Source: Escherichia phage vB_EcoM_phAPEC6
Length of the DNA stretch: 64,000 nucleotides
Reading direction: 5' to 3' (one strand)
Sequence record: MK817115.1
Shown: positions 1-64,000 of the stretch, piece by piece
Layout: every line of letters begins with the position of its first letter
Numbering within the stretch: the first letter of the stretch is position 1
The notes under the pieces: model-generated
The model's database searches: none
Told to the model about the DNA's origin: nothing
What the model saw: only the letters and a program-made list of their open reading frames with translations
Position numbers and translations under genes: made by a program

Positions 1-2
1 CT

Positions 3-2597
3 AAAGTTCAAAGTACTGAAGTTACAGTGTCTGCTCTAAATGCAACAAATGCAGTAGTTTCTGGTGATGTTTCAGCAGCAACAGCTTCAATCTCAGGTGC
101 AATTACTGGTGGGTCAGCAACACTATCTGGTGTTGGAACTGCTCTAAATGTAACTAATAACGCAACTGTTGGTGGTGTACTTACTGTTGGTTCTATTACT
201 TCAGCGGCAGAAAATGTATCCATTACTAAAAATACCGCGATTACTGGTAATTTAGCAGTATCTGGAACACTAACTGCGGGTGTTATTGATCTTAGCACAA
301 CTGATGTGTCTGTGAAGACATTAACTTCTCTAGGTGATGCAACCGTTCAAGGTAACTTAACTGTTGATGGTACTATTAACCTAAGTTCTGCAAACATCGT
401 CGGTGTAACACTAGAAAGTACTGGCTCCACTACCGTAGGTACTGATTTGATACTAACTACTGGTAACATTACAGGTAGTCCATCTATTTCTGGTAACTTA
501 GGTGTAACTGGCACTACAACTTTAACTGGTGCAACAACAGTTTCAAATACATTGAATACTGCTGGTAAACTAACAGTTAATGCTGGTGGAATTCAGGTTG
601 TTGCTGGTGGTATACAAGTTGATTCTGGAACTATTACTGCTTCTAGTGCTAATATTTCTGGTAGCTCAACACTTAATAGTGCTACTGTAACCACTACACT
701 AGGTGTTACTGGTGCAGCAAGTATGAATGGTGGTTTAACTGCTTCTACATTGGATGTAACAGGTGATAGTACAGTACAAAAACTAACTGTTAAGGGTGTA
801 TTTGTTCCTGAAGGTGGTTTGGACTTATCCGGTGCTGATCTTAGTGTGAATAGCGTAACTGCGGCAACCACATTAAGTGTTACTGGTGCTAGTACTCTAA
901 CTGGTGGTGTTTCCACTTCAACTGTTACTGCATCCGGTAAGGTAACCGCACAAGAACTAAGTACTGGTACATTGGATGTAACCACAAATGGAACTGTTGG
1001 TGGAACTTTAGGTGTAACTGGTAAAGCAACTGTTGGATCACTAGATTCAGGTGCAATCTCTGCAACATCTGGTACATTTAGTACTACACTAGATGTGACT
1101 GGTGCAGCAACCTTTGGTAATAATGTTAACATTACTGGTACATTAACCCCAGGTGCATTGGATTTAGCTAGTACTGATGTAGTTGCTAACAGTCTTTCTG
1201 TAGCTACAACTCTACATTCAGATGGCAACGCAACAATTGGTGGCACATTAGGCGTAACTGGTGCAGTATCTGCTCCATCAATCGCTCTTAATGGTGAAGG
1301 TGCTGCGTTAGCAGTTACTAATAACGCAACAATTGGTGGTACATTAGGTGTAACTGGTGCTACAACTTTAGGTTCTCTAACAACCTCTGGTGCAGTTAAA
1401 ACTGGTGCTGATGTTATTATCGGTACTAAAATTGGCGATCAACCAGAGACAGTTCAGATTTTCCCTAATACTTACATTGCTGGCTCCTTGCGTGTAGATG
1501 GTGGTATCAACGCTGATATTGACGTTAGTGGTCAAACAATTGAACCTTATGCAGTTGTTGCGGCGGACACTATTAGTGCAGCGGGTAATATTACTTCTGG
1601 TGCAGAGTTGATTTCCAAATCAGCAACTATTGGTGATGTTGGTTCACAAAACAACAACTTAACAATCAATGGTAACGTAGTTAACAACGGTAACTTTACA
1701 GTAACTGGTCTACTTAACGCAACACTAAACCAAGCAAACTCTGACGTGGCTGTTAAATCATTAACTGCAACCAACAGTGTTGCTGCTGGTACTAGTATTA
1801 CCGCAGGTACAAGTATTACTGCAACTGGTCTACTAAAAGGGAACACCCTTGAAGTAACTACTACTGGTTCATTTGGTGGTGCAGTAACAATGTCAAGTGG
1901 TGCTAACATTACTGGAACCGTTGGAATTACTTCTGGTAACCTAACTGTTGGTGGTGATATTTCTGCAACAGGTACTGCAACCCTAGCAGCAACTTCAGTA
2001 ACTACCATTACTACTTCTGGTGCAGCAACACTTGCTAGTGCATCTGTTACTGGAGCAGCAACAATCGGTGGTACTTTAACTGTTACTGGTTTAATGACTG
2101 CAAATGGTAGTGTTGTTTTAGGTGACGCTGCTGCTGATACATTAACTGTCAATGCAACATCTTCTTTCAAAGAAAATGCAGTATTTGATAAAGATGTAAC
2201 TGTAACTGGTCAATTAACAACTACTAATGCTGACCTAACTACTACAACAGTAACTACTAAAAAATATGATGTTATTCCTAATCAAGTAACTTCTTCTGTT
2301 ATCGCACCAACTGGTACTTGGACCCCAGACGGTACTAGCAACGTATACTTTATCACTCTAGATCAAGATACCACTCTAGCACCAATCACTGGTCTAATCG
2401 GTGGTGGTAAAGCATCTTCAGTATACATTTATGTGAAACAAGATGCAACAGGTAATAGAAACTTTACTACTGATGGTACTTATGCGGTTGTTGATGGCAC
2501 ACTGAACAAAACTGCAAACTCTGTAACTATCTACCAAGTCATTTATGACGGTGTGAGTCCAGTAACAGATATGTTTATTGCACAACGTACTGCTTAA
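3..2597 (+). CDS. Tail fibre-like structural protein, 5' partial (open reading frame continues past window start); Gly/Thr/Val-rich periodic repeats
   Basis: Frame is open from nt 3 (no upstream stop); 856+ aa of degenerate repeats (TxGxxTVGGTLGVTG-like); opposite-strand ORFs inside it are low-complexity artefacts. Confidence 0.6.
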   Translation, partial: KVQSTEVTVSALNATNAVVSGDVSAATASISGAITGGSATLSGVGTALNVTNNATVGGVLTVGSITSAAENVSITKNTAITGNLAVSGTLTAGVIDLSTTDVSVKTLTSLGDATVQGNLTVDGTINLSSANIVGVTLESTGSTTVGTDLILTTGNITGSPSISGNLGVTGTTTLTGATTVSNTLNTAGKLTVNAGGIQVVAGGIQVDSGTITASSANISGSSTLNSATVTTTLGVTGAASMNGGLTASTLDVTGDSTVQKLTVKGVFVPEGGLDLSGADLSVNSVTAATTLSVTGASTLTGGVSTSTVTASGKVTAQELSTGTLDVTTNGTVGGTLGVTGKATVGSLDSGAISATSGTFSTTLDVTGAATFGNNVNITGTLTPGALDLASTDVVANSLSVATTLHSDGNATIGGTLGVTGAVSAPSIALNGEGAALAVTNNATIGGTLGVTGATTLGSLTTSGAVKTGADVIIGTKIGDQPETVQIFPNTYIAGSLRVDGGINADIDVSGQTIEPYAVVAADTISAAGNITSGAELISKSATIGDVGSQNNNLTINGNVVNNGNFTVTGLLNATLNQANSDVAVKSLTATNSVAAGTSITAGTSITATGLLKGNTLEVTTTGSFGGAVTMSSGANITGTVGITSGNLTVGGDISATGTATLAATSVTTITTSGAATLASASVTGAATIGGTLTVTGLMTANGSVVLGDAAADTLTVNATSSFKENAVFDKDVTVTGQLTTTNADLTTTTVTTKKYDVIPNQVTSSVIAPTGTWTPDGTSNVYFITLDQDTTLAPITGLIGGGKASSVYIYVKQDATGNRNFTTDGTYAVVDGTLNKTANSVTIYQVIYDGVSPVTDMFIAQRTA

Positions 2598-2661
2598 TAA
2601 TTATAATAATAAAGGTGTCACTCATTTTGGGTGACACCATCATAACAAGTGAGGTAGTTAT

Positions 2662-3441
2662 ATGTTCACATATGTGAAAGGAAATTCAAAAGAAAATTAT
2701 GAATTGGGAAACATTATTTCCAATCCAATTGGTGTAAAAGGACTTAAAGAACGTCCTGGTGCAACACCAGAAGATCCACAAACCTATCGTTATCTTTATA
2801 GTGATATTAGAACTCTTTATGGTATTTCAAGTAAAGATGGTTCCCCAGTAGAACCTAATGATGCTGTTAGAAAAGAAGAAGGTTTTTGGTGGTTAGTGTA
2901 TAAAAATGTTGGAAATGTTAATGCTATTGAACAACCGTTGGAGTTTATTAAATTAAAAGATGAAAATCAACCTATTGTTGAATTTTTAGAAGACGCTACC
3001 GAAGAATATAAAGCACTAACTGTTCTTAAAACATATCATTATATTGATATGCCAATAGCAGATGTTAAAGTTGATTTAAAAGCAAGAACTATATCAGAAC
3101 GTACAAATCGTATGAATTCTGGTTATATGTTCAATGGTCATCGTTACAGTACTGATATGTCTGGTCGTCAAATGCTTCTTAATTACTATACACAAGTCAC
3201 TTCAGGTTCTGAAAGTGTTTCTATTTTTCTTGATGACGCAATTGTAAAATTATCTGCTACTGAAATGACACAACTATACACTGGAGCCTTTGCTATGATT
3301 GAGCAATTGTTTACAGAATGTGACAATCAGTGTGCAGCAATTGATGCAGTTGATGATTTAGATCCTGATGCAATTTATAAGGCACAACAAGCTGCAACTT
3401 GGGTATATGAAGGTGTTGATATTCCTGAACGTATACGTTAA
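2662..3441 (+). CDS. Hypothetical protein (possible fibre-associated or assembly protein)
   Basis: 259-aa ORF between two fibre-like genes, followed by intrinsic terminator. Confidence 0.5.
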   Translation: MFTYVKGNSKENYELGNIISNPIGVKGLKERPGATPEDPQTYRYLYSDIRTLYGISSKDGSPVEPNDAVRKEEGFWWLVYKNVGNVNAIEQPLEFIKLKDENQPIVEFLEDATEEYKALTVLKTYHYIDMPIADVKVDLKARTISERTNRMNSGYMFNGHRYSTDMSGRQMLLNYYTQVTSGSESVSIFLDDAIVKLSATEMTQLYTGAFAMIEQLFTECDNQCAAIDAVDDLDPDAIYKAQQAATWVYEGVDIPERIR

Positions 3442-3449
3442 TTTTTTAA

Positions 3450-3478
3450 GGTCAAGCCTATGCTTGGCCTTTTCTTTT
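3450..3478 (+). terminator. Intrinsic terminator
   Basis: GGTCAAGC-CTAT-GCTTGGCC stem-loop followed by TTTTCTTTT. Confidence 0.6.
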
Positions 3479-3497
3479 AACTAAAATAAATACATCA

Positions 3498-3505
3498 TAT
3501 AAATC
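3498..3505 (+). promoter_or_regulatory. Late promoter-like TATAAATc box upstream of fibre gene
   Basis: TATAAATC about 20 nt upstream of ATG at 3526. Confidence 0.25.
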
Positions 3506-3525
3506 TATTCTGAGGAAATATTTAA

Positions 3526-5490
3526 ATGAGTATAAATCGAATTAGAGGTGATGGTGGTGTAATTATTGATAGTAAATCTTTTTTAGAGTTACCGAAAGCA
3601 CCATCAAAAGAAACCGCTGATGTAATAAGATCAGGGATGATTAGATACAATAAGGAATGGAAATCATTTGAAGGTGTTCTGGATTTTGAAGATGGTACTA
3701 TGGCATATCGCCGCTTTGCAAACTTAGATGCAAATGGTAAACTTCTTACTTCCCAATTACCAGATTCAGTAACTAGTGGTTTACAGTTTGTTGGTACATA
3801 CAATCCTATCCCAGATGATATTGATCCACCTTTAGCACAAACACCACTACCAGCACCAGCAGCATCACTAAATGGTGATTATTATGTTGTTCGTGGTATT
3901 ATGGATGCAGCACAAGCACACTTTGAAGCAAATAACCCACAAACAAGTCCGGTTACATTTACACCTACGAACCCAACTGGTCAAGGTAATTGGATTGAAA
4001 TTTTATATTATGTTGACTCCAATCCAAATATATCTGGTGCTAAACTTGTAACATACGCTTTTGCAAGAATTATTACTGCATCTATTCCTAGTACTGGTCA
4101 TGATGGTCTTAAAAATTTAGCAACAGATGCTGACTTAACCAAACCATTTGCTTCAGGCGTTCCAATGAACCAAACCGCACTATCAGATGGTGATTGGATC
4201 ATTATAACTGAAGATAAAAACATACGTCTACGCCAGTCAAGAACAAGCATTTCTGCTGCTTCTGTATTATATGACAATACAGTAATGATTGCAAACCATC
4301 GTCAATTTAGAACAAACGCAGGAACCGTACAAACATCCATAGATAACGTTGTGATTGAATGTTTACGTAGAACTGGTGATTCCATGTATAATGATGGAAC
4401 AAGCGGCTCAGGGCGTTTTGGTGTGGTCTATGGTAGTGCAGCAGCACCAGCATTGACATTTAATAACAATCCATTTGATCCAACCAATAACCCAGGTAAT
4501 GATCCTGCAAAATGGTCAGACGCTAATACTGGTATATTTCATCCAGCCGATGACGCAATTGGGTTCAGTACTGCTGGAACTGAACGTATTAGAATTAATA
4601 ATTCAACATTAACATTATACCAAACAACTTCAACCCCAGCATCAACCCCAGTACTAAGATTTGATAATGCAACCAATACTAATGTTGGACTAAGTGCTAG
4701 TAGTAATATTATTTCATTTAGTTCAATGAATAAAGTACAAGTTGAATTTAAAAATGGTGAAAGTGCGTTTCATGGTAATATTGTGGTTGATGGTACAAGT
4801 ACATTGACTGGTGATACATCAGCTAGTAATATCACTGCTAGTGGTAATTTGAACATTCAAGGTAATACTACATTAGGCGATGCTGCATCTGATACAATTA
4901 CAGTTAATGGAGTTAGTACGTTTACAGCAAACACTAATTTCAATGGAACAACTAATAAATTTAAAAATATAAATCTATTAGCTAATGGTATAATTACATT
5001 AGAAAGTACTACTAATCAAAGTACAATCCAATTAGTTAGTTCTGATTTAAAACTATCAATGGGTAATTATGCTGATGTAAGTATCTATGATAATGGAACT
5101 ATAAGAACACGTTTTAATAGATATGGTATCCAATTACCAGTACTAGCTACTATTGATAACTCTGTTGGCGTTGATGGTATGATTGCATACTCCAATACCG
5201 AGCGTACTTCAATGCAAAAAGTTCAAGGTCAATGGGTTCCAATTGGTTCAGGTTCAGTGAGAACCGATGCTTTTACAATTTCATCTTGGGTATTAAGTGG
5301 TAACTACTACACCCTTACTGTAACAGCCTCAAACATCGTCACAGCAGAGATACAGGAACAGGTTAGTCCTGGTGTCTATACTCGTGTTGAGGTCGATAGC
5401 GTTACGTTTAACGGCACTAACGTAGTGTTTAGTATACCTTCAACTCCTGATGTACGTTTCGACGGAAGAACATTGGTAACAATTAGATAA
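3526..5490 (+). CDS. Tail fibre-like structural protein
   Basis: 654 aa; shares motif LGDAASDTITVNGVSTF with LGDAAADTLTVNATSSF of the first ORF; RBS GAGG upstream; followed by strong hairpin terminator. Confidence 0.55.
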   Translation: MSINRIRGDGGVIIDSKSFLELPKAPSKETADVIRSGMIRYNKEWKSFEGVLDFEDGTMAYRRFANLDANGKLLTSQLPDSVTSGLQFVGTYNPIPDDIDPPLAQTPLPAPAASLNGDYYVVRGIMDAAQAHFEANNPQTSPVTFTPTNPTGQGNWIEILYYVDSNPNISGAKLVTYAFARIITASIPSTGHDGLKNLATDADLTKPFASGVPMNQTALSDGDWIIITEDKNIRLRQSRTSISAASVLYDNTVMIANHRQFRTNAGTVQTSIDNVVIECLRRTGDSMYNDGTSGSGRFGVVYGSAAAPALTFNNNPFDPTNNPGNDPAKWSDANTGIFHPADDAIGFSTAGTERIRINNSTLTLYQTTSTPASTPVLRFDNATNTNVGLSASSNIISFSSMNKVQVEFKNGESAFHGNIVVDGTSTLTGDTSASNITASGNLNIQGNTTLGDAASDTITVNGVSTFTANTNFNGTTNKFKNINLLANGIITLESTTNQSTIQLVSSDLKLSMGNYADVSIYDNGTIRTRFNRYGIQLPVLATIDNSVGVDGMIAYSNTERTSMQKVQGQWVPIGSGSVRTDAFTISSWVLSGNYYTLTVTASNIVTAEIQEQVSPGVYTRVEVDSVTFNGTNVVFSIPSTPDVRFDGRTLVTIR

Positions 5491-5491
5491 T

Positions 5492-5523
5492 AAAAAAGGG
5501 AGAACTGATGTTCTCCCTTTTCG
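5492..5523. terminator. Bidirectional intrinsic terminator between convergent genes
   Basis: AAAAAA-GGGAGAAC-TGAT-GTTCTCCC-TTTTT. Confidence 0.7.
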
Positions 5524-5524
5524 T

Positions 5525-6454
5525 TTATACAGCCATAGGTGCTTTAATTGTTGGCATTGGGTTGTAATTCACTAATTTAAAAGAATCCATAGTGAAATCT
5601 TCAATATTAGTAATTGTAGGATCAAGCCACAATTCAGGTAATTCACGAGGTTTTCGCTGTAGTTGTTCTTTTACTTGTTCAACGTGGTTTTTATAAATGT
5701 GACAATCACCACCATTCCAAATAAATTCACCAACATCTAAACCAGTAATTTGTGCAATCATATGAGTTAGTAGTGAGTAACTACTGATATTAAATGGAAC
5801 TCCTAAAAATAGATCAGCGGAGCGTTGATGCAGAATACAGCTTAGTTTTCCTTGCACTACACAAAATTGCACAAAGCTATGACAAGGTGGTAACGTCATA
5901 TCATCAAGCTCACCAACGTTCCATGCACTTAGAATGTGGCGACGGCCATATGGATCGGACTTTATACCTTTGATTAGTTCTTGTAATTGGTCAGTTGTAC
6001 GTTTCATAACAACACCATGTGAACCAGTATAATCGATAACTTTGTATCCTTTATCTTTTAATTCTTGAATTTCTTCAGTACTGGAACTAAATTTATAATC
6101 TTCCCATTCACGCCATTGCTTACCATACACTGGACCTAACTCACCATCAGTATAACCAAGAGCAACGCCTTGATTTAGGTAATTATCTGTCCAAATAGTT
6201 TTCTTTTCTGTATCACGAGTTCCATGCAAAATTTCACAAAGGCGACGCTCATCATGGGAACCTTCAATAAACCATAGTAATTCTGAAGTCATTGCTTTCC
6301 AAGCTAGACGTTTTGTCGTCACTGCTGGGAAACCATCTTTAAGGTCAAAACGCATTTGTTGACCGATAAGTTTGATTGTTCCAACACCAGTACGGTCAAC
6401 GCTTTCTACGCCTTCATCTAGAATTTTTTGATATAGTTCTTGTAGTTGTTTCAT
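5525..6454 (-). CDS. thyA: Thymidylate synthase (ThyA/Td family)
   Basis: N-terminus DRTGVGTIKLIGQQMRFDL...GFPAVTTKRLAW and C-terminal MPTIKAPMAV closely parallel T4 Td and bacterial ThyA. Confidence 0.9.
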   Translation of the reverse strand: MKQLQELYQKILDEGVESVDRTGVGTIKLIGQQMRFDLKDGFPAVTTKRLAWKAMTSELLWFIEGSHDERRLCEILHGTRDTEKKTIWTDNYLNQGVALGYTDGELGPVYGKQWREWEDYKFSSSTEEIQELKDKGYKVIDYTGSHGVVMKRTTDQLQELIKGIKSDPYGRRHILSAWNVGELDDMTLPPCHSFVQFCVVQGKLSCILHQRSADLFLGVPFNISSYSLLTHMIAQITGLDVGEFIWNGGDCHIYKNHVEQVKEQLQRKPRELPELWLDPTITNIEDFTMDSFKLVNYNPMPTIKAPMAV

Positions 6455-7047
6455 TATTCTTCCTTGAAAAATGTAATAAAATGTTCCATATGTTTTTCGG
6501 TGGCATTGCGTGAACCAATACCAGTCCAGTTACCATGTGGTGCTGGAACGACGAATGTTTGTGTGAACTCTTTCAGTACTGTATCGAAATAAAATACTGA
6601 ACGTGAATTCATATCATAACAATAAATTTCAGGATTTTCAACTGAATCCATATACATCTGTACTGCCCATGCAGTACCACCACTTACCTTAGTTGGTGAT
6701 GTGATATTTGCAATACAATATATTCTTTCTGTATTAAGTATCTGATAACTATTCCTTGCAAGTAAGTTGTAAACATAAGAACCAGGCTTTGGTACTTTTC
6801 GCTGCAACGAGTAACATGCAATGTTTAGTTGATTTAATATAGAAATATCAGATAGAATATTGGATGGTATTTCTAATATAGTACTTTCATCTACACTATG
6901 CTCATGACCTTTGAATGAAAAATTAATAACTTCAAATCCATTATTTTTTGCATAGATAGAAAAAAGGCGGTCAGCACCTGCTGCCCCGCCACTAAAACAT
7001 ACATTAGATAAACCTTTAATTGCTTCATCTAATTCATTCTTTTTCAT
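6454..7047 (-). CDS. Rossmann-like protein with SGGAAGAD motif (SLOG/DprA/YpsA-like superfamily candidate), translationally coupled to thyA
   Basis: Motif CFSGGAAGADRLFS near N-terminus; 1-nt stop/start overlap with thyA. Confidence 0.3.
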   Translation of the reverse strand: MKKNELDEAIKGLSNVCFSGGAAGADRLFSIYAKNNGFEVINFSFKGHEHSVDESTILEIPSNILSDISILNQLNIACYSLQRKVPKPGSYVYNLLARNSYQILNTERIYCIANITSPTKVSGGTAWAVQMYMDSVENPEIYCYDMNSRSVFYFDTVLKEFTQTFVVPAPHGNWTGIGSRNATEKHMEHFITFFKEE

Positions 7048-7050
7048 ATT

Positions 7051-7707
7051 TTATTTTGCTTTACGTTCTGCAAATAGTTGTTTTACTTTCTCAATAGCTT
7101 TAGTCTGTGAAATACCTTCTGGAATTTCTAGATAAATTGTTTTACTATCTTTCGGTTGTTCAACAACTTGTGTTTGCGGACGCAAGCTTGGCTCTAAATT
7201 GTATGCACGTTCATAATGTTCTTTAGCCAGTTGTTCATATTTTTGTGCATCAGAGAGAAGTTTTTCTACAATAGTAGCTTCTTCTACTTTAGTGTCTGCT
7301 TCTTGTGGATTGAATGGGTTAAAGTCTTTTACTTTACCATCTTCTTGTACTTTCGCTTGATTTTCATCTAATGCTTTGTTTAGAACATCAAGAGAAATTT
7401 TATTATTACCACCAGTGTGCATATCAATGTCACAAGTACGAACGCGACGTAGATGTTGCATGTTGTGTAGAACATCTAGCATTTTGCGTCCATCGAGATA
7501 ACCAATTTTATGCATTACTTCCCACAAATCAATATTAGATTGACCATGACCCATAACAATATCAGTTACTGCGTGAACATATGCTTCTGGTAGTGAATCA
7601 CGATAAACGATAAGGCAGTGTTCAGGATCATCTGGTAGTGAACGCCAAACAACAAAAACACGAGAACCTGTATTACGCATTACACCAACATGACGAATAG
7701 CTGCCAT
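7051..7707 (-). CDS. Hypothetical protein
   Basis: 218-aa ORF in co-directional array. Confidence 0.5.
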   Translation of the reverse strand: MAAIRHVGVMRNTGSRVFVVWRSLPDDPEHCLIVYRDSLPEAYVHAVTDIVMGHGQSNIDLWEVMHKIGYLDGRKMLDVLHNMQHLRRVRTCDIDMHTGGNNKISLDVLNKALDENQAKVQEDGKVKDFNPFNPQEADTKVEEATIVEKLLSDAQKYEQLAKEHYERAYNLEPSLRPQTQVVEQPKDSKTIYLEIPEGISQTKAIEKVKQLFAERKAK

Positions 7708-7709
7708 AA

Positions 7710-7970
7710 TTATTCTCCTTTATCTTCTTGAGTTTCACTATCTTGTGATTCAGCTTCTTCTTTAGCTGCATCTTCTTGTGCTTTAATATCTTCAAGAGCT
7801 ACATTTGCAAAAGAAACAAATTTAGATACAACTGGAGCAACCTCAACAAGTTCTTCAACTTTAAAGGTGTTTCGTGCAACAGCAGCTTCCATGATTTTTG
7901 CAGCATTGATTAGGTCTAGAAGGGTTAGTTGAATTTGATTATTTTCTTGTTCCATTTTAATACTCTCCAT
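7710..7970 (-). CDS. Hypothetical acidic protein
   Basis: 86-aa ORF, acidic C-terminus. Confidence 0.4.
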   Translation of the reverse strand: MESIKMEQENNQIQLTLLDLINAAKIMEAAVARNTFKVEELVEVAPVVSKFVSFANVALEDIKAQEDAAKEEAESQDSETQEDKGE

Positions 7971-8019
7971 GTATATTGGTACATTAACTATTATATCATA
8001 TTTTTATAAGTTGTCCCAC

Positions 8020-8053
8020 TTATAAAAGAAGAGAACGGAAAATTCCGTTCTCT
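8020..8053 (-). terminator. Intrinsic terminator after VWA gene
   Basis: 9-bp stem AGAGAACGG / CCGTTCTCT with U-rich tail on minus strand. Confidence 0.55.
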
Positions 8054-8064
8054 TTATTTAGTAC

Positions 8065-9489
8065 TTAACTACGTTGACGCTTTTTATCAGCTTCATATTC
8101 GTAGTGTACAGTCTCACCAAATGGTGCAACTTTATTTGGGTTACTGTGAATCACGAACAGTGTTTTACAGTAGTTTGGATCACCCCATGACTGCCACGGT
8201 TCACCATCAGTAAACATTACAAGCTGTTTAGGCTTGTAGTTGTCGTTCTTCATATGAACCCATACTGCTTCAAAGTCAGTACCACCACCACCTTTTACTG
8301 GATATTCCAGAATCTTACGTTCTTCGCCAGTTTTGTAATCCTTTACAGTATAAACTTCAGTATCAAAAGTCATGATACGAATCTTAAACTGTTTGAATTG
8401 TTTAGTGATGCCAAGAACTTCACTAATGAAATCACGAAGCATATCTTCAGAAATAGACCCAGAAGCATCTAGTGCAATCGCAATATCAATATCATCATCT
8501 GGTTTCATCCCTGGGTAAATTGGATTACCATAGAATGAACCATTAGAACCAAAACCAGCACCCCATGAACGACGAGAAGGACTTTGATACGTTGCATCAG
8601 ACTTCAACCAACTACGAAGTGTACGTTGAAGTTTTGAACGCCAGTCAATCTTTGGTTCTTTAAAGTTGTTAATCATACGAGCGATTTCTGCTGGTGTACC
8701 ACCTGCACGTGCAGCATTCATCATTGCTGTTTTGAAATCATCCATATAATCACGTTTTTGCTGTTCACTTGAACCACCTTCTTGACCTTCTTGTGGAACG
8801 TCATGCTGGTCAATGGTAGTACCTTTTGGTTTACCCTTACCATCTTTAATATCACCAAAAGTACCGCGATTTTTACCTTCACCTTCACCGCCGCCACTTT
8901 GTGGTTGACCTTCACCTTCACCATCTTCTTTTTGTTCTTCTTCTTCAAGAAGAATGTAAATCTCTTCTGCGGTCATACCTTCATATTTTTTATCATACAA
9001 CCATGAACTTTGGATTTTTCCAATTTTCTCACGAACGATGATTTGGTTAATGGCATAATCCGCTGCACGGTTATAACGTTGTGGATCACGCATACCACGA
9101 CGAAGGAAGTGATCGTAAGCACAGTGTAGAATTTCATGACAAATTACAGCAATAAGGTTTTCATCAGTCAAACCTTCAGTCATTTCTTTTAATTGTTCGT
9201 CTGTAACTTCAGGATGCTTTTCACGAATAGCTTCTTCATATTCTTTCTTTTTAGATGGGTCTTGAATACCCATTACAAATTCTACGTTGTAGAATAGATG
9301 TTTACCATCAACTGCTAGAGTACGACACCATGTATTATTAGGAACTGGACGTAAACGTGAAGCGAGTACACCAAAGAATGGTGCAGTTAACATCAAAGAT
9401 GTACGAGCCAGAACCAGACGATCTTGACATTCTTTCTGGAGTGCCGGAGATACTTCATTGAATCTGGAAGTAGATTTGTTATCTGACAT
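8065..9489 (-). CDS. VWA domain protein with N-terminal HExxH metallopeptidase-like motif
   Basis: HEILHCAYDH (HExxH) in N-terminal half; MIDAS-like DASGS in C-terminal half; low-complexity G/E-rich linker. Confidence 0.7.
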   Translation of the reverse strand: MSDNKSTSRFNEVSPALQKECQDRLVLARTSLMLTAPFFGVLASRLRPVPNNTWCRTLAVDGKHLFYNVEFVMGIQDPSKKKEYEEAIREKHPEVTDEQLKEMTEGLTDENLIAVICHEILHCAYDHFLRRGMRDPQRYNRAADYAINQIIVREKIGKIQSSWLYDKKYEGMTAEEIYILLEEEEQKEDGEGEGQPQSGGGEGEGKNRGTFGDIKDGKGKPKGTTIDQHDVPQEGQEGGSSEQQKRDYMDDFKTAMMNAARAGGTPAEIARMINNFKEPKIDWRSKLQRTLRSWLKSDATYQSPSRRSWGAGFGSNGSFYGNPIYPGMKPDDDIDIAIALDASGSISEDMLRDFISEVLGITKQFKQFKIRIMTFDTEVYTVKDYKTGEERKILEYPVKGGGGTDFEAVWVHMKNDNYKPKQLVMFTDGEPWQSWGDPNYCKTLFVIHSNPNKVAPFGETVHYEYEADKKRQRS

Positions 9490-9520
9490 GTATATTTCCT
9501 CGTTTAGTTAAGATAAAAGA

Positions 9521-9552
9521 AGGATACCATTAGGCATCCTTCTTGTCAACAA
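9521..9552 (-). terminator. Hairpin with U-tract between MoxR and VWA genes (terminator or attenuator)
   Basis: GAAGGATGCC-UAAU-GGUAUCCUUC followed by UUUUAUC on minus strand. Confidence 0.45.
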
Positions 9553-9563
9553 CTCTTTGTTAA

Positions 9564-10889
9564 TTAGCCAAGAGAGCGTGCTTTACGTACAAGTTCAGAG
9601 TACTTAGCGATGAAATCTTTAAACGCTGGTACATCTTTAATGGAAATCGCAACCTTATGAAGCGTGATGGTACGAATTGCCAGTACTGCCAGTTCTGCTT
9701 GAGTTGCAGAGAAGTTATGGTCTAGGAAGGTGATGAAGTTGTTACACAGTTTACCCCATTCTTCCACTGGTAGACGTTGTTCTTGCTTCTCATTGAACAG
9801 GTCGATAATTTTATAAACCAAGTTCAGAGTGATAAAGTAGTTCGCAGAAATATCCAGCGTTGCGTCGATTTCTTTGATTTCACCAGACAGAATAGACATA
9901 GTATCTGGTAGTTTAGCAACGTTCTCAACGTACTCAATGTATTCAGTTGCAACACCTTCACCAACACGACCAGCAATCATTGCACGGAACACTTCTTTAT
10001 CAATTGTCTTAGTTTTCTTGAGATCTTCGTAGCGTGCTACTGCTTCCCATGAACGTGGAGAAGTACCACCACTGTGAGAAGGATCTTGTGGACTAAGTGT
10101 GTTAAAGTACTTAGAACCAGTGTTGTTGATGAACGCAACAGTTGCTGGGTTCAAACGTTTTGCAATCGCATAATCGTTAATCCAATCTTGATGATAAGGA
10201 ATCATCTCAATGTGAGTCATACGGTCACGCAGTGGTGTAGCAAGAGAGAAAGTTACACCGCCATCAGTTTCACGGTTACCTGCTGCAAGAATCAGTGCAG
10301 TCTTAGGTAGCTTCATCTCACCAACACAACGGTCGAGGATTAGCTGATAAGACGCTGCCTGAACAATAGGCATTGCAGAGTTAATTTCGTCAAACAGAAT
10401 AACACCTTTCCAATCTTCGGACAATTTCAGAACTTTAGGTGCAGCCCATACTACCGCAGTTTCAGCTACATAATCTTTTGCTTCGGCAAGCTCAGATTCT
10501 TTCAGAAGAGAACCGTCAGTTTTACGGAAAAGCTTCTCTGGTACTGGAATACCGCGAAGGTCACTTGGTTCGATTTGAGACAAACGGAAATCGATAAAGT
10601 TAGTATCTTGGTCGATTAGTTTTGCTTCAAATGCAGCCAGTTCACGGCGTAGCTGATCAGCATTTTCAGGGTCAGCTTCGATTTGTTGTTTCATGAACTC
10701 GATTTTAGCTACGTTATCTTTACGCAGTGGGTAATTTTCATCAGCGTATTGACGAGCGATTGCAGACTTACCGATACCTGGGCTACCCCAAATCATCAGG
10801 CTATCTTGAATCATGTCAGCTAGTGCCATTGCTTCTTTAGCTTTCTTTGGAGTCAGTTTAACGTTCAGGATATCGTTTTGAGTAGTCAT
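9564..10889 (-). CDS. MoxR-like AAA+ ATPase
   Basis: Walker A GSPGIGKS; Walker B ILFDEIN; adjacent to VWA partner as in MoxR/VWA pairs. Confidence 0.75.
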   Translation of the reverse strand: MTTQNDILNVKLTPKKAKEAMALADMIQDSLMIWGSPGIGKSAIARQYADENYPLRKDNVAKIEFMKQQIEADPENADQLRRELAAFEAKLIDQDTNFIDFRLSQIEPSDLRGIPVPEKLFRKTDGSLLKESELAEAKDYVAETAVVWAAPKVLKLSEDWKGVILFDEINSAMPIVQAASYQLILDRCVGEMKLPKTALILAAGNRETDGGVTFSLATPLRDRMTHIEMIPYHQDWINDYAIAKRLNPATVAFINNTGSKYFNTLSPQDPSHSGGTSPRSWEAVARYEDLKKTKTIDKEVFRAMIAGRVGEGVATEYIEYVENVAKLPDTMSILSGEIKEIDATLDISANYFITLNLVYKIIDLFNEKQEQRLPVEEWGKLCNNFITFLDHNFSATQAELAVLAIRTITLHKVAISIKDVPAFKDFIAKYSELVRKARSLG

Positions 10890-10957
10890 GTATATATTTC
10901 CTTTTGTTGGATAAAATCGTTTAAGTTTCTATTATAGCCAATCCGTGGGCAAAAGTA

Positions 10958-10996
10958 AAGGAACTGTGTTAAAATAATTTAACTTATCAGTTCCTT
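10958..10996 (-). promoter_or_regulatory. Hairpin in long 5' leader upstream of MoxR gene
   Basis: 9-bp stem AAGGAACTG / CAGTTCCTT with 21-nt loop, U-rich 3' flank on minus strand. Confidence 0.3.
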
Positions 10997-11058
10997 TGTT
11001 ACTTCATGAATCATCCGTGTGTTTAAAAGGTAAATCTCTTTGCTGTCTTGATGTGAAC

Positions 11059-11086
11059 ATTATATCACATCGTTTCAACTTGTCAA
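11059..11086 (-). promoter_or_regulatory. Sigma70-type early promoter P1: TTGACA, 16-nt spacer, TGaTATAAT
   Basis: Read directly on minus strand: TTGACAagttgaaacgatgTGaTATAAT; consensus hexamers plus extended -10 TG. Confidence 0.6.
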
Positions 11087-11152
11087 TCACTTTTTTTCTT
11101 TTTTTTTCAAACTCACATCTTGTGTCGCTTGAAAACTTTATGTCTGATGCTT

Positions 11153-11180
11153 ATTGTATCACATCATTCTATCTTGTCAA
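11153..11180 (-). promoter_or_regulatory. Sigma70-type early promoter P2: TTGACA, 16-nt spacer, TGaTACAAT
   Basis: Minus strand TTGACAagatagaatgatgTGaTACAAT; near-identical architecture to P1, about 95 bp apart. Confidence 0.55.
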
Positions 11181-11204
11181 CATTTATTTTTAATTCATTT
11201 TTTC

Positions 11205-11585
11205 TTACATATGAATAGAAAATAACTGTTTAAAATCGTCACAACACAATGTTAATTCAGTTATTATCATTGCATCTGTCAGATATATGTACTGACCTTC
11301 AACATAATAAGGTGAAGTACATATTCTGTCAAGTGATGTAAACATTATAGAACTTTTAAATTCTCTTTGCAAGGGGATTTTTGTAAATTCATAAAGATTA
11401 TTTTCTTTACAAATTCCATACCCAAACTTGCTAAGACGTAAACCACCGCCAGTTCTGAAATTTTCAAAAATTGACATCAGAAGCATACGGTCTGTTATTT
11501 CTGAATCTGATTCATGTACTTCCCTAACTTTGGAAAGTACATTATTTTGATATTCAGTACTGTTATGTGATGGTTCTGGAAACAT
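11205..11585 (-). CDS. Hypothetical protein
   Basis: 126-aa ORF. Confidence 0.4.
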   Translation of the reverse strand: MFPEPSHNSTEYQNNVLSKVREVHESDSEITDRMLLMSIFENFRTGGGLRLSKFGYGICKENNLYEFTKIPLQREFKSSIMFTSLDRICTSPYYVEGQYIYLTDAMIITELTLCCDDFKQLFSIHM

Positions 11586-11588
11586 ATA

Positions 11589-11984
11589 TTAGTCTCCAAC
11601 AAAACCTTGACGTGCAGCATATGATGGTGCACCAGGCTCATTATAGTGTTGTACGCCTTCTTTGTCAATTGTTGGTCCCATACCTTCAGTTCCAAAACAA
11701 CCTGCAATGGCTTCCAACACTTCTTCATCAGCAACTTCAGTACTTTCATCATTATATCGAATGTCAGACAAAATGTCACAGGCTTTTTGTAGTTTATCTA
11801 CAATTTCTTTTTGGTCTTCACCAGATTTAATCTTATCAACAATATCAATAAGACATTTGGTAATATCCTTAAGAACATCAACTGCTACAACATCGGATTC
11901 AACTTCAACTGAAAAACTTTCGTCTTCATCTCTTCCGGTAATTTCGTCTAACGCTTCAACTAGTTCACGATAATTATATTGCAT
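11589..11984 (-). CDS. Hypothetical acidic protein
   Basis: 131 aa, D/E-rich. Confidence 0.45.
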   Translation of the reverse strand: MQYNYRELVEALDEITGRDEDESFSVEVESDVVAVDVLKDITKCLIDIVDKIKSGEDQKEIVDKLQKACDILSDIRYNDESTEVADEEVLEAIAGCFGTEGMGPTIDKEGVQHYNEPGAPSYAARQGFVGD

Positions 11985-11985
11985 A

Positions 11986-12966
11986 TTATTTGTCTCCTAA
12001 AAATTTCTTGTATTTTTCTTGGAGACTTTCAAAAATATCTTCTACTTCTTCATCAGAATCATCTTCCAAGTCAATGTTACCTTCAGGTGAATCATCTTCT
12101 TCACTTTCATTAACATTTAGTGGGTTATCTCCTAATGCAGTGCCTGGGAATTTTGGTTCAAATTTATGAACACGATTTTCGTTCCCTTCATTATCATAAT
12201 ACTCAGGTTCTGGACGATTGTCAAGATCTTCATCTACAACACGTCTCCAATAAAATTGATTGCCTTTTGCAATTACAACAAAATGGTCACCTTCAACACC
12301 ATTAGTCTTTAGTTGACCATCACGAACGGCATCAGCTTCTGTTTCATATGGACCATAATCAGTACTGTTAGATGGTTCTTCATCTTCAGAGATACTTAGA
12401 TCTGGTAGAAATTGGGTATCTTTCATTTCTTTATCGGTAGCAGGATTACCCTCTACTGAAAAATCTTCGTCTTCTTCTTCGTTAATACCAGCAAGAGATA
12501 GCATACGACTAAAATCGAATTCTTCTTCAATAATTTCTTCTTCTTCCTCATCGTCTTCTTCAACTGATTCTAGTTGAGGTTGACCACTAAGGTCAAGAGA
12601 AAAATCTTCTTCACCTTCTACACCTGGTTCTGAAAATTCAGCATCCATACTAACTTCATCTGTGTCAGCACCAAAATCACCAACATCAGCGGAAAGATCA
12701 TCAACTGCCGCTGCTAGTGGGTCTTCAACTGAAGTTTCAATTCCACCAATTTCTTCTTCAGCACCAATAGAATCGAGATCTAGTGGAGCAATAGGTGGAA
12801 GAGATGGAGTCATAGACCCCATAGATGGTACTGGAGCAGCAACTACTGGGTCTTGGCGTTCAGCTTGACCAGCAAGAGCTAACATACGTGATAGAGTTTC
12901 CAAATCATCAGATTCTAAACCTGCGATATCGATTTTAACTTGTGCTTCATTAATTTTTTTAGCCAT
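11986..12966 (-). CDS. Highly acidic, low-complexity protein (scaffold-like or DNA-mimic-like)
   Basis: 326 aa with long D/E runs (EEDDEEEEEIIEEEFDF). Confidence 0.5.
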   Translation of the reverse strand: MAKKINEAQVKIDIAGLESDDLETLSRMLALAGQAERQDPVVAAPVPSMGSMTPSLPPIAPLDLDSIGAEEEIGGIETSVEDPLAAAVDDLSADVGDFGADTDEVSMDAEFSEPGVEGEEDFSLDLSGQPQLESVEEDDEEEEEIIEEEFDFSRMLSLAGINEEEDEDFSVEGNPATDKEMKDTQFLPDLSISEDEEPSNSTDYGPYETEADAVRDGQLKTNGVEGDHFVVIAKGNQFYWRRVVDEDLDNRPEPEYYDNEGNENRVHKFEPKFPGTALGDNPLNVNESEEDDSPEGNIDLEDDSDEEVEDIFESLQEKYKKFLGDK

Positions 12967-12988
12967 TTTAAATAAATCCTTTTAGTTA

Positions 12989-14506
12989 TCAATCATTATT
13001 ATTTAATGATTTTAAAATTTGCACTGTTTCATCCTTTTTACCTGAAAGTAAAATGTCAGCAGCAAGTAGAGAAACCTCATCACCACGAGTTAGTAGTACT
13101 GTGATTTTTTTAGCATAAGGTGACTCTTTAATTTTAGAAGCTAATGATTGTACATCATCACCAGCAATTGTTTCAGATTTAGTTTCTGGTTCAGAAACTT
13201 CGTCTGGTTTTTGTTCAGATTCTGGTTCTTTCTTAGGTTCTTCTTTTGATTGAATTTGCTCAGTACCAGAGTCTACTTCAGGTGTTTCATCACTTTTAAC
13301 TTCTTTATCTTGTTCATATTTGGCAAGTAATTTAGCAGCAGTTGCTTTTGGTATAAACTTACCATCAGCACTAATGAATCTGTCACCACCAACATACGAA
13401 TATTCTTTGCCTTGTTTGGATTTAACTTTTGTACCGATTTTCATAGCACCGGAATTGTTATGACGGAAAATATCACGCTGTGCTGCTCGTTCAACACTTT
13501 TAGAAGCACTTGTGTTAAGTTGCTTTTTACTTTCGATATCATACCACAAGTTATTTTTCTTAGCGTATGTTTTTCCTTTAGAAGAAGTCATTCTATAACC
13601 GTCAGGAACAGTAATGCTTTCAAATTCTTCAATTTCTTCATCTGCTTCATTAATTGATTCTTTAGTTGCAAATACTGGCTGTTTAGCAGGTTGTGAAGCT
13701 TGTTGTGGCTTTTCACCTGAACCAAAACGTTGCTCACTATGTTCTTGTTCACCCGTTAATGTTGGAAAATCACTTGGGTTATTCTTAACAAATTGCTGAT
13801 ATGCATTAATAATTGCATGTGCATTTTGTTCTGGAATTACTACATTACCATCATTATCACAAAATTCTTTACCATTCCACTCACAACGTGTATTGCCTTG
13901 AACTAAGGTTGATTTGATTGGAATTAGTTTATTTTTAGAAGCTAACTGACGAGCAATACGCATACCTTCATCTGATAGTTTACGGGTCATTGCTGGATCA
14001 ACTGCTCGTCCTGATTTCATATCAACAAAACGGTGATTCTTTGGCACAAATTTAAAACCACTTACTTCCATACCTGCTGGAATTGATATATCATCAGCAT
14101 ATGGTGGAAGAATGTAAAATTTTAATGCATTCCATTCTTTTTGTAGTGTTTCTTTAGAAACATTATATACTCGATGATCATCTGCCATTAATTCAGTGAT
14201 GAATTCACTTTCAGTTAATAGAATTCCATCTTTTGAATTGAAACGGTTTTCACCAATAAATGTACACTCTTTACCTTCAACAATATATTTGTTACCAATC
14301 TTATATTCATTTGAAGCTAGATTGTGCTCGACAATCTGTTGTCGAGCACTTGCGTACATGGATGGGTATTTTCTAGGGTCTACCATTAACATATTATTGT
14401 CATTGAACCAGAATCCTTCAAGAAATACATATTTTGCACCAGTATGTGACGTATATACATATCCATTAGGAACTGTGGTAGTTTCAGTACTGAAAAAATT
14501 ATCCAT
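12989..14506 (-). CDS. Hypothetical protein with internal duplicated segment
   Basis: 505 aa; PNGYVYTSHTGAKYVF and PDGYRMTSSKGKTYAK segments suggest internal repeat. Confidence 0.5.
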   Translation of the reverse strand: MDNFFSTETTTVPNGYVYTSHTGAKYVFLEGFWFNDNNMLMVDPRKYPSMYASARQQIVEHNLASNEYKIGNKYIVEGKECTFIGENRFNSKDGILLTESEFITELMADDHRVYNVSKETLQKEWNALKFYILPPYADDISIPAGMEVSGFKFVPKNHRFVDMKSGRAVDPAMTRKLSDEGMRIARQLASKNKLIPIKSTLVQGNTRCEWNGKEFCDNDGNVVIPEQNAHAIINAYQQFVKNNPSDFPTLTGEQEHSEQRFGSGEKPQQASQPAKQPVFATKESINEADEEIEEFESITVPDGYRMTSSKGKTYAKKNNLWYDIESKKQLNTSASKSVERAAQRDIFRHNNSGAMKIGTKVKSKQGKEYSYVGGDRFISADGKFIPKATAAKLLAKYEQDKEVKSDETPEVDSGTEQIQSKEEPKKEPESEQKPDEVSEPETKSETIAGDDVQSLASKIKESPYAKKITVLLTRGDEVSLLAADILLSGKKDETVQILKSLNNND

Positions 14507-14519
14507 GTGTTGATTCTCC

Positions 14520-15062
14520 TTAAGAAAGCATACGTAACAGTTGGTCGCGTTGCTCTGGACTTAATTTTTGTAGAGCATCAGGGATACTGGAACCTTGTGC
14601 TTTTGGTTGTTCTTGTTGTGCTGGTTGCTCAGTTGAGGTCGATTGTGATGGTTGTGATTCTGAACTTTCTTCGCCACCTTGTTGGTCACGGTAGTCATTC
14701 ATTATATCACGAGCAGCATTTAATAGAGCAGTACCTACATCTTTTGGTGTAAAAGAACGACGAGGATTGTTCCCTAAATGTTTAATATCAAGATTGTTAC
14801 CTTTAAAAAACTGTGCCACATCAGCGTAAGGTACTGATGGTTGAGCTTTACCATATTTACGTCCAACATAACGTTTAAACTCTGCCCATAAGCGGTTGGC
14901 TTCAGCACCAACTTCTTGTGCACCTTGTTCAATCTGTCCACTACCAAAAAAGCCTTTTACTTTTCCTTTTGCACTATCAACTGCACTTTGTGAACGACTA
15001 TAAGGACGAGCTTCATTTAACTCATTGTCTTCATAATCTAACATTTCATTAAGTATACTCAT
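14520..15062 (-). CDS. Hypothetical protein
   Basis: 180-aa ORF in late-gene array. Confidence 0.45.
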   Translation of the reverse strand: MSILNEMLDYEDNELNEARPYSRSQSAVDSAKGKVKGFFGSGQIEQGAQEVGAEANRLWAEFKRYVGRKYGKAQPSVPYADVAQFFKGNNLDIKHLGNNPRRSFTPKDVGTALLNAARDIMNDYRDQQGGEESSESQPSQSTSTEQPAQQEQPKAQGSSIPDALQKLSPEQRDQLLRMLS

Positions 15063-15065
15063 GTG

Positions 15066-15602
15066 TTAATCCTTTTTACCAAAACCAGCACTCATATATT
15101 GAGAGTATTTATTGTCTTTTTTCGATGCTTCAATTGCATCATCAACGGCAGTGTTTGCACGTTGTTGTCCAGCTAAGTCATAACTGTCTTCTGGTTTACC
15201 AAAATCCACTCCAATAACTGGTTCATCAACATCATCAAAATCGATATCATCTTCCAAATCAGTCATTTCAATTTGACGAGGTTCATCTTTACTACGAACA
15301 CGAATCAATGCTTCTGTCATGCTTAGTAAATTGCCAATTTCATACATTAGTACATTTGATTGAACGCCACGATGACATTTAAAGTCAAACATCCAAATTT
15401 CACCACAATCTAATTCATAGAAATCTAATGGTTTTTCCATAAAAATTGTTTTCTTTAGTGCTCCAATTTCAAACGCATCATAGCGATCCATTAGTCGCTG
15501 TGTTACTTTACTAAGTTGCTCAGGTGTTGGTTCAACTGCAAACTTAACTCGGTATTCATAAACTGGTTTCTTTTCAGTTAGGATTTGTTGTAATCTATTC
15601 AT
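15066..15602 (-). CDS. Hypothetical protein
   Basis: 178-aa ORF. Confidence 0.45.
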   Translation of the reverse strand: MNRLQQILTEKKPVYEYRVKFAVEPTPEQLSKVTQRLMDRYDAFEIGALKKTIFMEKPLDFYELDCGEIWMFDFKCHRGVQSNVLMYEIGNLLSMTEALIRVRSKDEPRQIEMTDLEDDIDFDDVDEPVIGVDFGKPEDSYDLAGQQRANTAVDDAIEASKKDNKYSQYMSAGFGKKD

Positions 15603-15629
15603 TTTAATAACTCCATAAGGTCGTTTAAG

Positions 15630-17737
<2,108 letters not shown>

Positions 17738-17748
17738 TCATTATCTCC

Positions 17749-18525
17749 TTAAAATCCTACACTACCAAAAACACGATCAATGATATCTAAACCTTGATTG
17801 ACATTTTCAGGTAAAAGTGAATTAATTCTGGTACTATACATTTCTTCAATATTATCAAATTGTATACAATTATCTGGTTTGATAGTAACTACCATTTCAA
17901 CTGGAGAACTTGAGCTATAATCTAATGAATCGTATGATATGTTTTGAATAACACATCCGGTTAAAACAAAGTATTCCATAACACCAGCACTGTTATATGA
18001 AGAACCACCAATAAATTGATCTACTGCATTTACTAAGCCAGAATTATTTGTTGCAGCAGTTGCAGCATCTACTAGAGTATCTCTTCCTAGATTTCCTAGT
18101 GTATCATCTGAGTTACGTCCACTCAACATCTGTATAACCAAACCAAATTTATAAGAACCATAATCTTGGTCATTTCTGGAAGTTATTCTACGTTGAAAGT
18201 CAAGTTGTTTTTGTAATTGTCGTGATAATGCTTTTGCTGATGCATTACCAACTGAATCACGGATAGATATTGTAATTGGTTCCCAATCATGACTACCTAT
18301 ATAGGAAGTATTAGTAGTAAATTGATATAGTTTATGAGTACTAAATGTTACAGTAGGTCTATCAATTTTATCAACATCTAATGCGATGTGATCACGTTCA
18401 TCTATATCAGTACCGAAATTATACACAATAACACGAAACTTGTATTTTGCTTTCGGTTGTAGCATTGAACGATTACGCCCCGATGGTAAAGGAACGCCAT
18501 ATTTATTAATCATGTTATTTGCCAT
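17749..18525 (-). CDS. Putative tail tube protein, paralog 2
   Basis: Paralogous to 18620-19306 (shared YGVPL, QPKAKYKFRVI, RDSVGNASAKAL); position downstream of sheath. Confidence 0.5.
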   Translation of the reverse strand: MANNMINKYGVPLPSGRNRSMLQPKAKYKFRVIVYNFGTDIDERDHIALDVDKIDRPTVTFSTHKLYQFTTNTSYIGSHDWEPITISIRDSVGNASAKALSRQLQKQLDFQRRITSRNDQDYGSYKFGLVIQMLSGRNSDDTLGNLGRDTLVDAATAATNNSGLVNAVDQFIGGSSYNSAGVMEYFVLTGCVIQNISYDSLDYSSSSPVEMVVTIKPDNCIQFDNIEEMYSTRINSLLPENVNQGLDIIDRVFGSVGF

Positions 18526-18570
18526 AGCAACCTCTTTTTATTTTATAAGGCATTATACTTTATTTAGCAT

Positions 18571-18597
18571 AAAAAAAGCCCCGAATAGATTCGAGGC
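18571..18597 (-). terminator. Intrinsic terminator between the two tube paralogs
   Basis: Minus-strand GCCUCGAA-UCUAU-UCGGGGC followed by UUUUUUU. Confidence 0.6.
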
Positions 18598-18619
18598 TAT
18601 ATATTAAGTTTAAATAAAA

Positions 18620-19306
18620 TTAATTTTCGTAGAAGTTACTATCTGGTAGAGTAGTACTACTAATATTAGTTTGTGCACCAGAAATAGAGGTAGCAGTTGA
18701 TGGATTACCGAAGCCACTAACTTCATCACCGAACGCTTCGCCATTTGGACCCAATTTAGCACAACCATCTGGTTGAACAGTCATTGAAATAACTTGTGCT
18801 TCACTTGAGGAATAATCCCAATCACCAAAGTTGCTGGATTCAATAAAGCAACCTTGACATACCCAAGTACTCAATGTTCCTTCAAACAAGTTTGTTGTAT
18901 TTTCACTATTAGAACCATCAAGCTCTTGAATCCACATTTCAAATTTAAATTGTGAATCTGTCATGCGAGATTCTTGACTGTAGTAGTTGAATTCTTTACG
19001 CATTTGGTTGTATAGTGCTTTAGCAGAAGCATTACCTACTGAGTCACGGAAAGCAACATCAATTGTATCCCAAGTGTACTTACCTTTATAGTGTGCAGAA
19101 CTGTTGTAACTATGAACAGTAACATTTTCATGTGATACAGATACTGCCCCAACTGTATTGGTGTCTAGTGTAATCATATTACCATCATCATTAGTACCAA
19201 AACCAAAGAAAATAACACGAAATTTGTATTTTGCTTTTGGTTGTTTCATAGAGATACGACCACCGCCAGCGAGCGGTACGCCATATCGATCAAGCATTGT
19301 AGCCAT
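18620..19306 (-). CDS. Putative tail tube protein, paralog 1
   Basis: Immediately downstream of tail sheath gene; RBS AGGAG; paralog of 17749-18525. Confidence 0.5.
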   Translation of the reverse strand: MATMLDRYGVPLAGGGRISMKQPKAKYKFRVIFFGFGTNDDGNMITLDTNTVGAVSVSHENVTVHSYNSSAHYKGKYTWDTIDVAFRDSVGNASAKALYNQMRKEFNYYSQESRMTDSQFKFEMWIQELDGSNSENTTNLFEGTLSTWVCQGCFIESSNFGDWDYSSSEAQVISMTVQPDGCAKLGPNGEAFGDEVSGFGNPSTATSISGAQTNISSTTLPDSNFYEN

Positions 19307-19668
19307 TTATATTCTCCTATTATGGAATGACATCTTTATATTATTTATCTATCTGGAAGTATATTTTTAATTAACTAAAGTGTCATCAACAGGGAACCAA
19401 TTAATATTAACACAATATAAGTATCTTTTTCGTTTAGTGTGGTCAATATAGTTTACTGATATAGACCATTTTCCATTTGTGTATACTTCGTATTTTTCAA
19501 TTATACCGACAATCTTCCAAATTTTTTAAAAATATATTTAGTATGTGTACTGATTCCAACTGAGTTAAAACTATTTTACTGACATCTTGTATTGTTTTTT
19601 TTAGTATTTCTTCCATATCCATAATGTTCCTTTATAACATCAATATAAAGGTATTTAATTTTAATCAA

Positions 19669-19693
19669 TAAAAAAGGGAACCAAAAGGTTCCC
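19669..19693 (-). terminator. Intrinsic terminator after tail sheath gene
   Basis: Perfect GGGAACC-AAAA-GGTTCCC hairpin flanked by A-run and T-rich sequence. Confidence 0.6.
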
Positions 19694-19701
19694 TTAGTGT
19701 T

Positions 19702-22365
19702 TTATTGAGTTTTCTCGATACGGATTGGTACGTAAATGAAGTTAATACTCTTAGTTGGTTGAATTGCAATATCCATCCAAAGTTCATTACGGTCAATACG
19801 CTCTGCGGTGTTGTTACTTTCATCACAAACCACTGCGAAGTTATAAAGACCCTGTTGTTGAACAATTTCAGCCAAGAAGCTATTAACTACACCACTAAAT
19901 TCCTGACGAGTACTTGGAGTATTCAAACGGAATAGGAATGGTTCGGAAATAATTTCTAGTTGACGACGAATATAAACAACTAAACGAGCAACGTTAACAC
20001 GACTTAGTGCAGAAGTTTGATTAGCAGATAGAGTTTTATCTCCATAAACAAGCAAACCACGGTTAGGACGCATTGCAATTGGGTTAATGTTGTTAGTATA
20101 CATAACGTCACGTTGACCTTGGTTGTATACTACTGGTTGATATTCACCTTCGCTGTTGATAAAACCAGTACTTGCAGCGTTTGTTACAACACCACGAGTT
20201 GTACCAGCAGGTGGATACCATACATAACTAACACTATCACTGTATGCATATGTACGCATTGCAATAGTACTACCAGGAACTGCAACTTCTTCACCATCAA
20301 CGTTAGTACTTAGACACCAACCCATATACTGAGCAGCATAATCATAAGCAGTTGTACGACCAACTGAACCGTTGCTTGGTGCATTGTTAGCATTAGTAGC
20401 CCATTGTTGTACAGCACTACCGTTTCCGGTTGGATTCAAACGTGCTGGAACGTCAGTAACAATAAATGCAGTTTCTTTACGATCAGTGTTTAAAGTTACA
20501 CATTCATCAAGTGTTTCAACGTAACCAGGTACACAAATTAGGTTAAAATCAATAAATTCAGAACGAATGTCATCATTACCAATAATAACAGCAGCTAGTG
20601 CTTCAACTACTAGTTGACGTTGTGCAGCACGACCAAATAGGCCAGCACCATCAAGACTTACACCACTAACAACTTCCCATTGACCATTAACCATTTTCTT
20701 AACAACACCTTCAGTGTTACCTAGGTCAACTGCAAGCATACCATTTTGATACAATGCCGCAGCAGGAACTTGGCTTGGGAAATTAAAGTCTTGGAAAATC
20801 ATACCATTTAGTGTACTTTGATCAGTACTGTCAAGTTTAACCCATTCACCATCAACGTTACGATAGAAATCATAACCATCAATGCCTTGAGACAAAGGAC
20901 AAACCCAAATTAAACGGTCAGCCGCTGGTTCATCAACTTGTACATATTTGTTTTCTTCTTGTACTAGATCCCATTCATCATTAGCAACATCAGCAACATA
21001 CATAGTTACAGTTAGATTATCGGAGTTCCCGAAATCATACCAGAGAGTTCCTTCTTTTGCTACACTACGTGGTACTGAATAACTAACACGGAAGTTATTA
21101 ACGTTAATTAGAGAGTAGTTGTTACTATCTACAGTTAGTTTTTGTAGTTCAGGTTCAGCAAAAATATCATCACCACTTTGTGTGATTTTGAAACTGTAAC
21201 CTTTTGTATTGGAAACAACTAAACCACCATTAGTTTCACGTTTAAATTTAAAACCATCGTTAATAATTTCAGCATTTGCATTTAGATTATTGATGATAGT
21301 TTGGGTATTAATAACACCGCCTTGTGGAACTGCTAGTACTTTAACTGATTTATTCAAATAAACAAAAGTCATATAACTATCAGCACCTGCTTGTTCAATA
21401 ATAGTTTCACCAAGTGGCAAAGCAGGAGCACTAATTGTTGTTAGTTTTGCACTTTGAATATAGAAAGAGAAACTCTTACTATCTTCATCAAAACGAGATG
21501 CGATATAACTATTGTTTAGTACACCACTTTTCGCTTCAATTTCTTGGAATGAATTACCAGTATATGCTGGTACAATATTCCAAACTTGAGTTAGGGATGC
21601 ATAACGTTTAATAACAAAACGAGTACCAAAATAGTTTGAACCATTTTGGGTGTAACCATCACGAATCCAAATGTTACCTTTTTCTACAGTTGAGCCAACT
21701 GGAACTTTGTTAATTGGTGATAGATAAGTTTCCATTTGCACTAGCCCAGAAGCAGAACGTTTATACATTAGCATCTGACCATTGCTTGGTTTGTAACGTA
21801 GAACTAAATCATCAACATTTAAACCTACTAGACTTACATCTTCAACTTCTTCAGCACTTACAATAGTTACTGGCTTAAGTTGCCAATCATAAAAACTGCT
21901 TGGACTATCTTTCTTCGCTACATACGCTTCTACTTGTGATTGTGCGGTATCAAACCACAAAGTACCATTGGATACTGGGCCAGTTGGTGCTTCAGCACTT
22001 GGTGCTAGTTGTGCTAGATCGATATCAGCACGAATTACATATGCACGGTTAGTAATGCCTAGATAAGAATATACTGCATGTAGGCCATATTCGTTTAGTT
22101 CATCACCTTGAACAACAGAACCGTTATTCATTTGAAAAATTGGTGTACCATAGGTATCAAGTGAGCTTTTTTGTGATGTTAGAAGCTGTAGTTTTCCAGC
22201 GTTTGCTTTAGTAGTTCCCGCAGCTATTGCACTGCTTCCTGGGACAAGTTTGTCTTCAGCAGTAGCGATTACAAATAGTGGTACAGTGCCAGGAGCAGCA
22301 GCGGTACTCATACTTTCATCAGTTACTGAAATGGAAACGCCAGGTGAGAGTAGATCTCCTGCCAT
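19702..22365 (-). CDS. Tail sheath protein
   Basis: 887 aa; N-terminus LLSPGVSISVTDES resembles the conserved LLSPG start of T4 gp18-type sheath proteins; synteny with tube. Confidence 0.75.
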   Translation of the reverse strand: MAGDLLSPGVSISVTDESMSTAAAPGTVPLFVIATAEDKLVPGSSAIAAGTTKANAGKLQLLTSQKSSLDTYGTPIFQMNNGSVVQGDELNEYGLHAVYSYLGITNRAYVIRADIDLAQLAPSAEAPTGPVSNGTLWFDTAQSQVEAYVAKKDSPSSFYDWQLKPVTIVSAEEVEDVSLVGLNVDDLVLRYKPSNGQMLMYKRSASGLVQMETYLSPINKVPVGSTVEKGNIWIRDGYTQNGSNYFGTRFVIKRYASLTQVWNIVPAYTGNSFQEIEAKSGVLNNSYIASRFDEDSKSFSFYIQSAKLTTISAPALPLGETIIEQAGADSYMTFVYLNKSVKVLAVPQGGVINTQTIINNLNANAEIINDGFKFKRETNGGLVVSNTKGYSFKITQSGDDIFAEPELQKLTVDSNNYSLINVNNFRVSYSVPRSVAKEGTLWYDFGNSDNLTVTMYVADVANDEWDLVQEENKYVQVDEPAADRLIWVCPLSQGIDGYDFYRNVDGEWVKLDSTDQSTLNGMIFQDFNFPSQVPAAALYQNGMLAVDLGNTEGVVKKMVNGQWEVVSGVSLDGAGLFGRAAQRQLVVEALAAVIIGNDDIRSEFIDFNLICVPGYVETLDECVTLNTDRKETAFIVTDVPARLNPTGNGSAVQQWATNANNAPSNGSVGRTTAYDYAAQYMGWCLSTNVDGEEVAVPGSTIAMRTYAYSDSVSYVWYPPAGTTRGVVTNAASTGFINSEGEYQPVVYNQGQRDVMYTNNINPIAMRPNRGLLVYGDKTLSANQTSALSRVNVARLVVYIRRQLEIISEPFLFRLNTPSTRQEFSGVVNSFLAEIVQQQGLYNFAVVCDESNNTAERIDRNELWMDIAIQPTKSINFIYVPIRIEKTQ

Positions 22366-22459
22366 ATTAAATCCTCCAAAAATAATTGGTTATTCGAAAT
22401 ATATTCGTATAGTCTTATTTATTGAAGGATTTAATTGTCCAGTCCTTATTGTTTATAAT

Positions 22460-23086
22460 TTATGTATTAGAATAAATAATGTCCATTGCTTTTTTATGTA
22501 AATCATCAATAGTACTGTTATTCTGTACAATTATATCAGGATTGTTTATGCCAATCCAAGCCCACTCAGATTCGTGTACTGATTCTAGTTCAACTGGTTT
22601 AATATTAATATCCCCTTTATTATAAGAGGCCGCCAAACCATACCAATGTGGTAGAACACGTTGAACTTCAATAATAGTCCCATTTTGCGATCTAATCATT
22701 TTTAATTCATTTGGAAAACGGCAATCAGTGATGATGATATTTCCATCTATTTCTTGCATTGATTTTTCTAAACTGAATACCCAAATATCATTATGAAAAT
22801 ACTTACGCAAAATATTAGTACCATAATTCTGCAATACCCATCGAGGGGATACATCACTACGACCTAACTTATCACACCAGTACTGGTCCGGTTCTTCACG
22901 AATCTTACGACTTTCCTTAGTTGAACCTTCAAGCATTTCACGATCCCATCCAAAAATAGCAGCAACGGAATCTTTAAGATTAGTTGCAAATGACATTCTG
23001 GTGTAACCATTATTAATAAAAGTTTCTCCAAAAGTATCTTTACCACTTCCAATAGTACCGTTAATTGCAATTATTTGTCTTTCCAT
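22460..23086 (-). CDS. Deoxynucleoside monophosphate kinase (T4 gp1-like)
   Basis: P-loop NGTIGSGKDT at N-terminus; size and layout as T4 dNMP kinase. Confidence 0.65.
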   Translation of the reverse strand: MERQIIAINGTIGSGKDTFGETFINNGYTRMSFATNLKDSVAAIFGWDREMLEGSTKESRKIREEPDQYWCDKLGRSDVSPRWVLQNYGTNILRKYFHNDIWVFSLEKSMQEIDGNIIITDCRFPNELKMIRSQNGTIIEVQRVLPHWYGLAASYNKGDINIKPVELESVHESEWAWIGINNPDIIVQNNSTIDDLHKKAMDIIYSNT

Positions 23087-23104
23087 AATACTTCTCCATG
23101 TATA

Positions 23105-23374
23105 TTATATAAGTACTACTAAATCCTTTCCTACTAAACATTCAAGTAATTGAACTATAAACTCGCTCCCATAATATATAGTAACATAAGTGATGTAGAA
23201 TGTTTCTCCATTATCATCACGACATATACTCGCCCACGCGTTTATTCGATCTCTACCGAAAACATCAACGATTGATTCTTTTAAAAATTTCCAGAATTTT
23301 TCAGTTGACTCATAATCTAATGTAGGTGCACCACAACTATATTTGTTATACATTGCATCTATGTTGTTATTCAT
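23105..23374 (-). CDS. Hypothetical protein
   Basis: 89-aa ORF. Confidence 0.4.
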   Translation of the reverse strand: MNNNIDAMYNKYSCGAPTLDYESTEKFWKFLKESIVDVFGRDRINAWASICRDDNGETFYITYVTIYYGSEFIVQLLECLVGKDLVVLI

Positions 23375-23420
23375 GTTAGGTTCCTTAAGATTAATATTAT
23401 CATTATATCACATAATGTGA

Positions 23421-23447
23421 AAAAGACTCCATATAGGAGTCTTTTTT
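23421..23447. terminator. Intrinsic terminator hairpin
   Basis: AGACTCC-ATAT-AGGAGTCT flanked by A-run and TTTTTT. Confidence 0.55.
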
Positions 23448-23450
23448 AAT

Positions 23451-24257
23451 TTAACCAATAATCATACCTAGTGGTTCAGCACCATCTTGATAACGTTTCA
23501 AACGCTCTTTAAGCTGTTCCTGAAGTTGTAATCCTTCATTACGTAATGTATCACCATCCATAGAAAACGTTCCCTGTGGACCTGGAAGAGAAGCAAATTT
23601 GGCACGGTTACGACCCAACATAATCATGGCTTCAGACAATGCCCAATCACGTAGCCAAGGATAACTTTGCTGTCTTTGAAACAACAATGGTTCAGGAATA
23701 TTATGATATACGTGTAATAGTACTTCTTCAGTACCGCGAATATCACGATCTATAATTAATTTTTTGGTCATTGGGTTAAATTGAAATATAATATCACGAC
23801 CAAACATACGACCTACCAGTTCTTGGAACTGAAAACTAAAATCATATGTAGTTAGATCATATCCACCTGCATTTCGTGCTGAAGTCAATAAGTAAGTGTT
23901 GGTGAATGCTAGAGAAAACGGATCTACTGAGTTCCCACTACCAGAACTTAAGTAACCATTACCATAACGATAAATCTTTTTAACAATTTCAACTTCAGTT
24001 GGTAGCATATATACAGATTGTGAATCATAAAATTTCATATTTAAAAATGCTTCTTCTTTAGAAGCAGAACTCCACGCTCTGTAATTCGATACCGCATTAT
24101 CAATTGCAATTTCTAATTGACCATCAGTAATTTCTACCTCAACGGCCCCAGCACCCAACATTTGAGTGATAACATCTTTCAGTTTTTCACGATGGTCAAA
24201 GTTAGGAGCATCAGGGTTTCCACCCATATAATCGTAAGACATAAAAAAGCACCTCAT
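23451..24257 (-). CDS. Hypothetical protein
   Basis: 268-aa ORF followed by terminator hairpin. Confidence 0.5.
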   Translation of the reverse strand: MRCFFMSYDYMGGNPDAPNFDHREKLKDVITQMLGAGAVEVEITDGQLEIAIDNAVSNYRAWSSASKEEAFLNMKFYDSQSVYMLPTEVEIVKKIYRYGNGYLSSGSGNSVDPFSLAFTNTYLLTSARNAGGYDLTTYDFSFQFQELVGRMFGRDIIFQFNPMTKKLIIDRDIRGTEEVLLHVYHNIPEPLLFQRQQSYPWLRDWALSEAMIMLGRNRAKFASLPGPQGTFSMDGDTLRNEGLQLQEQLKERLKRYQDGAEPLGMIIG

Positions 24258-24503
24258 TAATGTTTATATACATTATTTAGAGGTGCTAATAGTTATTTTG
24301 AATTATACAAGCAGTACAGGTATACCAATGGAGTAAAATGCTCGGAATCTATTATATATATTAACTGAGTAACATATATTCCATATAGATCTCGTGATTT
24401 ATCTCTGTACATTAACAATGATTTATTTAAGTAAGGATCAACCCAGTACTTAATATCATTGTACTTCAACGTGTTGTTACGGTAACCTGACAGTTTCGAA
24501 TTT

Positions 24504-24881
24504 TTATTCAATTTTCTTACAATTACTCAGTAAGTGAATGATATCATCAGCAGTGAATGGTCCCAATACCAGAACTTCTTCACCATTACCGAAAATGCTC
24601 AATGGTACTGATTGCTGACCAGCTAGATATTCAATTTGTTCCAGTTCGAAAATGTCATCAGCAGCATAAACTACCTGCTCCATTTCATTATCTTTAATCC
24701 ATGACTGCCAATGTTCTTTAAACTTCTTAGCTTCGTATTCTTGAACATAGTTAGGTGATTCAGGGTTGTATTGATGTAACATAGTCATCCCAGCCATTAC
24801 TAATTCTTTAGGGGATGGTGTAGAATCTTTCAGTACTACGATAGCTTGGATAGTTTTTACTTTAACGTCATTAGCAGCCAT
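24504..24881 (-). CDS. Hypothetical protein
   Basis: 125-aa ORF. Confidence 0.45.
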   Translation of the reverse strand: MAANDVKVKTIQAIVVLKDSTPSPKELVMAGMTMLHQYNPESPNYVQEYEAKKFKEHWQSWIKDNEMEQVVYAADDIFELEQIEYLAGQQSVPLSIFGNGEEVLVLGPFTADDIIHLLSNCKKIE

Positions 24882-24893
24882 TATATACCTCTA

Positions 24894-25211
24894 TTATAGA
24901 ATGATTTTATTCTCAGGAACGAAAACTTTTGGAGTGTTTTCGATTGCTTTAATAGCATCAACATAAGCATCAACTAATGCAGGGTTTGCATCACTAACAC
25001 TAATAATGTTGGATTTATAAAAAATAACATTTTTCTCCATACTAACAAACTCTAGATAATCACGAAGAATGATTTCACCATTTTCGTCAGTCCCTAGTTG
25101 TGCTGGGTAGTTAACTACAACAGCTTCAGCAGAATCGGTTTGTAGAACTGCTAGTACTGGGCCAATGTTATTGATGTTTAGTAGTTTAACGGTCATAGTC
25201 ATTTTTGTCAA
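24894..25211 (-). CDS. Hypothetical protein
   Basis: 105-aa ORF. Confidence 0.45.
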   Translation of the reverse strand: MTKMTMTVKLLNINNIGPVLAVLQTDSAEAVVVNYPAQLGTDENGEIILRDYLEFVSMEKNVIFYKSNIISVSDANPALVDAYVDAIKAIENTPKVFVPENKIIL

Positions 25212-25221
25212 GTCCTTTTGT

Positions 25222-25698
25222 TTATTTTAGAATGTATAAGTGTTTTTCTGCATTGACCAGTCGGTGATCAATGATTTCTTTGATAACGTTCCAGTTACCG
25301 CCGCCCAAATCGGCTCCAATTTTCGGGAAGTGTACATGAACATCTCGATCAACTTTACAAAAATAATTTAGATGTTTGAACACATCGTCGATTGCATCAT
25401 AACTGACATATTTAGCACCGTCATTACCGTACATTTTTTGGGTAATACAGTTTGCAATAATCAAATTATCGTTAATTGCTGAATATGCAATTTGTCCAAT
25501 TCTAAGAAATCCCATTTCCTTTTCATATGCTTTATAATCATCATATGCCATTGGGTAACGATTTCTTAGCTCTTTTGCAAAACCTGAACCCATTTTACCC
25601 TGTGCGTTACAACCATGAGCAATTATATGTATTGCTGTTTTATCATCTGTAACAGTACTGAATAATTCAAACAGATTACCTCGGTGTTCATGAATCAT
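25222..25698 (-). CDS. Macro domain-like protein (ADP-ribose binding/processing candidate)
   Basis: AIHIIAHGCNAQGKMGSGFA resembles macro-domain N-A-A-N / G-G-G signature region; 158 aa. Confidence 0.45.
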   Translation of the reverse strand: MIHEHRGNLFELFSTVTDDKTAIHIIAHGCNAQGKMGSGFAKELRNRYPMAYDDYKAYEKEMGFLRIGQIAYSAINDNLIIANCITQKMYGNDGAKYVSYDAIDDVFKHLNYFCKVDRDVHVHFPKIGADLGGGNWNVIKEIIDHRLVNAEKHLYILK

Positions 25699-25710
25699 TA
25701 TATTCTCCGA

Positions 25711-25737
25711 AAAGAAAGGACTCTGTGGTCAGAGTCC
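25711..25737 (-). terminator. Intrinsic terminator
   Basis: GGACTCTG-loop-CAGAGTCC with U-rich tail on minus strand. Confidence 0.5.
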
Positions 25738-25747
25738 TTATTTTAAA

Positions 25748-26005
25748 TTATTCTTCTTCACCGAAACGGATTTTCTTTAATTCTTTTCGATGCTTTCTAG
25801 CTATTGTACTTTTGTGAAGTCTATTACTGCGTTTTGTGTCTTTTGTAATGTACCATGAATCTTCTGGTGCATCATAATCACAAAATCCATCTTCCGTAAT
25901 TGTTCCTAAAAATGCAGATTTTTTAGGAATATTAGTTTGAGCTTTAGTCTGAAATTGACCTTTTGCTAATTGTTCACGAAAACTGAGCATAATAGTATCT
26001 CCCAA
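25748..26005 (-). CDS. Hypothetical basic protein
   Basis: 85-aa ORF followed by terminator. Confidence 0.4.
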   Translation of the reverse strand: MGDTIMLSFREQLAKGQFQTKAQTNIPKKSAFLGTITEDGFCDYDAPEDSWYITKDTKRSNRLHKSTIARKHRKELKKIRFGEEE

Positions 26006-26036
26006 ATTGTTAAGAAGAACTTTTTGTTCTTCACAT

Positions 26037-26288
26037 TTATTTAGGGTTGCCAGAAACCTTCACATATTTGATAAATGCCAAAATATCATCTTTACTAAAA
26101 GATTTTACAATAAATTCGACAGCGGAATCATACTGTTCTTGTTTAGATAGATATTCTTTCATCTTGTTAATTTTAATCTGGGCTTTTTCTTTAGCTATTG
26201 AAATATCAGGAATTTTGAACTCTACTCCCAACGTATCAGCTAGTTGTTTTGCACGAGATGATACTTTTTCAATATCCATTAGTTCCAA
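26037..26288 (-). CDS. Hypothetical protein
   Basis: 83-aa ORF. Confidence 0.4.
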   Translation of the reverse strand: MELMDIEKVSSRAKQLADTLGVEFKIPDISIAKEKAQIKINKMKEYLSKQEQYDSAVEFIVKSFSKDDILAFIKYVKVSGNPK

Positions 26289-26527
26289 CGACCTTCTTTA
26301 AGACCTTCAATAAACCCAGTACAACCACCTGGCACATAAATGTCATTTACGAAAATTTGAGGAACTTGACGAACTGGTTCACCACAAATTTCAGACAGTT
26401 TTGAACCATCGATACCTTCAGCAACAATATCTACAAACTCCATTTCAAATTTATTTTGTTCACATACAGCTTTTGCAGTGTCGCAAAATTTACAACCAGT
26501 CTTGCGACCATAAATTTTAACTTTCAT
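26279..26527 (-). CDS. Glutaredoxin-like protein (T4 NrdC-like)
   Basis: KIYGRKTGCKFCDTAK with CxxC redox motif in glutaredoxin position; 82 aa. Confidence 0.7.
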   Translation of the reverse strand: MKVKIYGRKTGCKFCDTAKAVCEQNKFEMEFVDIVAEGIDGSKLSEICGEPVRQVPQIFVNDIYVPGGCTGFIEGLKEGRWN

Positions 26528-26528
26528 G

Positions 26529-26930
26529 TTATTTCCTTCTATTTCTTTGAAAAGCTTTAACAGCTTTAATAATACTGTTACACATTCGTTCAGTCAAATA
26601 CTTTTGACATTCTCGTACATCAATGTACATGAACTTATCCAATTCTGGATGACTCTTACCATATCTATTAGTGTAAGTACTTTTACAAACTAATTCATCT
26701 GGTATTGGTTTGTCTTTGGCAGTATAAAAGAAAAGTACTAACCTTTTTCCCTTTCTATATGATACATCACCAAGAAACAGAAGATCATCTTCATCGATTT
26801 CGTATCCTGTCTCTTCGAAACATTCACGTACAGCAGCTTCTTTGAAAGTTTCATTACCCTCAGCTTTCCCTTTAGGTAAATCCCAATGATTCTGTCCGTG
26901 TTGTATGTCCGATAAGTATCTGACCATCAC
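26529..26930 (-). CDS. NUDIX hydrolase
   Basis: Nudix box GKAEGNETFKEAAVRECFEETGYE. Confidence 0.8.
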   Translation of the reverse strand: MMVRYLSDIQHGQNHWDLPKGKAEGNETFKEAAVRECFEETGYEIDEDDLLFLGDVSYRKGKRLVLFFYTAKDKPIPDELVCKSTYTNRYGKSHPELDKFMYIDVRECQKYLTERMCNSIIKAVKAFQRNRRK

Positions 26931-27038
26931 GATAAAATATTATACCACAACTATAACGCATATCTTATCTCTTTGTCATCAATCGATGTTCAGATACTAA
27001 TAATTATATCAGTTATTGGTTTTTTGTCCCACTATTTT

Positions 27039-28151
27039 TTAGAACATTTGTTTGATTGCTTCGTAACGAAGTTCACAAACAAAATCACGAATTTCTGACG
27101 TTTCAAGTTCACCATCTTTGACCATTTGCTGAATATCAGGCAATTCAACATCAGTATAACGATCATAAACTTTAATAATTAGATCTTCAAGTTCTAAATC
27201 AATTTCTTTTCGCAAAATGAAGTATTCCAAAACTTTATAAAGGAATTCTTCACCTCCGTTATTTTTAATATTCATATCCAATAAAATATTACCCATTTCA
27301 ATAGGGGTCTTTTTACGGAATGTTTTGATATCATCACGGAAACGTTTGATATAATTACTAAATTTAACATACTTAACTGGAACTTTAATAGCACCGTTAA
27401 GTACTGAATCATTATTTACTTCTTCATTTTCAAGAAGAATAGACCACAGAAAATATGGTTTATATACATCTGTACAGTTCTCTGCAATATAATCAATAAG
27501 GTCTAAATTCTTTTTGGTCAAAGATGTATTAAACACCTTTTCGTAATAACCAAATTTACTTAGCGTCTTAAGGAACTTTGCAGGCTTTTCTTCGGAAAAT
27601 GCTTTTTCGAATTCCACAAACACACGGTCAGGAACAAGATGATTTAGCTCACCACTATTGACCATTCCAATAGCGAGTTCCTCAGTGCTTTCATGGATAG
27701 TAAAGTCAGAATAACGAGTAGCAAATCGAGCAAGACGTAACACACGTAATGGATCTTCTTTAAAATGGTCAGACACATGACGTAGTACCTTGTTCTTGAT
27801 ATCAGCTTTACCACCGTATGGGTCAATGTGAATTTGTAGTACTGGATCATACGAAATTGCATTTATTGTTAGGTCACGGCGATACAAATCTTGTTCGAGT
27901 GTTACGCCTTTTGTATCCACTTCAAAGCCACCATATCCAGTACCAGTTTTACGCTCAGTACGGGCTAATGCGTGTTCATTACCTTCTGGACTTAGATATA
28001 CAGGGAAATCTTTACCTACTTGCTTATAGCCAATACTTTGCAAGTACTTAATATCAGATTCAGTTGCTCCGACAATGACATAATCTTTGTCTTTTGCACG
28101 AAGACCCATTAAACGGTCACGGACGTAGCCACCAACCAAATACTTTTTCAT
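27039..28151 (-). CDS. cca: CCA-adding tRNA nucleotidyltransferase (head domain, no obvious HD domain)
   Basis: MKKYLVGGYVRDRLMGL...ARTERK...RRDLTINA...EDPLRVLRLARFA matches bacterial CCA enzyme motifs. Confidence 0.85.
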   Translation of the reverse strand: MKKYLVGGYVRDRLMGLRAKDKDYVIVGATESDIKYLQSIGYKQVGKDFPVYLSPEGNEHALARTERKTGTGYGGFEVDTKGVTLEQDLYRRDLTINAISYDPVLQIHIDPYGGKADIKNKVLRHVSDHFKEDPLRVLRLARFATRYSDFTIHESTEELAIGMVNSGELNHLVPDRVFVEFEKAFSEEKPAKFLKTLSKFGYYEKVFNTSLTKKNLDLIDYIAENCTDVYKPYFLWSILLENEEVNNDSVLNGAIKVPVKYVKFSNYIKRFRDDIKTFRKKTPIEMGNILLDMNIKNNGGEEFLYKVLEYFILRKEIDLELEDLIIKVYDRYTDVELPDIQQMVKDGELETSEIRDFVCELRYEAIKQMF

Positions 28152-28152
28152 A

Positions 28153-28275
28153 TTATTCCCCCATCAACCAATCACGCAAACGTTCCCAGAAGCCTTTGGG
28201 CTTATATTCTGGGTATTCATATTCATCAGTGCCTTGCTCGGAAACACCCCAATCTTCTTCTAACATAGCAATCAT
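28153..28275 (-). CDS. Small acidic protein (40 aa), not in ORF track
   Basis: Hand-translated MIAMLEEDWGVSEQGTDEYEYPEYKPKGFWERLRDWLMGG; GGAGG RBS upstream; stop overlaps cca start. Confidence 0.4.
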   Translation of the reverse strand: MIAMLEEDWGVSEQGTDEYEYPEYKPKGFWERLRDWLMGE

Positions 28276-28286
28276 AATGCCTCCAA

Positions 28287-28709
28287 TTAAATTAATCTAT
28301 CACGTAGACGGTCGTAATATTTTTCGTGTATAGCTAGTATACACTGATATGCAGAATAGTCAATGCCAAATGTATCATCAATGAACATGTACTGATCAAG
28401 TGTTTCTGGTCCATTATCATCAACTGGTAATGTCCCTTCTTTTTTTGATAGGGTGTGCCACATCAACTCACTTTCAATATGGTGAGTTGCGTATGTCAAT
28501 TCAATCTTACTTTTTCTTAGTAAAATTAACAATTCATCATTGTCGTCGAGTGCATTACGAAATTTAATACGAACAGTACCCTGAAAATTATTAGTGTACA
28601 TAACACGATGTTGATTATATGTAACTAAACCACGTCTTTCAGTACTGATTTCATGTTCAGCAAAGTACTTTAACGTTTCATTAAATTTTGGAATTTTAGT
28701 AACGTCCAA
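28287..28709 (-). CDS. Hypothetical protein, paralog of 28696-29112
   Basis: Shared motif F(I/E)DDTFGID(Y/F)..YQ.I. Confidence 0.5.
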   Translation of the reverse strand: MDVTKIPKFNETLKYFAEHEISTERRGLVTYNQHRVMYTNNFQGTVRIKFRNALDDNDELLILLRKSKIELTYATHHIESELMWHTLSKKEGTLPVDDNGPETLDQYMFIDDTFGIDYSAYQCILAIHEKYYDRLRDRLI

Positions 28710-29112
28710 TCACATAATCCTCATAAAGTTCGTATACCCTCATTATACTCTGATATGTTTCAAAGTCAATGCCAAAGGTATCCTCAATGAACTGATATTG
28801 CATAAACTCTTCCTCTGTAGCAGCAATAGGAAGAGTCCCGTTTCGTTGTTCTGTTGATTGAACATCCTCAATATACATCAACACTATACTTTCATCCAGA
28901 TTTATATCTATCATAAAAACATCTTCACTATAAAATAAGTTATATGTACGGATGAAGAGATTTCCTGTTCTATCATAACTTGACACGTGTGTTTCATAAT
29001 ACATTTTATCTAAACTAAAGAACAAACCTGTACTATCTGGCTTTTTAGTATTTTTTAATTTAATTTCGATAGCATCAATCATAGGTTTAATATCAAACTT
29101 TTTCATATACAA
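28696..29112 (-). CDS. Hypothetical protein, paralog of 28287-28709
   Basis: Shared motif FIEDTFGIDFETYQSI. Confidence 0.5.
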   Translation of the reverse strand: MYMKKFDIKPMIDAIEIKLKNTKKPDSTGLFFSLDKMYYETHVSSYDRTGNLFIRTYNLFYSEDVFMIDINLDESIVLMYIEDVQSTEQRNGTLPIAATEEEFMQYQFIEDTFGIDFETYQSIMRVYELYEDYVIGRY

Positions 29113-29288
29113 ATCACATACTTATTACTATGTGGTTCGTAACAATATGAATCATTTACCTTAATACCAGGCTTAAGTTCAATAGTTGTTCCTGTTTCTG
29201 TACTGGGTTCTGCATCACAATAAATCATCACACCAACCCCGACTAGTAAGGATATGATACATATAACTATACATATTGTATATTCCAT
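29103..29288 (-). CDS. Small membrane protein
   Basis: 61 aa with N-terminal hydrophobic helix ICIVICIISLLVGVGVMIY. Confidence 0.4.
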   Translation of the reverse strand: MEYTICIVICIISLLVGVGVMIYCDAEPSTETGTTIELKPGIKVNDSYCYEPHSNKYVICI

Positions 29289-29301
29289 AAATTTATCTCC
29301 A

Positions 29302-29697
29302 TTATAAAAAGTAATTATACAGTTTATTGTACAATATAAAAAGGTCTTTCACATTATCATAAGTAATATCAGATACATCATGAATTAATGATAACTGAAA
29401 AAATGAAGCTTCGTCTATTTCTGCTGGAATTATAACATCACCATCGTCTTCGTCCATTTTATTGGTGTAGTATTTTATGTGATCTACATTCAACTCAATA
29501 GAAAACGCAATGTTGGTTTTTGTATAATCTTCAATTAATCCAATATATTGAGATTTTTCATTAATAAAAAATCCAATCCCAACACAACGGTTATCTGGAT
29601 ATGGATAGTACCATCTATTAATAACTAAGTGTTCAGGTAAGTCCATATCATGTGTTGATATTAGAGATTTTACAATTTCCATCCAGGAATAATTCAT
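29302..29697 (-). CDS. Hypothetical protein
   Basis: 131-aa ORF. Confidence 0.45.
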   Translation of the reverse strand: MNYSWMEIVKSLISTHDMDLPEHLVINRWYYPYPDNRCVGIGFFINEKSQYIGLIEDYTKTNIAFSIELNVDHIKYYTNKMDEDDGDVIIPAEIDEASFFQLSLIHDVSDITYDNVKDLFILYNKLYNYFL

Positions 29698-29713
29698 AAT
29701 TAAAACTCCATAA

Positions 29714-29740
29714 GAAAAGGGACAGAATTAATCTGTCCCT
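29714..29740 (-). terminator. Intrinsic terminator after HPF-like gene
   Basis: AGGGACAGA / TCTGTCCCT 9-bp stem, U-rich tail on minus strand. Confidence 0.55.
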
Positions 29741-29750
29741 TTAGTATATA

Positions 29751-30083
29751 TTACTCTTCGTTTTCTGTCAAATCATCAAGAACTGGGTGTTCTGGATGGT
29801 TTCGGCGGTGTAATTTAATGCTTTTGTCTTTACTGAATACAGTTTCCATTTTTTCAAATGAATCACCAATTGCTTTGTATAAATCTGCTGCATCGGCAGT
29901 AACTGATTTACTACCTGATGTTAGAGTCACAGAGTATTGAGACTTATGCTCTTTCTTCACATGAACTTCAATATCCATTACAGTTGAAGTACGGAACTTT
30001 TCAAGACATTTAGCACCATCGTAAATTGCATCTTGAATTGCAAGAGTAAAATCAACATTACCTTGAATATTTAATTTTAGCAT
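29751..30083 (-). CDS. hpf: Ribosome hibernation promoting factor (HPF/RaiA/YfiA family) homologue
   Basis: MLKLNIQGNVDFTLAIQDAI...LEKF...DLYKAIGDSFEKME aligns by eye with E. coli HPF MQLNITGNNVEITEALREFV...DMYAAIDGLIDKL; about 110 aa as short-form HPF. Confidence 0.6.
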   Translation of the reverse strand: MLKLNIQGNVDFTLAIQDAIYDGAKCLEKFRTSTVMDIEVHVKKEHKSQYSVTLTSGSKSVTADAADLYKAIGDSFEKMETVFSKDKSIKLHRRNHPEHPVLDDLTENEE

Positions 30084-30099
30084 AATTTACCTACCTTTT

Positions 30100-31059
30100 T
30101 TAGAGTGAACTTAACAACAAATCTGCTCGGTTTGTAACTTGACGATACCATAAGGAATTCATAATTTCTTTTTTAAATTTCTTAGGGTTATCATTTTTCA
30201 CACTTTTCCAAAGTTTATTAAACGTTGCTAATTTATCAACACCCATTGTATAGGACATTTCATAAAGAATACGTTGTTGTTCTTTGGTCAGATTTACTGC
30301 TTCTTTTTTCTGCATCAATAATAAAAAGTCATCATATGTTCTTTTCATATCTTGCATCAAAAGTTTGTTGGCTTGAGCTTTGGTAATACCGTTTCTGTAC
30401 TTAATCGCATCAGATTCTTTTCTACCCAAATAATGCCCATAACCTATTGTATAATTACCTTTCATGTCCTTGTAGGGATGAAATTTAGAATTGTGGAAAG
30501 GAACTCCGACTTTCCCACCAAGTAAACGGCGTTTGTTCTTGGACTGAAATTCAATTGAACCTTCAGCTTCTTTGATGTGATTGACAATTTCTGGATCATT
30601 ATAATCAAACAGTACAGTCACATCTGGTAACAATACGTTCTTCAAATCCTCTTTTGTTGGGATAAAGATACCCTGAGAAGTATGAAGAGTAGCATTTAAA
30701 TTGATATTTTTCAACAAAATAACATACTCTTCAAGTTGTACATTTTTAGGTTTAAACTTTTTAGCAATAGAATAATAACTATCACCAGGTTGAACCGTAT
30801 AATGCTTCTCGCCGCGTGGAACATCCTTTGATATTTCTACCTTTGGTAATTCCTGCTTTTGAATTTGCGTAACTTGTGGTTTTAAATTGTGTACCTGACT
30901 TTCGTCCGATGATGATACACGATCATTTTGAGAAAAACCATAAAATCCAATCGCAGCGACAAGTACTGTGCAAACTAGAACACCATAAGTAGTCTTAGTT
31001 TTCAGTGCTTTTTTCGCTTGTTTCAAAACGCCTCCTTTGTTGATTGTTAAGATGGGCAA
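30100..31059 (-). CDS. Endolysin: N-terminal membrane anchor + LysM + T4-lysozyme-like (GH24) domain
   Basis: TM segment VLVCTVLVAAIGFYGF; LysM YTVQPGDSYYSIAKKF; lysozyme motifs GNYTIGYGH and WYRQVTNRA parallel T4 gpe YTIGIGH and WYNQTPNRA. Confidence 0.75.
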   Translation of the reverse strand: MPILTINKGGVLKQAKKALKTKTTYGVLVCTVLVAAIGFYGFSQNDRVSSSDESQVHNLKPQVTQIQKQELPKVEISKDVPRGEKHYTVQPGDSYYSIAKKFKPKNVQLEEYVILLKNINLNATLHTSQGIFIPTKEDLKNVLLPDVTVLFDYNDPEIVNHIKEAEGSIEFQSKNKRRLLGGKVGVPFHNSKFHPYKDMKGNYTIGYGHYLGRKESDAIKYRNGITKAQANKLLMQDMKRTYDDFLLLMQKKEAVNLTKEQQRILYEMSYTMGVDKLATFNKLWKSVKNDNPKKFKKEIMNSLWYRQVTNRADLLLSSL

Positions 31060-31194
31060 TCACAAAGATGGCAAAGAGGCCATTTGCAAAAGCCTCATCG
31101 GACTTTCTACAGTACAAAAACGTTCTTTTCAAATGTTTAAGTAGTATAGCATATTTTTATTTTATTACAAGACATATTTACTGTAAAAACCACA

Positions 31195-31605
31195 TTAATC
31201 GTAGTAAGTTCTACCTACAGTGATGTGATATTTAAAGTACTTGGTTGGTAGTCCTAGTTCATTTCTAATATGTGTGATGAAATCATCTTCAAATTCAATG
31301 ATAAAGAATGAACCTGGATTCTTTTTATCTTTTACTATCTCAATACAAGGATTGAACTTTATCTTTACTTTCATTCCATCGTACTTTTTCCAGTACTCTG
31401 GATTTGGTGGCACTTCACCACGAACGATACTGACATGTGCTCCCCATTGTGGGTCTTTAATATCAATATGTAAGTCAGTTCTGATGAAGTACTGGTAGTA
31501 TCGAACCAACTGTAATGGAAGTTGTAGTACTAACCAGAAGTCCTTCTTCTTTTTCATAGTGCCACGTTCTGGATCATACACCAGAGTTCCTTCCATTTCA
31601 ATCAT
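31195..31605 (-). CDS. 2H phosphoesterase-like protein (LigT/Acb1-like candidate)
   Basis: Two H-x-[ST]-x motifs (GAHVSIV and YHITVG) about 73 residues apart; 136 aa. Confidence 0.45.
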   Translation of the reverse strand: MIEMEGTLVYDPERGTMKKKKDFWLVLQLPLQLVRYYQYFIRTDLHIDIKDPQWGAHVSIVRGEVPPNPEYWKKYDGMKVKIKFNPCIEIVKDKKNPGSFFIIEFEDDFITHIRNELGLPTKYFKYHITVGRTYYD

Positions 31606-31612
31606 ATGTTAC

Positions 31613-31831
31613 CTATAAAATTACATATATGTTTTTATTTTCAATACGAACATATGTTTCCAAAACATCTTTCGGAATTTTATTACTTGTTTTGAACCAT
31701 GTAGTATTCTCTACTAAAACAAAAGTTTCACCTTCAGTTTCACCAAATGTACTTAGTGCATAAATGAAGTAATTGGGTGATGCACTACAATATATATCAG
31801 CATTAATTTCAATCATACTTTTACACCACAA
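31613..31831 (-). CDS. Hypothetical protein
   Basis: 72-aa ORF. Confidence 0.35.
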   Translation of the reverse strand: MWCKSMIEINADIYCSASPNYFIYALSTFGETEGETFVLVENTTWFKTSNKIPKDVLETYVRIENKNIYVIL

Positions 31832-31952
31832 TAAAACTTAATACAACAAGTGTAATAAACACACCCACAATAGCAGTCATTTCTGGGTTTGCATCATATG
31901 TATAGCGTATACATTTTAGAAAATCTTTACCAAATTTCTTTAGTCCATTCAT
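31821..31952 (-). CDS. Small membrane peptide (43 aa), not in ORF track
   Basis: Hand-translated MNGLKKFGKDFLKCIRYTYDANPEMTAIVGVFITLVVLSFIVV; AAGGA RBS. Confidence 0.35.
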   Translation of the reverse strand: MNGLKKFGKDFLKCIRYTYDANPEMTAIVGVFITLVVLSFIVV

Positions 31953-31963
31953 ATATTTTCCTT

Positions 31964-32320
31964 TTATTTCTTGTGTAAAGGTTCATCACTTTCATAATAA
32001 ATTGTATCATTATTTCGCTCTATAGTAAAGCTCTTTTGACACAACTCTTCAGCTAAACCCTTTGCATAGTTTAATACATCTCGGTTGAGATATACTTCTT
32101 CTTTTGGAAAGCGTGGGTACTGAATAATACGAGCACACATCCCACTTTCAAGACCGCCAGTGTAGATATATTCACAGGGAATTAATTGTACACAAAAGCC
32201 ATGCTTAAACGCAAATTTTCTTGTGTACTCTCTTGCTGTTTGAATATCACCAGCAATATGGATATTCCAGTACTGTGTCTCCACTGTACCTTTATCGATG
32301 TATTTCATACTCATCTCCAA
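31964..32320 (-). CDS. Hypothetical protein
   Basis: 118-aa ORF. Confidence 0.45.
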   Translation of the reverse strand: MEMSMKYIDKGTVETQYWNIHIAGDIQTAREYTRKFAFKHGFCVQLIPCEYIYTGGLESGMCARIIQYPRFPKEEVYLNRDVLNYAKGLAEELCQKSFTIERNNDTIYYESDEPLHKK

Positions 32321-32337
32321 TTATAGCACTAAAAATC

Positions 32338-32727
32338 TCACTTTCCCAACTCTTCTATGATTCTTTTTATTGAATCATGGTTTTCCAGACATAAAGTACT
32401 GTAATTTCTGCCAGTTTTTTCATTGATGTCGTCGATTTCAATCATAAGATATCCATATGTAATATCTTGAACCCTACTTCGTTTTACCCTTGAGTACAGC
32501 TTGATTGGTACTGATACACGAGTATTCAAAAACAATTCAGATAAATCATAACGATACACCTGGTATTCATTCTTGGAACGCTTACGACTGTACGATGCTA
32601 AACACTGCGGATAACGTCTATCAAAAATACTGGTCCTTAGCTGAAGATTCATCGGATCTAACTTATGTGAGTAATATTTTTTAATTATTTTGTCAAAACG
32701 CTTAATGTGACGTTTCTTCCATCTCAT
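32338..32727 (-). CDS. Hypothetical basic protein
   Basis: 129-aa ORF. Confidence 0.45.
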   Translation of the reverse strand: MRWKKRHIKRFDKIIKKYYSHKLDPMNLQLRTSIFDRRYPQCLASYSRKRSKNEYQVYRYDLSELFLNTRVSVPIKLYSRVKRSRVQDITYGYLMIEIDDINEKTGRNYSTLCLENHDSIKRIIEELGK

Positions 32728-33221
32728 GTTCTAACTCCTTTCAATAATACAATAGGAAAATACTGTGTATCTGTATCAGAAATACTATTACAGTACTCAA
32801 TTATTTCTTGATGGAGTGTGTTTATATAAATGCTAGGATATGGAATTGGTGTTTGTATTAGTCCAGAACTATAAACACAATCAGTTCTTTGACAATCAAT
32901 ATAGTGTGTTGTTGGTATACCTTTACCACGTTCCTCAACTACAATTGAGTACGAGTCAGCAATAAAAATGAACGCATTGTTAATTGATACATATTGTAGG
33001 GAATACACATCATCATGAACTTCAATCAAAGGACCATCAAAATACATCAATACCGAACGGCGATAACCTAACACATCACTCATTGCATCGAACTGTTCTT
33101 GTGATGAAAGATAACAAAAACACGTATCACGACATACGTCAATAAAACGCTTAAATGTTGCTGTTTCTATAAGCATATAATTTTCCTTAAAAAAGACCCC
33201 ACATAGTGAGGTCAAATACAT
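32724..33221 (-). CDS. Hypothetical protein
   Basis: 165-aa ORF, ATGA overlap with neighbour. Confidence 0.45.
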   Translation of the reverse strand: MYLTSLCGVFFKENYMLIETATFKRFIDVCRDTCFCYLSSQEQFDAMSDVLGYRRSVLMYFDGPLIEVHDDVYSLQYVSINNAFIFIADSYSIVVEERGKGIPTTHYIDCQRTDCVYSSGLIQTPIPYPSIYINTLHQEIIEYCNSISDTDTQYFPIVLLKGVRT

Positions 33222-33446
33222 TTAATCGTTATCATCATCCAATGCGTCACGGTAAACATAATAAACATGTGCACCTAGCAGAGCAATAAGTACAATAAAG
33301 ATTAACCAGAATGGTACAAAATGCAGTACTAGTGAAAACGCCAGTACTGTAATAACCATTACAACTGAACTGAAAATAAGACTTGCTGCTTTTTCAAATC
33401 CAGATAGTAATTTTTTAAAGATTTTTTTCATAAATGAATCAACCAT
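33222..33446 (-). CDS. Small membrane protein with two predicted TM helices (holin-like candidate)
   Basis: VVMVITVLAFSLVLHFVPFWLIFIVLIALLGAHVYYV. Confidence 0.4.
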   Translation of the reverse strand: MVDSFMKKIFKKLLSGFEKAASLIFSSVVMVITVLAFSLVLHFVPFWLIFIVLIALLGAHVYYVYRDALDDDND

Positions 33447-33789
33447 TTTTAATCCTCAAGAAAGTATGCTTACATTTTAGTTTATTACCATAGAATGAAA
33501 TAGGAACATTAAACATTTCAATCTTATCTTCTTTCAACAAACGTAGAATATCAGGATCGTTTTTTGTTTGAATACAATGAAGACCATTAACCTGAATTTC
33601 TAAACCTTTCTTTAGATATTCATAAATTTTTTGACGACGCATCCCACCATAACTATCATTATGTACCACATCACATAATTCTTTATATTCTTGCTTCAAT
33701 GCTCGGTCTACAAGTGTTCCATCTTTCTTCTTGATCTCTGCAATACATTTATATTGATTTGAACCTCTAAGAGCCATGTTGTACCTCAT
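33439..33789 (-). CDS. Hypothetical protein
   Basis: 116-aa ORF. Confidence 0.45.
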   Translation of the reverse strand: MRYNMALRGSNQYKCIAEIKKKDGTLVDRALKQEYKELCDVVHNDSYGGMRRQKIYEYLKKGLEIQVNGLHCIQTKNDPDILRLLKEDKIEMFNVPISFYGNKLKCKHTFLRIKNG

Positions 33790-34246
33790 TAGGGTATTTT
33801 TTCATCAATTCGTGTAAACGCTGAATCTCTTGTTCTTTTTTTCTATCACTCTCGTATTTTCGAGAAAGTTTCTTTTTTGTATTTGCTTCTTCTAATCTAA
33901 TATCAGTACAGAATTTGTCATTTTTAAAAAAATTGATACGCAATGCATCGAAAACAGACTTGAAATCGTTTCCTAATTCTTTAGACGTGTCAGTGTAATT
34001 ATGAAAATACATGTTATTTGTCATATTTACATGTTCAATAACTGCACCATTATGAGTTACGATAAACATTATATCTCCATACTGTTCACGTGGTTCAGTA
34101 CGATATAGATATATATGTTGACGTAAATAATCTTTTAATTCATGTTCAATGCCACTTTGTTCATAACTTTGATATACTAAAACCTCACCATCAGTTGAAC
34201 TGTTGTCAGATTCATATGGTTCGCGGATAATTATAAGATTATACAT
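33767..34246 (-). CDS. Hypothetical protein
   Basis: 159-aa ORF. Confidence 0.45.
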   Translation of the reverse strand: MYNLIIIREPYESDNSSTDGEVLVYQSYEQSGIEHELKDYLRQHIYLYRTEPREQYGDIMFIVTHNGAVIEHVNMTNNMYFHNYTDTSKELGNDFKSVFDALRINFFKNDKFCTDIRLEEANTKKKLSRKYESDRKKEQEIQRLHELMKKYPNEVQHGS

Positions 34247-34254
34247 ATTACTCC

Positions 34255-34536
34255 TTATACCGGAGATACGGTACTCAACATTAGTAAAGCTGTATTTTCA
34301 TCAATTTCATGATAGTTGTCGCATACAAGTGTTTCCAACAAATCAGGATGATAATAATAATGTTCATAATCAGTATCATTAGGAATATGATGATATACAA
34401 ATACAATATCAAAAACATCATCATCATTTTCACACTTGAAACGCTTTAATTCATCGACACTTTCAACAAAGCCATATTCTTCAAAAGCAGTTGTACCATC
34501 TGGTAGTTTCATCCATGCACTTGCAACAATTTTCAT
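34255..34536 (-). CDS. Hypothetical protein
   Basis: 93-aa ORF. Confidence 0.4.
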   Translation of the reverse strand: MKIVASAWMKLPDGTTAFEEYGFVESVDELKRFKCENDDDVFDIVFVYHHIPNDTDYEHYYYHPDLLETLVCDNYHEIDENTALLMLSTVSPV

Positions 34537-34553
34537 AAATTTGTGAATCCTTA

Positions 34554-35138
34554 TTATTTTGTAATGTTTAGTTTAGAAACGAAGTATTCTTTGGCTTCTT
34601 CATATGTCATTGAAGTATACATAGGATTCCATTTATCGTCAATATCGATAAGTACTTTAACTTCCATTACATCTTCTGGTGTATAGAATTGCCATGTATT
34701 GTGATCTGGCTCATAGTTAGGGTCCAGTACAAAAACCGTACCATCCTGACCATAAACTTCTCCATCCTCTAATAGCTCACGGAAGAAATCTTCTCCAGTA
34801 GTTGGGTCTTCGTATGCATTATAAAAACGAAAAACAACATTCTCAACATCTGTTCGGGTAGTACCATCGTCTTCATCATATTCCACCAAACGGTCCTGAT
34901 GAAATACTAGGTCAATTGCACCAATGCGAGGTTTATTATGTGGAGTTTTGATTTCTTGCTGGGAATTGTAATCAATACGTTCAGTACTGATGAATACTCC
35001 ACTAGGGGTAATTTCAATACCAGACACATTTTCTGGTGAATAGTAAGCGTCACACATGTCATCAATGTGCATGTGCTCATTATACACTTCCATTTCAGGA
35101 TTCTGCAACAACAGTGCTGCTAAGTCTTTTGCTTTCAA
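34554..35138 (-). CDS. Hypothetical protein, paralog of 35874-36521
   Basis: Shared MK..DLA.LLL..P..E.Y, TPSG.F and C-terminal YTP(E/D)D motifs. Confidence 0.5.
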   Translation of the reverse strand: MKAKDLAALLLQNPEMEVYNEHMHIDDMCDAYYSPENVSGIEITPSGVFISTERIDYNSQQEIKTPHNKPRIGAIDLVFHQDRLVEYDEDDGTTRTDVENVVFRFYNAYEDPTTGEDFFRELLEDGEVYGQDGTVFVLDPNYEPDHNTWQFYTPEDVMEVKVLIDIDDKWNPMYTSMTYEEAKEYFVSKLNITK

Positions 35139-35527
35139 TCTACAATCTCCATAGAATTATCATCATCATAATCATCACTGGTGTACTTAGTTTTTACCTC
35201 AATACCATTCTCATGTAGGTATGTGATAAAACCATTACCATAAACGAATTGATTATAATATGTATTTTCTTCTACATGTGCATCATAATCATCTTCATAA
35301 TATGTGGGTATTGTAACATCATGACCTACACTTTGCAAGTACTGGAACAATTCTTTCAGTACTACTTCGATATCACCTTCTTCTGTGCCATAACAATATG
35401 CAGGTTCACCGTGAGTGAATTTGAATCCTTTACAGGAAACTGTATAAATGTCACTCATGTTCATACCACAATCATCACATTCATGTATAGAACAATGCTG
35501 GTGGAATTTAATCTTTTTGATTTGCAT
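35135..35527 (-). CDS. Hypothetical Cys-containing acidic protein
   Basis: 130-aa ORF. Confidence 0.45.
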   Translation of the reverse strand: MQIKKIKFHQHCSIHECDDCGMNMSDIYTVSCKGFKFTHGEPAYCYGTEEGDIEVVLKELFQYLQSVGHDVTIPTYYEDDYDAHVEENTYYNQFVYGNGFITYLHENGIEVKTKYTSDDYDDDNSMEIVD

Positions 35528-35867
35528 TTAGAAAATCCTGTAAAGATGTAGTAGACATTGGACTATCAGCACCATCATACCACAGTGATGTATATGGCTG
35601 AACTGAACTAATATCAATACACAACCCTTCACGCTCACATTTTTGAGCGAATTCTTCAGTAGTTAGTTTGTTACCAAAAGAAATCTCAAATTCATAACTA
35701 GACATATCAATATCAGTACTGTAAATCAATGCACCATCATATGTAATATGGAGTTTAGAATCTGCGTCAAAAAGACGATCTGAAATAGCTTCATAATCAT
35801 CTTCAGGAACTGCTTCAATAAGACGTGCCATTAGTCCAGATGTTACGCGGTAATCACTCATGTTCAA
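35508..35867 (-). CDS. Hypothetical protein
   Basis: 119-aa ORF. Confidence 0.45.
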   Translation of the reverse strand: MNMSDYRVTSGLMARLIEAVPEDDYEAISDRLFDADSKLHITYDGALIYSTDIDMSSYEFEISFGNKLTTEEFAQKCEREGLCIDISSVQPYTSLWYDGADSPMSTTSLQDFLNANQKD

Positions 35868-35873
35868 CCTCTT

Positions 35874-36521
35874 TTATTTTTTAATTTTATCAATCATAGA
35901 AGGTGATACTTTTACATTGAATTCAGAATCAGGAAAATCTTTAGAAAATGAATCAATTTGTTCTTGTGAAAGTTCTTCTTTTTGTGGAAATAACATTTTA
36001 ACTAAATTTTTACCACATTCAATTGCTTCATCATACGACATAGTTTCCCATGTTCCATGCCAAGTACTAGGTTCATATTCTGTCAGTACAGAAATGAAAT
36101 CAATATCATCGGGTGTATACCAAACAGCATTTTGATTCCCTGATGGTGCTGATTGATTTTTACCTAATAAAACAATTGGCTTTTCATAAGGAATGTTAAA
36201 TATCAACCCAGATTCTAAGTTAAGAACAGTTTGAATAGATGAACCCTCCAATTTTGGAGTAATAGTACCATCCTTAAAGAAAATTTGTACATGACCCAAG
36301 AGCGGGGTTTCGTATGGTGTAAGTACATTTTCAGAAACTGATGTGGGTTTTACCGTTGTGAAAATGCCAGATGGGGTGACCATTAATTTATTATCAAAAT
36401 TCTGATAATGCAAGTCACTCTCTGCATCATAATGATAAATTTCTAGATTTGGTTGAGATAGTAGTAATTTTGCTAAATCATGAGATTTCATTTTATTTCT
36501 CCAAAAGAAAAGGAGAGTCAC
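35874..36521 (-). CDS. Hypothetical protein, paralog of 34554-35138
   Basis: See paralog motifs; followed by terminator hairpin. Confidence 0.5.
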   Translation of the reverse strand: MTLLFFWRNKMKSHDLAKLLLSQPNLEIYHYDAESDLHYQNFDNKLMVTPSGIFTTVKPTSVSENVLTPYETPLLGHVQIFFKDGTITPKLEGSSIQTVLNLESGLIFNIPYEKPIVLLGKNQSAPSGNQNAVWYTPDDIDFISVLTEYEPSTWHGTWETMSYDEAIECGKNLVKMLFPQKEELSQEQIDSFSKDFPDSEFNVKVSPSMIDKIKK

Positions 36522-36532
36522 AATGACTCTCC
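36503..36532 (-). terminator. Intrinsic terminator
   Basis: GGAGAGTCA-CAA-TGACTCTCC hairpin, U-rich tail on minus strand. Confidence 0.55.
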
Positions 36533-36539
36533 ATATATT

Positions 36540-36980
36540 TTATTGTAAAACTTTAAGTTTGTAAAGTGTTCCTTCAACAAAACTCATAATATCTTCTAAT
36601 GTGTTTACACTGCCGTAATCACCTGATTCTTCAAGCATATCATGAATTGCTCTACATTGCTCAACATATTCTTCAAGAATTGGTACACAATCTTCAATTG
36701 GTGTAAAACGATAACTATTACCAGTTCCAACTTGTAAAGCACCACGATTATTCATGATACCTTCAACAAATGCGTCTACATATTCTGGTAATTCTTTATA
36801 TAGTTCATCTAATTGTAAATGCTTTGTATAAAAATGACATTGTAAGTGCCAGTTATGTGCAGCAGAACTTAAAAACAAACTATTTTCAATAAAAGTTAAT
36901 AGTACTTCATCATACGAATTATCTTCTTCAGTACTTCCGATAAAGTCCATTACGTGTCGTAAATCATTAATATCTTCCAT
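36540..36980 (-). CDS. Hypothetical protein
   Basis: 146-aa ORF. Confidence 0.45.
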   Translation of the reverse strand: MEDINDLRHVMDFIGSTEEDNSYDEVLLTFIENSLFLSSAAHNWHLQCHFYTKHLQLDELYKELPEYVDAFVEGIMNNRGALQVGTGNSYRFTPIEDCVPILEEYVEQCRAIHDMLEESGDYGSVNTLEDIMSFVEGTLYKLKVLQ

Positions 36981-37012
36981 AATATCTCTCCTTAGAGTTA
37001 TTCTCTTATTAT

Positions 37013-37441
37013 TTAGTTAATAATAAAGGTAATTTCAGGATTCATTTCAGAAACTGCATTGCGTTTACTTCTATCCCATAGTATTCTGTTATTATACAAA
37101 GAAGAATCACATACTACAAGTAAGCAATTTCTTAATCTACTTACAGTACTTTGATTATTTAAATCAGTTTCTGAAATAAAAAATACATTTTCAGGAACTA
37201 CTAAAGGAATAGATTTATCAAAAAACAAAACTACAATAGGTCTTGTTGTATGAACTGATTTAACGAAATCCAAAATACTATTATAAAAATTAGTTTCTTT
37301 AGTAATTACTGACGGATCTTTAATTCTTTTCAAATATTGCTGTGGTAATTGATGTTCGTCTTTTATCTGAAACTCAAAATATTCTTTGAATAACATTTGT
37401 GTTAATTCGGATTTATCGGATATTTTCGTTGTGTTACTCAT
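37013..37441 (-). CDS. Hypothetical protein
   Basis: 142-aa ORF; first gene downstream of the non-coding island. Confidence 0.45.
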   Translation of the reverse strand: MSNTTKISDKSELTQMLFKEYFEFQIKDEHQLPQQYLKRIKDPSVITKETNFYNSILDFVKSVHTTRPIVVLFFDKSIPLVVPENVFFISETDLNNQSTVSRLRNCLLVVCDSSLYNNRILWDRSKRNAVSEMNPEITFIIN

Positions 37442-38131
37442 TCACTTCGTTCTCTCGTAACTCAAGAAGTCACTGCGTTTACTTCGTAAACTAGTTCCTT
37501 CTGAAAATGATAATGTACTTTAAAAACTTGACGGGATTTGTTGAGGACTATTACATCCCCCCGCAGGGGAATGAAGGTAATAAAAAAGAGACAATTAAGT
37601 CTCTCTTGACGATGATGGCATCGGATATTATCGAATTGCGAATTTCTCAAATTTTGGACGGATCTTTCTTGTACCAAAATTTAGAGAGCGAAAGCGGGTT
37701 GCTCGGTTTCTCTCTATCGCAGTCATATGCAACGGTCGCTGGTCTTTTCATCAACAGCACTCAGTACTAACTCTATTCGATCAAAGTAGTACTTGTTCTC
37801 AAATTTTGGACGCAACTTTCTTGTAAAAATTGCGTCCGCTATCCTTGAACTCCCTTAGCAAATCTGGTAAGGTGCGAACCTTATACATCTATCTAGGAAC
37901 TCTCTGTATGCTTATCGGAGTTCTTTATACAGCCGTGTCGCCGTGATTCGTGGTCTTACATCGTGTTTGTTTGAATGCCAGTACTCTAACAGGTTTCTTC
38001 TGCTGTTCGCTACAACGGTAAAGCTCATCTATCCTTTACATTTTCAAGAGAAGTAGGTTCTCAGTGTCCATTTTTCAATGTCCGTTGTCATTTTCTATAT
38101 ACATTATATCATTGGAACATATAATGTCCCA
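37442..38131 (-). ncRNA. Candidate structured non-coding RNA locus (ORF-poor, GC-enriched, repeated hairpin modules)
   Basis: About 690 bp without a credible ORF in an otherwise gap-free gene array; direct repeat TTCTCAAATTTTGGACG...CTTTCTTGTA at 37644-37673 and 37796-37825, each forming a hairpin; additional hairpins; locally elevated GC. Confidence 0.4.
38103..38130 (-). promoter_or_regulatory. Weak sigma70-like promoter candidate facing into the non-coding island
   Basis: Minus strand GGGACA, 16 nt, TGaTATAAT; -35 matches 4 of 6. Confidence 0.25.
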
Positions 38132-38530
38132 TTACATGTATACTTTTTTAAAATCCTTAGAACAACGATCAAAAATTGTGTTTATGAATTCAACATCTTC
38201 GATAATATTCGAATCGTTAGCAACATTTTCATTTCTTGTCGTGTTCCTATATGTGTGTTCAGGATGATTGTATACCACCTTGACTACATTATTTAGGTCT
38301 ATAAAATTTGACGTTTTTTGCGTATATGAAGCCTGAAGCTTGATGAGTTTACCATCATTCTCAAGATTGGTTTTATGAATTAGTTCTTCAATACCAGTTA
38401 AATGGCTATAGCTATCTTTTTCTTTTACAAAAGTAATAGTAACAAGAACTGCTTTCTCATCTCCCATATCGGAAATGTTTTTTACAGCACTGATAATTTC
38501 TAAGTTTGAAAAATCTAATTCTTTAAGCAT
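38132..38530 (-). CDS. Hypothetical protein
   Basis: 132-aa ORF. Confidence 0.45.
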   Translation of the reverse strand: MLKELDFSNLEIISAVKNISDMGDEKAVLVTITFVKEKDSYSHLTGIEELIHKTNLENDGKLIKLQASYTQKTSNFIDLNNVVKVVYNHPEHTYRNTTRNENVANDSNIIEDVEFINTIFDRCSKDFKKVYM

Positions 38531-38531
38531 T

Positions 38532-38888
38532 TTACAAATATTTCCACAAAGTTCGATAAGTGATAATTTCTTCTCTGGTTACAGAAACTTCATTGCACTT
38601 AACACCATCAGTTTCATTACTGAATGGTTGTACTGGTCTATCTTCTGTTAAACCTCGTTCATAAGTACAATGATAAAACTTATTTGTACTCATGTCAAGA
38701 AATACGAGATCAAATTCTTCAGTCCATCTTCTGTGCCCTTTGCTTTCATTGCAGATGATTTTATATTTTACATCTGGTTTAAAAGTTTCAGTACTGTCAT
38801 CCCATGCACCATAGTCAGTATATTCATCATTTTCATCTAACTCTGCTAGATGCCACATTAATTGTGGTAAAAAGATTTTAGATTTCAT
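38532..38888 (-). CDS. Hypothetical protein
   Basis: 118-aa ORF. Confidence 0.45.
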   Translation of the reverse strand: MKSKIFLPQLMWHLAELDENDEYTDYGAWDDSTETFKPDVKYKIICNESKGHRRWTEEFDLVFLDMSTNKFYHCTYERGLTEDRPVQPFSNETDGVKCNEVSVTREEIITYRTLWKYL

Positions 38889-38900
38889 TTATTTTCTCCA

Positions 38901-38927
38901 AAAAAAAGGACTTGAATACTCAAGTCC
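38901..38927 (-). terminator. Intrinsic terminator after HNH gene
   Basis: GGACTTGA-ATAC-TCAAGTCC with UUUUUUU on minus strand. Confidence 0.55.
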
Positions 38928-38940
38928 TTATAATATCATA

Positions 38941-39552
38941 TCAATCATGTTTATTCAATTTCTTCTGTTCTTTTTTCAAAGCTTTCATATGACGACCAAA
39001 CTCTCGAACATGCCATAGATGATCAGTTTCCCATAATTCTTGACGTAACCTACGTTCTTCTAGTAGTTTCGACTTGTCAATGTTATTTTTCTTTTTTTGT
39101 ACATTAAAGAAATTATTCATATGTTCTTGGAGAAGATTACGACCTTTAACTTTCTCAAGAAACTCATCAACTGTTTCAGTTTTATTCGAACGTAGTTGAT
39201 TACATCTGGAGCACATAGTATTAAAGTTTGACTCTAAATCAGGTCCACCCTTAGATGCCAGATGATTATGGTCAACTGTCATTAAAACTTCATAAAGACC
39301 ACATACAGCATATACATTTAAATGTGGTTTACCATATACTGGATCAGAACATAATGAACGTTCAATGCGTACTTCAGTAGCTTCAATCCCACATGCCACG
39401 CATTTTGGATTCTTAACAAAAGTAAGAACTTTTTGTGGGAAATATCGAAAAGTAATACCATTTAAAGTGTAGCGTTTCATCTTAGTACTTCGTTGATTTA
39501 ATTCTTCAAGAAGTGATAATTTTGTCGTATAGTAAACATGATATTTGTTCAT
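38941..39552 (-). CDS. HNH endonuclease (free-standing homing-endonuclease-like)
   Basis: HNH motif VDHNHLASKGGPDLESNFNTMCSRCNQ; start moved to internal Met (MNKYHVYY) to remove overlap with upstream gene. Confidence 0.7.
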   Translation of the reverse strand: MNKYHVYYTTKLSLLEELNQRSTKMKRYTLNGITFRYFPQKVLTFVKNPKCVACGIEATEVRIERSLCSDPVYGKPHLNVYAVCGLYEVLMTVDHNHLASKGGPDLESNFNTMCSRCNQLRSNKTETVDEFLEKVKGRNLLQEHMNNFFNVQKKKNNIDKSKLLEERRLRQELWETDHLWHVREFGRHMKALKKEQKKLNKHD

Positions 39553-39553
39553 T

Positions 39554-39862
39554 TTATTCCTTGATATTGATTTTAATATCTTTACCTTGTAAATCACGAA
39601 TAGTTTTAATCAATGCGTCGTGTTTTAAAGCACATTCATTGTAGACTGCATCCCAACGAGTAAGTACTTTAAGAATTTCTGCACCATCATAACCTTTAAA
39701 ACCATTTTTGTCAATCATAATTTTTTGTGGTAGAGGTGTATCATCATCACATCTTTCTAACAGAATTTCTTGTTTAATTGGTGCGGGGGATTGTAGTTTT
39801 ACTTGCTCGGCACACCCACTTATAATTAAAAAAGAAATCATTGGAACTAATAATTTTTTCAT
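39554..39862 (-). CDS. Lipoprotein, candidate o-spanin
   Basis: Signal peptide with lipobox IISGC; ATGA overlap with upstream membrane/coiled-coil gene. Confidence 0.45.
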   Translation of the reverse strand: MKKLLVPMISFLIISGCAEQVKLQSPAPIKQEILLERCDDDTPLPQKIMIDKNGFKGYDGAEILKVLTRWDAVYNECALKHDALIKTIRDLQGKDIKINIKE

Positions 39863-40233
39863 TTGAATTTATTCCTCGCTGCTTGAGAATTTTGTTTTAG
39901 TTCATTCAGTACTTTTACACCATCTTCATCTAAACATACATTCTTATAAACTTCACGTTCTACAATAAAAGGAACCTTTGTTTCAATAACTTTAGCATTA
40001 TCTTCCATGATTTTTTTAGTTTCAAGGTAATTTTTTGCATTTTCTTGTTGCATTTTATCCAAGGCGGTATCAACTTTTTTAGCTATTTGTTGCTCTATGC
40101 TTTGTTGATATCCACTGTAATAAGTATTAGCTTCCCAACCAGCATAAGCTGAACCGCCAATTAATAATACAAAAGAAATTGGTTTCCAAAATGGAATAAG
40201 AATTTTTGAAACAATTATTTCTAACATACTCAT
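39859..40233 (-). CDS. Membrane-anchored coiled-coil protein, candidate i-spanin
   Basis: N-terminal TM ISFVLLIGGSAYAGW followed by charged helical region; precedes lipoprotein. Confidence 0.45.
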   Translation of the reverse strand: MSMLEIIVSKILIPFWKPISFVLLIGGSAYAGWEANTYYSGYQQSIEQQIAKKVDTALDKMQQENAKNYLETKKIMEDNAKVIETKVPFIVEREVYKNVCLDEDGVKVLNELKQNSQAARNKFK

Positions 40234-40286
40234 AATAATATCTCCTATAGTTGATGATATTATTTAGAGTATACAATTGTATAGTT

Positions 40287-40706
40287 TTACAACATTTTTT
40301 GAATATGTTCTACTAGTTCATACAGCTTAGTTTCATTATTCTCGAACTTTTCATCAACTTCAACATTGAATTTTTCTTCTAGTTCCATTACCATTTCAAT
40401 CCAATCAAGCCAATCAAAATGGAATTTTTCTTCGACTTCCAATTTAGTAAGATTGAAGTTCGCTGATACATCATTCTCTGATGTATCACAATAACGAGTA
40501 GTGATGAATTTGACAATTTCTTTTTCAACATCGTTTAATTCACGAGTTTGATATTCGGGCTGAAGATACCACCACTCTCCCTTATTAATAGATTCCAATT
40601 CTTGTTTGATTTCATGCATTACTTTATAACGGTCAGTACTTTTATGAATAGAATTGACTTCTTGGTTCAATACATGTAGTGCATTTTTAATACGTTCATT
40701 TAACAT
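40287..40706 (-). CDS. Hypothetical protein
   Basis: 139-aa ORF. Confidence 0.45.
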   Translation of the reverse strand: MLNERIKNALHVLNQEVNSIHKSTDRYKVMHEIKQELESINKGEWWYLQPEYQTRELNDVEKEIVKFITTRYCDTSENDVSANFNLTKLEVEEKFHFDWLDWIEMVMELEEKFNVEVDEKFENNETKLYELVEHIQKML

Positions 40707-40781
40707 TTTATCACCTTATAAAAAAAAGAGAACTCCATATGAAGTTCTCTGATTATACATAATTACTTTTTCTATGTCAAG

Positions 40782-43571
40782 TTATAAATCACGGAAACGA
40801 TTTGGTGTGTTTAAGCGGTACATTGAGTATAATCCCAATCCACGCATAATCTCACCTGCCCAGAAACCAAAAAACATACCATTATCAGTACCTTCTCTAA
40901 CTGCTGGACTCCATGAACCATTCATTGGTGAACCTGGATTTACAATAACATAATTCTTTTGAAGTTCGAGAACTAAGTTATCAGCGAGTGTTGTTAGACC
41001 TTCTATTTTACATCCAGCCAATCCAGCAGCACAAGCCCCAGCTAACCACAACCCACACATATGACCTGTAAAGTCCCAATCTGGACCTTCAACTGTGCCA
41101 TCTTTATTGAAGATTGTTGGTGAACGACCATCATTATCTTTTTGAAATTGAATTAAAAAGTGAATCCAATTCTCACAAAATTCAACAAGATCTGCTGGTG
41201 GTTCAATTCCTCTCTCTGCGAGTTCTTGCCATGCTCTGGCAGCCCCAAAGAACGCACGTGGTTCATACCCACTCCATGCTTGATCACCCCAATGTAGCAT
41301 AGTAAATGTATCTGGTTCACCATATTTTAAGTTATCCCAGCGGTTCCAAACATATGCTTGTGCACACGGACCAACAGTACCGAATTGTTGAGTAAACCAT
41401 GTTTGGGAATCTTTCATAAAGCTTAACATGTTTCCTAAGCGTGTGTTATCTACTGGCTGGTCTTTAAAACAATATATCACAGGATATTGATAACCTGGAT
41501 ACGGTAAACCACGCCATCCTGAATACTGGTTCGCATACGGGTCAGTGATGTTAGAAAATGGTATTGTTCCTGGTGTGTAATGCAATGAGTTTAACAAATA
41601 ATCCTTGATTACACAATCCCCTAACTGTGCAGTATATGGTGATTCACCTGCAATTGTTATTGAAAATGTCATAGTATAGTCATCACCGTCAGCATCCGTG
41701 TATAATTCTGGAATGTCATTAATACAATACCAATCAATTATTGCAGCAACACCATCTACTGGGGTTGTATCAGGTAAAATAGTAATATCTTCTAGTTCAC
41801 TATAAACTGGTGCATCTGGTCTTGGGTCAGAACTTGGATGATTTGGCTGATACCCAGATAAACGTAATGTATCGGAACTTAGTGTGATTGTAGTCCATTC
41901 CCCGTGTGTTGCAGGAATCATCCACCACCATCTCCAACCATTATCATCTACAATTCTTATATTGTAATCATCTTCATATGAACGATAGGTAAAAGATTTA
42001 ACTTCAGACTTATTTGTTGCTAATAGCCAAAATCCAATAACAGCACCATCATCTTCACCACAAACTAACTGATTAATGGTATCGCGGCGTGTAACTAATA
42101 TATCAGTACTATATATCATTTCGGACGTTGCTGCACCATAAGGAACAACAATTCTATTATCAGCAATTATATAAGGGGAACCATCTGCTTTCTTTTCTCT
42201 AACAAATGCACTTAAAGGTGTTAATGAATGTGTGATATTTTGGTCTTTACTTTCCGGTAAGCCACAACGATAACGAACAACATCATGGTCATTTTTTGTT
42301 TTTGACAATTCCAGTACTGGTTTAAATGATAACGGCTTACCATCATCACATACACCACCATAGTCTACAAGTAATTTAGAATCAGCATTGACCCTGAACC
42401 AAATAGCTTGTTGTTCCATAGTACTTTGTGCACTTTGGTCTTGCCTGATAGTAATATATCCTAGAGAATTTCTACCAAACTTAGCAATAGCATCACTAGG
42501 ATAAAAATATTCATAGGAAATACCATCAGTGAATGGTGTGGTTACAATTGTACTTTGTCTGAAAAATTTATCTCTGGAGTCAATATCACCATAAGCATAA
42601 CACGTTAGTAGTGAACATTTCCAACCCAAATAATGTTTTCTTTCTTTTGTTATTTTATATAACAAATAAGAAGCATCACTAAACCATAATTCTGCATCTG
42701 ATGCGTTATCAGCAAATTCCAAATCAATTGGAACATGAAGAGGGCGGTTGTGTTGCATTTCATTTCGTTGAATTATCACACCACCATATTCTACTGGTTG
42801 ACGATTTGCAAAATTTAATTTATATACACCATTAATTGTTGTATTCTTTAATTGAACAGTTCCTTTTTCAGATTCGTCAAAACCTTCTGCTAAAATATTA
42901 CCATCCCAGTCGATTTTTCTACCCATGAAATCGATAATCCAGTCAACATCATATTGTTCACCTGGTGTATCCCAATCAACACTACCATCTGGTAATAATG
43001 CTTTTACTGAAGCATTTATTTGGTTCCATGCTAACGCACCTTTGAATGCAAATGTCACTTTATCCAAGAACTGACCATAATATGGTGCACCATGTGGTAT
43101 TTTACATTGACCATTAGTAAATGTAAATTCTACTCCCTTGAAACCACCATGTGTGGGCCAGCCATCATCAGCTAAAGGCCAGTTAGCCAATATAGGTTCT
43201 TTGGCATTAACTATCCAGTTACATTGTAGTGGTGTAGGTGGATCTGGTAATTCACGTCCAGCATAAAAGTACTGATGATATGCGTCCCAATACCACTTTG
43301 CCTTATCTAAAAACATTGGATCATTTGTTGCCAGATACGCATAAATGTATCCTAAAATTAATAGACTTTGACCTTCTGTTGTCCCGTCACCGTTTGGTTG
43401 ACCTTCCATTGCAGAATAGTTAATAAAATGACGGTTGTTCGCCAAAACACCCTGATTATTCACCACATAATGTTGTACTGTTGGGTCTATTGTATCACCA
43501 GTATTTCTTTCAATAAATTTGTGATGCCCATAAAGAAGTTGTACAATATTATCAATATTATTGTTTAACAT
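40782..43571 (-). CDS. Large aromatic-rich protein (possible carbohydrate-active or virion-associated enzyme)
   Basis: 929 aa, Trp/Tyr-rich (WRWWWMIPATHGEW); no definitive motif. Confidence 0.5.
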   Translation of the reverse strand: MLNNNIDNIVQLLYGHHKFIERNTGDTIDPTVQHYVVNNQGVLANNRHFINYSAMEGQPNGDGTTEGQSLLILGYIYAYLATNDPMFLDKAKWYWDAYHQYFYAGRELPDPPTPLQCNWIVNAKEPILANWPLADDGWPTHGGFKGVEFTFTNGQCKIPHGAPYYGQFLDKVTFAFKGALAWNQINASVKALLPDGSVDWDTPGEQYDVDWIIDFMGRKIDWDGNILAEGFDESEKGTVQLKNTTINGVYKLNFANRQPVEYGGVIIQRNEMQHNRPLHVPIDLEFADNASDAELWFSDASYLLYKITKERKHYLGWKCSLLTCYAYGDIDSRDKFFRQSTIVTTPFTDGISYEYFYPSDAIAKFGRNSLGYITIRQDQSAQSTMEQQAIWFRVNADSKLLVDYGGVCDDGKPLSFKPVLELSKTKNDHDVVRYRCGLPESKDQNITHSLTPLSAFVREKKADGSPYIIADNRIVVPYGAATSEMIYSTDILVTRRDTINQLVCGEDDGAVIGFWLLATNKSEVKSFTYRSYEDDYNIRIVDDNGWRWWWMIPATHGEWTTITLSSDTLRLSGYQPNHPSSDPRPDAPVYSELEDITILPDTTPVDGVAAIIDWYCINDIPELYTDADGDDYTMTFSITIAGESPYTAQLGDCVIKDYLLNSLHYTPGTIPFSNITDPYANQYSGWRGLPYPGYQYPVIYCFKDQPVDNTRLGNMLSFMKDSQTWFTQQFGTVGPCAQAYVWNRWDNLKYGEPDTFTMLHWGDQAWSGYEPRAFFGAARAWQELAERGIEPPADLVEFCENWIHFLIQFQKDNDGRSPTIFNKDGTVEGPDWDFTGHMCGLWLAGACAAGLAGCKIEGLTTLADNLVLELQKNYVIVNPGSPMNGSWSPAVREGTDNGMFFGFWAGEIMRGLGLYSMYRLNTPNRFRDL

Positions 43572-43572
43572 A

Positions 43573-44109
43573 TCATACTCCTGCTCTAATTAATGCACCG
43601 TACCATGTAACTCCTTTATCATATGTTTCTAATGAAATAATATCTTTTTCACCAATTTCATAAGAAAGAACAACTGGTCTGTTATATGACCATTTAACAT
43701 TAGAACCCCAATTAACTAGGTTTGAACCTGTTTGTTGTGTTAATAGGATGGTAATTGAATAAACTTCAGTAGGAGCCGTACCAATCGAAATAGTAGTATT
43801 TCTATCAGATAAATTAATATTAAAAACAGAATTGCCCGACAGTGGATTAATTAAAATATTATTAGAACTTAATACATTATATAACTTATTACTTGCACTA
43901 TCATATAATGTTACCCATTCTGTTTCATGATTCTCGTTAGTAGCTTTAGCTTTTATCTTAACATTATTTTCAGAATCAGTCATTCCAGTCCATCCAGATA
44001 TAATAAAAGAACTGTTTTTATTAGTTCCGAATGATGCAATCACAGAATCACTAAGAGAACTATCTTCACCATCAATAGATCCGAGTACTGACAATGTTAA
44101 AACCATCAT
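43573..44109 (-). CDS. Hypothetical protein (possible structural)
   Basis: 178-aa ORF; its 5' end overlaps 63-aa ORF 44072-44263 in another frame. Confidence 0.4.
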   Translation of the reverse strand: MMVLTLSVLGSIDGEDSSLSDSVIASFGTNKNSSFIISGWTGMTDSENNVKIKAKATNENHETEWVTLYDSASNKLYNVLSSNNILINPLSGNSVFNINLSDRNTTISIGTAPTEVYSITILLTQQTGSNLVNWGSNVKWSYNRPVVLSYEIGEKDIISLETYDKGVTWYGALIRAGV

Positions 44110-44277
44110 TTTTAATGTCTACACCAGTAGCACCAGAAAAATTATTTTGAAATTTAATAACTCCGGTAGTGTGGATATCTGTGAAAATTTGTTGTGCCAT
44201 ACTTAATCCTTGTGTTAATTTATATTGAGTATTTATTGAGTGTAATGGCATTTTTAGTACCATTACACTTGTATATG

Positions 44278-45510
44278 TTACTTATACCATTGCATTTCTC
44301 TAATATCAATGATAATTTTTGATGCTAACTTGATGTTTGGTTTTTTAGGAAGTACTGATTTCTTATATAGAACATCACGAATGTATTGTACTTTATCATC
44401 GAAATATTCTAATACTTCTTCATACTTCCATTTACCATTACGAATATCCATCAACATTTGTGCATCTGGTCGTTTAACTTGAATAATTCCACTTTGTAAC
44501 GCTTCTTCTGCACTATTCAAAAGTCGGATTGTGTGCATAGCATGTTTACAATCGTATCCGTGTTGTGATTCTAAAATAGCACGTTTGGCATTACGATTTT
44601 CTTTCCATTTATGATAACTTTTCCTATTCTCACTATTTTCCTGATATTCTTTTTCGTTAAATTTGACAATTAGTTCTGGTTTGGTTTTCAACTCTTCAGT
44701 ACTACGTTCTTTTGAAAAATAACGCAATGAACCATCATGGTTAATAGTGCTTTCATTAGGATTCTTAACAATCGCAAAAATGTTTTCTCCGTAATGAATT
44801 AGTTCATAACCATTATTAAAATTCAATAAATTGAAATCACGATCAAGAATTTTTTCAGTAGTGTAGTTATGCACTAATCTTACGAAATGATATTGCTTTA
44901 ATGGATTTTTCGAAACTAACTGCAATGATGTATCACGCATATATTTTTCAAAATCAATCTTTTTAGCATTAAATGGATGTAAGTTGGATGTATCTAAACG
45001 TTCAACAAGATACTGTGGGAATGAATCATACATCCACGCAAGAACCTCATCGACAGGGTGTTCTTCTAAAATCTCATTTAATCGTTTTTCAGCAATACGC
45101 TCTTTATCCATCCAACCGTGATGATTTGTCATACGCTTAATCTGATTATATGCATATCCAGTGTATGAAAATGCAATCTTGGAACTAAGAAGTTTTTGGT
45201 TAAATGAACGAAGATAGTCATAAATTTCAGTACTTTCCACAATGTGTTCAGGTTCAACCCAAAGTGATTCAAGAATATTAGGGTTAGCTTCAGTGTATAA
45301 TTTTAAATACTGATTCAACTCATAGAATTTAGTATCTTCTTCGCTTTTGTCAGCTACCTCGTTGACCTTATAGAAGGGTGTAAGAATAAATTCTTTATTA
45401 GCAAGAAAAATACCACGATAATCAGTATCACTTTCCGGTGTACTGGTTCCGTAGGCTTGTGACCCAGCCAAGTGTTTCACTATTGTTTGTTCAATATATT
45501 GGTTATTCAT
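44278..45510 (-). CDS. Pol-beta superfamily nucleotidyltransferase
   Basis: N-terminal GSQAYGTSTPESDTDYRG (G[SG]...D.D nucleotidyltransferase signature); 410 aa. Confidence 0.55.
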   Translation of the reverse strand: MNNQYIEQTIVKHLAGSQAYGTSTPESDTDYRGIFLANKEFILTPFYKVNEVADKSEEDTKFYELNQYLKLYTEANPNILESLWVEPEHIVESTEIYDYLRSFNQKLLSSKIAFSYTGYAYNQIKRMTNHHGWMDKERIAEKRLNEILEEHPVDEVLAWMYDSFPQYLVERLDTSNLHPFNAKKIDFEKYMRDTSLQLVSKNPLKQYHFVRLVHNYTTEKILDRDFNLLNFNNGYELIHYGENIFAIVKNPNESTINHDGSLRYFSKERSTEELKTKPELIVKFNEKEYQENSENRKSYHKWKENRNAKRAILESQHGYDCKHAMHTIRLLNSAEEALQSGIIQVKRPDAQMLMDIRNGKWKYEEVLEYFDDKVQYIRDVLYKKSVLPKKPNIKLASKIIIDIREMQWYK

Positions 45511-45908
45511 AGATAAATTGTTAACTCCTTTAAGAAACCATTATAATAACGATTAAAGTCATGTTCTAATGTTTTATAATCATCAAAACTAAAACCTAAA
45601 TTGATAATTGTATCTTCTTGAAAGAAAGTTTCTTCATTCATACATTCAATAGGTTCGTAATTAATTCCACCTTTGAAAACTTTTGTAAAAAACATTCCAT
45701 CATTATTAATTTCAACATACATAAAATTATTTTCTGGGTCACGAGGACAGACGATATTCAGTGAACTATTTCCACTTGTATTGTACTCATAAGAAATTAT
45801 ATCAAAAGAATCAATACCATAACACTTAGATTTTTCTTTATCGCCAAATACTTTTCTATCTGTACTCATATTGCGTATAGTGCTATAGATATCATCAACT
45901 GTAGTCAT
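45507..45908 (-). CDS. Hypothetical protein
   Basis: 133-aa ORF. Confidence 0.45.
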   Translation of the reverse strand: MTTVDDIYSTIRNMSTDRKVFGDKEKSKCYGIDSFDIISYEYNTSGNSSLNIVCPRDPENNFMYVEINNDGMFFTKVFKGGINYEPIECMNEETFFQEDTIINLGFSFDDYKTLEHDFNRYYNGFLKELTIYL

Positions 45909-45910
45909 AG

Positions 45911-46420
45911 TTAACCACCATACTTTGACTTGTATGTTTCAAGTGATAAAGATATACGATTTTGCTTTTTAATTCTTTCATCAATATCCTTTGAATTCTT
46001 CACACTTCGGTATACGTCAGCTAATAAATTATAATCTTCTTTATTTGAGCTATGCTGTGTCCAACCTATGTCTGTTTTAATACGAACATTTGCTTTATTT
46101 GACGAGTAAAAGAAACTGAAACCATTTGACCCATCAAAAATATCAAAAGTATCTACCCAATCACCATAAGGAAAACTCATCGGGACTGACTCGTGGTCGA
46201 TTGTGATATCCGATAAATTTTTTGAACAGTACTTCGCAAAGTGATAAACAATTGGATCACATTTAGATAATTCATATTTGTATTCAATGATAGTTTTTCT
46301 ATTAGCATCATTGATAGCATATTCTTTCATCAATGGGCTTTTTTTGATGATAAGAGTCCACAGAAACGATTCTAATCCGGTTTCATCAACTTTTTGTTTC
46401 TTTTTGAAAAATGAAATCAT
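45911..46420 (-). CDS. Hypothetical protein, tandem paralog family member 3
   Basis: Shares D.RK.(I/L)IEYKYELSK-type motif with the two upstream genes. Confidence 0.5.
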   Translation of the reverse strand: MISFFKKKQKVDETGLESFLWTLIIKKSPLMKEYAINDANRKTIIEYKYELSKCDPIVYHFAKYCSKNLSDITIDHESVPMSFPYGDWVDTFDIFDGSNGFSFFYSSNKANVRIKTDIGWTQHSSNKEDYNLLADVYRSVKNSKDIDERIKKQNRISLSLETYKSKYGG

Positions 46421-46938
46421 TTATATAAACCCTTAATTTTCTGTCTATTATGTATATCATTTTGCTGGATTTTCAATTTAGTAAGGTTGTTTCTTACACC
46501 TTCAACTCCACGCATTATTTGTAACATAATTAGTGATTCGTCATATGTTAGTACATTGCTATTATTATCGATATATACTTTCACTCCACTTTCAAGATAA
46601 TCATTTTCTTTGGAGTTAAAGTTTCTAATAGCAAACTTAACGCCATTTGATGTATCACTGAAAACATATCGTTCCGCACCGTAGAATGTTTTTCCACGAA
46701 ATAAACCGCCGTCTTCCCACTTCCAACGACTAGATTCATAATCATTAACGTAATCAATGATTAAAGAAAGTAAAGGGTGTTTGCTCAATTTATATTTTGC
46801 ATCTAACAGGATACGTCTATCATTATCTGTGGTGATAATATCCTTTAGTGAGTAGCTTTTAGATATAATTTTAAAGATAATTTCATGCCAAATTAAAGTA
46901 CTGTTTTGTTTTCCAACTGATCCAAAAAACATATCCAT
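46417..46938 (-). CDS. Hypothetical protein, tandem paralog family member 2
   Basis: DNDRRILLDAKYKLSK motif. Confidence 0.5.
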   Translation of the reverse strand: MDMFFGSVGKQNSTLIWHEIIFKIISKSYSLKDIITTDNDRRILLDAKYKLSKHPLLSLIIDYVNDYESSRWKWEDGGLFRGKTFYGAERYVFSDTSNGVKFAIRNFNSKENDYLESGVKVYIDNNSNVLTYDESLIMLQIMRGVEGVRNNLTKLKIQQNDIHNRQKIKGLYK

Positions 46939-46944
46939 TCCTCA

Positions 46945-47511
46945 TTAGTATAAATCAGTAATGTCTTTGTATGCATTAATCTGTTTTTGTTGTAATGAAA
47001 GTTCATTGAGTTTAGTTACCATTTTATCTACACCAACACGTGTATAGAAAATAATAAATGAATCTAAATTGCCTAGAGTAATTCTTGAACTGTAATTTGA
47101 AAGTTTTCTTGCATAAACATAAATTTCTTCTTCACTTGGTAAACGTTTCTCAATCGGCCAGCTTTCCACACCATTCGGCTCATAATCGATTTCAAATTCA
47201 ACTCCCATCACTGTGTCTTGAATGAGATCCGTATATGAACCACCGTAAAAATACTCTCTTGGTTTGGCTCTCCAACGAGGACTAAATGGGTCAGATGCGT
47301 ATTCTTTTACAAATTTGTAAAAGGACATTTTACTGAGCATATACTTCATCTCAATTAGTGCTTTGCGGTCATCATCAGTTTTAAACTCTGCTTTGAGCGA
47401 TGGACTTTTACACAGTAACTTAACTAAATTGATGTACATCTTTAATGTACGTTGTTCTTTCATTTCTTTGATTTTGTGACGTTTTGGTGGCGGTAATAAA
47501 GATTTGACCAT
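46945..47511 (-). CDS. Hypothetical protein, tandem paralog family member 1
   Basis: DDDRKALIEMKYMLSK motif. Confidence 0.5.
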   Translation of the reverse strand: MVKSLLPPPKRHKIKEMKEQRTLKMYINLVKLLCKSPSLKAEFKTDDDRKALIEMKYMLSKMSFYKFVKEYASDPFSPRWRAKPREYFYGGSYTDLIQDTVMGVEFEIDYEPNGVESWPIEKRLPSEEEIYVYARKLSNYSSRITLGNLDSFIIFYTRVGVDKMVTKLNELSLQQKQINAYKDITDLY

Positions 47512-47544
47512 AATTTCCTCCTATTTTTATTCAATTATACACAT

Positions 47545-47572
47545 AAAAGAAAAGCCCGTCAATAGACGAGCT
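47545..47572 (-). terminator. Intrinsic terminator
   Basis: AGCUCGUC-UAUU-GACGGGCU (one G-U pair) followed by UUUCUUUU on minus strand. Confidence 0.5.
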
Positions 47573-47578
47573 TTAAAT

Positions 47579-50308
47579 TTATTTCCAACGTGTACCTGGA
47601 CCTGATGGTACACCAGTACTGGCAGGTATCGCTGAACCACGTTTCGTTGTACTTGGACGATATGTCAAAAAACGAGTTACTTTTTCTGTATCAATTGAAG
47701 TTATTCCTGAAGTTCCAGTAACTATCTTACCAATGTAAGTGCTAGTTAAAGATTCATCAATTGTTTCAGTACTAATAACATATGACGCTTTCTTAGTATT
47801 CCTGTTCATTTGTATATACAAATAGAACGTAGTATTAGCTGGGTTACTTTTTACAGTACTTAAATCAACACTTTGTATAGGTAGTCTGTCGAAAATTCCA
47901 CCTAAAAACACCGGAACTTCACGTGTAAAGTACACTGAGAATCCTTGTGCAACGTCTTGTGATACTACCACAATCTTTTCTTTAACGCTACCATTTCCAC
48001 TAATTAAACCATCCATTTCAGCAGATGTTGTACCAAAAACGCTGAATACAGATTTGGTTTGATAGTCAGAATCTTGAAAATTGTAATATCCAAAACCAAC
48101 ACCAGGAATAACACCATGTTGATATGCTGCACCAAGTTGGATGTAACTAGATGATAAAAAACGATTTGATGTTATGACACCATCTACTGTTTTAGCTATC
48201 ATCATCTTAAATTGTGCATTACCTGGTTGTGAAAATTGATGAACAGCATCAACACCAATGTAACCAAATCCTGAATATTTTGCAACTGTTAGACCAGTAC
48301 AACGTTTCATATATGCTTCAGTAATAATTCCTGTAACAGAACTAAGTGTCTCATATCTAGTACTCACCAATGTAGCTGAAGTTATGTTAGTTCCAGATAA
48401 TACAACATCAACTTCGGCATAGATTGCATAACCTTGGTTATTGTTAAGATTATATGCTGAAACTACTGCGATGGATTTAGAAAAAGTATTATCAGGTACA
48501 TAATATAATACAATTTGTCCAGATAGTGTGCCAACAATGCCAGAGTTTCCTATATTAGCAAAAATATCTTGTTTTAATGATTCTAATACCGTTGGTTCTA
48601 TTGTATATGTTTCATCAAATTCTAAAGTATCTGGGTTTAATAATCCACCACTTGTTTTATATACACCTTCAATGAATGATGTTCCATAGCATCTAACACT
48701 ACCATCGGTATCAACAAGAGAAATCATAGCAGTGTATGTAAAATCATCGCCTATTTGTTTACGATTAGATTGTGGTGCAAAACCATTTAATGTAGTATTA
48801 TTTTGAACTGAGTTATATTGATATGTTGGTTGTGAACCTATTTCAGAAAAAACAGTATTATTATAATTATATGTTACATCATCATACGTACCAGAACATG
48901 CTAATAATATTTTTCTATTATCGATGAAACGTACACCTAAAAGGTTTGCACCAACAGCACTACCAAAAACTGGTAAAACGTTTGCATTTATAACGTTACT
49001 TGCGGTTCTAGTACTGGCAACCCATGAATCAAACGGTGTACCACTAACCTTATATCGTTGTAGACCATAAAATTCAGTTGAACTCCATCTAAATTTAGAT
49101 GCAAATACCAAACCATCTTTAGTTTGACATAAACCACCTGCGTTTCCTAATACACCAGCAGCAGTTGTCCCTGTGAAGTTGACCATATTAATTTCAAATG
49201 GGTTAGAAACTTGAAATCCATTATTATATGAAACAGTTGCAGGTGCACGAGCACTACCATCTAGTGACATAGATTTTGAGTTTATATTATAAACAAAACT
49301 TATTCCAGTACCATAAACTGTTGAAATATACAAAGGTGTAACCATTCGATGTGTTGGATATAAAGTTACACGTATTTTTGATAAATCAGTACTAACGTTG
49401 GCTTGAATGTTAAAGTCTGTATAGTCTGAAAATTCTACACGTGATACTGGTGATGTAACTTCGAATAATGAATCCGAGCTAGTACCAACACTATATAATT
49501 TATCGAACACTCTTATGTTATTAGATGCAGAATAACTTGTGTTTCGAACAGTTTGACCTGATAACCCAGTAACTTTTGTTAATGATGCCATTGAGCTTGC
49601 TTTCACATCACTTAGCTCTACTGTATAAATTGAAAGTGCTAATCCTAAATTAGAAACACTTTTATCTTTACACCAAATATAAACCTTTGTCCCAACAATA
49701 TGTGTATATATTGGCATATCATTACCAAAAGAAGTACTTGGCACTTTAGCATGAATATGTGATATTTCGTTAAATGTGCCATTGGTTATAGTAAAAATAT
49801 AATTATCTTCAGTACTTAAACATCCAAGCATCTCATAACCATTAGAGCCAATAAAATACTTAATATTTTCAGTACTACTCATAATTGAAGGTTTATACAT
49901 TGAATTGGTTGAAATAACACTTTCTTGTGAAATCATAGTTATATTTCGGAGTTCTCGTATAAATGAATAATAAAAACCTTTAGTACTACCATTGGTTCCG
50001 CTACGCAGAACAACGGCGGTTCCATCATCTTCAATAATTGTTGGCTGAACTACTTGGTCACTTGACATAGGTGTAGCACCTTCATACGACCCACTTACGT
50101 TTAATGGTAAGTAATCCATTTCTCCTACACGTGATATAGGCAACATATCTAAAATACTTTGAACTTCTGAACGCTTATATATTGGATATTGAACAATTCC
50201 AGTATTGGCATTCGGTGAGGTTCCATTAAAAGTACGCATAGCGTACCTTTGTCCAATTGCCAAGTTCCCAAGGATCTCGGCACTTCCTATAATTCGTTTT
50301 GATGACAT
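47579..50308 (-). CDS. Tail fibre or receptor-binding-like protein, paralog A
   Basis: About 909 aa from internal start MSSKRIIG (RBS AAGGAAAAG); N- and C-terminal blocks shared with 50924-53620 (KSNPANTTFY; TGTSGIT...RPS). Confidence 0.55.
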   Translation of the reverse strand: MSSKRIIGSAEILGNLAIGQRYAMRTFNGTSPNANTGIVQYPIYKRSEVQSILDMLPISRVGEMDYLPLNVSGSYEGATPMSSDQVVQPTIIEDDGTAVVLRSGTNGSTKGFYYSFIRELRNITMISQESVISTNSMYKPSIMSSTENIKYFIGSNGYEMLGCLSTEDNYIFTITNGTFNEISHIHAKVPSTSFGNDMPIYTHIVGTKVYIWCKDKSVSNLGLALSIYTVELSDVKASSMASLTKVTGLSGQTVRNTSYSASNNIRVFDKLYSVGTSSDSLFEVTSPVSRVEFSDYTDFNIQANVSTDLSKIRVTLYPTHRMVTPLYISTVYGTGISFVYNINSKSMSLDGSARAPATVSYNNGFQVSNPFEINMVNFTGTTAAGVLGNAGGLCQTKDGLVFASKFRWSSTEFYGLQRYKVSGTPFDSWVASTRTASNVINANVLPVFGSAVGANLLGVRFIDNRKILLACSGTYDDVTYNYNNTVFSEIGSQPTYQYNSVQNNTTLNGFAPQSNRKQIGDDFTYTAMISLVDTDGSVRCYGTSFIEGVYKTSGGLLNPDTLEFDETYTIEPTVLESLKQDIFANIGNSGIVGTLSGQIVLYYVPDNTFSKSIAVVSAYNLNNNQGYAIYAEVDVVLSGTNITSATLVSTRYETLSSVTGIITEAYMKRCTGLTVAKYSGFGYIGVDAVHQFSQPGNAQFKMMIAKTVDGVITSNRFLSSSYIQLGAAYQHGVIPGVGFGYYNFQDSDYQTKSVFSVFGTTSAEMDGLISGNGSVKEKIVVVSQDVAQGFSVYFTREVPVFLGGIFDRLPIQSVDLSTVKSNPANTTFYLYIQMNRNTKKASYVISTETIDESLTSTYIGKIVTGTSGITSIDTEKVTRFLTYRPSTTKRGSAIPASTGVPSGPGTRWK

Positions 50309-50324
50309 CTTTCTTTTCCTTAAT

Positions 50325-50912
50325 TTACCAACCAATTGTACCAGTTTCTGATGGTTTTCCAGTACTGACTGGGAATGAAGAACCTTTTTGTGTAACACTA
50401 GGTCTATATGTACTAAATCTGGATACTTTATTAATGTTTATATTTGTAATACCACTTGTACCAACGGTCAGTGTTCCAATAAACATTATAATTTCAGATT
50501 CTTGTATTTGTGTTGGTGATATTTTATAAATTGGTTCACCGAGAACTAACGTTGCATATACGTATTGTGTTTGTGTTCCAGATGAAACAGTTGAAGCAAA
50601 AATAGAAACTGCTGGAAATTTATAAAGATAACCACCAATAAATGATGGTATCTGTCTATTAAATGTAAGACTATAGCCTGATGAAGTAATATTTAGACTA
50701 GCGTCATCATACAATTCTCCGTATTGTGTAAGTGGTAATCCATTGACAATAAAGTTAACTTCATCTTTGGTAATAGAGGGGAATGTACATTCCCCATTTG
50801 AATTTGTTGGGTAATAAGTCATATTATTACCTAATACACCAAGACCAGTACTTTTACCCTGAACTGTAACTTGTTGCATTGCCTTAAGGTCTGCTCTTAT
50901 TTTATATGCCAT
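50325..50912 (-). CDS. Short fibre-related protein carrying only the shared C-terminal module
   Basis: 195 aa; C-terminus GTLTVGTSGITNININKVSRFSTYRPSVTQKGSSFPVSTGKPSETGTIGW parallels C-termini of both flanking large genes. Confidence 0.5.
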   Translation of the reverse strand: MAYKIRADLKAMQQVTVQGKSTGLGVLGNNMTYYPTNSNGECTFPSITKDEVNFIVNGLPLTQYGELYDDASLNITSSGYSLTFNRQIPSFIGGYLYKFPAVSIFASTVSSGTQTQYVYATLVLGEPIYKISPTQIQESEIIMFIGTLTVGTSGITNININKVSRFSTYRPSVTQKGSSFPVSTGKPSETGTIGW

Positions 50913-50923
50913 TATGTAATCCT

Positions 50924-53620
50924 TTACCAGTTTATGGTTCCTGTTTGTGATGGTAGACCGTAGCTAACTGGGAACGATGAACCTGCTGATTCAAGTGAAG
51001 CACCAAATATATCTAAACGGGAACGTTTTTGTATATTAATTGTTTCGATTTGAATTGCATTAGTTTGAATTGTACCTATCCAAAAAATATTATATGCAGT
51101 TGTCCCTGTTTCAGAAATAACATCAGTAGTTATGTAATAGTTTGCCAATCCTTGTTCCAATTTAACATATACATAAAATGTTGTATTTGCTGGATTAGAC
51201 TTAATAGTTCTCAAATCAATATTTGAAACTGGTAGTGAAAATGACTTACCTGAAAGAATAACTGGTGTTTCCTCTGTAAAATATACAATAAACCCTTGAG
51301 CAACGTCCTGGGATACTACGTTAATTGGGCTACCTTGTGCAGTCCAGTTATTATAGTCTGCAATCGTTGTTCCATATTTTTTGAATGTCATTTTATTTGA
51401 GTAATCCATTGGTTCAAAAATTCCAAAACCAATACCAGGTAATGCTGCTGGTTGACTTCCTTGTTCATAACTGGCATGAGATCCAGTAATTATAAAACTT
51501 GTAAATTGTGCAGTTGATTTAGTTACATATGCTCTAAATTGATGAGTTGCAGTATTACCTATTGTTGGATGTGATAATGGGTCAGAACCACCAATGAAGT
51601 AGAATGAACCACCATCATATATGGTCAAACCAACAGAAGAAGATGCAATCGAACCATTCCCAGTTGGTGTAAAGTTATCACCATACGTATTCTCAAGTAC
51701 TAAACGCTTAAATGTAATAGATGTAATATTACCAACTCTAGTATTGACATTAACTTCAGCAATTCTAATATAGTTTCTATAATCATTAGTAATTGTACTC
51801 AACATAACAAAAGCTGGAATGTCTGTTTGTTGTGGAACAAATAGTGTCATATCACGGTATGCTTGTGCTGATAAATTCCAATCACTTAGAACTTTGGCAT
51901 ATTCAGTATTTCTAAAATTGTCCAGTACTGATTGTGTAACGCTTATAATTCCTGTGCCATTTAAGTTTTTATCATAGGATAATGATTGTGAATAACGTTG
52001 CCCAACCATAAAAATACCACCATTGGTTGTGACAGTTGACCCAGAAATACTACTAATAAAAATTCTATTATTTGCATTATCATCAACATTAGCACGTTCA
52101 ACTGTAGGTTCATAACCTTGTATTGTTCCTAAAGATAATGATTTAAATGTAAAATTAGGAGTACTTTTATGAACTGCATATGATGGTCTAAATCCACCAC
52201 TACCTGATGCACGTGAATATTGTTTAGTACTGTTATCTGGTAGTAATTCTACACCATTAATAAATGAACCAACCGCTGAACCAAAAGACGGGCGAACTAT
52301 ACCACCTTTGAAGTCAGTAGAAAGTACAGCACGGACATTCAGCATACTATAAACTATTTGAATAGGAAACTTAGCTTTTTGCATAAGTAATGGTTCTGCT
52401 AAGTTTGGACATGTAGTACAAAAAGCTTCACCAGAATTCAAATAAAAATATGAACTATAAATGTTTCTTGCATTTGCATGGTTATACAATGGATCGTTAT
52501 TTAAAACGTTACCAGTAGGAACTAATGCCGAACCAGTATTAGTTATAACTAATGGTGCTTGATATGAACCAATATCGTTACCCGCATCTAATGTACATTG
52601 TTTAGTACTCATATTGAACACAAAACTGTAACTATGCTGTGGACGTGTATTATATGTTGCCATTGTAAACCAAGCGTCCCCGTTCATTCTAAAGCGGAAA
52701 TTCTGCGTTCCTGGCTGCTGTGCAACATATAAATCAATTGATGTCATGTAAATCCCAATACCACGTAGATTTTGTGGAACATACACATAAGGTTTATCAG
52801 CAATATTTGTTGATGTTACCTGATTAGTAATAACCATATTATTTTGTGCAGAATATGTCGTGTTATAAAATGTTTTAGTAGTCCATCCAGTAATTCGAGT
52901 TGCAGTATAAGTACCATTGCTTATATTATAAACAACTTTTACAACAACTAATTGTAGTTGGTTATTTTCATTAAGTACGTTAAAAACATATATAGAACCA
53001 TCTTCTGCCATCATAGCATATTCAATACCACCTTCAGGTGATATATCTGCTTGGTTAACGAAAAAACCAGTATGCAATTTATCATCTAATGTACCATTGG
53101 TAATTGATATGAACAAACCATTAGTACTGTTAGAAGTATCAATATATCTACCGAGTAAAATATTTGGATCAGTATTGTATAAACCAATCGCAACTCTATT
53201 TGAACCAAAAAACCCAGGCTTGTATTGACGACTAGTGTTAATTGTACGGCTCATGTCATCAACTGATAATGCGTTAGCCAAATATGAATAAAATAATCCC
53301 TCAACACTACCGTTTGTCCCACTACGTAAAAGTACTAGTGTACCATCGTTTTCTAATAAAATTTTATTTCTACGTTGTGACTGGTTTTCTGATGCACCAT
53401 TGAAATCCCCAGAAACACCCGCAGGTAGATAGTTTTGTGAACCATAATGGGAGATTGGCATCATACTTACTATATCTAGTACTTCATCTCTGGAATAAGT
53501 ATCTAATTCCAAGTTACCGTTGGAATCAAAAACTTGTTCATTTATTCCTTGAATTGTTCTTTTACCATTAACTGTCACATTATGTGTGACATCTAAGCCA
53601 CCATATATTTTCTTTGACAT
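50924..53620 (-). CDS. Tail fibre or receptor-binding-like protein, paralog B
   Basis: 898 aa; shares N-terminal (YLP.GVSG, LLRSGTNGS) and C-terminal blocks with paralog A. Confidence 0.55.
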   Translation of the reverse strand: MSKKIYGGLDVTHNVTVNGKRTIQGINEQVFDSNGNLELDTYSRDEVLDIVSMMPISHYGSQNYLPAGVSGDFNGASENQSQRRNKILLENDGTLVLLRSGTNGSVEGLFYSYLANALSVDDMSRTINTSRQYKPGFFGSNRVAIGLYNTDPNILLGRYIDTSNSTNGLFISITNGTLDDKLHTGFFVNQADISPEGGIEYAMMAEDGSIYVFNVLNENNQLQLVVVKVVYNISNGTYTATRITGWTTKTFYNTTYSAQNNMVITNQVTSTNIADKPYVYVPQNLRGIGIYMTSIDLYVAQQPGTQNFRFRMNGDAWFTMATYNTRPQHSYSFVFNMSTKQCTLDAGNDIGSYQAPLVITNTGSALVPTGNVLNNDPLYNHANARNIYSSYFYLNSGEAFCTTCPNLAEPLLMQKAKFPIQIVYSMLNVRAVLSTDFKGGIVRPSFGSAVGSFINGVELLPDNSTKQYSRASGSGGFRPSYAVHKSTPNFTFKSLSLGTIQGYEPTVERANVDDNANNRIFISSISGSTVTTNGGIFMVGQRYSQSLSYDKNLNGTGIISVTQSVLDNFRNTEYAKVLSDWNLSAQAYRDMTLFVPQQTDIPAFVMLSTITNDYRNYIRIAEVNVNTRVGNITSITFKRLVLENTYGDNFTPTGNGSIASSSVGLTIYDGGSFYFIGGSDPLSHPTIGNTATHQFRAYVTKSTAQFTSFIITGSHASYEQGSQPAALPGIGFGIFEPMDYSNKMTFKKYGTTIADYNNWTAQGSPINVVSQDVAQGFIVYFTEETPVILSGKSFSLPVSNIDLRTIKSNPANTTFYVYVKLEQGLANYYITTDVISETGTTAYNIFWIGTIQTNAIQIETINIQKRSRLDIFGASLESAGSSFPVSYGLPSQTGTINW

Positions 53621-53654
53621 TATATATCCCTTATAAATTAGATATTAGTTAATG

Positions 53655-53662
53655 TATTTATA
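53655..53662 (-). promoter_or_regulatory. T4-type late promoter-like TATAAATA box upstream of fibre paralog B
   Basis: Exact TATAAATA on minus strand about 34 nt upstream of ATG. Confidence 0.35.
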
Positions 53663-53669
53663 TACATAA

Positions 53670-53692
53670 TAAAAAAGCACCCAACGGGTGCT
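53670..53692 (-). terminator. Intrinsic terminator after nrdG
   Basis: GCACCC-loop-GGGTGC with U-run on minus strand. Confidence 0.5.
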
Positions 53693-53696
53693 TATG

Positions 53697-54167
53697 CTAA
53701 AAATCTTTATTTTTATATAGTATTCTTTGATTATTTGAACCACGGAAAGGTAATTTTAAATTCTTTTCGGACTCAATAAACTTACCATCAACTAATACAT
53801 CTAAGTACTGAAGTATATCTTTAGCATGATTTTTCATAATCTCATCTAAAGTATACCCACTCCAGCACCAAATAGTTTTACTAGGATAAGTTTCTTTAAC
53901 TACTTTGCATAGATTTAAAACTTCATCTATATTCTTTTTCATTAATGGATCGCCGCCTAGAAGTGACAAACCACTAACATATGGTTTTTTTAGTTCCTGT
54001 AGTATAATCTCAACTGTTTCAGTACTGAACAATTGACCACTTCTGTAATCCCATGCTTCTTCATTGAAGCAACCATCACATCCGTGCGAACACCCACTAA
54101 CAAATAAAGAGCAGCGAACGCCCTCTCCATTTACTAAATCATCCTTGATTATCGTCTGGTAATTCAT
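53697..54167 (-). CDS. nrdG: Anaerobic ribonucleotide reductase activating protein (radical SAM)
   Basis: CSHGCDGC cysteine cluster near N-terminus; adjacent to nrdD. Confidence 0.8.
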   Translation of the reverse strand: MNYQTIIKDDLVNGEGVRCSLFVSGCSHGCDGCFNEEAWDYRSGQLFSTETVEIILQELKKPYVSGLSLLGGDPLMKKNIDEVLNLCKVVKETYPSKTIWCWSGYTLDEIMKNHAKDILQYLDVLVDGKFIESEKNLKLPFRGSNNQRILYKNKDF

Positions 54168-54471
54168 CTAATATTGCACTCACTATTTCGACAAGAACAT
54201 CGCCGTGACATGATTTTGGTTTACAGAAACAACCAAGGCGTTTCCCTGCGAGTTCAAGTAATTCATCAATCTTAACTTCTCCACAAGAAATACGTTCAAT
54301 AATGTATTCTCTGAATTTTTCAATTGATTCTTCTCTTGTACTAACAATGAACTCGGCTTTGGTTTGTTTATCTTTAATATGGGTAAATGGGTTTCCCCAT
54401 TTAGACCCACGTCCAATATACACATCATACGGTTCTTTGTATTTGTTAACCACAATTGGCTTTAAATCCAT
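54139..54471 (-). CDS. Conserved hypothetical protein (KWGNPF motif)
   Basis: 110-aa ORF between nrdD and nrdG. Confidence 0.45.
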   Translation of the reverse strand: MDLKPIVVNKYKEPYDVYIGRGSKWGNPFTHIKDKQTKAEFIVSTREESIEKFREYIIERISCGEVKIDELLELAGKRLGCFCKPKSCHGDVLVEIVSAILDELPDDNQG

Positions 54472-54479
54472 AATTTACC

Positions 54480-56285
54480 TTATTTGTGCTGAATACGCTC
54501 ACAACACTCTTGTTGCTTGCCTTTATTGAAGCCACGCGAAGAAGGATTACCCAAGTACCCAGAAACACGACGAATCACTGAGATTGTCTTCTCATTACGA
54601 TTATCACATACAGGACAGTGGAAACCATGTTTATCTACACTGAACTCACCCTGGAAGCCACATTCATAACAATGGTCAACTGGTTGGTTAATACCAAAAT
54701 ATGGTATCTTAGTGTACGCATAGTTAACTAATGTTTCAAGTGCTTGAATGTTGTTTGCTAAGTTTGGAGATTCAACATAACTGATGTTTCCACCGTTACT
54801 TAGGTAAGCAAACCCTTCTTCATAACTCCATTTATCAAATGGAGAACTTTCTACCCATACTGGTTGATGGAAGGAATTTGTGATGTAATCACGTTTTAGT
54901 ACTGAAGGATATTTTGCTTCAATGCAACGTGCAAATTTATAACAAAGCGACTCTGCTGGAGTTCCATATAGACTAAAAGCAATATTACTTTCTTTTTTGA
55001 ACTCATCACATTTTACTTTCATATAATTCAGTACTGACATACAAAACTCCTTACTGATAGAACCAGTGAGGATTTCTGAACATTCAACAAGACCAACATA
55101 ACCAATACTAATACTAGCATAACCATTGTAAAATAGCTTGTCAATAGTTTCTTCTGCACCTAAACGTGCTAATGCACCTTCCATGAACAAAATTGGATTC
55201 TGCTTCGCTTTAGTGCCTTTTAAACGCTCCACACGGTTCATCTGAGCACGATATGCAATATTCATATGCTCGTCTATCTTATCAAAAAACTCTCCATCAG
55301 AATCACTCTCAAGAGCAATTAGAGGTAAATTGATAGAAACCACACCTAAATTGAAACGACCGTTGTATTGTTCATTTCCATTTGAATCTTCCCATTTTCC
55401 TAAGAATGAACGACATCCCATCGGTGTTACAGCAGTACTACTACTTCCCGTCACTTTGTGATTTAATGGAACTGAAACAAAGTCTGGGTAGATTCGTTTT
55501 GATGCACAACGCATAGCTAACTGTTTAAGGTCATAATTACTATCATTGGTATTCATGTTTATACCATCTTGTAAAAAGAAAATTACTTTAGGAAACACTG
55601 GAGTAATCTTATCTTTACCTAAACCATTCTCATGAACTTTTAAGTACTGTTCAGTGATTAATTTACCAAATTTAGAAGTATTAAGCCCTAAACTAAGAGA
55701 AATGAATGCAGCTTGTCCATTAGTGCTAATCATTGAATTAGTCTGGTAAAGTAATGTTTGACATCCATCGTATACTTCTTTTCGTAATTCTTCTTCAATG
55801 AACTCATCACTTAGATTATATTTCTTTTGTTTTTCTAACAGCTTATCCCATGACTTTTGAACGTAAGGTTCTAAACCGACATCAATGTGAGCCAACGATT
55901 GACCGCCGTATTGGGAACTAGCTACAGCTTGTACAATCTGTGTCAGTACTGTACATGCTACACTAAAACTCTTTGGTTCTTCAATTTTGGCACAACCAAT
56001 GGTAAATCCATTTTTTAGCATATCTGGGTAGTTAACTAAGCAACAGTTGGTTAATGGGCTGATATAGTAGTCTAAATCATGAATATGACCATAACCATCA
56101 TTATGCCACTGCATTAGCTCATTTGGAATAACATCTTGTGAATAATGCTTAGATAGGATACCTGCAAGTAAATCCCTGTGTGTATTGACGCATTTCGCAT
56201 CTTTGTTCGCATTTTCGTTGGTAAGATCAGTATTGCTCTGATTGAGGAAATTCGTTACGTCAGTATATAATTTATCTAATTGCAT
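54480..56285 (-). CDS. nrdD: Anaerobic ribonucleoside-triphosphate reductase
   Basis: NENANKD...RDLLAGI N-terminal block and C-terminal Cys cluster parallel T4 NrdD; start set at internal Met MQLDKLY with AAGGAA RBS (track ORF begins 21 codons earlier). Confidence 0.85.
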   Translation of the reverse strand: MQLDKLYTDVTNFLNQSNTDLTNENANKDAKCVNTHRDLLAGILSKHYSQDVIPNELMQWHNDGYGHIHDLDYYISPLTNCCLVNYPDMLKNGFTIGCAKIEEPKSFSVACTVLTQIVQAVASSQYGGQSLAHIDVGLEPYVQKSWDKLLEKQKKYNLSDEFIEEELRKEVYDGCQTLLYQTNSMISTNGQAAFISLSLGLNTSKFGKLITEQYLKVHENGLGKDKITPVFPKVIFFLQDGINMNTNDSNYDLKQLAMRCASKRIYPDFVSVPLNHKVTGSSSTAVTPMGCRSFLGKWEDSNGNEQYNGRFNLGVVSINLPLIALESDSDGEFFDKIDEHMNIAYRAQMNRVERLKGTKAKQNPILFMEGALARLGAEETIDKLFYNGYASISIGYVGLVECSEILTGSISKEFCMSVLNYMKVKCDEFKKESNIAFSLYGTPAESLCYKFARCIEAKYPSVLKRDYITNSFHQPVWVESSPFDKWSYEEGFAYLSNGGNISYVESPNLANNIQALETLVNYAYTKIPYFGINQPVDHCYECGFQGEFSVDKHGFHCPVCDNRNEKTISVIRRVSGYLGNPSSRGFNKGKQQECCERIQHK

Positions 56286-56421
56286 TGTACATTCCTTGTA
56301 TTTTGAAATCATCTGGGGGTGAAGATATTTAATATCACCAGACAACATTATAGCGTCAGAACAGGTTATTTCTCTTGACCTATATCAAGGAAAAGTCACA
56401 TTGGTTTTTATTTGCACAAAT

Positions 56422-56444
56422 AGAAAAAGCACCACTAGGGTGCT
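56422..56444 (-). terminator. Intrinsic terminator after small hydrophobic ORF
   Basis: AGCACC-ACTAG-GGTGCT with U-run on minus strand. Confidence 0.5.
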
Positions 56445-56561
56445 TTAAAGTACTGCTAATATAACAACTGCCCAAATTAACAGTAATACATTGGTTGGTG
56501 CGGAAAAAAGCATATATGCAGCAAGTGCACTACAACCTATGACAAGTTTAGCTAGTCTCAT
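56445..56561 (-). CDS. Small hydrophobic peptide (38 aa), not in ORF track
   Basis: Hand-translated MRLAKLVIGCSALAAYMLFSAPTNVLLLIWAVVILAVL; GGAG RBS; stop directly followed by terminator hairpin. Confidence 0.4.
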   Translation of the reverse strand: MRLAKLVIGCSALAAYMLFSAPTNVLLLIWAVVILAVL

Positions 56562-56733
56562 CTGGACTCCATGTAATAGTCACTGTGAAAGTGCCTTCCT
56601 GAAAACCAAACTCATCTTGTGGGATTTGTTCAGCTAATGGGTTAAATCTTGAATCGAAGGCTTCATGTACGTCTCTTTGAATATCATAGAGACTTTCACC
56701 ATCGTATTCTTTTTTGAAGATTTCATTCTGCAT
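56548..56733 (-). CDS. Hypothetical protein
   Basis: 61-aa ORF. Confidence 0.35.
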   Translation of the reverse strand: MQNEIFKKEYDGESLYDIQRDVHEAFDSRFNPLAEQIPQDEFGFQEGTFTVTITWSPDETS

Positions 56734-57133
56734 TTAAACGTAACGACCCTCGGATTGTATATGGATAATTATCTAATAGATCGATTAGTCTATTAAATGT
56801 ATGAGTACTGATGAATGGATGTTTCTTAGCTAGTTCAATGCGTTTTTCAAAATCCATTATTGTAATCTCGGTTCTATTGAAACTACCTTTACGTCTGTAC
56901 GTTAGTAAACGCTCTTTATGTCCATCAAGCTGGAAATCAAAATATGTTGTTGCATTATAATCACTATCATCACTGATAGGCTTTGAAAGATCCAGATTAT
57001 ACGTAGTTCCAATCGCAAAAAAGTATCCACCATCTTCCAATGGAATATCTTTGTCGCTTAGATTGAAATCTGTTTCATCACCTAGTATATCAAATATCTT
57101 GATACTTAGTGACATAAATTCATCAGCTAACAT
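56723..57133 (-). CDS. Hypothetical protein
   Basis: 136-aa ORF. Confidence 0.45.
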   Translation of the reverse strand: MLADEFMSLSIKIFDILGDETDFNLSDKDIPLEDGGYFFAIGTTYNLDLSKPISDDSDYNATTYFDFQLDGHKERLLTYRRKGSFNRTEITIMDFEKRIELAKKHPFISTHTFNRLIDLLDNYPYTIRGSLRLNAE

Positions 57134-57144
57134 TTCTTTTTACC

Positions 57145-57363
57145 TTATTTGATAACTCTACAGTAGTACTGAATAATGTAAGGAAATAAAGGATTATTTA
57201 CGTATGTTGCAAAATTAGCTATTGTAACTTTTTTATAGTACGAATTATGAATTGTTATAAGAGTGTGGGGGTCTATTGATTCTCTATTAGAGAGTTCAAC
57301 ATAACGCCCACACTTCATATAAGCCTTACCATAATAATCGTAAATTATCTCGTATTTTTCCAT
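57145..57363 (-). CDS. Hypothetical protein
   Basis: 72-aa ORF. Confidence 0.4.
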   Translation of the reverse strand: MEKYEIIYDYYGKAYMKCGRYVELSNRESIDPHTLITIHNSYYKKVTIANFATYVNNPLFPYIIQYYCRVIK

Positions 57364-57768
57364 TTATTCAGGATCTTTATTTTTATCAACTGTGTTGTTT
57401 TTATTCAAATCAATTTGCAAAGCCATTGCAGCTTCAGCATTTTCTTCATGTGTGCCATTGAATTTATACCCATTCTTGATGAGATTCACGGTGTAGTACT
57501 TATTATAAAGAAATGCCCATACAACCATTGCAATTGTACCCACAATCCAAAATGACACTGCGTTGAGGATGAAGTAAATTACGAATGCACCGATGAACGT
57601 AATAAAGTCACCACGAAACAATGCAGGGAACGGTCCAAAGAATAATGTTGTCCAAGAAAAACCAAAGAAACCATCTTTGCGTTGTCCTACATTTTCATTT
57701 TTTAAAGAAATTGTTTTAGCCATTTTTAATCTCCTACTTTTTATTTGGGTTTGGTATACAGTACACAA
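57364..57768 (-). CDS. Membrane protein
   Basis: 134 aa with hydrophobic segments FFGPFPALF and FVIYFILNAVSFWIVGTIAMVVWAFL. Confidence 0.45.
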   Translation of the reverse strand: MCTVYQTQIKSRRLKMAKTISLKNENVGQRKDGFFGFSWTTLFFGPFPALFRGDFITFIGAFVIYFILNAVSFWIVGTIAMVVWAFLYNKYYTVNLIKNGYKFNGTHEENAEAAMALQIDLNKNNTVDKNKDPE

Positions 57769-58003
57769 ATACTAAATGATTAAAATGTTCTGTATTCGCA
57801 TACTTTGCTAAGTCGGTTATGAGGAAGTTTGTATCTTTAAATCTGCCATCATTGTATGTTGTGATTTGAAAACGTAGTTCCGGTGCAAAAATATAATAAT
57901 AGAATATATCATTTACACACCCAACAGTATGCTTAGCATATCTTTCAATTTTCATGTGTGGATAATCTCTTTCACCCCATATTCTTTTATTGCTAATGAG
58001 CAA
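57734..58003 (-). CDS. Hypothetical protein
   Basis: 89-aa ORF; true start may be internal Met, removing overlap. Confidence 0.35.
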   Translation of the reverse strand: MLISNKRIWGERDYPHMKIERYAKHTVGCVNDIFYYYIFAPELRFQITTYNDGRFKDTNFLITDLAKYANTEHFNHLVFVYCIPNPNKK

Positions 58004-58320
58004 ATTTCACATGGTTTAGCCGGAACAGGAATTCCATCTTTACTTATCCGTGCAATCAGTAAAGTATGAACATCAGCACGAGCAGCCAGTAAACATGAAA
58101 TTTCAGCATGAAGAAACTCACCTTGCGGTCGCCCAGCACGAATGGCGAAACCCTTCTGTACTGGGTGAGTCTGTGTATAAGAATTTGTGCGAGTTGCCAG
58201 TACTCTACCTTTTTTATCAAGTGCACGAGCAATAACACGATACCGTTTGTAATTTCCTACTTGTTCAATAGGTGGCATCTGGCGTAATTCTTCGATTAGT
58301 TTCTCCAATTTACTATTCAT
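57952..58320 (-). CDS. Small CDA-fold zinc-dependent deaminase
   Basis: HAE...PCxxC signature: HAEISCLLAA and PCEICSLAI; 122 aa. Confidence 0.55.
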   Translation of the reverse strand: MNSKLEKLIEELRQMPPIEQVGNYKRYRVIARALDKKGRVLATRTNSYTQTHPVQKGFAIRAGRPQGEFLHAEISCLLAARADVHTLLIARISKDGIPVPAKPCEICSLAIKEYGVKEIIHT

Positions 58321-58943
58321 AAGTCTAAGTCTATACCCTTTTCAATAGATTTCTCTAGAACCCAAAGTTTACATTCTTCACTCTCCAAATGTATCTTTGC
58401 CTCTTTCTGTTGTTCTATTGTACAAGACATTATGAATTCACGCAAGGCTTCTATCGTATTTTTTAAATTTTTTATATCATCGATGATTTTTTCTTTGGTT
58501 TCTTCATCGATTACACATGAACTCCAACTGTGTCGTTCCTCCCAAACAGTTTTAGTAGGATTAAAAATTGATGGAGTAGATTTGAATGCATGGATCTTAT
58601 TAAATGTGTTATCTGCTTCTTGTTGGGTGTAATCACCATATGTGTTTAGCACATTTTTGTATAATTTATCAATCGCCTCTTCATACGTATCACCACCACA
58701 ATCCAATTGATAATCATGTGCTTGTACCCATTCGTCGTCTTGCTCAATATACATTGGTGAAAGAAATTCTACCCAAAATTGAGTCTTTGTATTCAATGCT
58801 TTGAAATCTTCAATTCGATTTGTCATTGGACACACATCATGAGGTTCTATATCAATCCTAGCTGGAACCATATCTTTGTTTATGAATTTAGGATGAGCCA
58901 AAATCCACCAGTACTTTTCAGATGTAGTCATAGTAATCTCCAA
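58317..58943 (-). CDS. Hypothetical protein
   Basis: 208-aa ORF. Confidence 0.45.
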   Translation of the reverse strand: MEITMTTSEKYWWILAHPKFINKDMVPARIDIEPHDVCPMTNRIEDFKALNTKTQFWVEFLSPMYIEQDDEWVQAHDYQLDCGGDTYEEAIDKLYKNVLNTYGDYTQQEADNTFNKIHAFKSTPSIFNPTKTVWEERHSWSSCVIDEETKEKIIDDIKNLKNTIEALREFIMSCTIEQQKEAKIHLESEECKLWVLEKSIEKGIDLDL

Positions 58944-58977
58944 TTAAAAAGTACTGCCCACTGTGGTAGTACTGATA

Positions 58978-59337
58978 TTAAATGTAACGTTTCTTTTTAT
59001 AATCATACCCTACTGCTTTGTAAAAATCAAACAAAGAAGCATGTTCAAATGTAGGTAATAAGTCATATGGGTGCTGATAGTTCGCAATACCAACAATAGC
59101 CAGCATTGATTCAGCAGTTCTTACGTTCTCACTATCCCATTCATCCAAACGCCACAGTGAGCAAAGTACCTCTCGTTCATGTTGCTTACCCAGAAAGAAT
59201 CCAGCTTCACGGTCACGAAATGCACCTACACTTATAGTACTTTTGTACCAGTCTTTTTCACCATATAATGGCATACGGATAATATGTTTTTCTTTAGCTT
59301 CTCCAAAGCGATGAAGAAATGCTACATAATCACTCAT
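58978..59337 (-). CDS. Hypothetical protein
   Basis: 119-aa ORF. Confidence 0.45.
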   Translation of the reverse strand: MSDYVAFLHRFGEAKEKHIIRMPLYGEKDWYKSTISVGAFRDREAGFFLGKQHEREVLCSLWRLDEWDSENVRTAESMLAIVGIANYQHPYDLLPTFEHASLFDFYKAVGYDYKKKRYI

Positions 59338-59504
59338 AATTTATAACCCATTACAGGTTTGGTATGTTCCGGTTCGTAAGACTTTTCAGTACTGAACCCG
59401 CTGAAATTACCACGATCTGGATTCGGGCAAGCCATCCCTTGTACTGAATGCTTACCCTTATCTTTGCCACAATTTTTACATTTGTAGTCAATTACTTCTT
59501 TCAT
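59334..59504 (-). CDS. Small Cys-containing protein (56 aa), not in ORF track
   Basis: Hand-translated MKEVIDYKCKNCGKDKGKHSVQGMACPNPDRG...; ATGA overlaps at both ends. Confidence 0.4.
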   Translation of the reverse strand: MKEVIDYKCKNCGKDKGKHSVQGMACPNPDRGNFSGFSTEKSYEPEHTKPVMGYKL

Positions 59505-59734
59505 TGTGCATCCTTCGGAACAGTATTAAGACGTTTGCGATTCACAATCTTCCTGCACATGAGATTAAGATCTTGCCCATGACGCATAGTATGACATGCG
59601 TATAGTGTTCCTTGGTGATTTAGTTTTGTTAAACCTTGACGGATGATTTCAGCATCCATCTCATCAACTTTAGGAGCACAACCACAGAGAATAATGGATA
59701 CAAATATTGTTAATGTAATGAATATATTTTTCAT
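59501..59734 (-). CDS. Small lipoprotein
   Basis: Signal peptide plus lipobox ILCGC. Confidence 0.45.
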   Translation of the reverse strand: MKNIFITLTIFVSIILCGCAPKVDEMDAEIIRQGLTKLNHQGTLYACHTMRHGQDLNLMCRKIVNRKRLNTVPKDAQ

Positions 59735-59746
59735 GATATTTTTTTC

Positions 59747-60127
59747 TCATTTAGTAAAACACGAATTATTACTGATAAGTTCATCAAGTACGTTTTGTAC
59801 TTCGATAGAATTAATATCAACTTTGTAATAATTATAGTTTTTAACTCTAAAATGTTCTTTTGATATATCAACTTTAAATTCAATAATATCAAGATTACCA
59901 ATAAAATCAGACTTATCAGTTCTTAAATCCAAAATACCTAATTCCGGTTTTTGTGGTTTACATAAAATCAAACCAAATTTATTTTCTTCAAATGCCTGAT
60001 TAAACATATCATAATAATCACTAATAACAAATCTAATATTATCAGTGCTTAACTTTCCTGATTTTCCTTTTTTATAAACAGAAACAATGTTTAGTTCAAA
60101 GGTTTTACCAAAGCGTGTGATTTTCAT
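59747..60127 (-). CDS. Hypothetical protein
   Basis: 126-aa ORF. Confidence 0.45.
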   Translation of the reverse strand: MKITRFGKTFELNIVSVYKKGKSGKLSTDNIRFVISDYYDMFNQAFEENKFGLILCKPQKPELGILDLRTDKSDFIGNLDIIEFKVDISKEHFRVKNYNYYKVDINSIEVQNVLDELISNNSCFTK

Positions 60128-61095
60128 TTTGGGCTATAACCACTTTTAATTTTGGAAATTACTTTCTTCTCGAAGAACTTACGTGCTTCTTCAATAGTTT
60201 CGAATTCTTCACCATCAGTAGTACTGGTTTTACCAATAGCACCGTACTCAATAATTACTTCACACACTGGAGCATTCAATTCAATATTATAGAATTTGTT
60301 TGAAGAACCGTGAACATATTCCAAATGAACATTATCAGGAATGTTCTGTACATAATCATAGTTCTTGAAGATAATATCAATCATATTTTCTTCGCCGCGA
60401 TCAGGAAATAGTTCAGTATTATTCAGTACTAAACGCTGTGCAGCACGGAACATATCAAAATATTGTTCGCCTTTTTTCAGTTCTTTTGTATCAGAACAGA
60501 AATGACCATAATATTCTACATAATCATTCCAAGGATAAATTCCTTCATCAGCAGTTTCAAAAACGTAAGTTTCATCTTGTGGAACTTTAAAACCACGAGT
60601 TTTTGGATGAGAAATTAAGCACAGTGAAATATTATGACCGATATCTGAATCATCAGTAATACTACCACCAACCATATGAACAACATTTTTAATACGTTCA
60701 AAATCTACATCTTCAATTTCATGATACATTAAATGTTCTTCAATATTACTTACTAGTAATGAATTACCATTTCCGGCATCGAATTCAAAAATGAAAAGTT
60801 CTACACAATCTTCTTCTTTCATTTCAATAGTATCACTGAGTTTAATATACTCATTTTTTAATTGTTCAATATTTTCATGAGAACCAAAACTATAACGTGA
60901 ACTGATATAACTACTACCGTCCAACCATCCCATATCCCAAGGTTCTTCTGACATGTATTCTGAGCTATAGAAATGAGTCAAATCATCTCTCTGAGTACAA
61001 ACCGTAAGAGAGCGAACATTATTAAGACCTTGAACTTCAAGATTCAGTACTGTAGTATTGCCAATTTTTTGTTCAGAAATAATTTTAGTTTTCAT
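60124..61095 (-). CDS. Hypothetical protein with C-terminal WGR-like segment
   Basis: C-terminus KFYNIELN...EYGAIGKTSTTDGEEFETIEEARKFFEKKVISKIKSGY resembles WGR-domain pattern (Y.I.L...WGRIG...F...A...F...K...GY). Confidence 0.4.
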   Translation of the reverse strand: MKTKIISEQKIGNTTVLNLEVQGLNNVRSLTVCTQRDDLTHFYSSEYMSEEPWDMGWLDGSSYISSRYSFGSHENIEQLKNEYIKLSDTIEMKEEDCVELFIFEFDAGNGNSLLVSNIEEHLMYHEIEDVDFERIKNVVHMVGGSITDDSDIGHNISLCLISHPKTRGFKVPQDETYVFETADEGIYPWNDYVEYYGHFCSDTKELKKGEQYFDMFRAAQRLVLNNTELFPDRGEENMIDIIFKNYDYVQNIPDNVHLEYVHGSSNKFYNIELNAPVCEVIIEYGAIGKTSTTDGEEFETIEEARKFFEKKVISKIKSGYSPK

Positions 61096-61108
61096 TTAAA
61101 ATACCTAT

Positions 61109-61190
61109 TGAATTGATTTACGCCATTTGGCTAGTTTAACATTCATGTAAGTAAGGAACTCACGTTCCATCTCTTCTGAACTCATATTAT
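61109..61190 (-). pseudogene. Truncated duplicate of the 3' end of gene 61227-61877
   Basis: Minus-strand mini-ORF MSSEEMEREFLTYMNVKLAKWRKSIQ parallels upstream C-terminus SAEEVEREFITRVQIALFQSKK; DNA repeat GAACTCACG(T/C)TC...TCTTC. Confidence 0.35.
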
Positions 61191-61226
61191 CGCATTGCAA
61201 AGCGAACATGTCAAGTGTACATCATC

Positions 61227-61877
61227 CTACTTTTTCGATTGGAACAATGCAATCTGTACGCGTGTAATGAACTCACGCTCTACTTCTTCAGCACTGTGTC
61301 CTTCATATTGTGTCTTGAAAAGTTCCATTGCTTTTAGTGCCATCTGTACAGAAATGTCTGTAATACTTTCAGTACTGGTACTTTCAAATACATTTTTGAG
61401 GCTTAGTTCATCATCACTAACAACATTAACTTCAACTGGGGTGTTGTTTTGTTCATCAATGTAACGTAAAGCTTTGTACTCTGCTTTTGTTAGATTTTCA
61501 TACCAACGTGGGTGGTGGAACAAATCATGCATTGTAACTTTTGCTGCTTCCATGAGAAGTAATAGCTCTTCATTTCGGCGAATATGTTTTTCTTCACCTT
61601 TATGATTTTTGTAAGTATATGCACAACGCATAATGGCTAATCGAACTTCACCTGCTTTGGTGATAGTGTATGAATGTATTGCATTATCATAATCACTTTC
61701 CCATTTCTGACCAGCATATTCGTACCAAAGTTCATTAGTTTCCCATTTAATGAAATCAAATTCTAACAAACTGTCAATCAACTTAGCCAAATTACCACTG
61801 TACTCACGGCTAATGATATTGAAACCACCATTGTACTTTGCAAGGTACAGAATCTTTTCTTGAGTTACATTTTTCAT
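61227..61877 (-). CDS. Hypothetical protein
   Basis: 216-aa ORF; a duplicated fragment of its 3' end lies just downstream. Confidence 0.45.
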   Translation of the reverse strand: MKNVTQEKILYLAKYNGGFNIISREYSGNLAKLIDSLLEFDFIKWETNELWYEYAGQKWESDYDNAIHSYTITKAGEVRLAIMRCAYTYKNHKGEEKHIRRNEELLLLMEAAKVTMHDLFHHPRWYENLTKAEYKALRYIDEQNNTPVEVNVVSDDELSLKNVFESTSTESITDISVQMALKAMELFKTQYEGHSAEEVEREFITRVQIALFQSKK

Positions 61878-62215
61878 TACATGTAATCCTTGATGTATTT
61901 TAGCAGTTTAGATTTCTCTTCGGTACTTAATGATTTCTTGTTCATTAAGTGTTTCATTTCTTGACGTTCAATTTCTTCACATCTTTTAGATTCAGCTTCA
62001 ATTCGTGTATTATATTCTTCGTCAGTTTCTTCTCTGGTCCAAATTACATTGTATCCATGAAAACCGCCGTAACCACCGTCGGGGGAAAGACTAATGGGAC
62101 CGTTATATTCAGCACGATACTTATTAAGAGTGTCAATAAAGGTATCAATGCCACACGGTTCAATTTCAATATAACCAATCACTACAGTAACGTCAATTTT
62201 GTTCATAAAGTTCAC
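61877..62215 (-). CDS. Hypothetical protein
   Basis: 112-aa ORF. Confidence 0.45.
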   Translation of the reverse strand: MNFMNKIDVTVVIGYIEIEPCGIDTFIDTLNKYRAEYNGPISLSPDGGYGGFHGYNVIWTREETDEEYNTRIEAESKRCEEIERQEMKHLMNKKSLSTEEKSKLLKYIKDYM

Positions 62216-62233
62216 CTATAAAATTAGGGAGCA

Positions 62234-62791
62234 TTAGCTCCCTTTGTATTGATGTTTACGTTTAGTACTGTATTTCCAGCCAGTACTGTGTCTTGTTCTG
62301 ATATCGTCCCAATACGATGGTAATGAACGCATCTTACGTCTTCCACGTATTTCAGGTTCCCCCTCATCCTTCAGTACTGCACAAGCCATACGACGCTCTT
62401 GCTGAGTCTTAGGACGCTTGTATCGGGAGTGGTTATGTTTGTACATATACGAACGCTTATGTCGCCATTCCTTATCACGAGCTTTACGTTTATGTTCCCA
62501 GTACTCATTATAGAGTATCATGTATTCACCCATAAGTAAATCAGGAGATACAAGTAATCCTTTTTCAGTACAAAGATAATAACCCACAAACTTTTCTGGA
62601 AACATTTCGTAATAGAAACGGTTCTTCCAAAATGTTTCACGATTCTTTTTGTTGAATTCAGCTAAATCGAATTTCATCTTACTGTGGAAACGGTCTATAC
62701 CGTCATGTTCCGCAATGTACTCTAACAGATTATCAATAATCTCAACTTTACCAGAATCGTGATACAACGTAAATGTTTGGTCAAAAAACAT
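62234..62791 (-). CDS. Hypothetical basic protein
   Basis: 185 aa, Arg/Lys-rich C-terminus. Confidence 0.45.
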   Translation of the reverse strand: MFFDQTFTLYHDSGKVEIIDNLLEYIAEHDGIDRFHSKMKFDLAEFNKKNRETFWKNRFYYEMFPEKFVGYYLCTEKGLLVSPDLLMGEYMILYNEYWEHKRKARDKEWRHKRSYMYKHNHSRYKRPKTQQERRMACAVLKDEGEPEIRGRRKMRSLPSYWDDIRTRHSTGWKYSTKRKHQYKGS

Positions 62792-62884
62792 ATGAAATCT
62801 CCTTTAAGTTAAAATAACCTAATGGAAAGTCATTCTTCCTTTAATACATGTTCTCATGATTTGTTCCTTTTGTCAAGATATAGA

Positions 62885-62913
62885 TATAAAAAATCCCTGC
62901 CAAAAGACAGGGA
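62885..62913 (-). terminator. Intrinsic terminator
   Basis: TCCCTG-loop-CAGGGA with UUUUUU on minus strand. Confidence 0.45.
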
Positions 62914-63017
62914 CGAAAAACTGAAATAACACATGGAGTTCTTTTTAATTTAATAAAAAGTATTATTATTCTTATAAAAGTATTTATTAAGAACTCCACA
63001 ATATGGCTTCAAATGAA

Positions 63018-63206
63018 TCAAAAACCTTTCTGAGCTACTAGTTCACGGTACTGTGCACGAGTTAGTACACCTTGTTTGCGTAGAGCTTGTAGACCGGATA
63101 GGGTTTCACTCTTACGTTGTTCGTACATACGTTGTTCTTTAGATTGAATAACTTTCTCTTTCTTAACTTTTGCTACTGGTTCTTTTTTCTTAGGTTGTTT
63201 AGCCAT
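63018..63206 (-). CDS. Small basic protein
   Basis: 62-aa Lys-rich ORF. Confidence 0.35.
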   Translation of the reverse strand: MAKQPKKKEPVAKVKKEKVIQSKEQRMYEQRKSETLSGLQALRKQGVLTRAQYRELVAQKGF

Positions 63207-63274
63207 TTTATATCTCCTTCTGTATTATGATAACAACATTATATCATGTATGGGACATTATGTCCCATACAATA

Positions 63275-64000
63275 TTACATATTTTCTTCAGCAAATTCTG
63301 CAAGTGGTGAACGAACAACACCTTCTAGTTCGATGACACGACAACCTGCCCAATCTTTAAACTTCTCAGTTACATATGTCAAACCACTGTTAACAGGACT
63401 AATAAACTTACTGTCAATCTGACTCAAGTTACCCATAATTACTACTTTACAGTTTAATCCTGCTCGTGTCAAGATTGTTTTGGCTTGTGCAGGTGTAATG
63501 TTTTGGAATTCATCAACTACTAGAATAGTGTTGGTGAATGAACGTCCACGTACAAAGTTTAGTGCTTTAAATTGAATAACATTACGTTTCATAATCTCTT
63601 CAATACTACCTTGAGGGTTAGCATCATCTTTATGAAGAAACTCTAACGCGTCAATTGCGGCTCCACAGAATGGAATCACTTTTTCTGCTTCTGAACCTGG
63701 CAAGAAACCAATATCTTCAAACTGTGAGTCTTGAGTTTTAGAGAAGATGATTCGGTCGTATTTACGTTTTTCCAGTACTAATTCTAATGCAGTAGCAATC
63801 GTAATTAGTGTTTTACCAGTACCAGCAGAACCTAGCAGTACTGTTAGATGTACATCAGGATCGAGAATACTGTTGATGGCGAGTGCTTGTTGGATATTCT
63901 TTGCTTTAATATCCCATACTTTAGCACGTAAAGCTACTGATTGTCCAATATCTTGGAATACCAAAATATCTTCTGGTGTTAGTGTTCCATCATCTTCCTC
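63275..64000 (-). CDS. phoH: PhoH-like ATPase, 5' partial (frame open to window end)
   Basis: Walker A LGSAGTGKT, Walker B VVDEFQN; reading frame continues upstream past nt 64000. Confidence 0.8.
   Translation of the reverse strand, partial: EEDDGTLTPEDILVFQDIGQSVALRAKVWDIKAKNIQQALAINSILDPDVHLTVLLGSAGTGKTLITIATALELVLEKRKYDRIIFSKTQDSQFEDIGFLPGSEAEKVIPFCGAAIDALEFLHKDDANPQGSIEEIMKRNVIQFKALNFVRGRSFTNTILVVDEFQNITPAQAKTILTRAGLNCKVVIMGNLSQIDSKFISPVNSGLTYVTEKFKDWAGCRVIELEGVVRSPLAEFAEENM

Follow-up and report, generated by a model that had tools for sequence, protein, structure and literature searches.

Locus organization and coupling of gene 567 to thymidylate synthase

The stretch of DNA that was analyzed (the window) comprised 64,000 nucleotides of Escherichia phage vB_EcoM_phAPEC6 (MK817115.1) and shared 99.8% DNA identity with Escherichia phage 121Q, a 121Q-type giant coliphage whose gene numbers are used here. 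On the minus strand, an ATG-initiated open reading frame of 197 amino acids (positions 6454 to 7047) corresponded to 121Q gene 567 and encoded a SLOG-domain protein with a circularly permuted DprA-like domain. Homologues of gp567 formed 106 clusters at 90% identity, the family as a whole comprised 2720 representatives at 50% identity (E ≤ 0.001), and the AlphaFold (AF2) model of gp567 had a mean pLDDT of 96.8. Gene 567 is thus a real gene and not a chance open reading frame.

Gene 567 was followed directly, on the same strand, by a full-length thymidylate synthase gene (thyA; 121Q gp568; positions 5525 to 6454; PF00303, E = 7.7e-102; phrog_160, E = 3e-116). The two genes overlapped as originally noted. 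The TAATG junction could be read in the sequence (positions 6452 to 6465, including an AAGGAAG Shine-Dalgarno-like run for thyA within the final codons of gene 567), with one base common to the gene 567 stop codon (TAA, 6454 to 6456) and the thyA start codon (ATG, 6452 to 6454). Upstream, on the minus strand as well, the gene for gp566 (positions 7051 to 7707; 218 amino acids, function unassigned; phrog_15894 of unknown function, E = 3e-124) ended 3 nt from gene 567, and neighbor clustering indicated that this order was kept in all 19 of the 19 RaK2-type loci. The preceding minus-strand open reading frame, gp565 (positions 7710 to 7970; 86 amino acids, function unassigned; phrog_13789), probably opens the unit. 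A consensus scan alone placed a terminator-like hairpin at 8054 to 8029 and then a sigma70-like promoter match at 8017 to 7990 (minus strand), which may possibly mark the 5' boundary of a 565-566-SLOG-thyA unit. The same kind of scan placed a strong terminator-like hairpin of 13 pairs (minus strand, positions 5493 to 5522) directly after thyA, between two convergent genes. With this arrangement gp567 would be coexpressed with thymidylate synthase, as part of a short unit within the structural gene block.

The position of gene 567 recalls the frd-td pair of T4, where a small gene (frd) likewise runs over the start of td, the gene for thymidylate synthase. We therefore considered whether gp567 might be a divergent dihydrofolate reductase (DHFR) or might partner thymidylate synthase in the folate cycle in some other way, as the functional equivalent of T4 frd. 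Its location directly upstream of thyA, with overlap, was the sole support for such an identity. T4 frd encodes DHFR, whereas gp567 is unrelated to DHFR: neither Pfam and PDB searches nor fold comparison revealed any DHFR likeness in sequence or fold, and the recognizable DHFR of 121Q is gp42 (match to E. coli FolA, E = 2e-14), which lies about 248 kb from gp567 and adjoins RNase H. E. coli FolA had no match in the window. The fold comparison and the separate gp42 refuted a DHFR-like gp567, to which we assign next to no probability, and the original assignment to SLOG rather than DHFR held. gp567 takes no part in the folate/thymidylate cycle and is no stand-in for DHFR. The thyA product itself, judged by its PPCH and FNISSY motifs, looks like an ordinary dTMP synthase, a reading that fits a DHFR coded elsewhere in the genome.

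Conserved loops and predicted fold of gp567

Conservation was assessed in an alignment of 47 gp567 homologues reaching down to 25% identity. The glycine-rich motif noted originally, SGGAAGAD, occupied residues 19 to 26 after strand 1 (positions 6970 to 6993, minus strand), and five of its positions (S19, G20, A22, G24, and D26) were invariant in the 47 homologues. A helix motif, L95-L-A-R98-N99-S-Y-Q102 (positions 6742 to 6765, minus strand), fitted the DprA pattern F/L/Y-x-x-R-N/D; R98 and Q102 were invariant, and L95, L96, and N99 were kept in at least 90% of the 47 sequences. The loop and helix start G123-G-T-A-W-A128 (positions 6664 to 6681, minus strand) represented the SLOG "GGT" motif without the catalytic Glu of LOG, with G123, T125, and A128 invariant and G124 and W127 kept in at least 90%. 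Close to the C terminus, the strand G176-I-G-S-R180 (positions 6508 to 6522, minus strand) carried the DprA G-S/T/A-R motif. Here G176, I177, G178, and R180 were invariant in the 47 sequences; among the rows displayed, position 179 was either S or T.

The AF2 model described a single compact unit, confidently predicted, with the Rossmannoid fold common to LOG, DprA, YpsA, and MoCo-carrier proteins, a helical insert at about residues 45 to 90, and a beta-hairpin at residues 150 to 164; family-level matches were of the SLOG type only. Both SLOG loops (SGGAAGAD, 19 to 26; GGTAWA, 123 to 128) were invariant or nearly so. Together with the permuted profile described below, which leads to DprA, the fold and loops bear out the proposal of a SLOG/DprA-like Rossmann protein, and the structure prediction suggested as a check agreed with it. 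No conserved basic surface was found. The pI of family members had a median of 6.9 and ranged from 4.9 to 9.7, and the RaK2/121Q-type members were acidic (net charge of −1 to −7).

Gene 567 encodes a circularly permuted DprA domain

PHROGs and RefSeq label gp567 "DprA-like." The domain shares the GSR and SGxAxGxD loops of DprA/Smf (PF02481; PDB 3uqz, 4ljk, and 3maj) and has a candidate for its xxRN loop, but the order of the loops differs, since the GSR strand-helix is N-terminal in DprA and the corresponding GIGSR of gp567 is at residues 176 to 180 of 197, with SGGAxGAD at 19 to 26. A profile of 26 members was built in which the last ~30 residues (GIGSR plus helix) were transferred to the N terminus. 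Against the whole PDB, this permuted profile matched DprA chains alone (3uqz at E = 0.004; 4ljk, 4ljr, and 5mll at E of ~0.14). The alignments crossed the artificial junction, pairing GIGsR-helix-SGGAaGaD with VGSR...SGlAkGID, such that GIGsR was aligned to VGSR/IGTR of DprA and the glycine-rich loop to SGlAkGID. The identical 26 sequences in native order gave no matches at E ≤ 10; searches of the PDB with the 47-sequence native profile or with gp567 as a single sequence returned no SLOG match, and single permuted sequences returned only noise. When 8 permuted sequences were searched against Pfam, 5 had a DNA_processg_A match that began at the relocated GIGSR (best E = 2.7e-5). In native order, 6 of 47 members matched PF02481 weakly (best E = 0.0083) and gp567 itself did not match; the top score anywhere in the family, 26 bits (P0210), was under the gathering threshold of 29.6 bits. 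These results identify gp567 as a stand-alone circular permutant of the DprA-type SLOG domain, with the first strand moved to the end.

Profile-profile comparison with hhalign was not significant, whether native or permuted profiles were compared with E. coli Smf or a 16-sequence enterobacterial DprA alignment was used. The enterobacterial profile was too shallow, because the homologue search gave only relatives at least 68% identical. One weak, nonsignificant hhalign alignment placed LLARN in register with NFPRRN of E. coli Smf.

Two signatures of DprA are involved in binding single-stranded DNA (ssDNA), G-S/T/A-R and F/L/Y-x-x-R-N/D (Wang et al., PMC3950713). They correspond in HpDprA to motif 1 (G50-R52) and motif 2 (F140-N144), and mutants of R52 and R143 lost affinity 170- to 315-fold (PMC3950713). 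In gp567, G178-S179-R180 conforms to motif 1. L95-x-x-R98-N99 fits motif 2 and precedes the GGT strand, its register being taken from the nonsignificant alignment and from its position. The patterns of both signatures were conserved in the family. By analogy with DprA, the four conserved segments, all of them loops or starts of helices (SGGAxGAD, LLxRNxxQ, GGTxWA, and GIGSR at the C terminus), may come together as one small pocket. This pocket would take a single nucleotide, with the base entering it and the pair of invariant arginines holding the phosphate. The likeliest ligand would be a nucleotide within ssDNA.

Several observations bear against an ssDNA ligand. Besides lacking a conserved basic surface and being acidic in the RaK2/121Q-type members, gp567 is without the SAM (N-terminal) and winged-helix/DML1 (C-terminal) domains of DprA (E. 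coli DprA additionally has PF17782 and PF25317, of which gp567 has none), and HpDprA binds tightly only as a dimer and on ssDNA of ~20 nt or more (PMC3950713). The likeness to DprA is, moreover, under the Pfam threshold and not significant by hhalign.

Comparison with other SLOG families

The top Foldseek match of gp567 in the PDB, and its closest structure, was 3imk, a "putative molybdenum carrier protein" of Syntrophus aciditrophicus, which we take to belong to cpYpsA (PF12694), the SLOG family of circularly permuted YpsA proteins. Relative to 3imk, the helical insert and beta-hairpin of gp567 are extra elements. No mechanism can be transferred from this match, since the 3imk protein has no known function. 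None of the 47 family members matched PF12694 at E ≤ 0.1 (gathering threshold, 26.2 bits); P0210 alone reached 19.5 bits. The single Pfam match of gp567 was to YAcAr/DUF2493 (PF10686; E = 5e-4) over the glycine-rich loop region, scoring 20.2 bits over 39 residues, below the 28.2-bit cutoff. Sixteen of the 47 members matched this model weakly, none better than E = 1.3e-4. Some close relatives of gp567 bear the NCBI name "DUF2493 domain-containing protein," and DUF2493 is fused with an SF1B helicase in ICP1 HelB. An NCBIfam search with gp567 gave no match. The gp567 family has no Pfam model of its own.

LOG and PpnN carry PGGxGTxxE (the motif as cited in PMC3950713) with its catalytic Glu, whereas the equivalent segment of gp567 is SGGTAWAVQ, in which no acidic residue is conserved. 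A LOG-type or deoxyribosyltransferase-type hydrolase was rejected on the absence of the motif and low Z scores. Nor did gp567 closely resemble NDT, Rcl, or MilB in structure; nucleoside deoxyribosyltransferase-like proteins were among the SLOG examples listed originally.

Genomic neighbors and fusions of the SLOG domain

Proximity of the SLOG gene to thyA (no more than 6 kb) was limited to the RaK2/121Q-type loci, all 19 of which had it; in 12 of them a small open reading frame lay between the two genes. Elsewhere the commonest neighbor was a deoxynucleoside monophosphate (dNMP) kinase gene. Of 62 non-RaK2 viral loci, 46 had the kinase gene no more than 6 kb away and about 33 had it as the next gene upstream on the same strand, often with overlapping start and stop codons; the pairing held in 8 of 16 non-RaK2 clusters at 50% identity. 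The order in one large group of myoviruses was gp13-kinase-SLOG-sheath. In the window, the dNMP kinase gene (121Q gp550; minus strand, positions 22460 to 23086; tblastn, 43% identity, E = 1e-49 to 2e-52; RefSeq annotation) was 15.4 kb from gene 567 on the same strand and adjoined the tail sheath gene. The original argument from thyA coupling to a role in nucleotide or base metabolism was weakened in part, in that the overlap is lineage specific and thyA appears ordinary, but a looser link to deoxynucleotides persisted through the kinase adjacency in other phages.

These neighbors raise the possibility, which we regard as rather unlikely, that the pocket binds a free dNMP (dTMP or dUMP most plausibly) and that gp567 works alongside the dNMP-level enzymes, be it as their carrier, scaffold, or regulator or as an as yet unrecognized nucleotide-processing enzyme. 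The commonest neighbors are indeed enzymes of free dNMPs, and where the kinase pairing was lost, in the RaK2 clade, another such enzyme (thyA) adjoins; dTMP is the product of one neighbor and a substrate of the other. Also consistent with a free nucleotide are the restriction of conservation to the putative pocket, against a surface charge that differs greatly among members, the fusion of one member (P0159) to a histidine phosphatase domain, and the presence of the SLOG nucleotide N-glycosidases LOG and PpnN among the structural matches. However, gp567 lacks the catalytic motif of LOG, Glu included, none of the 250 family members examined was fused to dNMP kinase, ThyA, or gp566, and the kinase adjacency may be synteny inherited within one large myovirus group.

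The remaining contexts and fusions point to enzymes of DNA and favor an ssDNA ligand over a free dNMP. Other neighbors of the SLOG gene were primase (2 loci), UvsY and a helicase, an SbcC-like protein, and DNA ligase. In about 20 Flavobacteriaceae chromosomes, the order SLOG-WYL-domain protein-topA parallels smf-smg-yrdD of E. coli. Two fusion proteins carried the domain, P0240 together with a Dda-like SF1B helicase and P0201 together with a virion RNA polymerase of crAss type and NADAR. The domain also lay inside the annotated virion RNA polymerase gene of Klebsiella phage Pylas, and one BFVD match was named "DNA 3'-5' helicase."

A further candidate is a counterdefense function, in which gp567 would bind or sequester an NAD/ADP-ribose-derived signal (like the SLOG domain of ThsA) or would mimic the DprA-like antitoxins ShosA/PsyrA and so silence host toxin-antitoxin defenses. 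Giant proteins of the injected or polyvalent type contain the domain, in one case beside NADAR; NAD/ADPr roles have been proposed for YAcAr-type SLOG domains of jumbo phages (Iyer et al. 2021, PMC7824862), and the weak Pfam match of gp567 is to YAcAr. We consider this function improbable, given that a PADLOC scan gave no match for gp567, that the gene keeps a conserved core position in myoviruses rather than lying in a variable accessory island, and that the free-standing Flavobacteriaceae copies are in a housekeeping region beside topA.

Proposed role of gp567

Most likely, gp567 is a small protein of phage DNA metabolism that binds ssDNA or a single nucleotide. Within these limits we tentatively prefer, at somewhat less than an even chance, a protein that binds ssDNA as an accessory to replication, recombination, or protection of the phage DNA. 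A role as recombination mediator would be redundant, since 121Q already encodes SSB, UvsX, and UvsY. In T4, gp32 mediates the link of the dNTP-synthesizing complex to the replisome. It is conceivable, if a distinct long shot, that the permuted DprA domain is a thymine-nucleotide/ssDNA adaptor tying thymidylate synthase and dNMP kinase to replicating DNA; such an adaptor, if real, would parallel that gp32-mediated link with a dedicated protein encoded for the purpose.

The "DprA-like" name in RefSeq and PHROGs was already on record, as were DprA/SLOG proteins of jumbo phages, noted as possible extra ssDNA binders (Iyer et al. 2021, PMC7824862). New are the extent of the family, with its 2720 representatives at 50% identity and no Pfam model; the circular permutation of the DprA domain with sequences that fit its ssDNA-binding signatures kept; the two recurrent neighbors that are enzymes of free nucleotides, dNMP kinase and thyA; and the incorporation of the domain into virion RNA polymerases that are injected and into giant proteins that contain a helicase. 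The present outcome is better annotation rather than a surprise. Identification of the ligand would provide an annotation for thousands of phage proteins and would show which of the two, DNA or free nucleotides, a minimal DprA pocket acts on.

The gene overlapping thyA in phage vB_EcoM_phAPEC6

Over the 4 kb tested, the window was 99.8% identical to Escherichia phage 121Q, an Asteriusvirus and RaK2-like jumbo myovirus of about 348 kb. The original prediction, that a gene bearing SGGAAGAD overlaps the start of thyA, was confirmed: a 197-aa ORF (6454..7047, minus strand; 121Q gene 567) carries the motif at residues 19 to 26 (6970-6993, minus strand, read from the sequence). Next on that strand is the gene for a full-length thymidylate synthase (5525..6454, minus strand; PF00303, E = 7.7e-102; phrog_160, E = 3e-116), and one base is common to the SLOG stop and thyA start codons within TAATG (6452-6456, minus strand), just downstream of an AAGGAAG run, also read from the sequence. 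Upstream, a gap of 3 nt separates the SLOG start from the end of a gene of unknown function (7051..7707, minus strand). Consensus scans placed terminator-like hairpins at 8054-8029 and 5522-5493 and a sigma70-like promoter match at 8017-7990, all on the minus strand, which possibly bracket a four-gene unit, 565-566-567-thyA. The thymidylate synthase itself has 309 aa against the 266 positions of the Pfam model, with some 40 extra residues inserted around positions 115-165 (EDYKFSSSTEEIQELKDKGYKVIDYTGSHG...).

A role of gp567 as a DHFR substitute was ruled out. Phage 121Q has its own DHFR, gp42 (30698-31210), which adjoins RNase H about 248 kb from thyA; a search with E. coli FolA recognized gp42 at E = 2e-14 and matched nothing in the window, in keeping with the earlier view that the partner of thyA is not DHFR. 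The thyA product carries PPCH and FNISSY motifs, as in ordinary dUMP-specific thymidylate synthases. Genuine dTMP synthesis agrees with the presence of a genomic DHFR, because dihydrofolate is known to arise from the methylation reaction only.

Other genes nearby were also noted. Two minus-strand genes (8065-9489 and 9564-10889) encode a DUF2201 metallopeptidase and VWA protein and, upstream of it, a MoxR-type AAA ATPase. For the former product (PF13203, E = 2.7e-34; PF09967, E = 7e-21) the Pfam result gives no support to the RefSeq name "HNH endonuclease" and agrees better with "Zn-dependent hydrolase," the older note in GenBank. Near-consensus sigma70 promoter matches cluster upstream of the ATPase gene (10931-11387, minus strand), among them a perfect TTGACA-16-TATAAT with extended TG at 11086-11059; these matches suggest that genes 563-568 form an early island, transcribed by host RNA polymerase, within the structural gene block. 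Just upstream of the neck/kinase/sheath block, near a glutaredoxin, are two genes that may serve in ADP-ribose handling (25222-25698 and about 26529-26927, minus strand); their products are a protein with a macro domain (Appr-1-p processing; 121Q gp544) and a Nudix hydrolase of the NudE type (121Q gp540). Beyond the window, 14 consecutive 121Q genes (117089-131255) lie on the strand opposite to their neighbors; the annotation of each is either RCC1-like "regulator of chromosome condensation" or DNA condensation protein.

gp567 belongs to a conserved SLOG family

Homologues of gp567 formed 106 clusters at 90% identity, and when 1.84 billion representatives were searched with a profile, 2720 matched at E<=0.001, including 742 at E<=1e-30; judged by these comparisons, gp567 is a real, conserved protein. 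An alignment of 47 members, with identity down to 25%, showed S19, G20, A22, G24, D26, A77, R98, Q102, G123, T125, A128, G176, I177, G178, and R180 to be invariant and G21, L95, L96, N99, G124, and W127 nearly so. The conserved positions form four motifs, SGGAxGAD, LLxRNxxQ, GGTxWA, and a C-terminal GIGSR. In a recurrent architecture of 255-312 aa (P0072, P0084, P0088, P0093, P0096, and about 10 more members), the SLOG domain is followed by a C-terminal extension of some 100 residues; the seven of these members scanned against Pfam gave no match.

The call of a SLOG/DprA-like Rossmann protein, for which structure prediction had been proposed as a check, was right. The AlphaFold2 model obtained with the 47-member alignment (mean pLDDT, 96.8; pTM, 0.92) matched SLOG proteins throughout ranks 2 to 14, including ShosA (7.9), LOG-type proteins (7.7, 7.6, 7.2, and 7.1), YpsA (7.4), three DprA structures (7.1, 7.0, and 6.8), and the Chlamydomonas MoCo carrier (6.4). 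Foldseek against the PDB likewise placed 3imk, a putative molybdenum carrier protein, on top and gave no other credible match. In PHROGs, gp567 is phrog_768, "DprA-like DNA recombination-mediator protein" (E = 1.3e-26), and its RefSeq name, already on record, is the same. The family has no covering Pfam model: the sole match of gp567 was to YAcAr/DUF2493 (39 residues; 20.2 bits versus a cutoff of 28.2), and across the 47 members YAcAr was touched by 16, DprA by 6, and cpYpsA by none, every match being below threshold. A counter-defense role, with an NAD or ADPr ligand or through mimicry of ShosA or PsyrA, is possible, if weakly supported.

DprA-like motifs in circularly permuted order

DprA of Helicobacter pylori binds ssDNA via one small conserved pocket that takes a single thymine base, and ssDNA-binding DprA proteins share two signatures, G-S/T/A-R and F/L/Y-x-x-R-N/D, in which R52E and R143E lose about 315-fold and 173-fold affinity, respectively; the LOG signature PGGxGTxxE is set against them (Wang et al., PMC3950713). 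The phage family conserves G178-S/T-R180, which matches the first signature, and L95-x-x-R98-N99, which fits the pattern of the second and may be its counterpart; it differs from LOG in having SGGTAWAVQ, without the Glu, at the PGGxGTxxE position.

The order of these elements is strand-GSR, helix, strand-SGxAxGID in DprA, and in gp567 SGGAxGAD stands near the N terminus and GIGSR plus its helix at the C-terminal end. When 26 members were rearranged so that their final ~30 residues stood first, and were then realigned, the resulting profile matched DprA only among all PDB sequences (Streptococcus pneumoniae 3uqz, E = 0.004; H. pylori 4ljk, 4ljr, and 5mll, E of ~0.14), and the alignments crossed the artificial junction ("GIGsRdltekgleaieslfk..vclSGGAaGaDt" versus "vVGSRacskqgaksvekviq..vivSGlAkGIDt"). 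In contrast, these 26 members left in native order gave zero PDB matches at E<=10, and the 47-sequence native-order profile gave no SLOG match. In Pfam, five of eight permuted sequences matched DNA_processg_A, starting inside the transplanted GIGSR segment (best E = 2.7e-5). With hhalign, the permuted profile aligned with E. coli Smf over 111 columns, compared with 30 in native order; this alignment was nonsignificant, with IGSR/VGSR, SGGAxGAD/SGLARGID, and NLLxRN/NFPRRN in colinear register. The permutation scores were all modest, and the contrast of these profiles with the native-order control was clear.

Genomic context and fusions

Among 79 viral loci, thyA lay <=6 kb from the SLOG gene only in 19 RaK2/121Q-type loci (SLOG identity, >=49%), and in 12 of these a small ORF of ~87 aa separated the two; therefore, tight coupling is limited to 121Q-type and RaK2-type genomes. 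In the 62 non-RaK2 viral loci, the recurrent neighbor was a T4 gp1-like dNMP kinase (phrog_139, E = 1.4e-48; PF21448), which 46 of them carry on the same strand no more than 6 kb away; in about 33 it directly precedes the SLOG gene, and the stop and start codons often overlap. Of the 16 non-RaK2 SLOG clusters (50% identity), 8 had this pattern. The usual order in kinase-bearing phages is gp13-like adaptor, dNMP kinase, SLOG, and tail sheath; in 121Q it is gp13-like, one small gene, dNMP kinase, and tail sheath, and the SLOG gene lies 15.4 kb beyond the kinase on the same strand, adjoining thyA. In the window, the kinase gene (22460..23086, minus strand) stands between the gp13-like neck and tail sheath genes, as in T4-like phages.

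In the main rival to a DprA-like function, the pocket would hold a free dNMP. A candidate is dTMP, which one recurrent neighbor makes and the other accepts as a substrate; we regard this rival as somewhat less likely than the DprA-like function. Neighbors in kinase-less loci include DNA primase (two loci), UvsY plus helicase, an SbcC-like nuclease, and DNA ligase plus phosphoesterase. In Caulobacter phage Cr30 (4288-7055 of the locus), SbcC-like and peptide deformylase genes flank the SLOG gene; E. coli smf(dprA) adjoins def divergently, and the Cr30 parallel may be coincidence.

Only 29 bacterial loci were found in 185,579 species genomes, mostly in Flavobacterium, Paenimyroides, and Myroides. 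In about 20 of them, a free-standing SLOG gene is followed by genes for a WYL/WCX-domain protein and then DNA topoisomerase I, within a housekeeping region; this resembles E. coli smf(dprA)-smg-yrdD, where the annotation of yrdD is putative topoisomerase. This conserved trio (L087-L108, about 6000-10100 per locus) is flanked by MiaB-like, sigma54-activator, and LptE genes and calls to mind the linkage of dprA to topA elsewhere among bacteria.

Fusions were also found. P0201 (2942 aa) combines, in this order, a crAss-type virion RNA polymerase (PDB 6vr4, E = 1.6e-44), SLOG (2579-2752), and a NADAR/YbiA domain; in P0240 (4050 aa), SLOG is preceded by a Dda-like SF1B helicase; and in Klebsiella phage Pylas (NC_049444, 42467-42958) the match lies inside an annotated N4-like virion RNA polymerase gene. 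A BFVD match is named "DNA 3'-5' helicase," P0159 is fused to a histidine phosphatase domain, and in HelB, an SF1B helicase of phage ICP1, the fused domain is the related DUF2493. P0201 and P0240 are giant virion or polyvalent-type proteins. A literature search, with the key SLOG classification outside its reach, did not find the permutation, the dNMP-kinase linkage, or the virion-RNA-polymerase fusions for this family.

Possible function of gp567

Several points argue against ssDNA capture: gp567 has no accessory or dimerization domains and no conserved basic surface (family median pI, 6.9; 121Q-type proteins are acidic), 121Q already encodes SSB, UvsX, and UvsY, and the two commonest neighbors of the SLOG gene are free-dNMP enzymes. 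A DprA-like function is nevertheless, tentatively, the best single explanation, since the domain is fused to helicases and RNA polymerases, enzymes that work on DNA, and since the primase, UvsY, SbcC, ligase, and topA contexts accompany apparently retained DprA ssDNA signatures. DprA/SLOG proteins in jumbo phages have been considered possible additional ssDNA binders (Iyer et al. 2021, PMC7824862). On the explanation favored here, the pocket of gp567 would, like that of DprA, capture one nucleotide of ssDNA.

Follow-up and report, generated by a model that had tools for sequence, protein, structure and literature searches.

The MoxR-VWA pair encoded by gp563 and gp564 is confirmed as real and widespread in phages, where its domain content, its catalytic and MIDAS residues, its pairing across hundreds of phages and its conserved regulatory motifs are directly observed. 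We propose, at roughly even chances, that the two proteins would form a remodelling machine with its own transcription unit, acting before the late genes on a target that is not virion-specific. The window, i.e., the whole stretch of 64,000 nt that was analyzed, is 100% identical to Escherichia phage 121Q, a jumbo coliphage, and the gene numbers gp562-gp566 are those of 121Q. The ORF calls and a motif scan of the window place the ATPase and VWA-peptidase genes, the promoters and the hairpins all on the minus strand. The genes concerned are as follows.

11205..11585, minus strand: gp562, 126 aa, without known domain (distant-cluster profile match)
9564..10889, minus strand: gp563, predicted MoxR-clade AAA+ ATPase, 441 aa (ORF, Pfam, motifs)
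8065..9489, minus strand: gp564, VWA-zincin protein, 474 aa (ORF, Pfam, motifs)
7710-7970, minus strand: gp565, 86 aa (synteny, downstream of the VWA gene)
7051-7707, minus strand: gp566, 218 aa (synteny, downstream of the VWA gene)

The assignment of gp563 to the MoxR ATPases, made in the original prediction, is borne out, though only transitively. Direct Pfam matches are weak (AAA, E = 3.9e-4; AAA_3, E = 7e-3, at 16.7 bits under a cut-off of 27; AAA_5 unlisted), so the family thresholds are not reached, and an NCBIfam search of gp563 gave no match. Relatives at 30-37% identity match AAA_5 (13/32, best 3.2e-11), AAA_3 (13/32) and bpMoxR (4/32). A profile built from the short relatives matches midasin (E = 5e-25; best single domain 4.9e-7) and CbbQ/NirQ/NorQ (5.7e-5), and NorQ and CbbQ are among the solved ATPases nearest in fold. 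Through these relatives, gp563 most probably belongs to the MoxR/midasin/CbbQ (AAA_5/AAA_3) clade. Its motifs are:

nt 10764-10787, minus strand, aa 35-42: Walker A
D167 and E168: Walker B
N205: sensor-1
R223: conserved arginine
P278 and R279: SPR motif

G35, K41, S42, D167, E168, N205, R223, P278 and R279 are invariant in the 32 sequences of the ATPase alignment. Judged by position, R223 would be the arginine finger and the SPR motif sensor 2. Relative to the 360-aa relatives, gp563 carries two insertions (about aa 53-97 and 116-145).

The partner was predicted to be a VWA protein of the DUF2201 type with an N-terminal HExxH, and gp564 is indeed of this kind. In Pfam it matches DUF2201_N (E = 2.7e-34; 119.5 bits, cut-off 23.2) and DUF2201 (E = 7e-21), plus a weak VWA. 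It has the VWA fold, and its fold-search matches are all to the VWA half. Three elements can be located:

nt 9124-9138, minus strand, aa 118-122: HEILH (HExxH) in an N-terminal zincin-like domain
about aa 185-240: Gly/Glu-rich disordered linker
nt 8455-8469, minus strand: intact MIDAS motif DASGS in a C-terminal VWA domain

When the HExxH was checked for conservation, H118, E119 and H122 proved invariant across 32 homologues with identity down to 42%; the MIDAS residues D341/S343/S345/T404/D428 are likewise invariant in 32 homologues. H127, conserved to at least 90%, D144 and D227/H229 are candidates for a third zinc ligand. A solved relative of the peptidase domain was sought in the PDB and not found, and the domain profile retrieved only a minigluzincin (E = 0.49). 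The literature searched contained neither an experimental report of peptidase activity for the gp564 family nor expression, genetic or biochemical data for the pair's phage family. The sequence suggests that gp564 would act as a protease and that the ATPase would activate it.

A different use of the same domains would be that of an enzyme activase or metal-insertion factor (NorQ/NorD, CbbQ/CbbO or CobS/CobT-like) that matures or reactivates a phage or host metallo-enzyme, e.g., in deoxynucleotide synthesis, with the HExxH holding a metal or a substrate loop instead of cutting peptide bonds. Most characterized MoxR/VWA couples work in this way (PMC13036017, PMC9976466), and the resemblance by fold to NorQ and CbbQ fits it, as do nucleotide/folate genes that recur nearby in separate lineages. 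Among these genes are ThyA and ThyX, two thymidylate synthases that are unrelated to each other. However, the HExxH glutamate, which serves zincin peptidases as catalytic base, is invariant, Pfam classes the gp564 domain among putative metallopeptidases, and no enzyme that could be the client lies next to the pair consistently, the neighborhood evidence being loose and descriptive. We consider an activase quite unlikely.

The VWA protein occurs in 617 phage records, and the pair is shared by podoviruses, rV5-like myoviruses and jumbo phages. In 75 of 80 viral loci the gene for the ATPase precedes that for the VWA protein on the same strand, and in 65 the two are adjacent; genome contigs are alike in this order; the 80 loci are mostly from one marine clade, so the counts for pairing, and those for gap hairpins below, are not independent observations. 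Genome-contig matches that share the phage-type motifs come mostly from viral-looking contigs, plus a few Rhizobiales. Phage members appear in UniRef as 'Sll7028 protein' and 'Sll7029 protein'.

Such a distribution bears on whether the pair could be a counter-defence or defence module akin to the ternary vWA-MoxR conflict systems that Kaur et al. (2020) described, with the peptidase fused to the vWA as effector. Peptidase-vWA fusions are described there, rarely with metallopeptidases (PMC7159879), and the bpMoxR model is the one matched by four of the 32 ATPase relatives. In several phage families, however, the pair is a core, syntenic set and not the variable kind of gene that islands carry. 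Searches of the PADLOC-DB defence models gave no significant match for either protein (ATPase, best E = 0.023; VWA protein, no match), and no third, VMAP-like component was noticed beside the pair, where the neighbors are small proteins without a Pfam match. A role of this kind is very unlikely.

Three of these small neighbors are syntenic with the pair in distant phages, a modest new point. A distant-cluster profile matches gp562 (E = 1.8e-12), and the homologue directly precedes the ATPase gene in contigs of distant phages. On the other side, past the VWA gene, distant phages encode a gp566-like protein (67/80 loci) and a gp565-like protein (53/80). Pfam and PDB searches gave no match for gp562, gp565 or gp566, and no counterparts of the three were found in N4-like or rV5-like phages. 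Thymidylate-pathway genes also recur near the pair (ThyA in 121Q, ThyX and dCTP deaminase in G7C, ThyX in L016, DHFR), a recurrence that is likewise new in a modest way. Loci of the marine clade have, 4-6 genes downstream, a tail-fibre-like gene (Mtd_N).

The wider surroundings are structural. Upstream of the 121Q pair are the co-oriented genes 554-562, mostly annotated as structural (559-561 included; 562 is hypothetical), and beyond it, in opposite orientation, are the structural genes 569-571; in Rak2-like phages the pair likewise adjoins structural genes. This position, directly downstream of 554-562 with 569-571 further on, is in keeping with a virion-assembly chaperone/protease, in which the pair would fold or assemble a particle component and the zincin would trim structural proteins in maturation. 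A virion-assembly role is the published proposal of Iyer et al. (2021; PMC7824862) and has a precedent in p618/p892 of Acidianus two-tailed virus, which drive tail development (PMC7824862); the tail-fibre-like gene of the marine clade also speaks for it. A homologue of the ATPase (49.52 kDa, 6 peptides) was detected in purified virions of the close relative phAPEC6, as were a gp566 homologue and ThyA, with masses matching to 0.01 kDa (PMC7247149). That list also includes, besides ThyA, a PhoH-like protein, so carry-over is possible, and the VWA-peptidase is missing from it. Several observations point the other way. The pair is a core gene set of phages whose particles differ greatly: N4-like podoviruses, rV5-like myoviruses and jumbo phages. 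Its homologues in N4 are transcribed with the middle rather than the late genes. The 121Q promoters are of the host sigma-70 type, and the 64 kb contain a single T4-type late box (TATAAATA), which lies away from the pair. We hold virion assembly to be possible, though short of an even chance. The ATPase homologue in phAPEC6 virions and the position beside structural genes are counted against our own reading of a pre-late, non-virion function.

The twin consensus promoters with 16-nt spacers that were originally predicted stand up as strong sigma-70-type motifs conserved in relatives. The region upstream of the ATPase gene contains:

11153..11180, minus strand: P1, promoter-like, sigma-70 type (TTGACA, 16-nt spacer, TGa TACAAT), with an A/T-rich UP-like tract upstream
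11059..11086, minus strand: P2, promoter-like, sigma-70 type (TTGACA, 16-nt spacer, TGa TATAAT; 12/12), with an A-tract upstream
11059-11107 and 11153-11201, minus strand: tandem duplication, two 49-nt copies, 71% identical, 94 nt apart
10951..10997, minus strand: leader hairpin AAAGGAACUG..GUUAAA-UUAU-UUUAAC..CAGUUCCUUU, then ACUUUUG; terminator-/attenuator-like
10931..10959, minus strand: P3, weaker, promoter-like (TTTACT-17-TATAAT; 10/12), directly 3′ of the leader hairpin

P1 and P2 are near-identical sites, both covered by TTGACA-16-TGnTAyAAT, and arose through the tandem duplication. They are the sole occurrences of TTGACA-N13-TGnTAnnAT in 64 kb (0.05 expected; at least two in 0/100 shuffles), and no other site in the window combines 11/12 or more matches with a TGn. 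Sites of the latter kind are 2.5x denser in the small-ORF/sigma-factor region of 121Q, and the equivalent region of the related phage CBB is its predicted early region (PMC5259590). The P2 spacer contains TGAAACG, which is reported as the motif of another, second class of promoters in CBB (PMC5259590). P1 is conserved in six Asteriusvirus relatives and in the Klebsiella phages RaK2 and Muenster; P2 is present in the Asteriusvirus relatives and missing from RaK2 and Muenster. All 8 relatives in the alignment keep P3; in RaK2 its −10 reads TATCAT. From these motifs, immediate-early expression of the pair is a plausible prediction; its N4 homologues are middle genes (PMC4193335).

As for the long structured leader, its length (163 nt, P2 start to ATG) and its folding (MFE −28.1, z = −2.8) hold, but most of the structure comes from a single conserved hairpin, which has a U-rich tail and is followed by P3. 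The hairpin (−15.2 kcal/mol, z = −4.9) carries an ARNOLD terminator annotation in the near-identical phage G17, and its RaK2 counterpart has the same fold with a different sequence (−14.0). It fails the terminator scan of the window because of its long loop region. With a terminator-like hairpin and P3 after it, a combination that is a further modest new point, P1 and P2 may therefore not simply drive the ATPase gene; the hairpin may halt most of their transcripts, and P3 could drive the gene by itself. Carried further, this would mean that P1 and P2 mainly yield short non-coding transcripts, about 95 and 190 nt long, that end at the leader hairpin, with the ATPase gene served by P3 or by read-through. 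The hairpin and its U-rich tail lie 55-100 nt past the P2 start, where G17 has its annotated terminator, the P1-to-hairpin RNA folds at z = −4.3, the P2-to-hairpin stretch is conserved as DNA while its tiny ORF is not, and all eight relatives keep P3. Yet the hairpin is A/U-rich, of modest strength (−15 kcal/mol) and has an interrupted U-tract, so read-through is likely; an Rfam search gave no family match, and RaK2 has a single promoter. Production of mainly short RNAs is a doubtful reading. It concerns the regulatory part only and is compatible with any protein function.

The predicted hairpin with a U-tract between the two genes is present, and a second hairpin follows the VWA gene:

9517..9549, minus strand: intergenic element, TTGACA, then a 12-bp hairpin AAGAAGGAUGCC-UAAU-GGUAUCCUUCUU with a UUAUCUU tail
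9544..9517, minus strand: intergenic hairpin proper, 12 bp, −18.6 kcal/mol, z = −5.5, tail TTATCTTAAC
8029..8054, minus strand: terminator-like hairpin closing the two-gene unit, −16.8 kcal/mol, terminator annotation in G17

Both hairpins (9544..9517 and 8054..8029) pass the intrinsic-terminator scan. In TH47, A4 and RaK2, the intergenic hairpin is conserved, with base changes that preserve pairing. A TGgTATCCT lies in its 3′ arm, 17 nt past the TTGACA, so a promoter-like site overlaps the hairpin. Such an arrangement between the two genes, a terminator and usually a promoter, is common across the family, which is again a modest new point: terminator-like hairpins are found in 33/57 ATPase-to-VWA gaps vs. 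17/299 other same-strand gaps, and a terminator plus a promoter in 28/57 vs. 3/299. The idea that the hairpin sets the stoichiometry of the two proteins gains from this family-wide occurrence and from the 6:1 ratio of solved MoxR/VWA machines (PMC9976466).

Hexamer, docking mode, proteolysis, timing and target are what we infer in the proposed mechanism. By analogy, gp563 would most likely form a hexameric ring, onto which the MIDAS site and VWA domain of gp564 would dock and bind a target protein. ATP hydrolysis would power unfolding or positioning, and the N-terminal HExxH (zincin) domain would cleave the bound target or gp564 itself. The two genes would be a separate transcription unit within the block of co-oriented structural genes, with host sigma-70 RNA polymerase initiating at the duplicated strong promoter (P1, P2). 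The weak leader terminator and the intergenic hairpin would trim transcription, giving more ATPase than VWA-peptidase, and a third terminator would close the unit. The pair would act pre-late. Its target would be a host protein or some non-structural complex of the phage, and not the 121Q particle.

An extension of this mechanism, which we regard as unlikely, is that the gp562-like protein, ATPase, VWA-peptidase, gp565-like and gp566-like proteins are a larger conserved phage cassette with the pair as its core, expressed pre-late and serving to build, activate or take apart a non-structural complex (e.g., deoxynucleotide/thymidylate-synthesis machinery or a host complex). The family-wide intergenic terminator and promoter would set roughly 6:1 ATPase to adaptor, and the twin promoters might also release a small leader RNA.

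The pair itself is not new. Iyer, Anantharaman, Krishnan, Burroughs and Aravind (2021) described a MoxR AAA+ ATPase and a vWA protein with an N-terminal metallopeptidase in the T4-related group 2.2 jumbo phages (PMC7824862). Theirs is the same pair as in 121Q, although with examples from another phage; a virion-assembly role was proposed, and promoters, terminators and synteny were not treated (PMC7824862). The p618 (MoxR)/p892 (VWA) couple of Acidianus two-tailed virus is also virus-encoded and is likened here by description (PMC7824862, PMC7159879). Unlike the 121Q pair, it belongs to an archaeal virus, lacks a peptidase domain and has its role in extracellular tail growth.

[quoted passage not shown] In NorQ/NorD and CbbQ/CbbO the two genes are adjacent, as in 121Q, and the 6:1 composition of the solved NorQ/NorD-type machines fits a need for unequal expression. 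In contrast to gp564, NorD and CbbO are without a peptidase domain, and the client is one defined enzyme, nitric oxide reductase for NorQ/NorD and Rubisco for CbbQ/CbbO (the title of PDB 6l1q reads Rubisco activase). Sequence similarity of the 121Q ATPase to NorQ/CbbQ is visible only via profiles of its relatives. Bacterial DUF2201_N plus DUF2201 proteins encoded beside MoxR-like ATPases, e.g., in the Sll7028/Sll7029 pair of Synechocystis, share the Pfam architecture of gp564. We take the bacterial DUF2201_N plus DUF2201 'predicted metal-dependent peptidase' to be COG3864.

[quoted passage not shown] The ATPase profile finds G7C gp24 (E = 7e-52) and the VWA profile G7C gp25 (E = 7e-42), and the RaK2 annotation calls the pair N4 gp24-like and gp25-like. 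The N4-type copies are smaller (about 350 vs. 441 aa and about 390 vs. 474 aa), the 121Q ATPase having two insertions and its VWA protein the long Gly/Glu-rich linker. In N4, gp24/gp25 are transcribed in the middle phase, and they count among the core genes of the podovirus family (PMC4193335). They are transcribed by N4's own RNAP II, whereas the 121Q pair has host-type promoters.

The two open reading frames, the twin promoters and the intergenic hairpin of the original prediction are all present, on the minus strand. Over the region 8000-11250, the sequence matches Escherichia phage 121Q at 100% identity and about 20 further coliphage and Salmonella phage records at 99%. Phage 121Q (KM507819, 348.5 kb) is a Rak2-like jumbo phage of the genus Asteriusvirus. 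The plus strand of the window corresponds to the minus strand of the 121Q record. The two genes, with the 121Q names of their products, are:

9564..10889, minus strand: gp563, the AAA+ ATPase, 441 aa
8065..9489, minus strand: gp564, the VWA-peptidase partner, 474 aa

The 121Q record labels gene 563 'ATPase' and gene 564 'Zn-dependent hydrolase', the latter being called 'HNH endonuclease' elsewhere. The labels 'HNH endonuclease' (also PHROG 1314), 'anti-sigma factor' and 'T4 gp25-like', which the VWA-peptidase carries in many records, are all wrong; 'T4 gp25-like' is a mix-up with N4 gp25.

A DUF2201-type family had been named for the VWA-peptidase, and gp564 matches exactly that family in Pfam, with DUF2201_N ('putative metallopeptidase domain') at E=2.7e-34 and DUF2201 ('VWA-like domain') at E=7e-21. 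A database search gave 2929 significant relatives among the candidates scored. In the best 120 of these, DUF2201_N is present throughout and DUF2201 in all except one truncated entry. The predicted HExxH motif reads HEILH at residues 118-122, and it is well conserved: none of H118, E119 and H122 varies when 32 relatives, as distant as 42% identity, are aligned, and the same is true of the MIDAS residues D341, S343, S345, T404 and D428. Loss of HExxH among homologues, which would have spoken against the original prediction, is thus not seen. In the AlphaFold model (pLDDT 77), the N-terminal domain is helical and the C-terminal one alpha/beta, and between them runs a disordered Gly/Glu-rich linker (~aa 185-240; window 8800-8935). 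PDB searches found no solved relative of the N-terminal domain, and fold searches returned VWA matches only, none of them to that domain. Within the linker, which is otherwise hypervariable and disordered, a D-x-H motif (D227, H229) is invariant in 32/32 homologues. Its possible roles are those of a zinc ligand, of a self-inhibitory plug or of a site for self-cleavage.

The ATPase is less readily classified. In Pfam, gp563 reaches the generic AAA model only at threshold and misses AAA_3. Its relatives (30-37% identity, ~360 aa) match AAA_5 in 13/32 cases, AAA_3 in 13/32 and the bpMoxR model in 4/32, and a profile built from these short relatives matches midasin AAA domains (E=5e-25; best single domain 4.9e-7) and a CbbQ/NirQ/NorQ protein (E=5.7e-5). 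The MoxR identity is weakly indicated by gp563 directly, but well indicated through its relatives. Walker A, Walker B, the sensor-1 residue N205, R223 and the SPR motif are invariant in the alignment of gp563 relatives. Compared with the 360-aa relatives, the 121Q-type ATPase has two insertions of ~45 and ~30 residues (gp563 ~53-145; window 10460-10740). The first is helical and follows the Walker A helix. The second lies after the DLRGIP motif and extends a beta-hairpin that is short in the 360-aa relatives; judged by its position, this hairpin may line the central pore. PADLOC, NCBIfam and PDB-sequence searches with both proteins directly gave nothing significant.

Three promoter-like sites lie 5' of the ATPase gene:

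11180..11153, minus strand: P1, TTGACA, 16 nt, TACAAT, with TG at the extended -10
11086..11059, minus strand: P2, TTGACA, 16 nt, TATAAT, with TG at the extended -10
10959..10931, minus strand: P3, weaker, TTTACT-17-TATAAT, directly after a leader hairpin and conserved in 8/8 relatives

P1 and P2 are of the host sigma-70 type, and A-rich tracts lie upstream of both. Their combined pattern occurs nowhere else in the 64 kb (0.05 sites expected), and two sites were seen in 0/100 shuffles. The two promoters lie in a 49-nt direct repeat whose copies are 94 nt apart and share 71% identity; thus, the 'twins' are a local duplication. In an upstream alignment of eight relatives, P2 is confined to Asteriusvirus, whereas P1 is retained there and also in RaK2 and Muenster, both Klebsiella phages.

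Measured from the P2 start, the leader spans 163 nt up to the ATG, and its fold is more stable than those of shuffled sequences (z=-2.8), as expected of the long structured leader that had been proposed. Its hairpin (10997-10957, then ACUUUUG) lies ~55-100 nt downstream of the P2 start, with a single-sequence folding energy of -15.2 kcal/mol (z=-4.9). RaK2 has an equivalent hairpin of other sequence (-14.0, likewise from a single-sequence fold), and in the near-identical phage G17 the hairpin is annotated as a terminator (ARNOLD). Because the hairpin is called a terminator and P3 directly follows it, the leader is better described as a weak terminator/attenuator plus a possible second start point. 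P1 and P2 could give read-through into the ATPase gene, short RNAs of ~95 and ~190 nt, or both. Rfam returned chance-level matches only on 7900-11400. A tiny leader ORF (MIHEVTKELIS) was rejected, its frame being lost in A4 and RaK2 although the DNA is conserved. In the predicted fold, AUUUACCUUUU (11022-11032) pairs with the ribosome-binding region of the ATPase gene, AAAAGGAAAU (10896-10905), both on the minus strand; CCTTT in the former stretch and AAAAGGAAA in the latter are invariant in eight relatives. Given this pairing and invariance, the ribosome-binding site could be masked in transcripts from P1 and P2 and not in those from P3.

Promoter classes have been described in the related phage CBB (PMC5259590). 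Those that resemble RpoD promoters and bear UP-like elements are concentrated in the predicted early region, where a phage sigma factor is also encoded; TGAAACG marks a second class, and ATAAATA a third, located before structural genes. TGAAACG is contained in the P2 spacer. Our promoter census covered the window and the first 100 kb of the 121Q record, which lie outside it. Sigma-70-like sites number 5.8 per 10 kb at 50-100 kb of the record, the counterpart of that CBB region, among small ORFs and the sigma-factor gene and nearly all on the coding strand, and 2.2-2.4 per 10 kb in the first 50 kb and in the window. Within the window, only P1 and P2 have at least 11/12 matches plus TGn. The T4-type late box TATAAATA is absent near the pair. 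It has one copy in the 64 kb, at 53655-53662, where base composition predicts ~17, and this scarcity despite the many structural genes in the window means that late promoters here must look different. Taken together, the sigma-70-type sites, the census, TGAAACG and the lack of TATAAATA at the pair make it plausible, at the level of sequence, that host polymerase would express the pair before the late genes. Such timing would be in line with that of the N4 homologues gp24 and gp25 (vWFA), which are within the 14 core genes of N4-like phages and belong to middle transcripts (PMC4193335). Immediate-early expression, as originally predicted, is a plausible inference.

A second promoter-like motif, (T)GGGACA, 13-14 nt, TGATATAAT, recurs in the window and possibly represents a phage-specific promoter class. 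One copy stands right after the VWA-gene terminator, before gene 565.

7990-8017, minus strand: (T)GGGACA/TGATATAAT motif
27003-27030, minus strand: the same motif
38103-38131, minus strand: the same motif
63238-63266, minus strand: the same motif

Outside the window, the tRNA genes of the phage are interspersed with three nearly identical, strong promoter-like copies of TTGACTAAATAGTTCAGTACTG(A)TATAAT, and the spacer motif AGTACTGTATAAT recurs at further sites of the presumed early region of 121Q.

74187, plus strand of the 121Q record: TTGACTAAATAGTTCAGTACTG(A)TATAAT
74666, plus strand of the 121Q record: the same
75425, plus strand of the 121Q record: the same

The hairpin between the two genes is a terminator-like structure:

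9544..9517, minus strand: intergenic hairpin, 12 bp, U-rich tail, -18.6 kcal/mol, z=-5.5

It is kept in TH47, A4 and RaK2, with base changes that preserve pairing. In 121Q, TTGACA lies just 5' of the hairpin and TGgTATCCT in its 3' arm, 17 nt downstream, so that a promoter-like site overlaps it. The ATPase-to-VWA gap is typically ~100 nt across the family. These gaps were examined in a dedicated terminator/promoter scan under one fixed rule set, with 299 other same-strand gaps of the same contigs as controls. A terminator-like hairpin was found in 33/57 gaps (controls, 17/299), a TTGAC-type promoter-like site in 47/57 (116/299) and both together in 28/57 (3/299), numbers that describe a trend and not a probability, the contigs being interdependent and many of them from one marine clade. 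The promoter follows the terminator in 26 of the 28 gaps holding both, and the stem sequences vary from contig to contig. The suggestion that the hairpin helps to set unequal expression was reasonable, since the solved MoxR/VWA machines have six ATPase subunits and one VWA protein (PMC9976466, PMC13036017), and it is now supported by conservation.

The VWA-peptidase is present in 617 phage records (tblastn), in Rak2-like and PA5oct-like jumbo phages, rV5-like Vequintavirinae, N4-like Schitoviridae, Bacillus phage G and others. The ATPase gene is upstream and on the same strand in 75 of the 80 viral contigs encoding it, and directly adjacent in 65. The same order is found in 30 genome-collection matches, mostly viral-looking metagenome-bin contigs plus a few Rhizobiales. 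Just upstream of the ATPase gene is a gp562-like protein (11205-11585 in the window; profile match E=1.8e-12), and downstream of the VWA gene are a gp565-like protein (53/80 loci; 7710-7970 in the window) and a gp566-like protein (67/80; 7051-7707 in the window), all three being encoded on the minus strand of the window. Rak2-like phages keep these positions, as do distant marine contigs in which the VWA protein has only 38% identity. None of the three was found in N4-like or rV5-like phages, and none has a Pfam or PDB match. They may be further parts of the pair's module. Beyond them in 121Q are:

6454-7047: SLOG/DprA-like protein, between gp566 and ThyA
5525-6454: ThyA

In a plain tally, genes of thymidylate and nucleotide metabolism recur near the pair in separate lineages. 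121Q and its relatives have ThyA, G7C has ThyX and dCTP deaminase, another contig has ThyX, and the marine clade has DHFR, FolE and a 5'-3' exonuclease. A thymidylate synthase thus lies a few genes from the pair in unrelated lineages, being either ThyA or ThyX, two unrelated enzymes, and in several of these lineages dCTP deaminase or DHFR is close to the pair.

The MoxR-vWA pair, with its N-terminal metallopeptidase domain, has been described in jumbo phages by Iyer et al. (2021; PMC7824862), who proposed, by analogy with Acidianus two-tailed virus, that it serves virion assembly and the proteolytic processing of proteins. The co-oriented genes 554-562 of 121Q, mostly annotated as structural, directly precede the pair. 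Virion mass spectrometry of the close relative phAPEC6 detected an 'ATPase' of 49.52 kDa (6 peptides), a 25.02-kDa protein and a thymidylate synthase of 35.51 kDa, and the 54-kDa VWA-peptidase is not in the virion list (PMC7247149). The three masses equal those computed for gp563, gp566 and ThyA, whose homologues in the phAPEC6 virions are either carry-over or a hint of some packaging. Beyond this proteome, the 121Q-group papers examined yielded no expression or virion-proteome data on the pair. The pair is common to phages with very different particles, its N4 copies are transcribed as middle genes, and genes of metabolism recur near it. For these reasons we favor a target outside the virion, with doubt and confidence about evenly balanced, and consider the published virion-assembly proposal a rather unlikely alternative.

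In the mechanism that we favor, gp563 would form a MoxR-type ring on which gp564 would dock via its VWA domain. The MIDAS site would hold an acidic residue of the target. Either this target or the linker of gp564 would then be remodeled at the expense of ATP, and cleavage would fall to the HExxH domain. An activase or metal-insertion role, in which ring and adaptor would act without proteolysis, ranks third and appears improbable. The pair would form a separate transcription unit read by host polymerase before the late genes, and attenuation would provide more ATPase than adaptor.

The core of this finding is already published, as a computational observation only, and several records annotate the genes as 'MoxR ATPase', 'putative metallopeptidase' or 'VWA domain-containing protein'. 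We therefore rate the pair as already known and, its identity being in the literature, little is gained as a discovery in this window. This analysis adds the leader terminator and third promoter, both conserved, an origin of the twin promoters by duplication, a terminator/promoter found between the two genes across the family, and three syntenic partners. They are useful if unsurprising leads, and the pair itself would not surprise a specialist. A literature search found no experiments on N4 gp24/gp25 or on any phage MoxR/VWA member. The pair is among the most widely shared function-unknown gene sets of large lytic phages. Knowing its substrate would show what two core genes do in many phages used in therapy or as models, and would bring a protease-coupled variant into the small set of understood MoxR/VWA machines. 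Among known systems, RaK2 has its own copies annotated 'N4 gp24-like' and 'gp25-like'. Only an inserted HNH gene separates the two in the N4-like phage G7C; in an rV5-like phage the ATPase and VWA genes are 3.6 kb apart and on opposite strands.

What the first reader, a model, noticed from the sequence alone, without database searches (positions are those of the whole stretch)
25222..28275. Clustered macro domain, NUDIX, glutaredoxin and CCA-adding enzyme: candidate RNA-repair or counter-defence module
Four consecutive co-directional genes encode a macro-like protein (ADP-ribose handling), a NUDIX hydrolase, a glutaredoxin and a CCA-adding tRNA nucleotidyltransferase, preceded by a 40-aa acidic peptide gene. 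CCA enzymes in phages are generally interpreted as repair of tRNA 3' ends damaged by host tRNA-targeting nucleases; macro and NUDIX enzymes can remove ADP-ribose or nucleotide-derived immune signals or modifications. Co-localisation suggests a functional unit rather than scattered metabolic genes.
Basis: partly seen in the sequence, partly recalled or inferred. Interest (0 to 1): 0.55.

Follow-up and report, generated by a model that had tools for sequence, protein, structure and literature searches.

The report
Known jumbo-phage accessory genes; frameshifted Nudix
The flagged genes are real but already annotated accessory genes of a PBECO4/121Q-type E. coli jumbo phage, split into three predicted transcription units rather than one module; the unreported feature is that the Nudix gene can only be read in full through a conserved +1 frameshift.

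Summary
The window is an Asteriusvirus (PBECO4/121Q-like, about 348 kb) E. coli jumbo phage, 99.9% identical to deposited genomes. RefSeq already annotates these genes as tRNA nucleotidyltransferase, nudix hydrolase, glutaredoxin and macro-domain protein.

All four domain calls hold. The macro call fails Pfam's cut-off but is confirmed by sequence matches to solved macrodomains and by fold.

The anatomy differs from the finding:
- Two small ORFs lie between the glutaredoxin and the macro gene.
- A conserved promoter-like motif separates CCA from NUDIX.
- A conserved terminator-like hairpin separates the NUDIX–Grx–ORF83–ORF85 unit from the macro gene.

The block is collinear in all Rak2-like genera, but so is the surrounding region. 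In 36 unrelated CCA-carrying phage lineages, CCA sits next to RlaP or Pth2-like genes, almost never next to NUDIX, macro or Grx.

NUDIX is a homologue of T4 NudE.1. The macro protein is T4 Tk.4-like and belongs to the SCO6735/BT1257 subclass, whose studied member reverses DarT DNA ADP-ribosylation. Three of six phage tRNA genes lack an encoded CCA.

New observation: the Nudix gene needs a +1 frameshift at ACA-CGG-A. CGG is the rarest codon in the window, and both halves of the gene are under purifying selection.

The parts
28153..28275 (-). 40-aa acidic ORF. Its stop codon overlaps the CCA start (TAATATG). Function unknown.
   Evidence: phrog_34272 at 7e-33. Annotated as hypothetical in PBECO4 and 121Q.
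27039..28151 (-). Class II tRNA nucleotidyltransferase (CCA-adding type), 370 aa. It has the head and neck domains and a clade-specific C-terminal body, but no HD domain.
   Evidence: PF01743 plus PF12627. NCBIfam E. coli-type Cca PRK10885 scores 272 bits, over residues 1-207 only. phrog_2244 at 3e-116. Motifs GGxVRD..DxD, RRD and EDPLRVLR are present. PDB class II enzymes match.
27003..27030 (-). Predicted promoter in the CCA-NUDIX gap: GGGACA, 16 nt, then extended -10 TGATATAAT.
   Evidence: TGNTATAAT occurs 17 times against 7.5 expected, 14 of them on the coding strand. The motif is conserved in the same gap in K64-1, CBB, fENko-Kae01 and pEa44. The class GGACR-N15-19-TAKAMT occurs 5 times against 1.2 expected. 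Not shown experimentally.
26529..26961 (-). NudE.1-like Nudix hydrolase gene in two frames: codons 1-21 (26961-26899), one extra C (26898), then codons 22-143 (26897-26529). The conceptual product is 143 aa.
   Evidence: The joined protein aligns end to end with the uninterrupted 140-145 aa homologues. It is 37% identical to T4 NudE.1, E=4e-20. phrog_1185. The Nudix box GKAEGNETFKEAAVRECFEETGY is present.
26893..26907 (-). Candidate +1 frameshift site. CATACAACACGGACA is invariant. The heptamer ACA CGG A lies at 26901-26895.
   Evidence: Identical in six frameshifted lineages whose flanking synonymous sites vary. CGG is the rarest sense codon in the window, 3 of 18,639. The phage encodes tRNA-Thr(UGU) and tRNA-Gly(UCC).
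26279..26527 (-). Grx1-like dithiol glutaredoxin (CKFC), 82 aa.
   Evidence: PF00462. NCBIfam GrxA family at 1e-18, below its cut-off. E. coli Grx1 1EGO at 3e-11.
26037..26288 (-). Small ORF (80-83 aa) of unknown function in a variable slot. CBB and pEa44 carry a YqeY-domain gene plus another ORF here instead.
   Evidence: phrog_34640. No CBB homologue. CBB_195 matches YqeY PF09424 at 26.3 bits, just under the 27-bit cut-off.
25748..25990 (-). ORF85 (80 aa from ATG 25990). It has a basic C-terminus, is the most conserved protein of the block, and has no known function.
   Evidence: 69-90% identical across five genera and metagenomic lineages. No PDB or Pfam match. phrog_15319.
25707..25739 (-). 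Intrinsic-terminator-like hairpin plus U-tract between ORF85 and the macro gene.
   Evidence: Present in 8 genomes of 5 genera, with different stem sequences that still pair. Not shown experimentally.
25222..25698 (-). Stand-alone macrodomain (158 aa) of the T4 Tk.4 family, SCO6735/BT1257 subclass of ALC1-like macrodomains.
   Evidence: phrog_335 at 1e-45. Gln87 and Asn31 are invariant and align with SCO6735 Gln85 and Asn27.
24894..25211 (-). ORF of about 102-105 aa, function unknown, directly downstream of the macro gene.
   Evidence: phrog_527. Conserved position in all genera.
24504..24881 (-). Pth2-like (archaeal/eukaryotic-type) peptidyl-tRNA hydrolase candidate, 125 aa.
   Evidence: The top family-profile hits in PDB are Pth2: 2zv3 at E=0.0024 and 1wn2. 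A 63%-identical homologue carries PF01981. AlphaFold2 gives pLDDT 71. The top 12 Foldseek PDB hits are all Pth2/Bit1, TM about 0.6. The GenBank note on fENko-Kae01 cites HHpred 97.8%.

Best explanation
This is an inherited block of separately acting accessory genes in an Asteriusvirus jumbo phage, not a single machine. It forms three predicted transcription units.

1. The CCA-adding enzyme lies at the end of an upstream unit. It is a class II enzyme without an HD domain. Its most likely job is to complete the 3' ends of the phage's own tRNA-Thr(UGU), tRNA-Asn(GUU) and tRNA-Gly(UCC), whose genes lack an encoded CCA. It can incidentally repair damaged CCA ends.

2. A promoter-like motif drives NudE.1-like Nudix, Grx1-like glutaredoxin, a variable small ORF and the conserved ORF85, ending at a terminator-like hairpin. 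By homology with T4 NudE.1, the Nudix hydrolyses ADP-ribose, NAD, Ap3A, FAD and NAD-RNA caps. It can be made full-length only by a +1 ribosomal frameshift at ACA-CGG-A. The glutaredoxin most likely serves as a disulfide reductant, as Grx1 does for ribonucleotide reductase.

3. The macro gene, ORF105 and the Pth2-like gene are reached by read-through of that hairpin. The SCO6735-type macrodomain most likely removes ADP-ribose from DNA thymidine (DarT2-type damage) and/or from proteins. The Pth2-like enzyme would recycle peptidyl-tRNA.

This gives two loose themes. One is tRNA upkeep (CCA and Pth2). The other is ADP-ribose/NAD handling, where the macrodomain releases ADP-ribose and the Nudix degrades it.

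Shown here: gene identities, folds, conservation of the motifs, and the frameshift anatomy. Inferred: all enzymatic activities, promoter and terminator function, and any cooperation between the genes.
For: - Identity: 99.9% to Asteriusvirus genomes; annotations.
- Domains.
- Macro fold and subclass. SCO6735 activity and its essential Gln85 and Asn27: PMC9411070.
- NudE.1 homology. Its substrates.
- tRNA genes without encoded CCA. The RaK2 authors made the same proposal for their CCA enzyme.
- Pth2 fold.
- Promoter and terminator motifs conserved across genera.
- Variable slot inside the block.
- No recurrence of CCA with NUDIX, macro or Grx in 36 other lineages, but recurrence with RlaP (7) and Pth2-like (4).
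- T4 carries tk, tk.4 (macro), e (assigned from gene size), nudE.1 and gene 1 in one 16-kb region. K64-1 carries the same set. This points to shared ancestry for the co-localisation.
- Frameshift.
Against: - No transcript, protein or activity data exist for this phage.
- The promoter and terminator are motif-level predictions. Read-through could make the block one long transcript.
- Macro and Nudix co-occur in DNA viruses more often than chance (PMC9503650). Their proximity is kept in every Rak2-like genus, so a real functional link between these two cannot be excluded.
- The host's own Cca could mature the phage tRNAs, which would leave the phage enzyme free for a repair role.
- Val25 of SCO6735 is Gly29 in the phage protein.
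- The Pth2 model has only moderate confidence (pLDDT 71).
Confidence: 0.6

Rival explanations
1. One reading: the genes form one coordinated counter-defence or RNA-repair module. CCA (with Pth2) restores tRNAs attacked by host nucleases. Macro and Nudix destroy ADP-ribose-derived modifications or immune signals. The genes are co-regulated and jointly selected.
For: - The gene order CCA-NUDIX-Grx-...-ORF85-macro-...-Pth2 is kept in all 18 Rak2-like loci and in five named genera.
- CBB inserts a YqeY (tRNA-related) domain gene into the block.
- HPF/RaiA and, in CBB and fENko-Kae01, an RNA ligase lie just upstream.
- Published surveys place jumbo-phage CCA, Pth2 and RNA ligases in RNA repair, and Macro plus Nudix in countering ADP-ribose derivatives.
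Against: - The whole surrounding region is equally collinear, so synteny within this clade does not discriminate.
- No recurrence outside the clade.
- A conserved promoter motif and a conserved terminator hairpin lie inside the block.
- The glutaredoxin has no place in the scheme.
- The CBB_181-type RNA ligase is absent from the window. No Escherichia phage appears among the organism counts listed for its homologues.
- KptA and 2H partners, which would generate ADP-ribose-1''-phosphate, were not looked for.
Confidence: 0.17
2. Pure legacy housekeeping: the genes are leftovers of the T4-superfamily variable region between tk and gene 1. They serve nucleotide and cofactor hygiene (Nudix, Grx, dNMP kinase) and phage tRNA maturation, with no role in host-defence conflicts. 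The macro protein only clears metabolic ADP-ribose derivatives such as O-acetyl-ADP-ribose or ADP-ribose-1''-phosphate.
For: - T4 has tk, tk.4, e (assigned from gene size), nudE.1 and gene 1 within 16 kb. K64-1 has tk, lysozyme, CCA, nudix, macro and dNMP kinase in the same stretch.
- The T4 NudE.1 catalytic mutant shows only a lysis delay of about 15 minutes and a normal burst.
- The NUDIX promoter motif also precedes the thymidylate synthase unit.
- Poa1p, an ADP-ribose-1''-phosphate phosphatase, is among the closest folds.
Against: - The closest characterised relative of the macro protein is a DNA and protein ADP-ribosylhydrolase that neutralises DarT.
- Phage NADAR (AdfN) and macrodomain (AdfM) orphan antitoxins are now proven counter-defences.
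- Strong purifying selection on these accessory genes across genera argues for a selected function.
Confidence: 0.18
3. The Nudix gene is not recoded. Either it is a decaying pseudogene, or only the annotated 133-aa ORF (or a split pair of a 29-aa peptide and a 133-aa protein) is made.
For: - All database annotations call only the 3' ORF.
- No stimulatory RNA structure lies downstream (z = -0.57).
- No SD-like element was evident upstream on visual inspection of the sequence; this was not searched systematically.
- The P-site tRNA-Thr cannot re-pair in the +1 frame.
Against: - Both parts are under purifying selection in lineages with synonymous divergence of about 0.5. For the ORF2 part pN/pS is 0.05-0.12. 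The ORF1 part has 0-1 nonsynonymous and 0-3 synonymous changes, depending on the comparison.
- The annotated-frame N-terminus accumulates nonsynonymous changes.
- The ORF1 ATG has a purine-rich AAGAG stretch just upstream, whereas the internal GTG/ATG has none (reading of the sequence).
- A Nudix protein lacking residues 1-21 would lose the first strands of the fold (inference).
Confidence: 0.3

Closest known systems
Bacteriophage T4 NudE.1 (gene e.1) Nudix hydrolase
   Same: 37% identity over 130 residues, E=4e-20. Same PHROG, phrog_1185. Same size class and Nudix box. Stand-alone protein in a T4-superfamily phage, located a few genes from the lysozyme gene.
   Different: Here the gene is interrupted by a 1-nt insertion and needs a +1 frameshift. 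The T4 gene and the K64-1, CBB, fENko-Kae01 and pEa44 genes are uninterrupted. Substrates were not tested here.
SCO6735 (S. coelicolor) / BT1257 subclass of ALC1-like macrodomains; T4 Tk.4
   Same: Best sequence and fold matches: profile E of 1e-26 and 1e-20, TM 0.83. Gln in place of the TARG1/DarG catalytic Lys, with the partner Asn conserved (Q87 and N31 are invariant). Same PHROG as T4 Tk.4; 30% identical to it.
   Different: Only about 24-25% identical to the solved structures. SCO6735 Val25 is Gly29 here. This is a phage-borne stand-alone protein, and no activity data exist for Tk.4 or this protein.
DarG2 antitoxin macrodomain and phage AdfM (PhiKZ gp104)
   Same: Same ALC1-like fold class. 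PADLOC DarG 1.4e-10 and NCBIfam DarG 3.9e-8. There is precedent for a phage stand-alone macrodomain reversing DarT2 DNA ADP-ribosylation.
   Different: The catalytic Lys80 is replaced by Gln. There is no DarT-binding C-terminal domain. The score is far below the DarG equivalog cut-off (33 against 250 bits). Not compared directly with AdfM.
E. coli multifunctional Cca and other phage class II CCA-adding enzymes
   Same: The head domain is close to gamma-proteobacterial Cca (272 bits over residues 1-207), with all head motifs present. Homologous head domains occur in 496 phage records.
   Different: No HD phosphohydrolase domain. The C-terminal 160 residues are specific to the Rak2-like clade; full-length matches occur in only 72 records.
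Programmed +1 frameshift sites: yeast Ty1 (CUU-AGG-C), Ty3 (GCG-AGU-U), bacterial prfB (CUU-UGA-C). Comparison from established knowledge.
   Same: A heptamer with a slow A-site codon (the rare Arg codon CGG) followed by a +1-frame codon (GGA, Gly) for which a tRNA is supplied. As in Ty3, the P-site tRNA cannot re-pair.
   Different: No upstream SD-like stimulator as in prfB was seen, and no downstream structure. Efficiency is unknown and nothing has been demonstrated. The gene class is a phage Nudix enzyme rather than a release factor or a retroelement.
Jumbo-phage RNA-repair and NAD/ADP-ribose networks described by Iyer, Aravind and colleagues (PMC7824862, PMC9503650)
   Same: These surveys already list CCA-adding enzyme, Pth2, RlaP and RNA ligases as jumbo-phage RNA repair or ribosome rescue genes. 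They list Macro plus Nudix as processors of ADP-ribose derivatives, encoded in early regions alongside RNA-repair genes.
   Different: The passages read do not describe this particular block, its transcription units or the frameshift.

Membership tests
Class II CCA-adding tRNA nucleotidyltransferase | PolyA_pol head domain with motif A (GGxVRD...DxD), motif B (RRD) and motif D (EDxxR) | tested here: met
   PF01743 at 3e-18. VGGYVRD..KDKDY, RRDLTINA and EDPLRVLR are invariant in alignment A6.
Class II CCA-adding tRNA nucleotidyltransferase | C-terminal HD phosphohydrolase domain of the E. coli 'multifunctional' Cca | tested here: not met
   No PF01966 hit. The NCBIfam Cca models match residues 1-207 only and fall below cut-off. 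The Barbavirus enzyme does have an HD domain.
Class II CCA-adding tRNA nucleotidyltransferase | Adds C-C-A, rather than only CC, only A, or poly(A) | not testable with these tools
   Best matches are to Cca equivalogs rather than to PcnB (272 against 95 bits). No enzymology.
T4 NudE.1-type Nudix hydrolase | Nudix box GX5EX7REUXEEXGU and homology to T4 NudE.1 | tested here: met
   GKAEGNETFKEAAVRECFEETGY is present. PF00293 at 7.5e-14 on the joined protein. BLASTP against T4 NudE.1 gives 4e-20. phrog_1185.
T4 NudE.1-type Nudix hydrolase | A single continuous reading frame | tested here: not met
   A 1-nt insertion lies after codon 21 in all Asteriusvirus-type genomes examined.
Macro domain (PF01661) | Pfam gathering score | tested here: not met
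   16.4 bits against a cut-off of 22. T4 Tk.4 passes with 27.7 bits, and many homologues carry PF01661.
Macro domain (PF01661) | Macro fold | tested here: met
   AlphaFold2 pLDDT 94.7. Foldseek against PDB gives TM 0.83 to 2fg1, and most of the top 50 hits are macrodomains.
DarG2 / TARG1 ADP-ribosylhydrolases | Catalytic lysine (DarG K80, TARG1 K84) | tested here: not met
   This position aligns with the invariant Gln87 (hhalign 97.9% against TARG1; alignment to M. tuberculosis DarG).
DarG2 / TARG1 ADP-ribosylhydrolases | DarT-binding C-terminal domain of DarG | tested here: not met
   The protein is 158 aa and consists of the macro domain only. The NCBIfam DarG match covers model positions 18-139 of 338.
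SCO6735/BT1257 subclass of ALC1-like macrodomains | Gln at the Lys position plus the stabilising Asn (SCO6735 Gln85 and Asn27, both essential) | tested here: met
   Q87 and N31 are invariant in 52 family members and align with SCO6735 Gln85 and Asn27. Residue roles are from PMC9411070.
SCO6735/BT1257 subclass of ALC1-like macrodomains | Hydrolysis of thymidine-linked ADP-ribose on ssDNA, and rescue from DarT | not testable with these tools
   Needs a biochemical or plating assay.
Glutaredoxin (GrxA/Grx1 type) | Thioredoxin fold with a CxxC dithiol; family score | tested here: inconclusive
   PF00462 passes (34.6 against 22.9 bits) and CKFC is present. The NCBIfam GrxA equivalog is below cut-off (67 against 84 bits). 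The closest solved structure is E. coli Grx1.
Pth2 peptidyl-tRNA hydrolase (ORF 24504-24881) | Pth2 fold or family signature | tested here: met
   The top 12 Foldseek hits are all Pth2/Bit1, on a model of moderate confidence (pLDDT 71). The profile hits PDB Pth2 at E=0.0024. Homologue P0129 carries PF01981. The protein itself has no Pfam hit. Catalytic residues were not examined.
Programmed +1 ribosomal frameshift | Two overlapping frames, both under purifying selection, that together encode one homologous protein | tested here: met
   For the ORF2 part pN/pS is 0.05-0.12. The ORF1 part shows 0-1 nonsynonymous and 0-3 synonymous changes, depending on the comparison.
Programmed +1 ribosomal frameshift | A slow-to-decode codon at the shift site and a conserved shift sequence | tested here: met
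   CGG accounts for 3 of 18,639 codons in the window. The 15-mer is invariant in six lineages. Uninterrupted relatives use other synonymous codons at this position.
Programmed +1 ribosomal frameshift | A trans-frame protein is actually produced | not testable with these tools
   No proteomic or reporter data for an Asteriusvirus were found. None of the Asteriusvirus papers returned by the search mentions a frameshift.
Single operon or functional gene module | Co-transcription without internal promoter or terminator | tested here: not met
   A conserved extended -10 promoter motif and a conserved hairpin with U-tract lie inside the block. This is a prediction only.
Single operon or functional gene module | The gene association recurs in unrelated genomes | tested here: not met
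   In 36 non-Rak2 CCA lineages: NudE.1-like 0, Tk.4-like macro 1, Grx 2, other Nudix-box proteins 2, RlaP 7, Pth2-like 4.

The most novel reading that the evidence does not exclude
The NudE.1-like Nudix hydrolase of Asteriusvirus-type jumbo phages is made only through a Ty3-like programmed +1 frameshift at ACA-CGG-A. CGG is almost banned from the phage's own genes and depends on a scarce host tRNA-Arg(CCG). The flanking codons ACA and GGA are read by phage-encoded tRNA-Thr(UGU) and tRNA-Gly(UCC). Both of these tRNA genes lack an encoded CCA and therefore depend on a CCA-adding enzyme, and the phage's own enzyme is encoded immediately upstream. Nudix output would then report the balance between phage tRNA maturation and the host tRNA pool. 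In parallel, the Tk.4-type macrodomain would be an orphan SCO6735-like antitoxin against DarT2-type DNA ADP-ribosylation, with the Nudix clearing the released ADP-ribose. I put the frameshift alone at about 0.5-0.6. The full regulatory loop plus the anti-DarT2 role is much less likely.
Probability: 0.2. Interest if true: 0.7.

Novelty: already known. Interest (0 to 1): 0.33.

Why it matters
As submitted, the finding adds little. The genes are annotated in RefSeq, and the RNA-repair and ADP-ribose counter-defence reading of such genes in jumbo phages is already published. Two results make it worth a short follow-up.

1. The macro protein, and by extension T4 Tk.4, one of T4's uncharacterised genes, falls in the SCO6735 subclass with the essential Gln and Asn retained. 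That gives a concrete, cheap test: plating on DarTG2 hosts. Only NADAR (AdfN) and the chimallivirus AdfM are so far known as enzymatic anti-DarT factors.

2. A conserved +1 frameshift in a phage enzyme gene, at a heptamer built on the phage's most avoided codon, would be a rare bacterial-virus example of Ty-like recoding. It would also correct the annotation of this gene in the 35 matching phage records. It warns against treating the annotated 133-aa 'nudix hydrolase' as the real product.

Tried and rejected
- Downstream RNA structure as a frameshift stimulator: folding 26800-26961 gave z = -0.57, which is not significant.
- Expanded-anticodon or CGG-reading phage tRNA. The six ARAGORN tRNAs are ordinary. 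By my manual parsing, Thr and Gly have normal 7-nt anticodon loops. The seventh tRNA-like sequence reads as Arg(UCU)-like and would not read CGG.
- DarG membership for the macro protein: rejected on the catalytic Lys and on domain architecture. I first took the missing Lys to argue against DNA de-ADP-ribosylation. I withdrew that after reading that SCO6735 does this reaction with Gln85.
- An RNA-ligase-centred repair pathway in this window. The CBB_181-type ligase, the YqeY gene and the K64-1 tk gene have no homologue in the window. No Escherichia phage appears among the listed organism counts for ligase homologues. RlaP is present, but 16 kb away.
- Function for ORF85: no PDB or Pfam match. 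ORF83, ORF105 and the 40-aa ORF gave only PHROGs of unknown function.
- PADLOC gave only the DarG hit for the macro protein and a weak PDC-S07 hit for the Nudix.
- There are no tRNA genes in the window itself.
- The generic sigma-70 promoter scan was not enriched overall (30 found against 33 expected). Only the extended -10 class is enriched.
- The fENko-Kae01 proteomics data cannot place CCA or Nudix in the virion, because the preparation was a >300 kDa retentate.
- The fEgEco12 genome paper mentions none of these genes.

Full report
**What the window is.**
- Megablast of 25000-28400 finds 35 phage records. The best are 99.9% identical (Escherichia phages SHEFM2K and CRJP21). PBECO4 is 99.1% identical and 121Q 98.1%.
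- The window is therefore part of an Asteriusvirus, a Rak2-like E. coli jumbo myophage of about 348 kb.
- RefSeq already names PBECO4 gp028-gp034 and 121Q 538-544 as macro domain-containing protein, hypothetical (two genes), glutaredoxin, nudix hydrolase, tRNA nucleotidyltransferase and hypothetical.
- All genes in this part of the window are on the minus strand.

**Checking the observation.**
- CCA enzyme (27039-28151): PF01743 and PF12627. It matches the E. coli-type Cca model strongly, but only over residues 1-207.
  - It keeps the class II motifs GGxVRD..DxD, RRD and EDxxR.
  - It has no HD domain. Its C-terminal 160 residues are found only in the Rak2-like clade: 72 of 496 phage records with a match cover at least 80% of the query.
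- NUDIX ORF: PF00293. Glutaredoxin: PF00462, with a CKFC motif. The closest solved structure to the glutaredoxin is E. coli Grx1.
It is nevertheless secure.
  - phmmer against PDB gives 8e-16 to BT1257 and 8e-12 to SCO6735.
  - A 52-member family profile gives 1e-26 and 1e-20.
  - The AlphaFold2 model has pLDDT 94.7. Its best fold matches are BT1257 (TM 0.83), Poa1p, SCO6735, DarG and TARG1.
- The description 'four consecutive genes' is wrong in detail. Two conserved ORFs of unknown function lie between Grx and macro.

**Transcription architecture (predicted).**
- The 108-bp gap between CCA and NUDIX holds GGGACA-16 nt-TGATATAAT.
  - Extended -10 motifs (TGNTATAAT) occur 17 times against 7.5 expected, 14 of them on the coding strand.
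  - The same promoter-like element sits in the same gap in K64-1, CBB, fENko-Kae01 and pEa_SNUABM_44, while the surrounding sequence varies.
  - The class GGACR-N15-19-TAKAMT occurs 5 times against 1.2 expected. One copy lies upstream of the unit that contains thymidylate synthase.
- Between ORF85 and the macro gene lies a GC-rich hairpin followed by a U-tract. It is present in eight genomes of five genera, with different stem sequences that still pair.
- The block therefore reads as: [..40-aa ORF-CCA] | promoter-[NUDIX-Grx-variable ORF-ORF85]-terminator | [macro-ORF105-Pth2-like..].
- The slot after Grx is variable. It holds ORF83 here, and a YqeY-domain gene plus another ORF in CBB and pEa44.

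**Is the co-localisation meaningful?**
- Within the Rak2-like clade the order is kept everywhere. This covers Asteriusvirus, Alcyoneusvirus K64-1, Mimasvirus CBB, Eneladusvirus, fENko-Kae01, 18 IMG/VR loci and three metagenomic lineages.
However, the flanking lysozyme, HPF/RaiA, neck, dNMP kinase and sheath genes are just as collinear, so this does not show functional linkage.
- As an independent test, I collected 54 further viral contigs that encode a CCA head domain, forming 36 clusters at 70% identity. I searched 8 kb on each side with profiles built from this clade. Counts of clusters with a hit:

| Neighbour within 8 kb of CCA | Clusters (of 36) |
|---|---|
| NudE.1-like | 0 |
| Other Nudix-box proteins | 2 |
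| Tk.4-like macro | 1 |
| Grx | 2 |
| RlaP nucleotidyltransferase | 7 |
| Pth2-like hydrolase | 4 |

- In Rheinheimera phage Barba8S, the macro and glutaredoxin genes lie about 13 and 27 kb from CCA. A Pth2-like gene abuts CCA.
- CCA's recurrent partners are therefore RNA-repair or tRNA-rescue genes, not the genes in the finding.
- T4 carries tk, tk.4 (macro, phrog_335), the lysozyme gene e (identified here from gene size only), nudE.1 (phrog_1185) and gene 1 (dNMP kinase) within 16 kb. K64-1 has the same set around this block. This suggests the proximity is partly inherited from a T4-superfamily ancestor.

**What the parts most likely do.**
- NUDIX. It is 37% identical to T4 NudE.1. In vitro, NudE.1 hydrolyses ADP-ribose, Ap3A, FAD, NAD and NAD-RNA caps. 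Its catalytic mutant only delays lysis.
- Macro. It belongs to the ALC1-like class.
  - The catalytic Lys of TARG1 and DarG aligns with an invariant Gln87.
  - This is the SCO6735/BT1257 signature. SCO6735 reverses DarT thymidine-linked DNA ADP-ribosylation and rescues E. coli from DarT. Its Gln85 and Asn27 are essential (PMC9411070). Both are invariant in the phage family, as Q87 and N31.
  - Stand-alone phage ADP-ribosylhydrolases are now proven anti-DarT factors: AdfN in T4 and AdfM in PhiKZ.
  - A macrodomain that frees ADP-ribose and a Nudix that degrades it make a plausible pair, as proposed in general terms for phages. This is inference.
- CCA. PBECO4 encodes tRNA-Thr(UGU), Asn(GUU), Met(CAU), Ser(GCU), Ser(UGA) and Gly(UCC). 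The Thr, Asn and Gly genes lack an encoded CCA. Maturing these tRNAs is the simplest role, as the RaK2 authors also proposed. Repair of damaged 3' ends remains possible.
With CCA it forms a tRNA-upkeep pair that recurs elsewhere.
- The window also holds HPF/RaiA (29751-30083) and RlaP (44278-45510).
- The RNA ligase that lies 6 kb upstream of CCA in CBB and fENko-Kae01 is absent from the window. No Escherichia phage appears among the organism counts listed for its homologues.

**The frameshift, the one unreported feature.**
- Reading the minus strand, an ATG at 26961 with a purine-rich AAGAG stretch just upstream opens MRYSCGIIFYRDGQILIGHTT... This is the missing N-terminus of the Nudix fold, and it runs into a stop at 26874-26872. 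The annotated ORF is in the +1 frame.
- Homologues in K64-1, CBB, fENko-Kae01 and pEa44 are uninterrupted, at 140-144 aa. A DNA alignment shows a single extra C in the Asteriusvirus sequence: ACA ACA C GGA.
- Skipping that C gives a 143-aa protein that aligns end to end with the homologues.
- The insertion is present in all six Asteriusvirus-type genomes aligned. It is also present in a more distant metagenomic lineage, with the gene 86% identical at the nucleotide level and the macro protein about 72% identical. Sister lineages have intact genes.
- Both parts are under purifying selection.
  - In the ORF1 part, the synonymous/nonsynonymous counts are 2/0 against WPEC5 (L003), 3/0 against ph0011 (L005), 0/0 against 121Q (L002) and UE-S1 (L004), and 2/1 against the metagenomic lineage (L091).
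  - In the ORF2 part, pN/pS is 0.05-0.12 at pS up to 0.55.
  - The annotated-frame N-terminus changes nonsynonymously.
- The 15-mer CATACAACACGGACA is invariant, although flanking synonymous sites vary.
- The zero-frame codon at the shift, CGG, is the rarest sense codon in the window: 3 of 18,639.
- The flanking codons ACA and GGA are those read by the phage's own tRNA-Thr(UGU) and tRNA-Gly(UCC).
- The layout resembles Ty3-type +1 frameshifting at a hungry codon (established knowledge). No stimulatory structure was found, and no product has been observed.
- None of the Asteriusvirus papers returned by the literature search mentions a frameshift.

**Verdict.**
- It is not supported as a single functional unit.
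- The score for the finding as given is low. The frameshift and the SCO6735-type assignment of the Tk.4 family are the two leads worth testing.

Noticed in passing
window 26872-26961 (minus strand); shift site 26893-26907: The Nudix gene is split by a conserved 1-nt insertion, ACA ACA C GGA. Its N-terminal 21 codons are in another frame and are missing from every database annotation seen. This is a likely +1 frameshift at the phage's rarest codon, CGG.
   Followed up: yes
window 24504-24881 (minus strand): A 125-aa ORF annotated 'hypothetical' in PBECO4 and 121Q has a Pth2 peptidyl-tRNA hydrolase fold. A Pth2-like gene also abuts CCA in unrelated phages (Barbavirus and three other lineages).
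   Followed up: yes
window 25748-25990 (minus strand): ORF85 is an 80-aa protein with a basic C-terminus. It always sits just upstream of the terminator and macro gene. It is more conserved (69-90% identity across genera) than CCA or macro, and has no detectable homology to anything known.
   Followed up: partly
L015 (PBECO4 185001-235000): 22837-27112: Three of the six phage tRNA genes (Thr-UGU, Asn-GUU, Gly-UCC) lack an encoded 3' CCA. A seventh, marginal tRNA-like sequence at 25838-25916 (29.3 bits) looks like Arg(UCU) with a long insertion, and it does encode CCA.
   Followed up: partly
window 44278-45510 (minus strand): An RlaP-family (RNA-ligase-associated Pol-beta) nucleotidyltransferase is annotated only as 'nucleotidyltransferase'. 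No recognisable RNA ligase lies next to it. The four downstream ORFs (45507-47511) have no Pfam hit.
   Followed up: partly
window 7990-8016, 27003-27029, 29429-29455, 38103-38129, 63238-63265 (all minus strand): A recurring promoter-like class, GGACR-N15-19-TG(A/T)TATAAT, occurs 5 times against 1.2 expected. It resembles the 'divergent RpoD-like' promoters described for phage CBB. One copy precedes the unit containing the DprA-like and thymidylate synthase genes.
   Followed up: partly
window 28287-28709 and 28696-29112 (minus strand); possibly also 29302-29697: Tandem paralogous ORFs upstream of the 40-aa ORF share a C-terminal motif (..QY.FI.DTFGID...YQ.I....E.Y.). They are 41% identical over 54 aa, E=5e-12. 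Function unknown. The similarity of the third ORF was judged by eye only.
   Followed up: partly
window 29751-30083 (minus strand): A phage-encoded HPF/RaiA (ribosome hibernation factor, PF02482) lies 1.6 kb upstream of CCA. Its position is conserved in most Rak2-like loci examined.
   Followed up: partly
window 60124-61095 (minus strand): A 323-aa protein has a C-terminal WGR domain (PF05406, 1e-10) and an unassigned N-terminal 250 residues. WGR domains accompany PARP-type enzymes, so a link to ADP-ribosylation was considered but not examined.
   Followed up: no
whole window (81 ORFs): There is extreme avoidance of CGG (3 of 18,639 codons). CCC (14) and AGG (22) are also avoided.
   Followed up: partly
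L003 (WPEC5) 4656-4778: The homologue of the 40-aa acidic ORF is annotated 'nudix hydrolase' in the WPEC5 record. This is evidently an annotation error.
   Followed up: no
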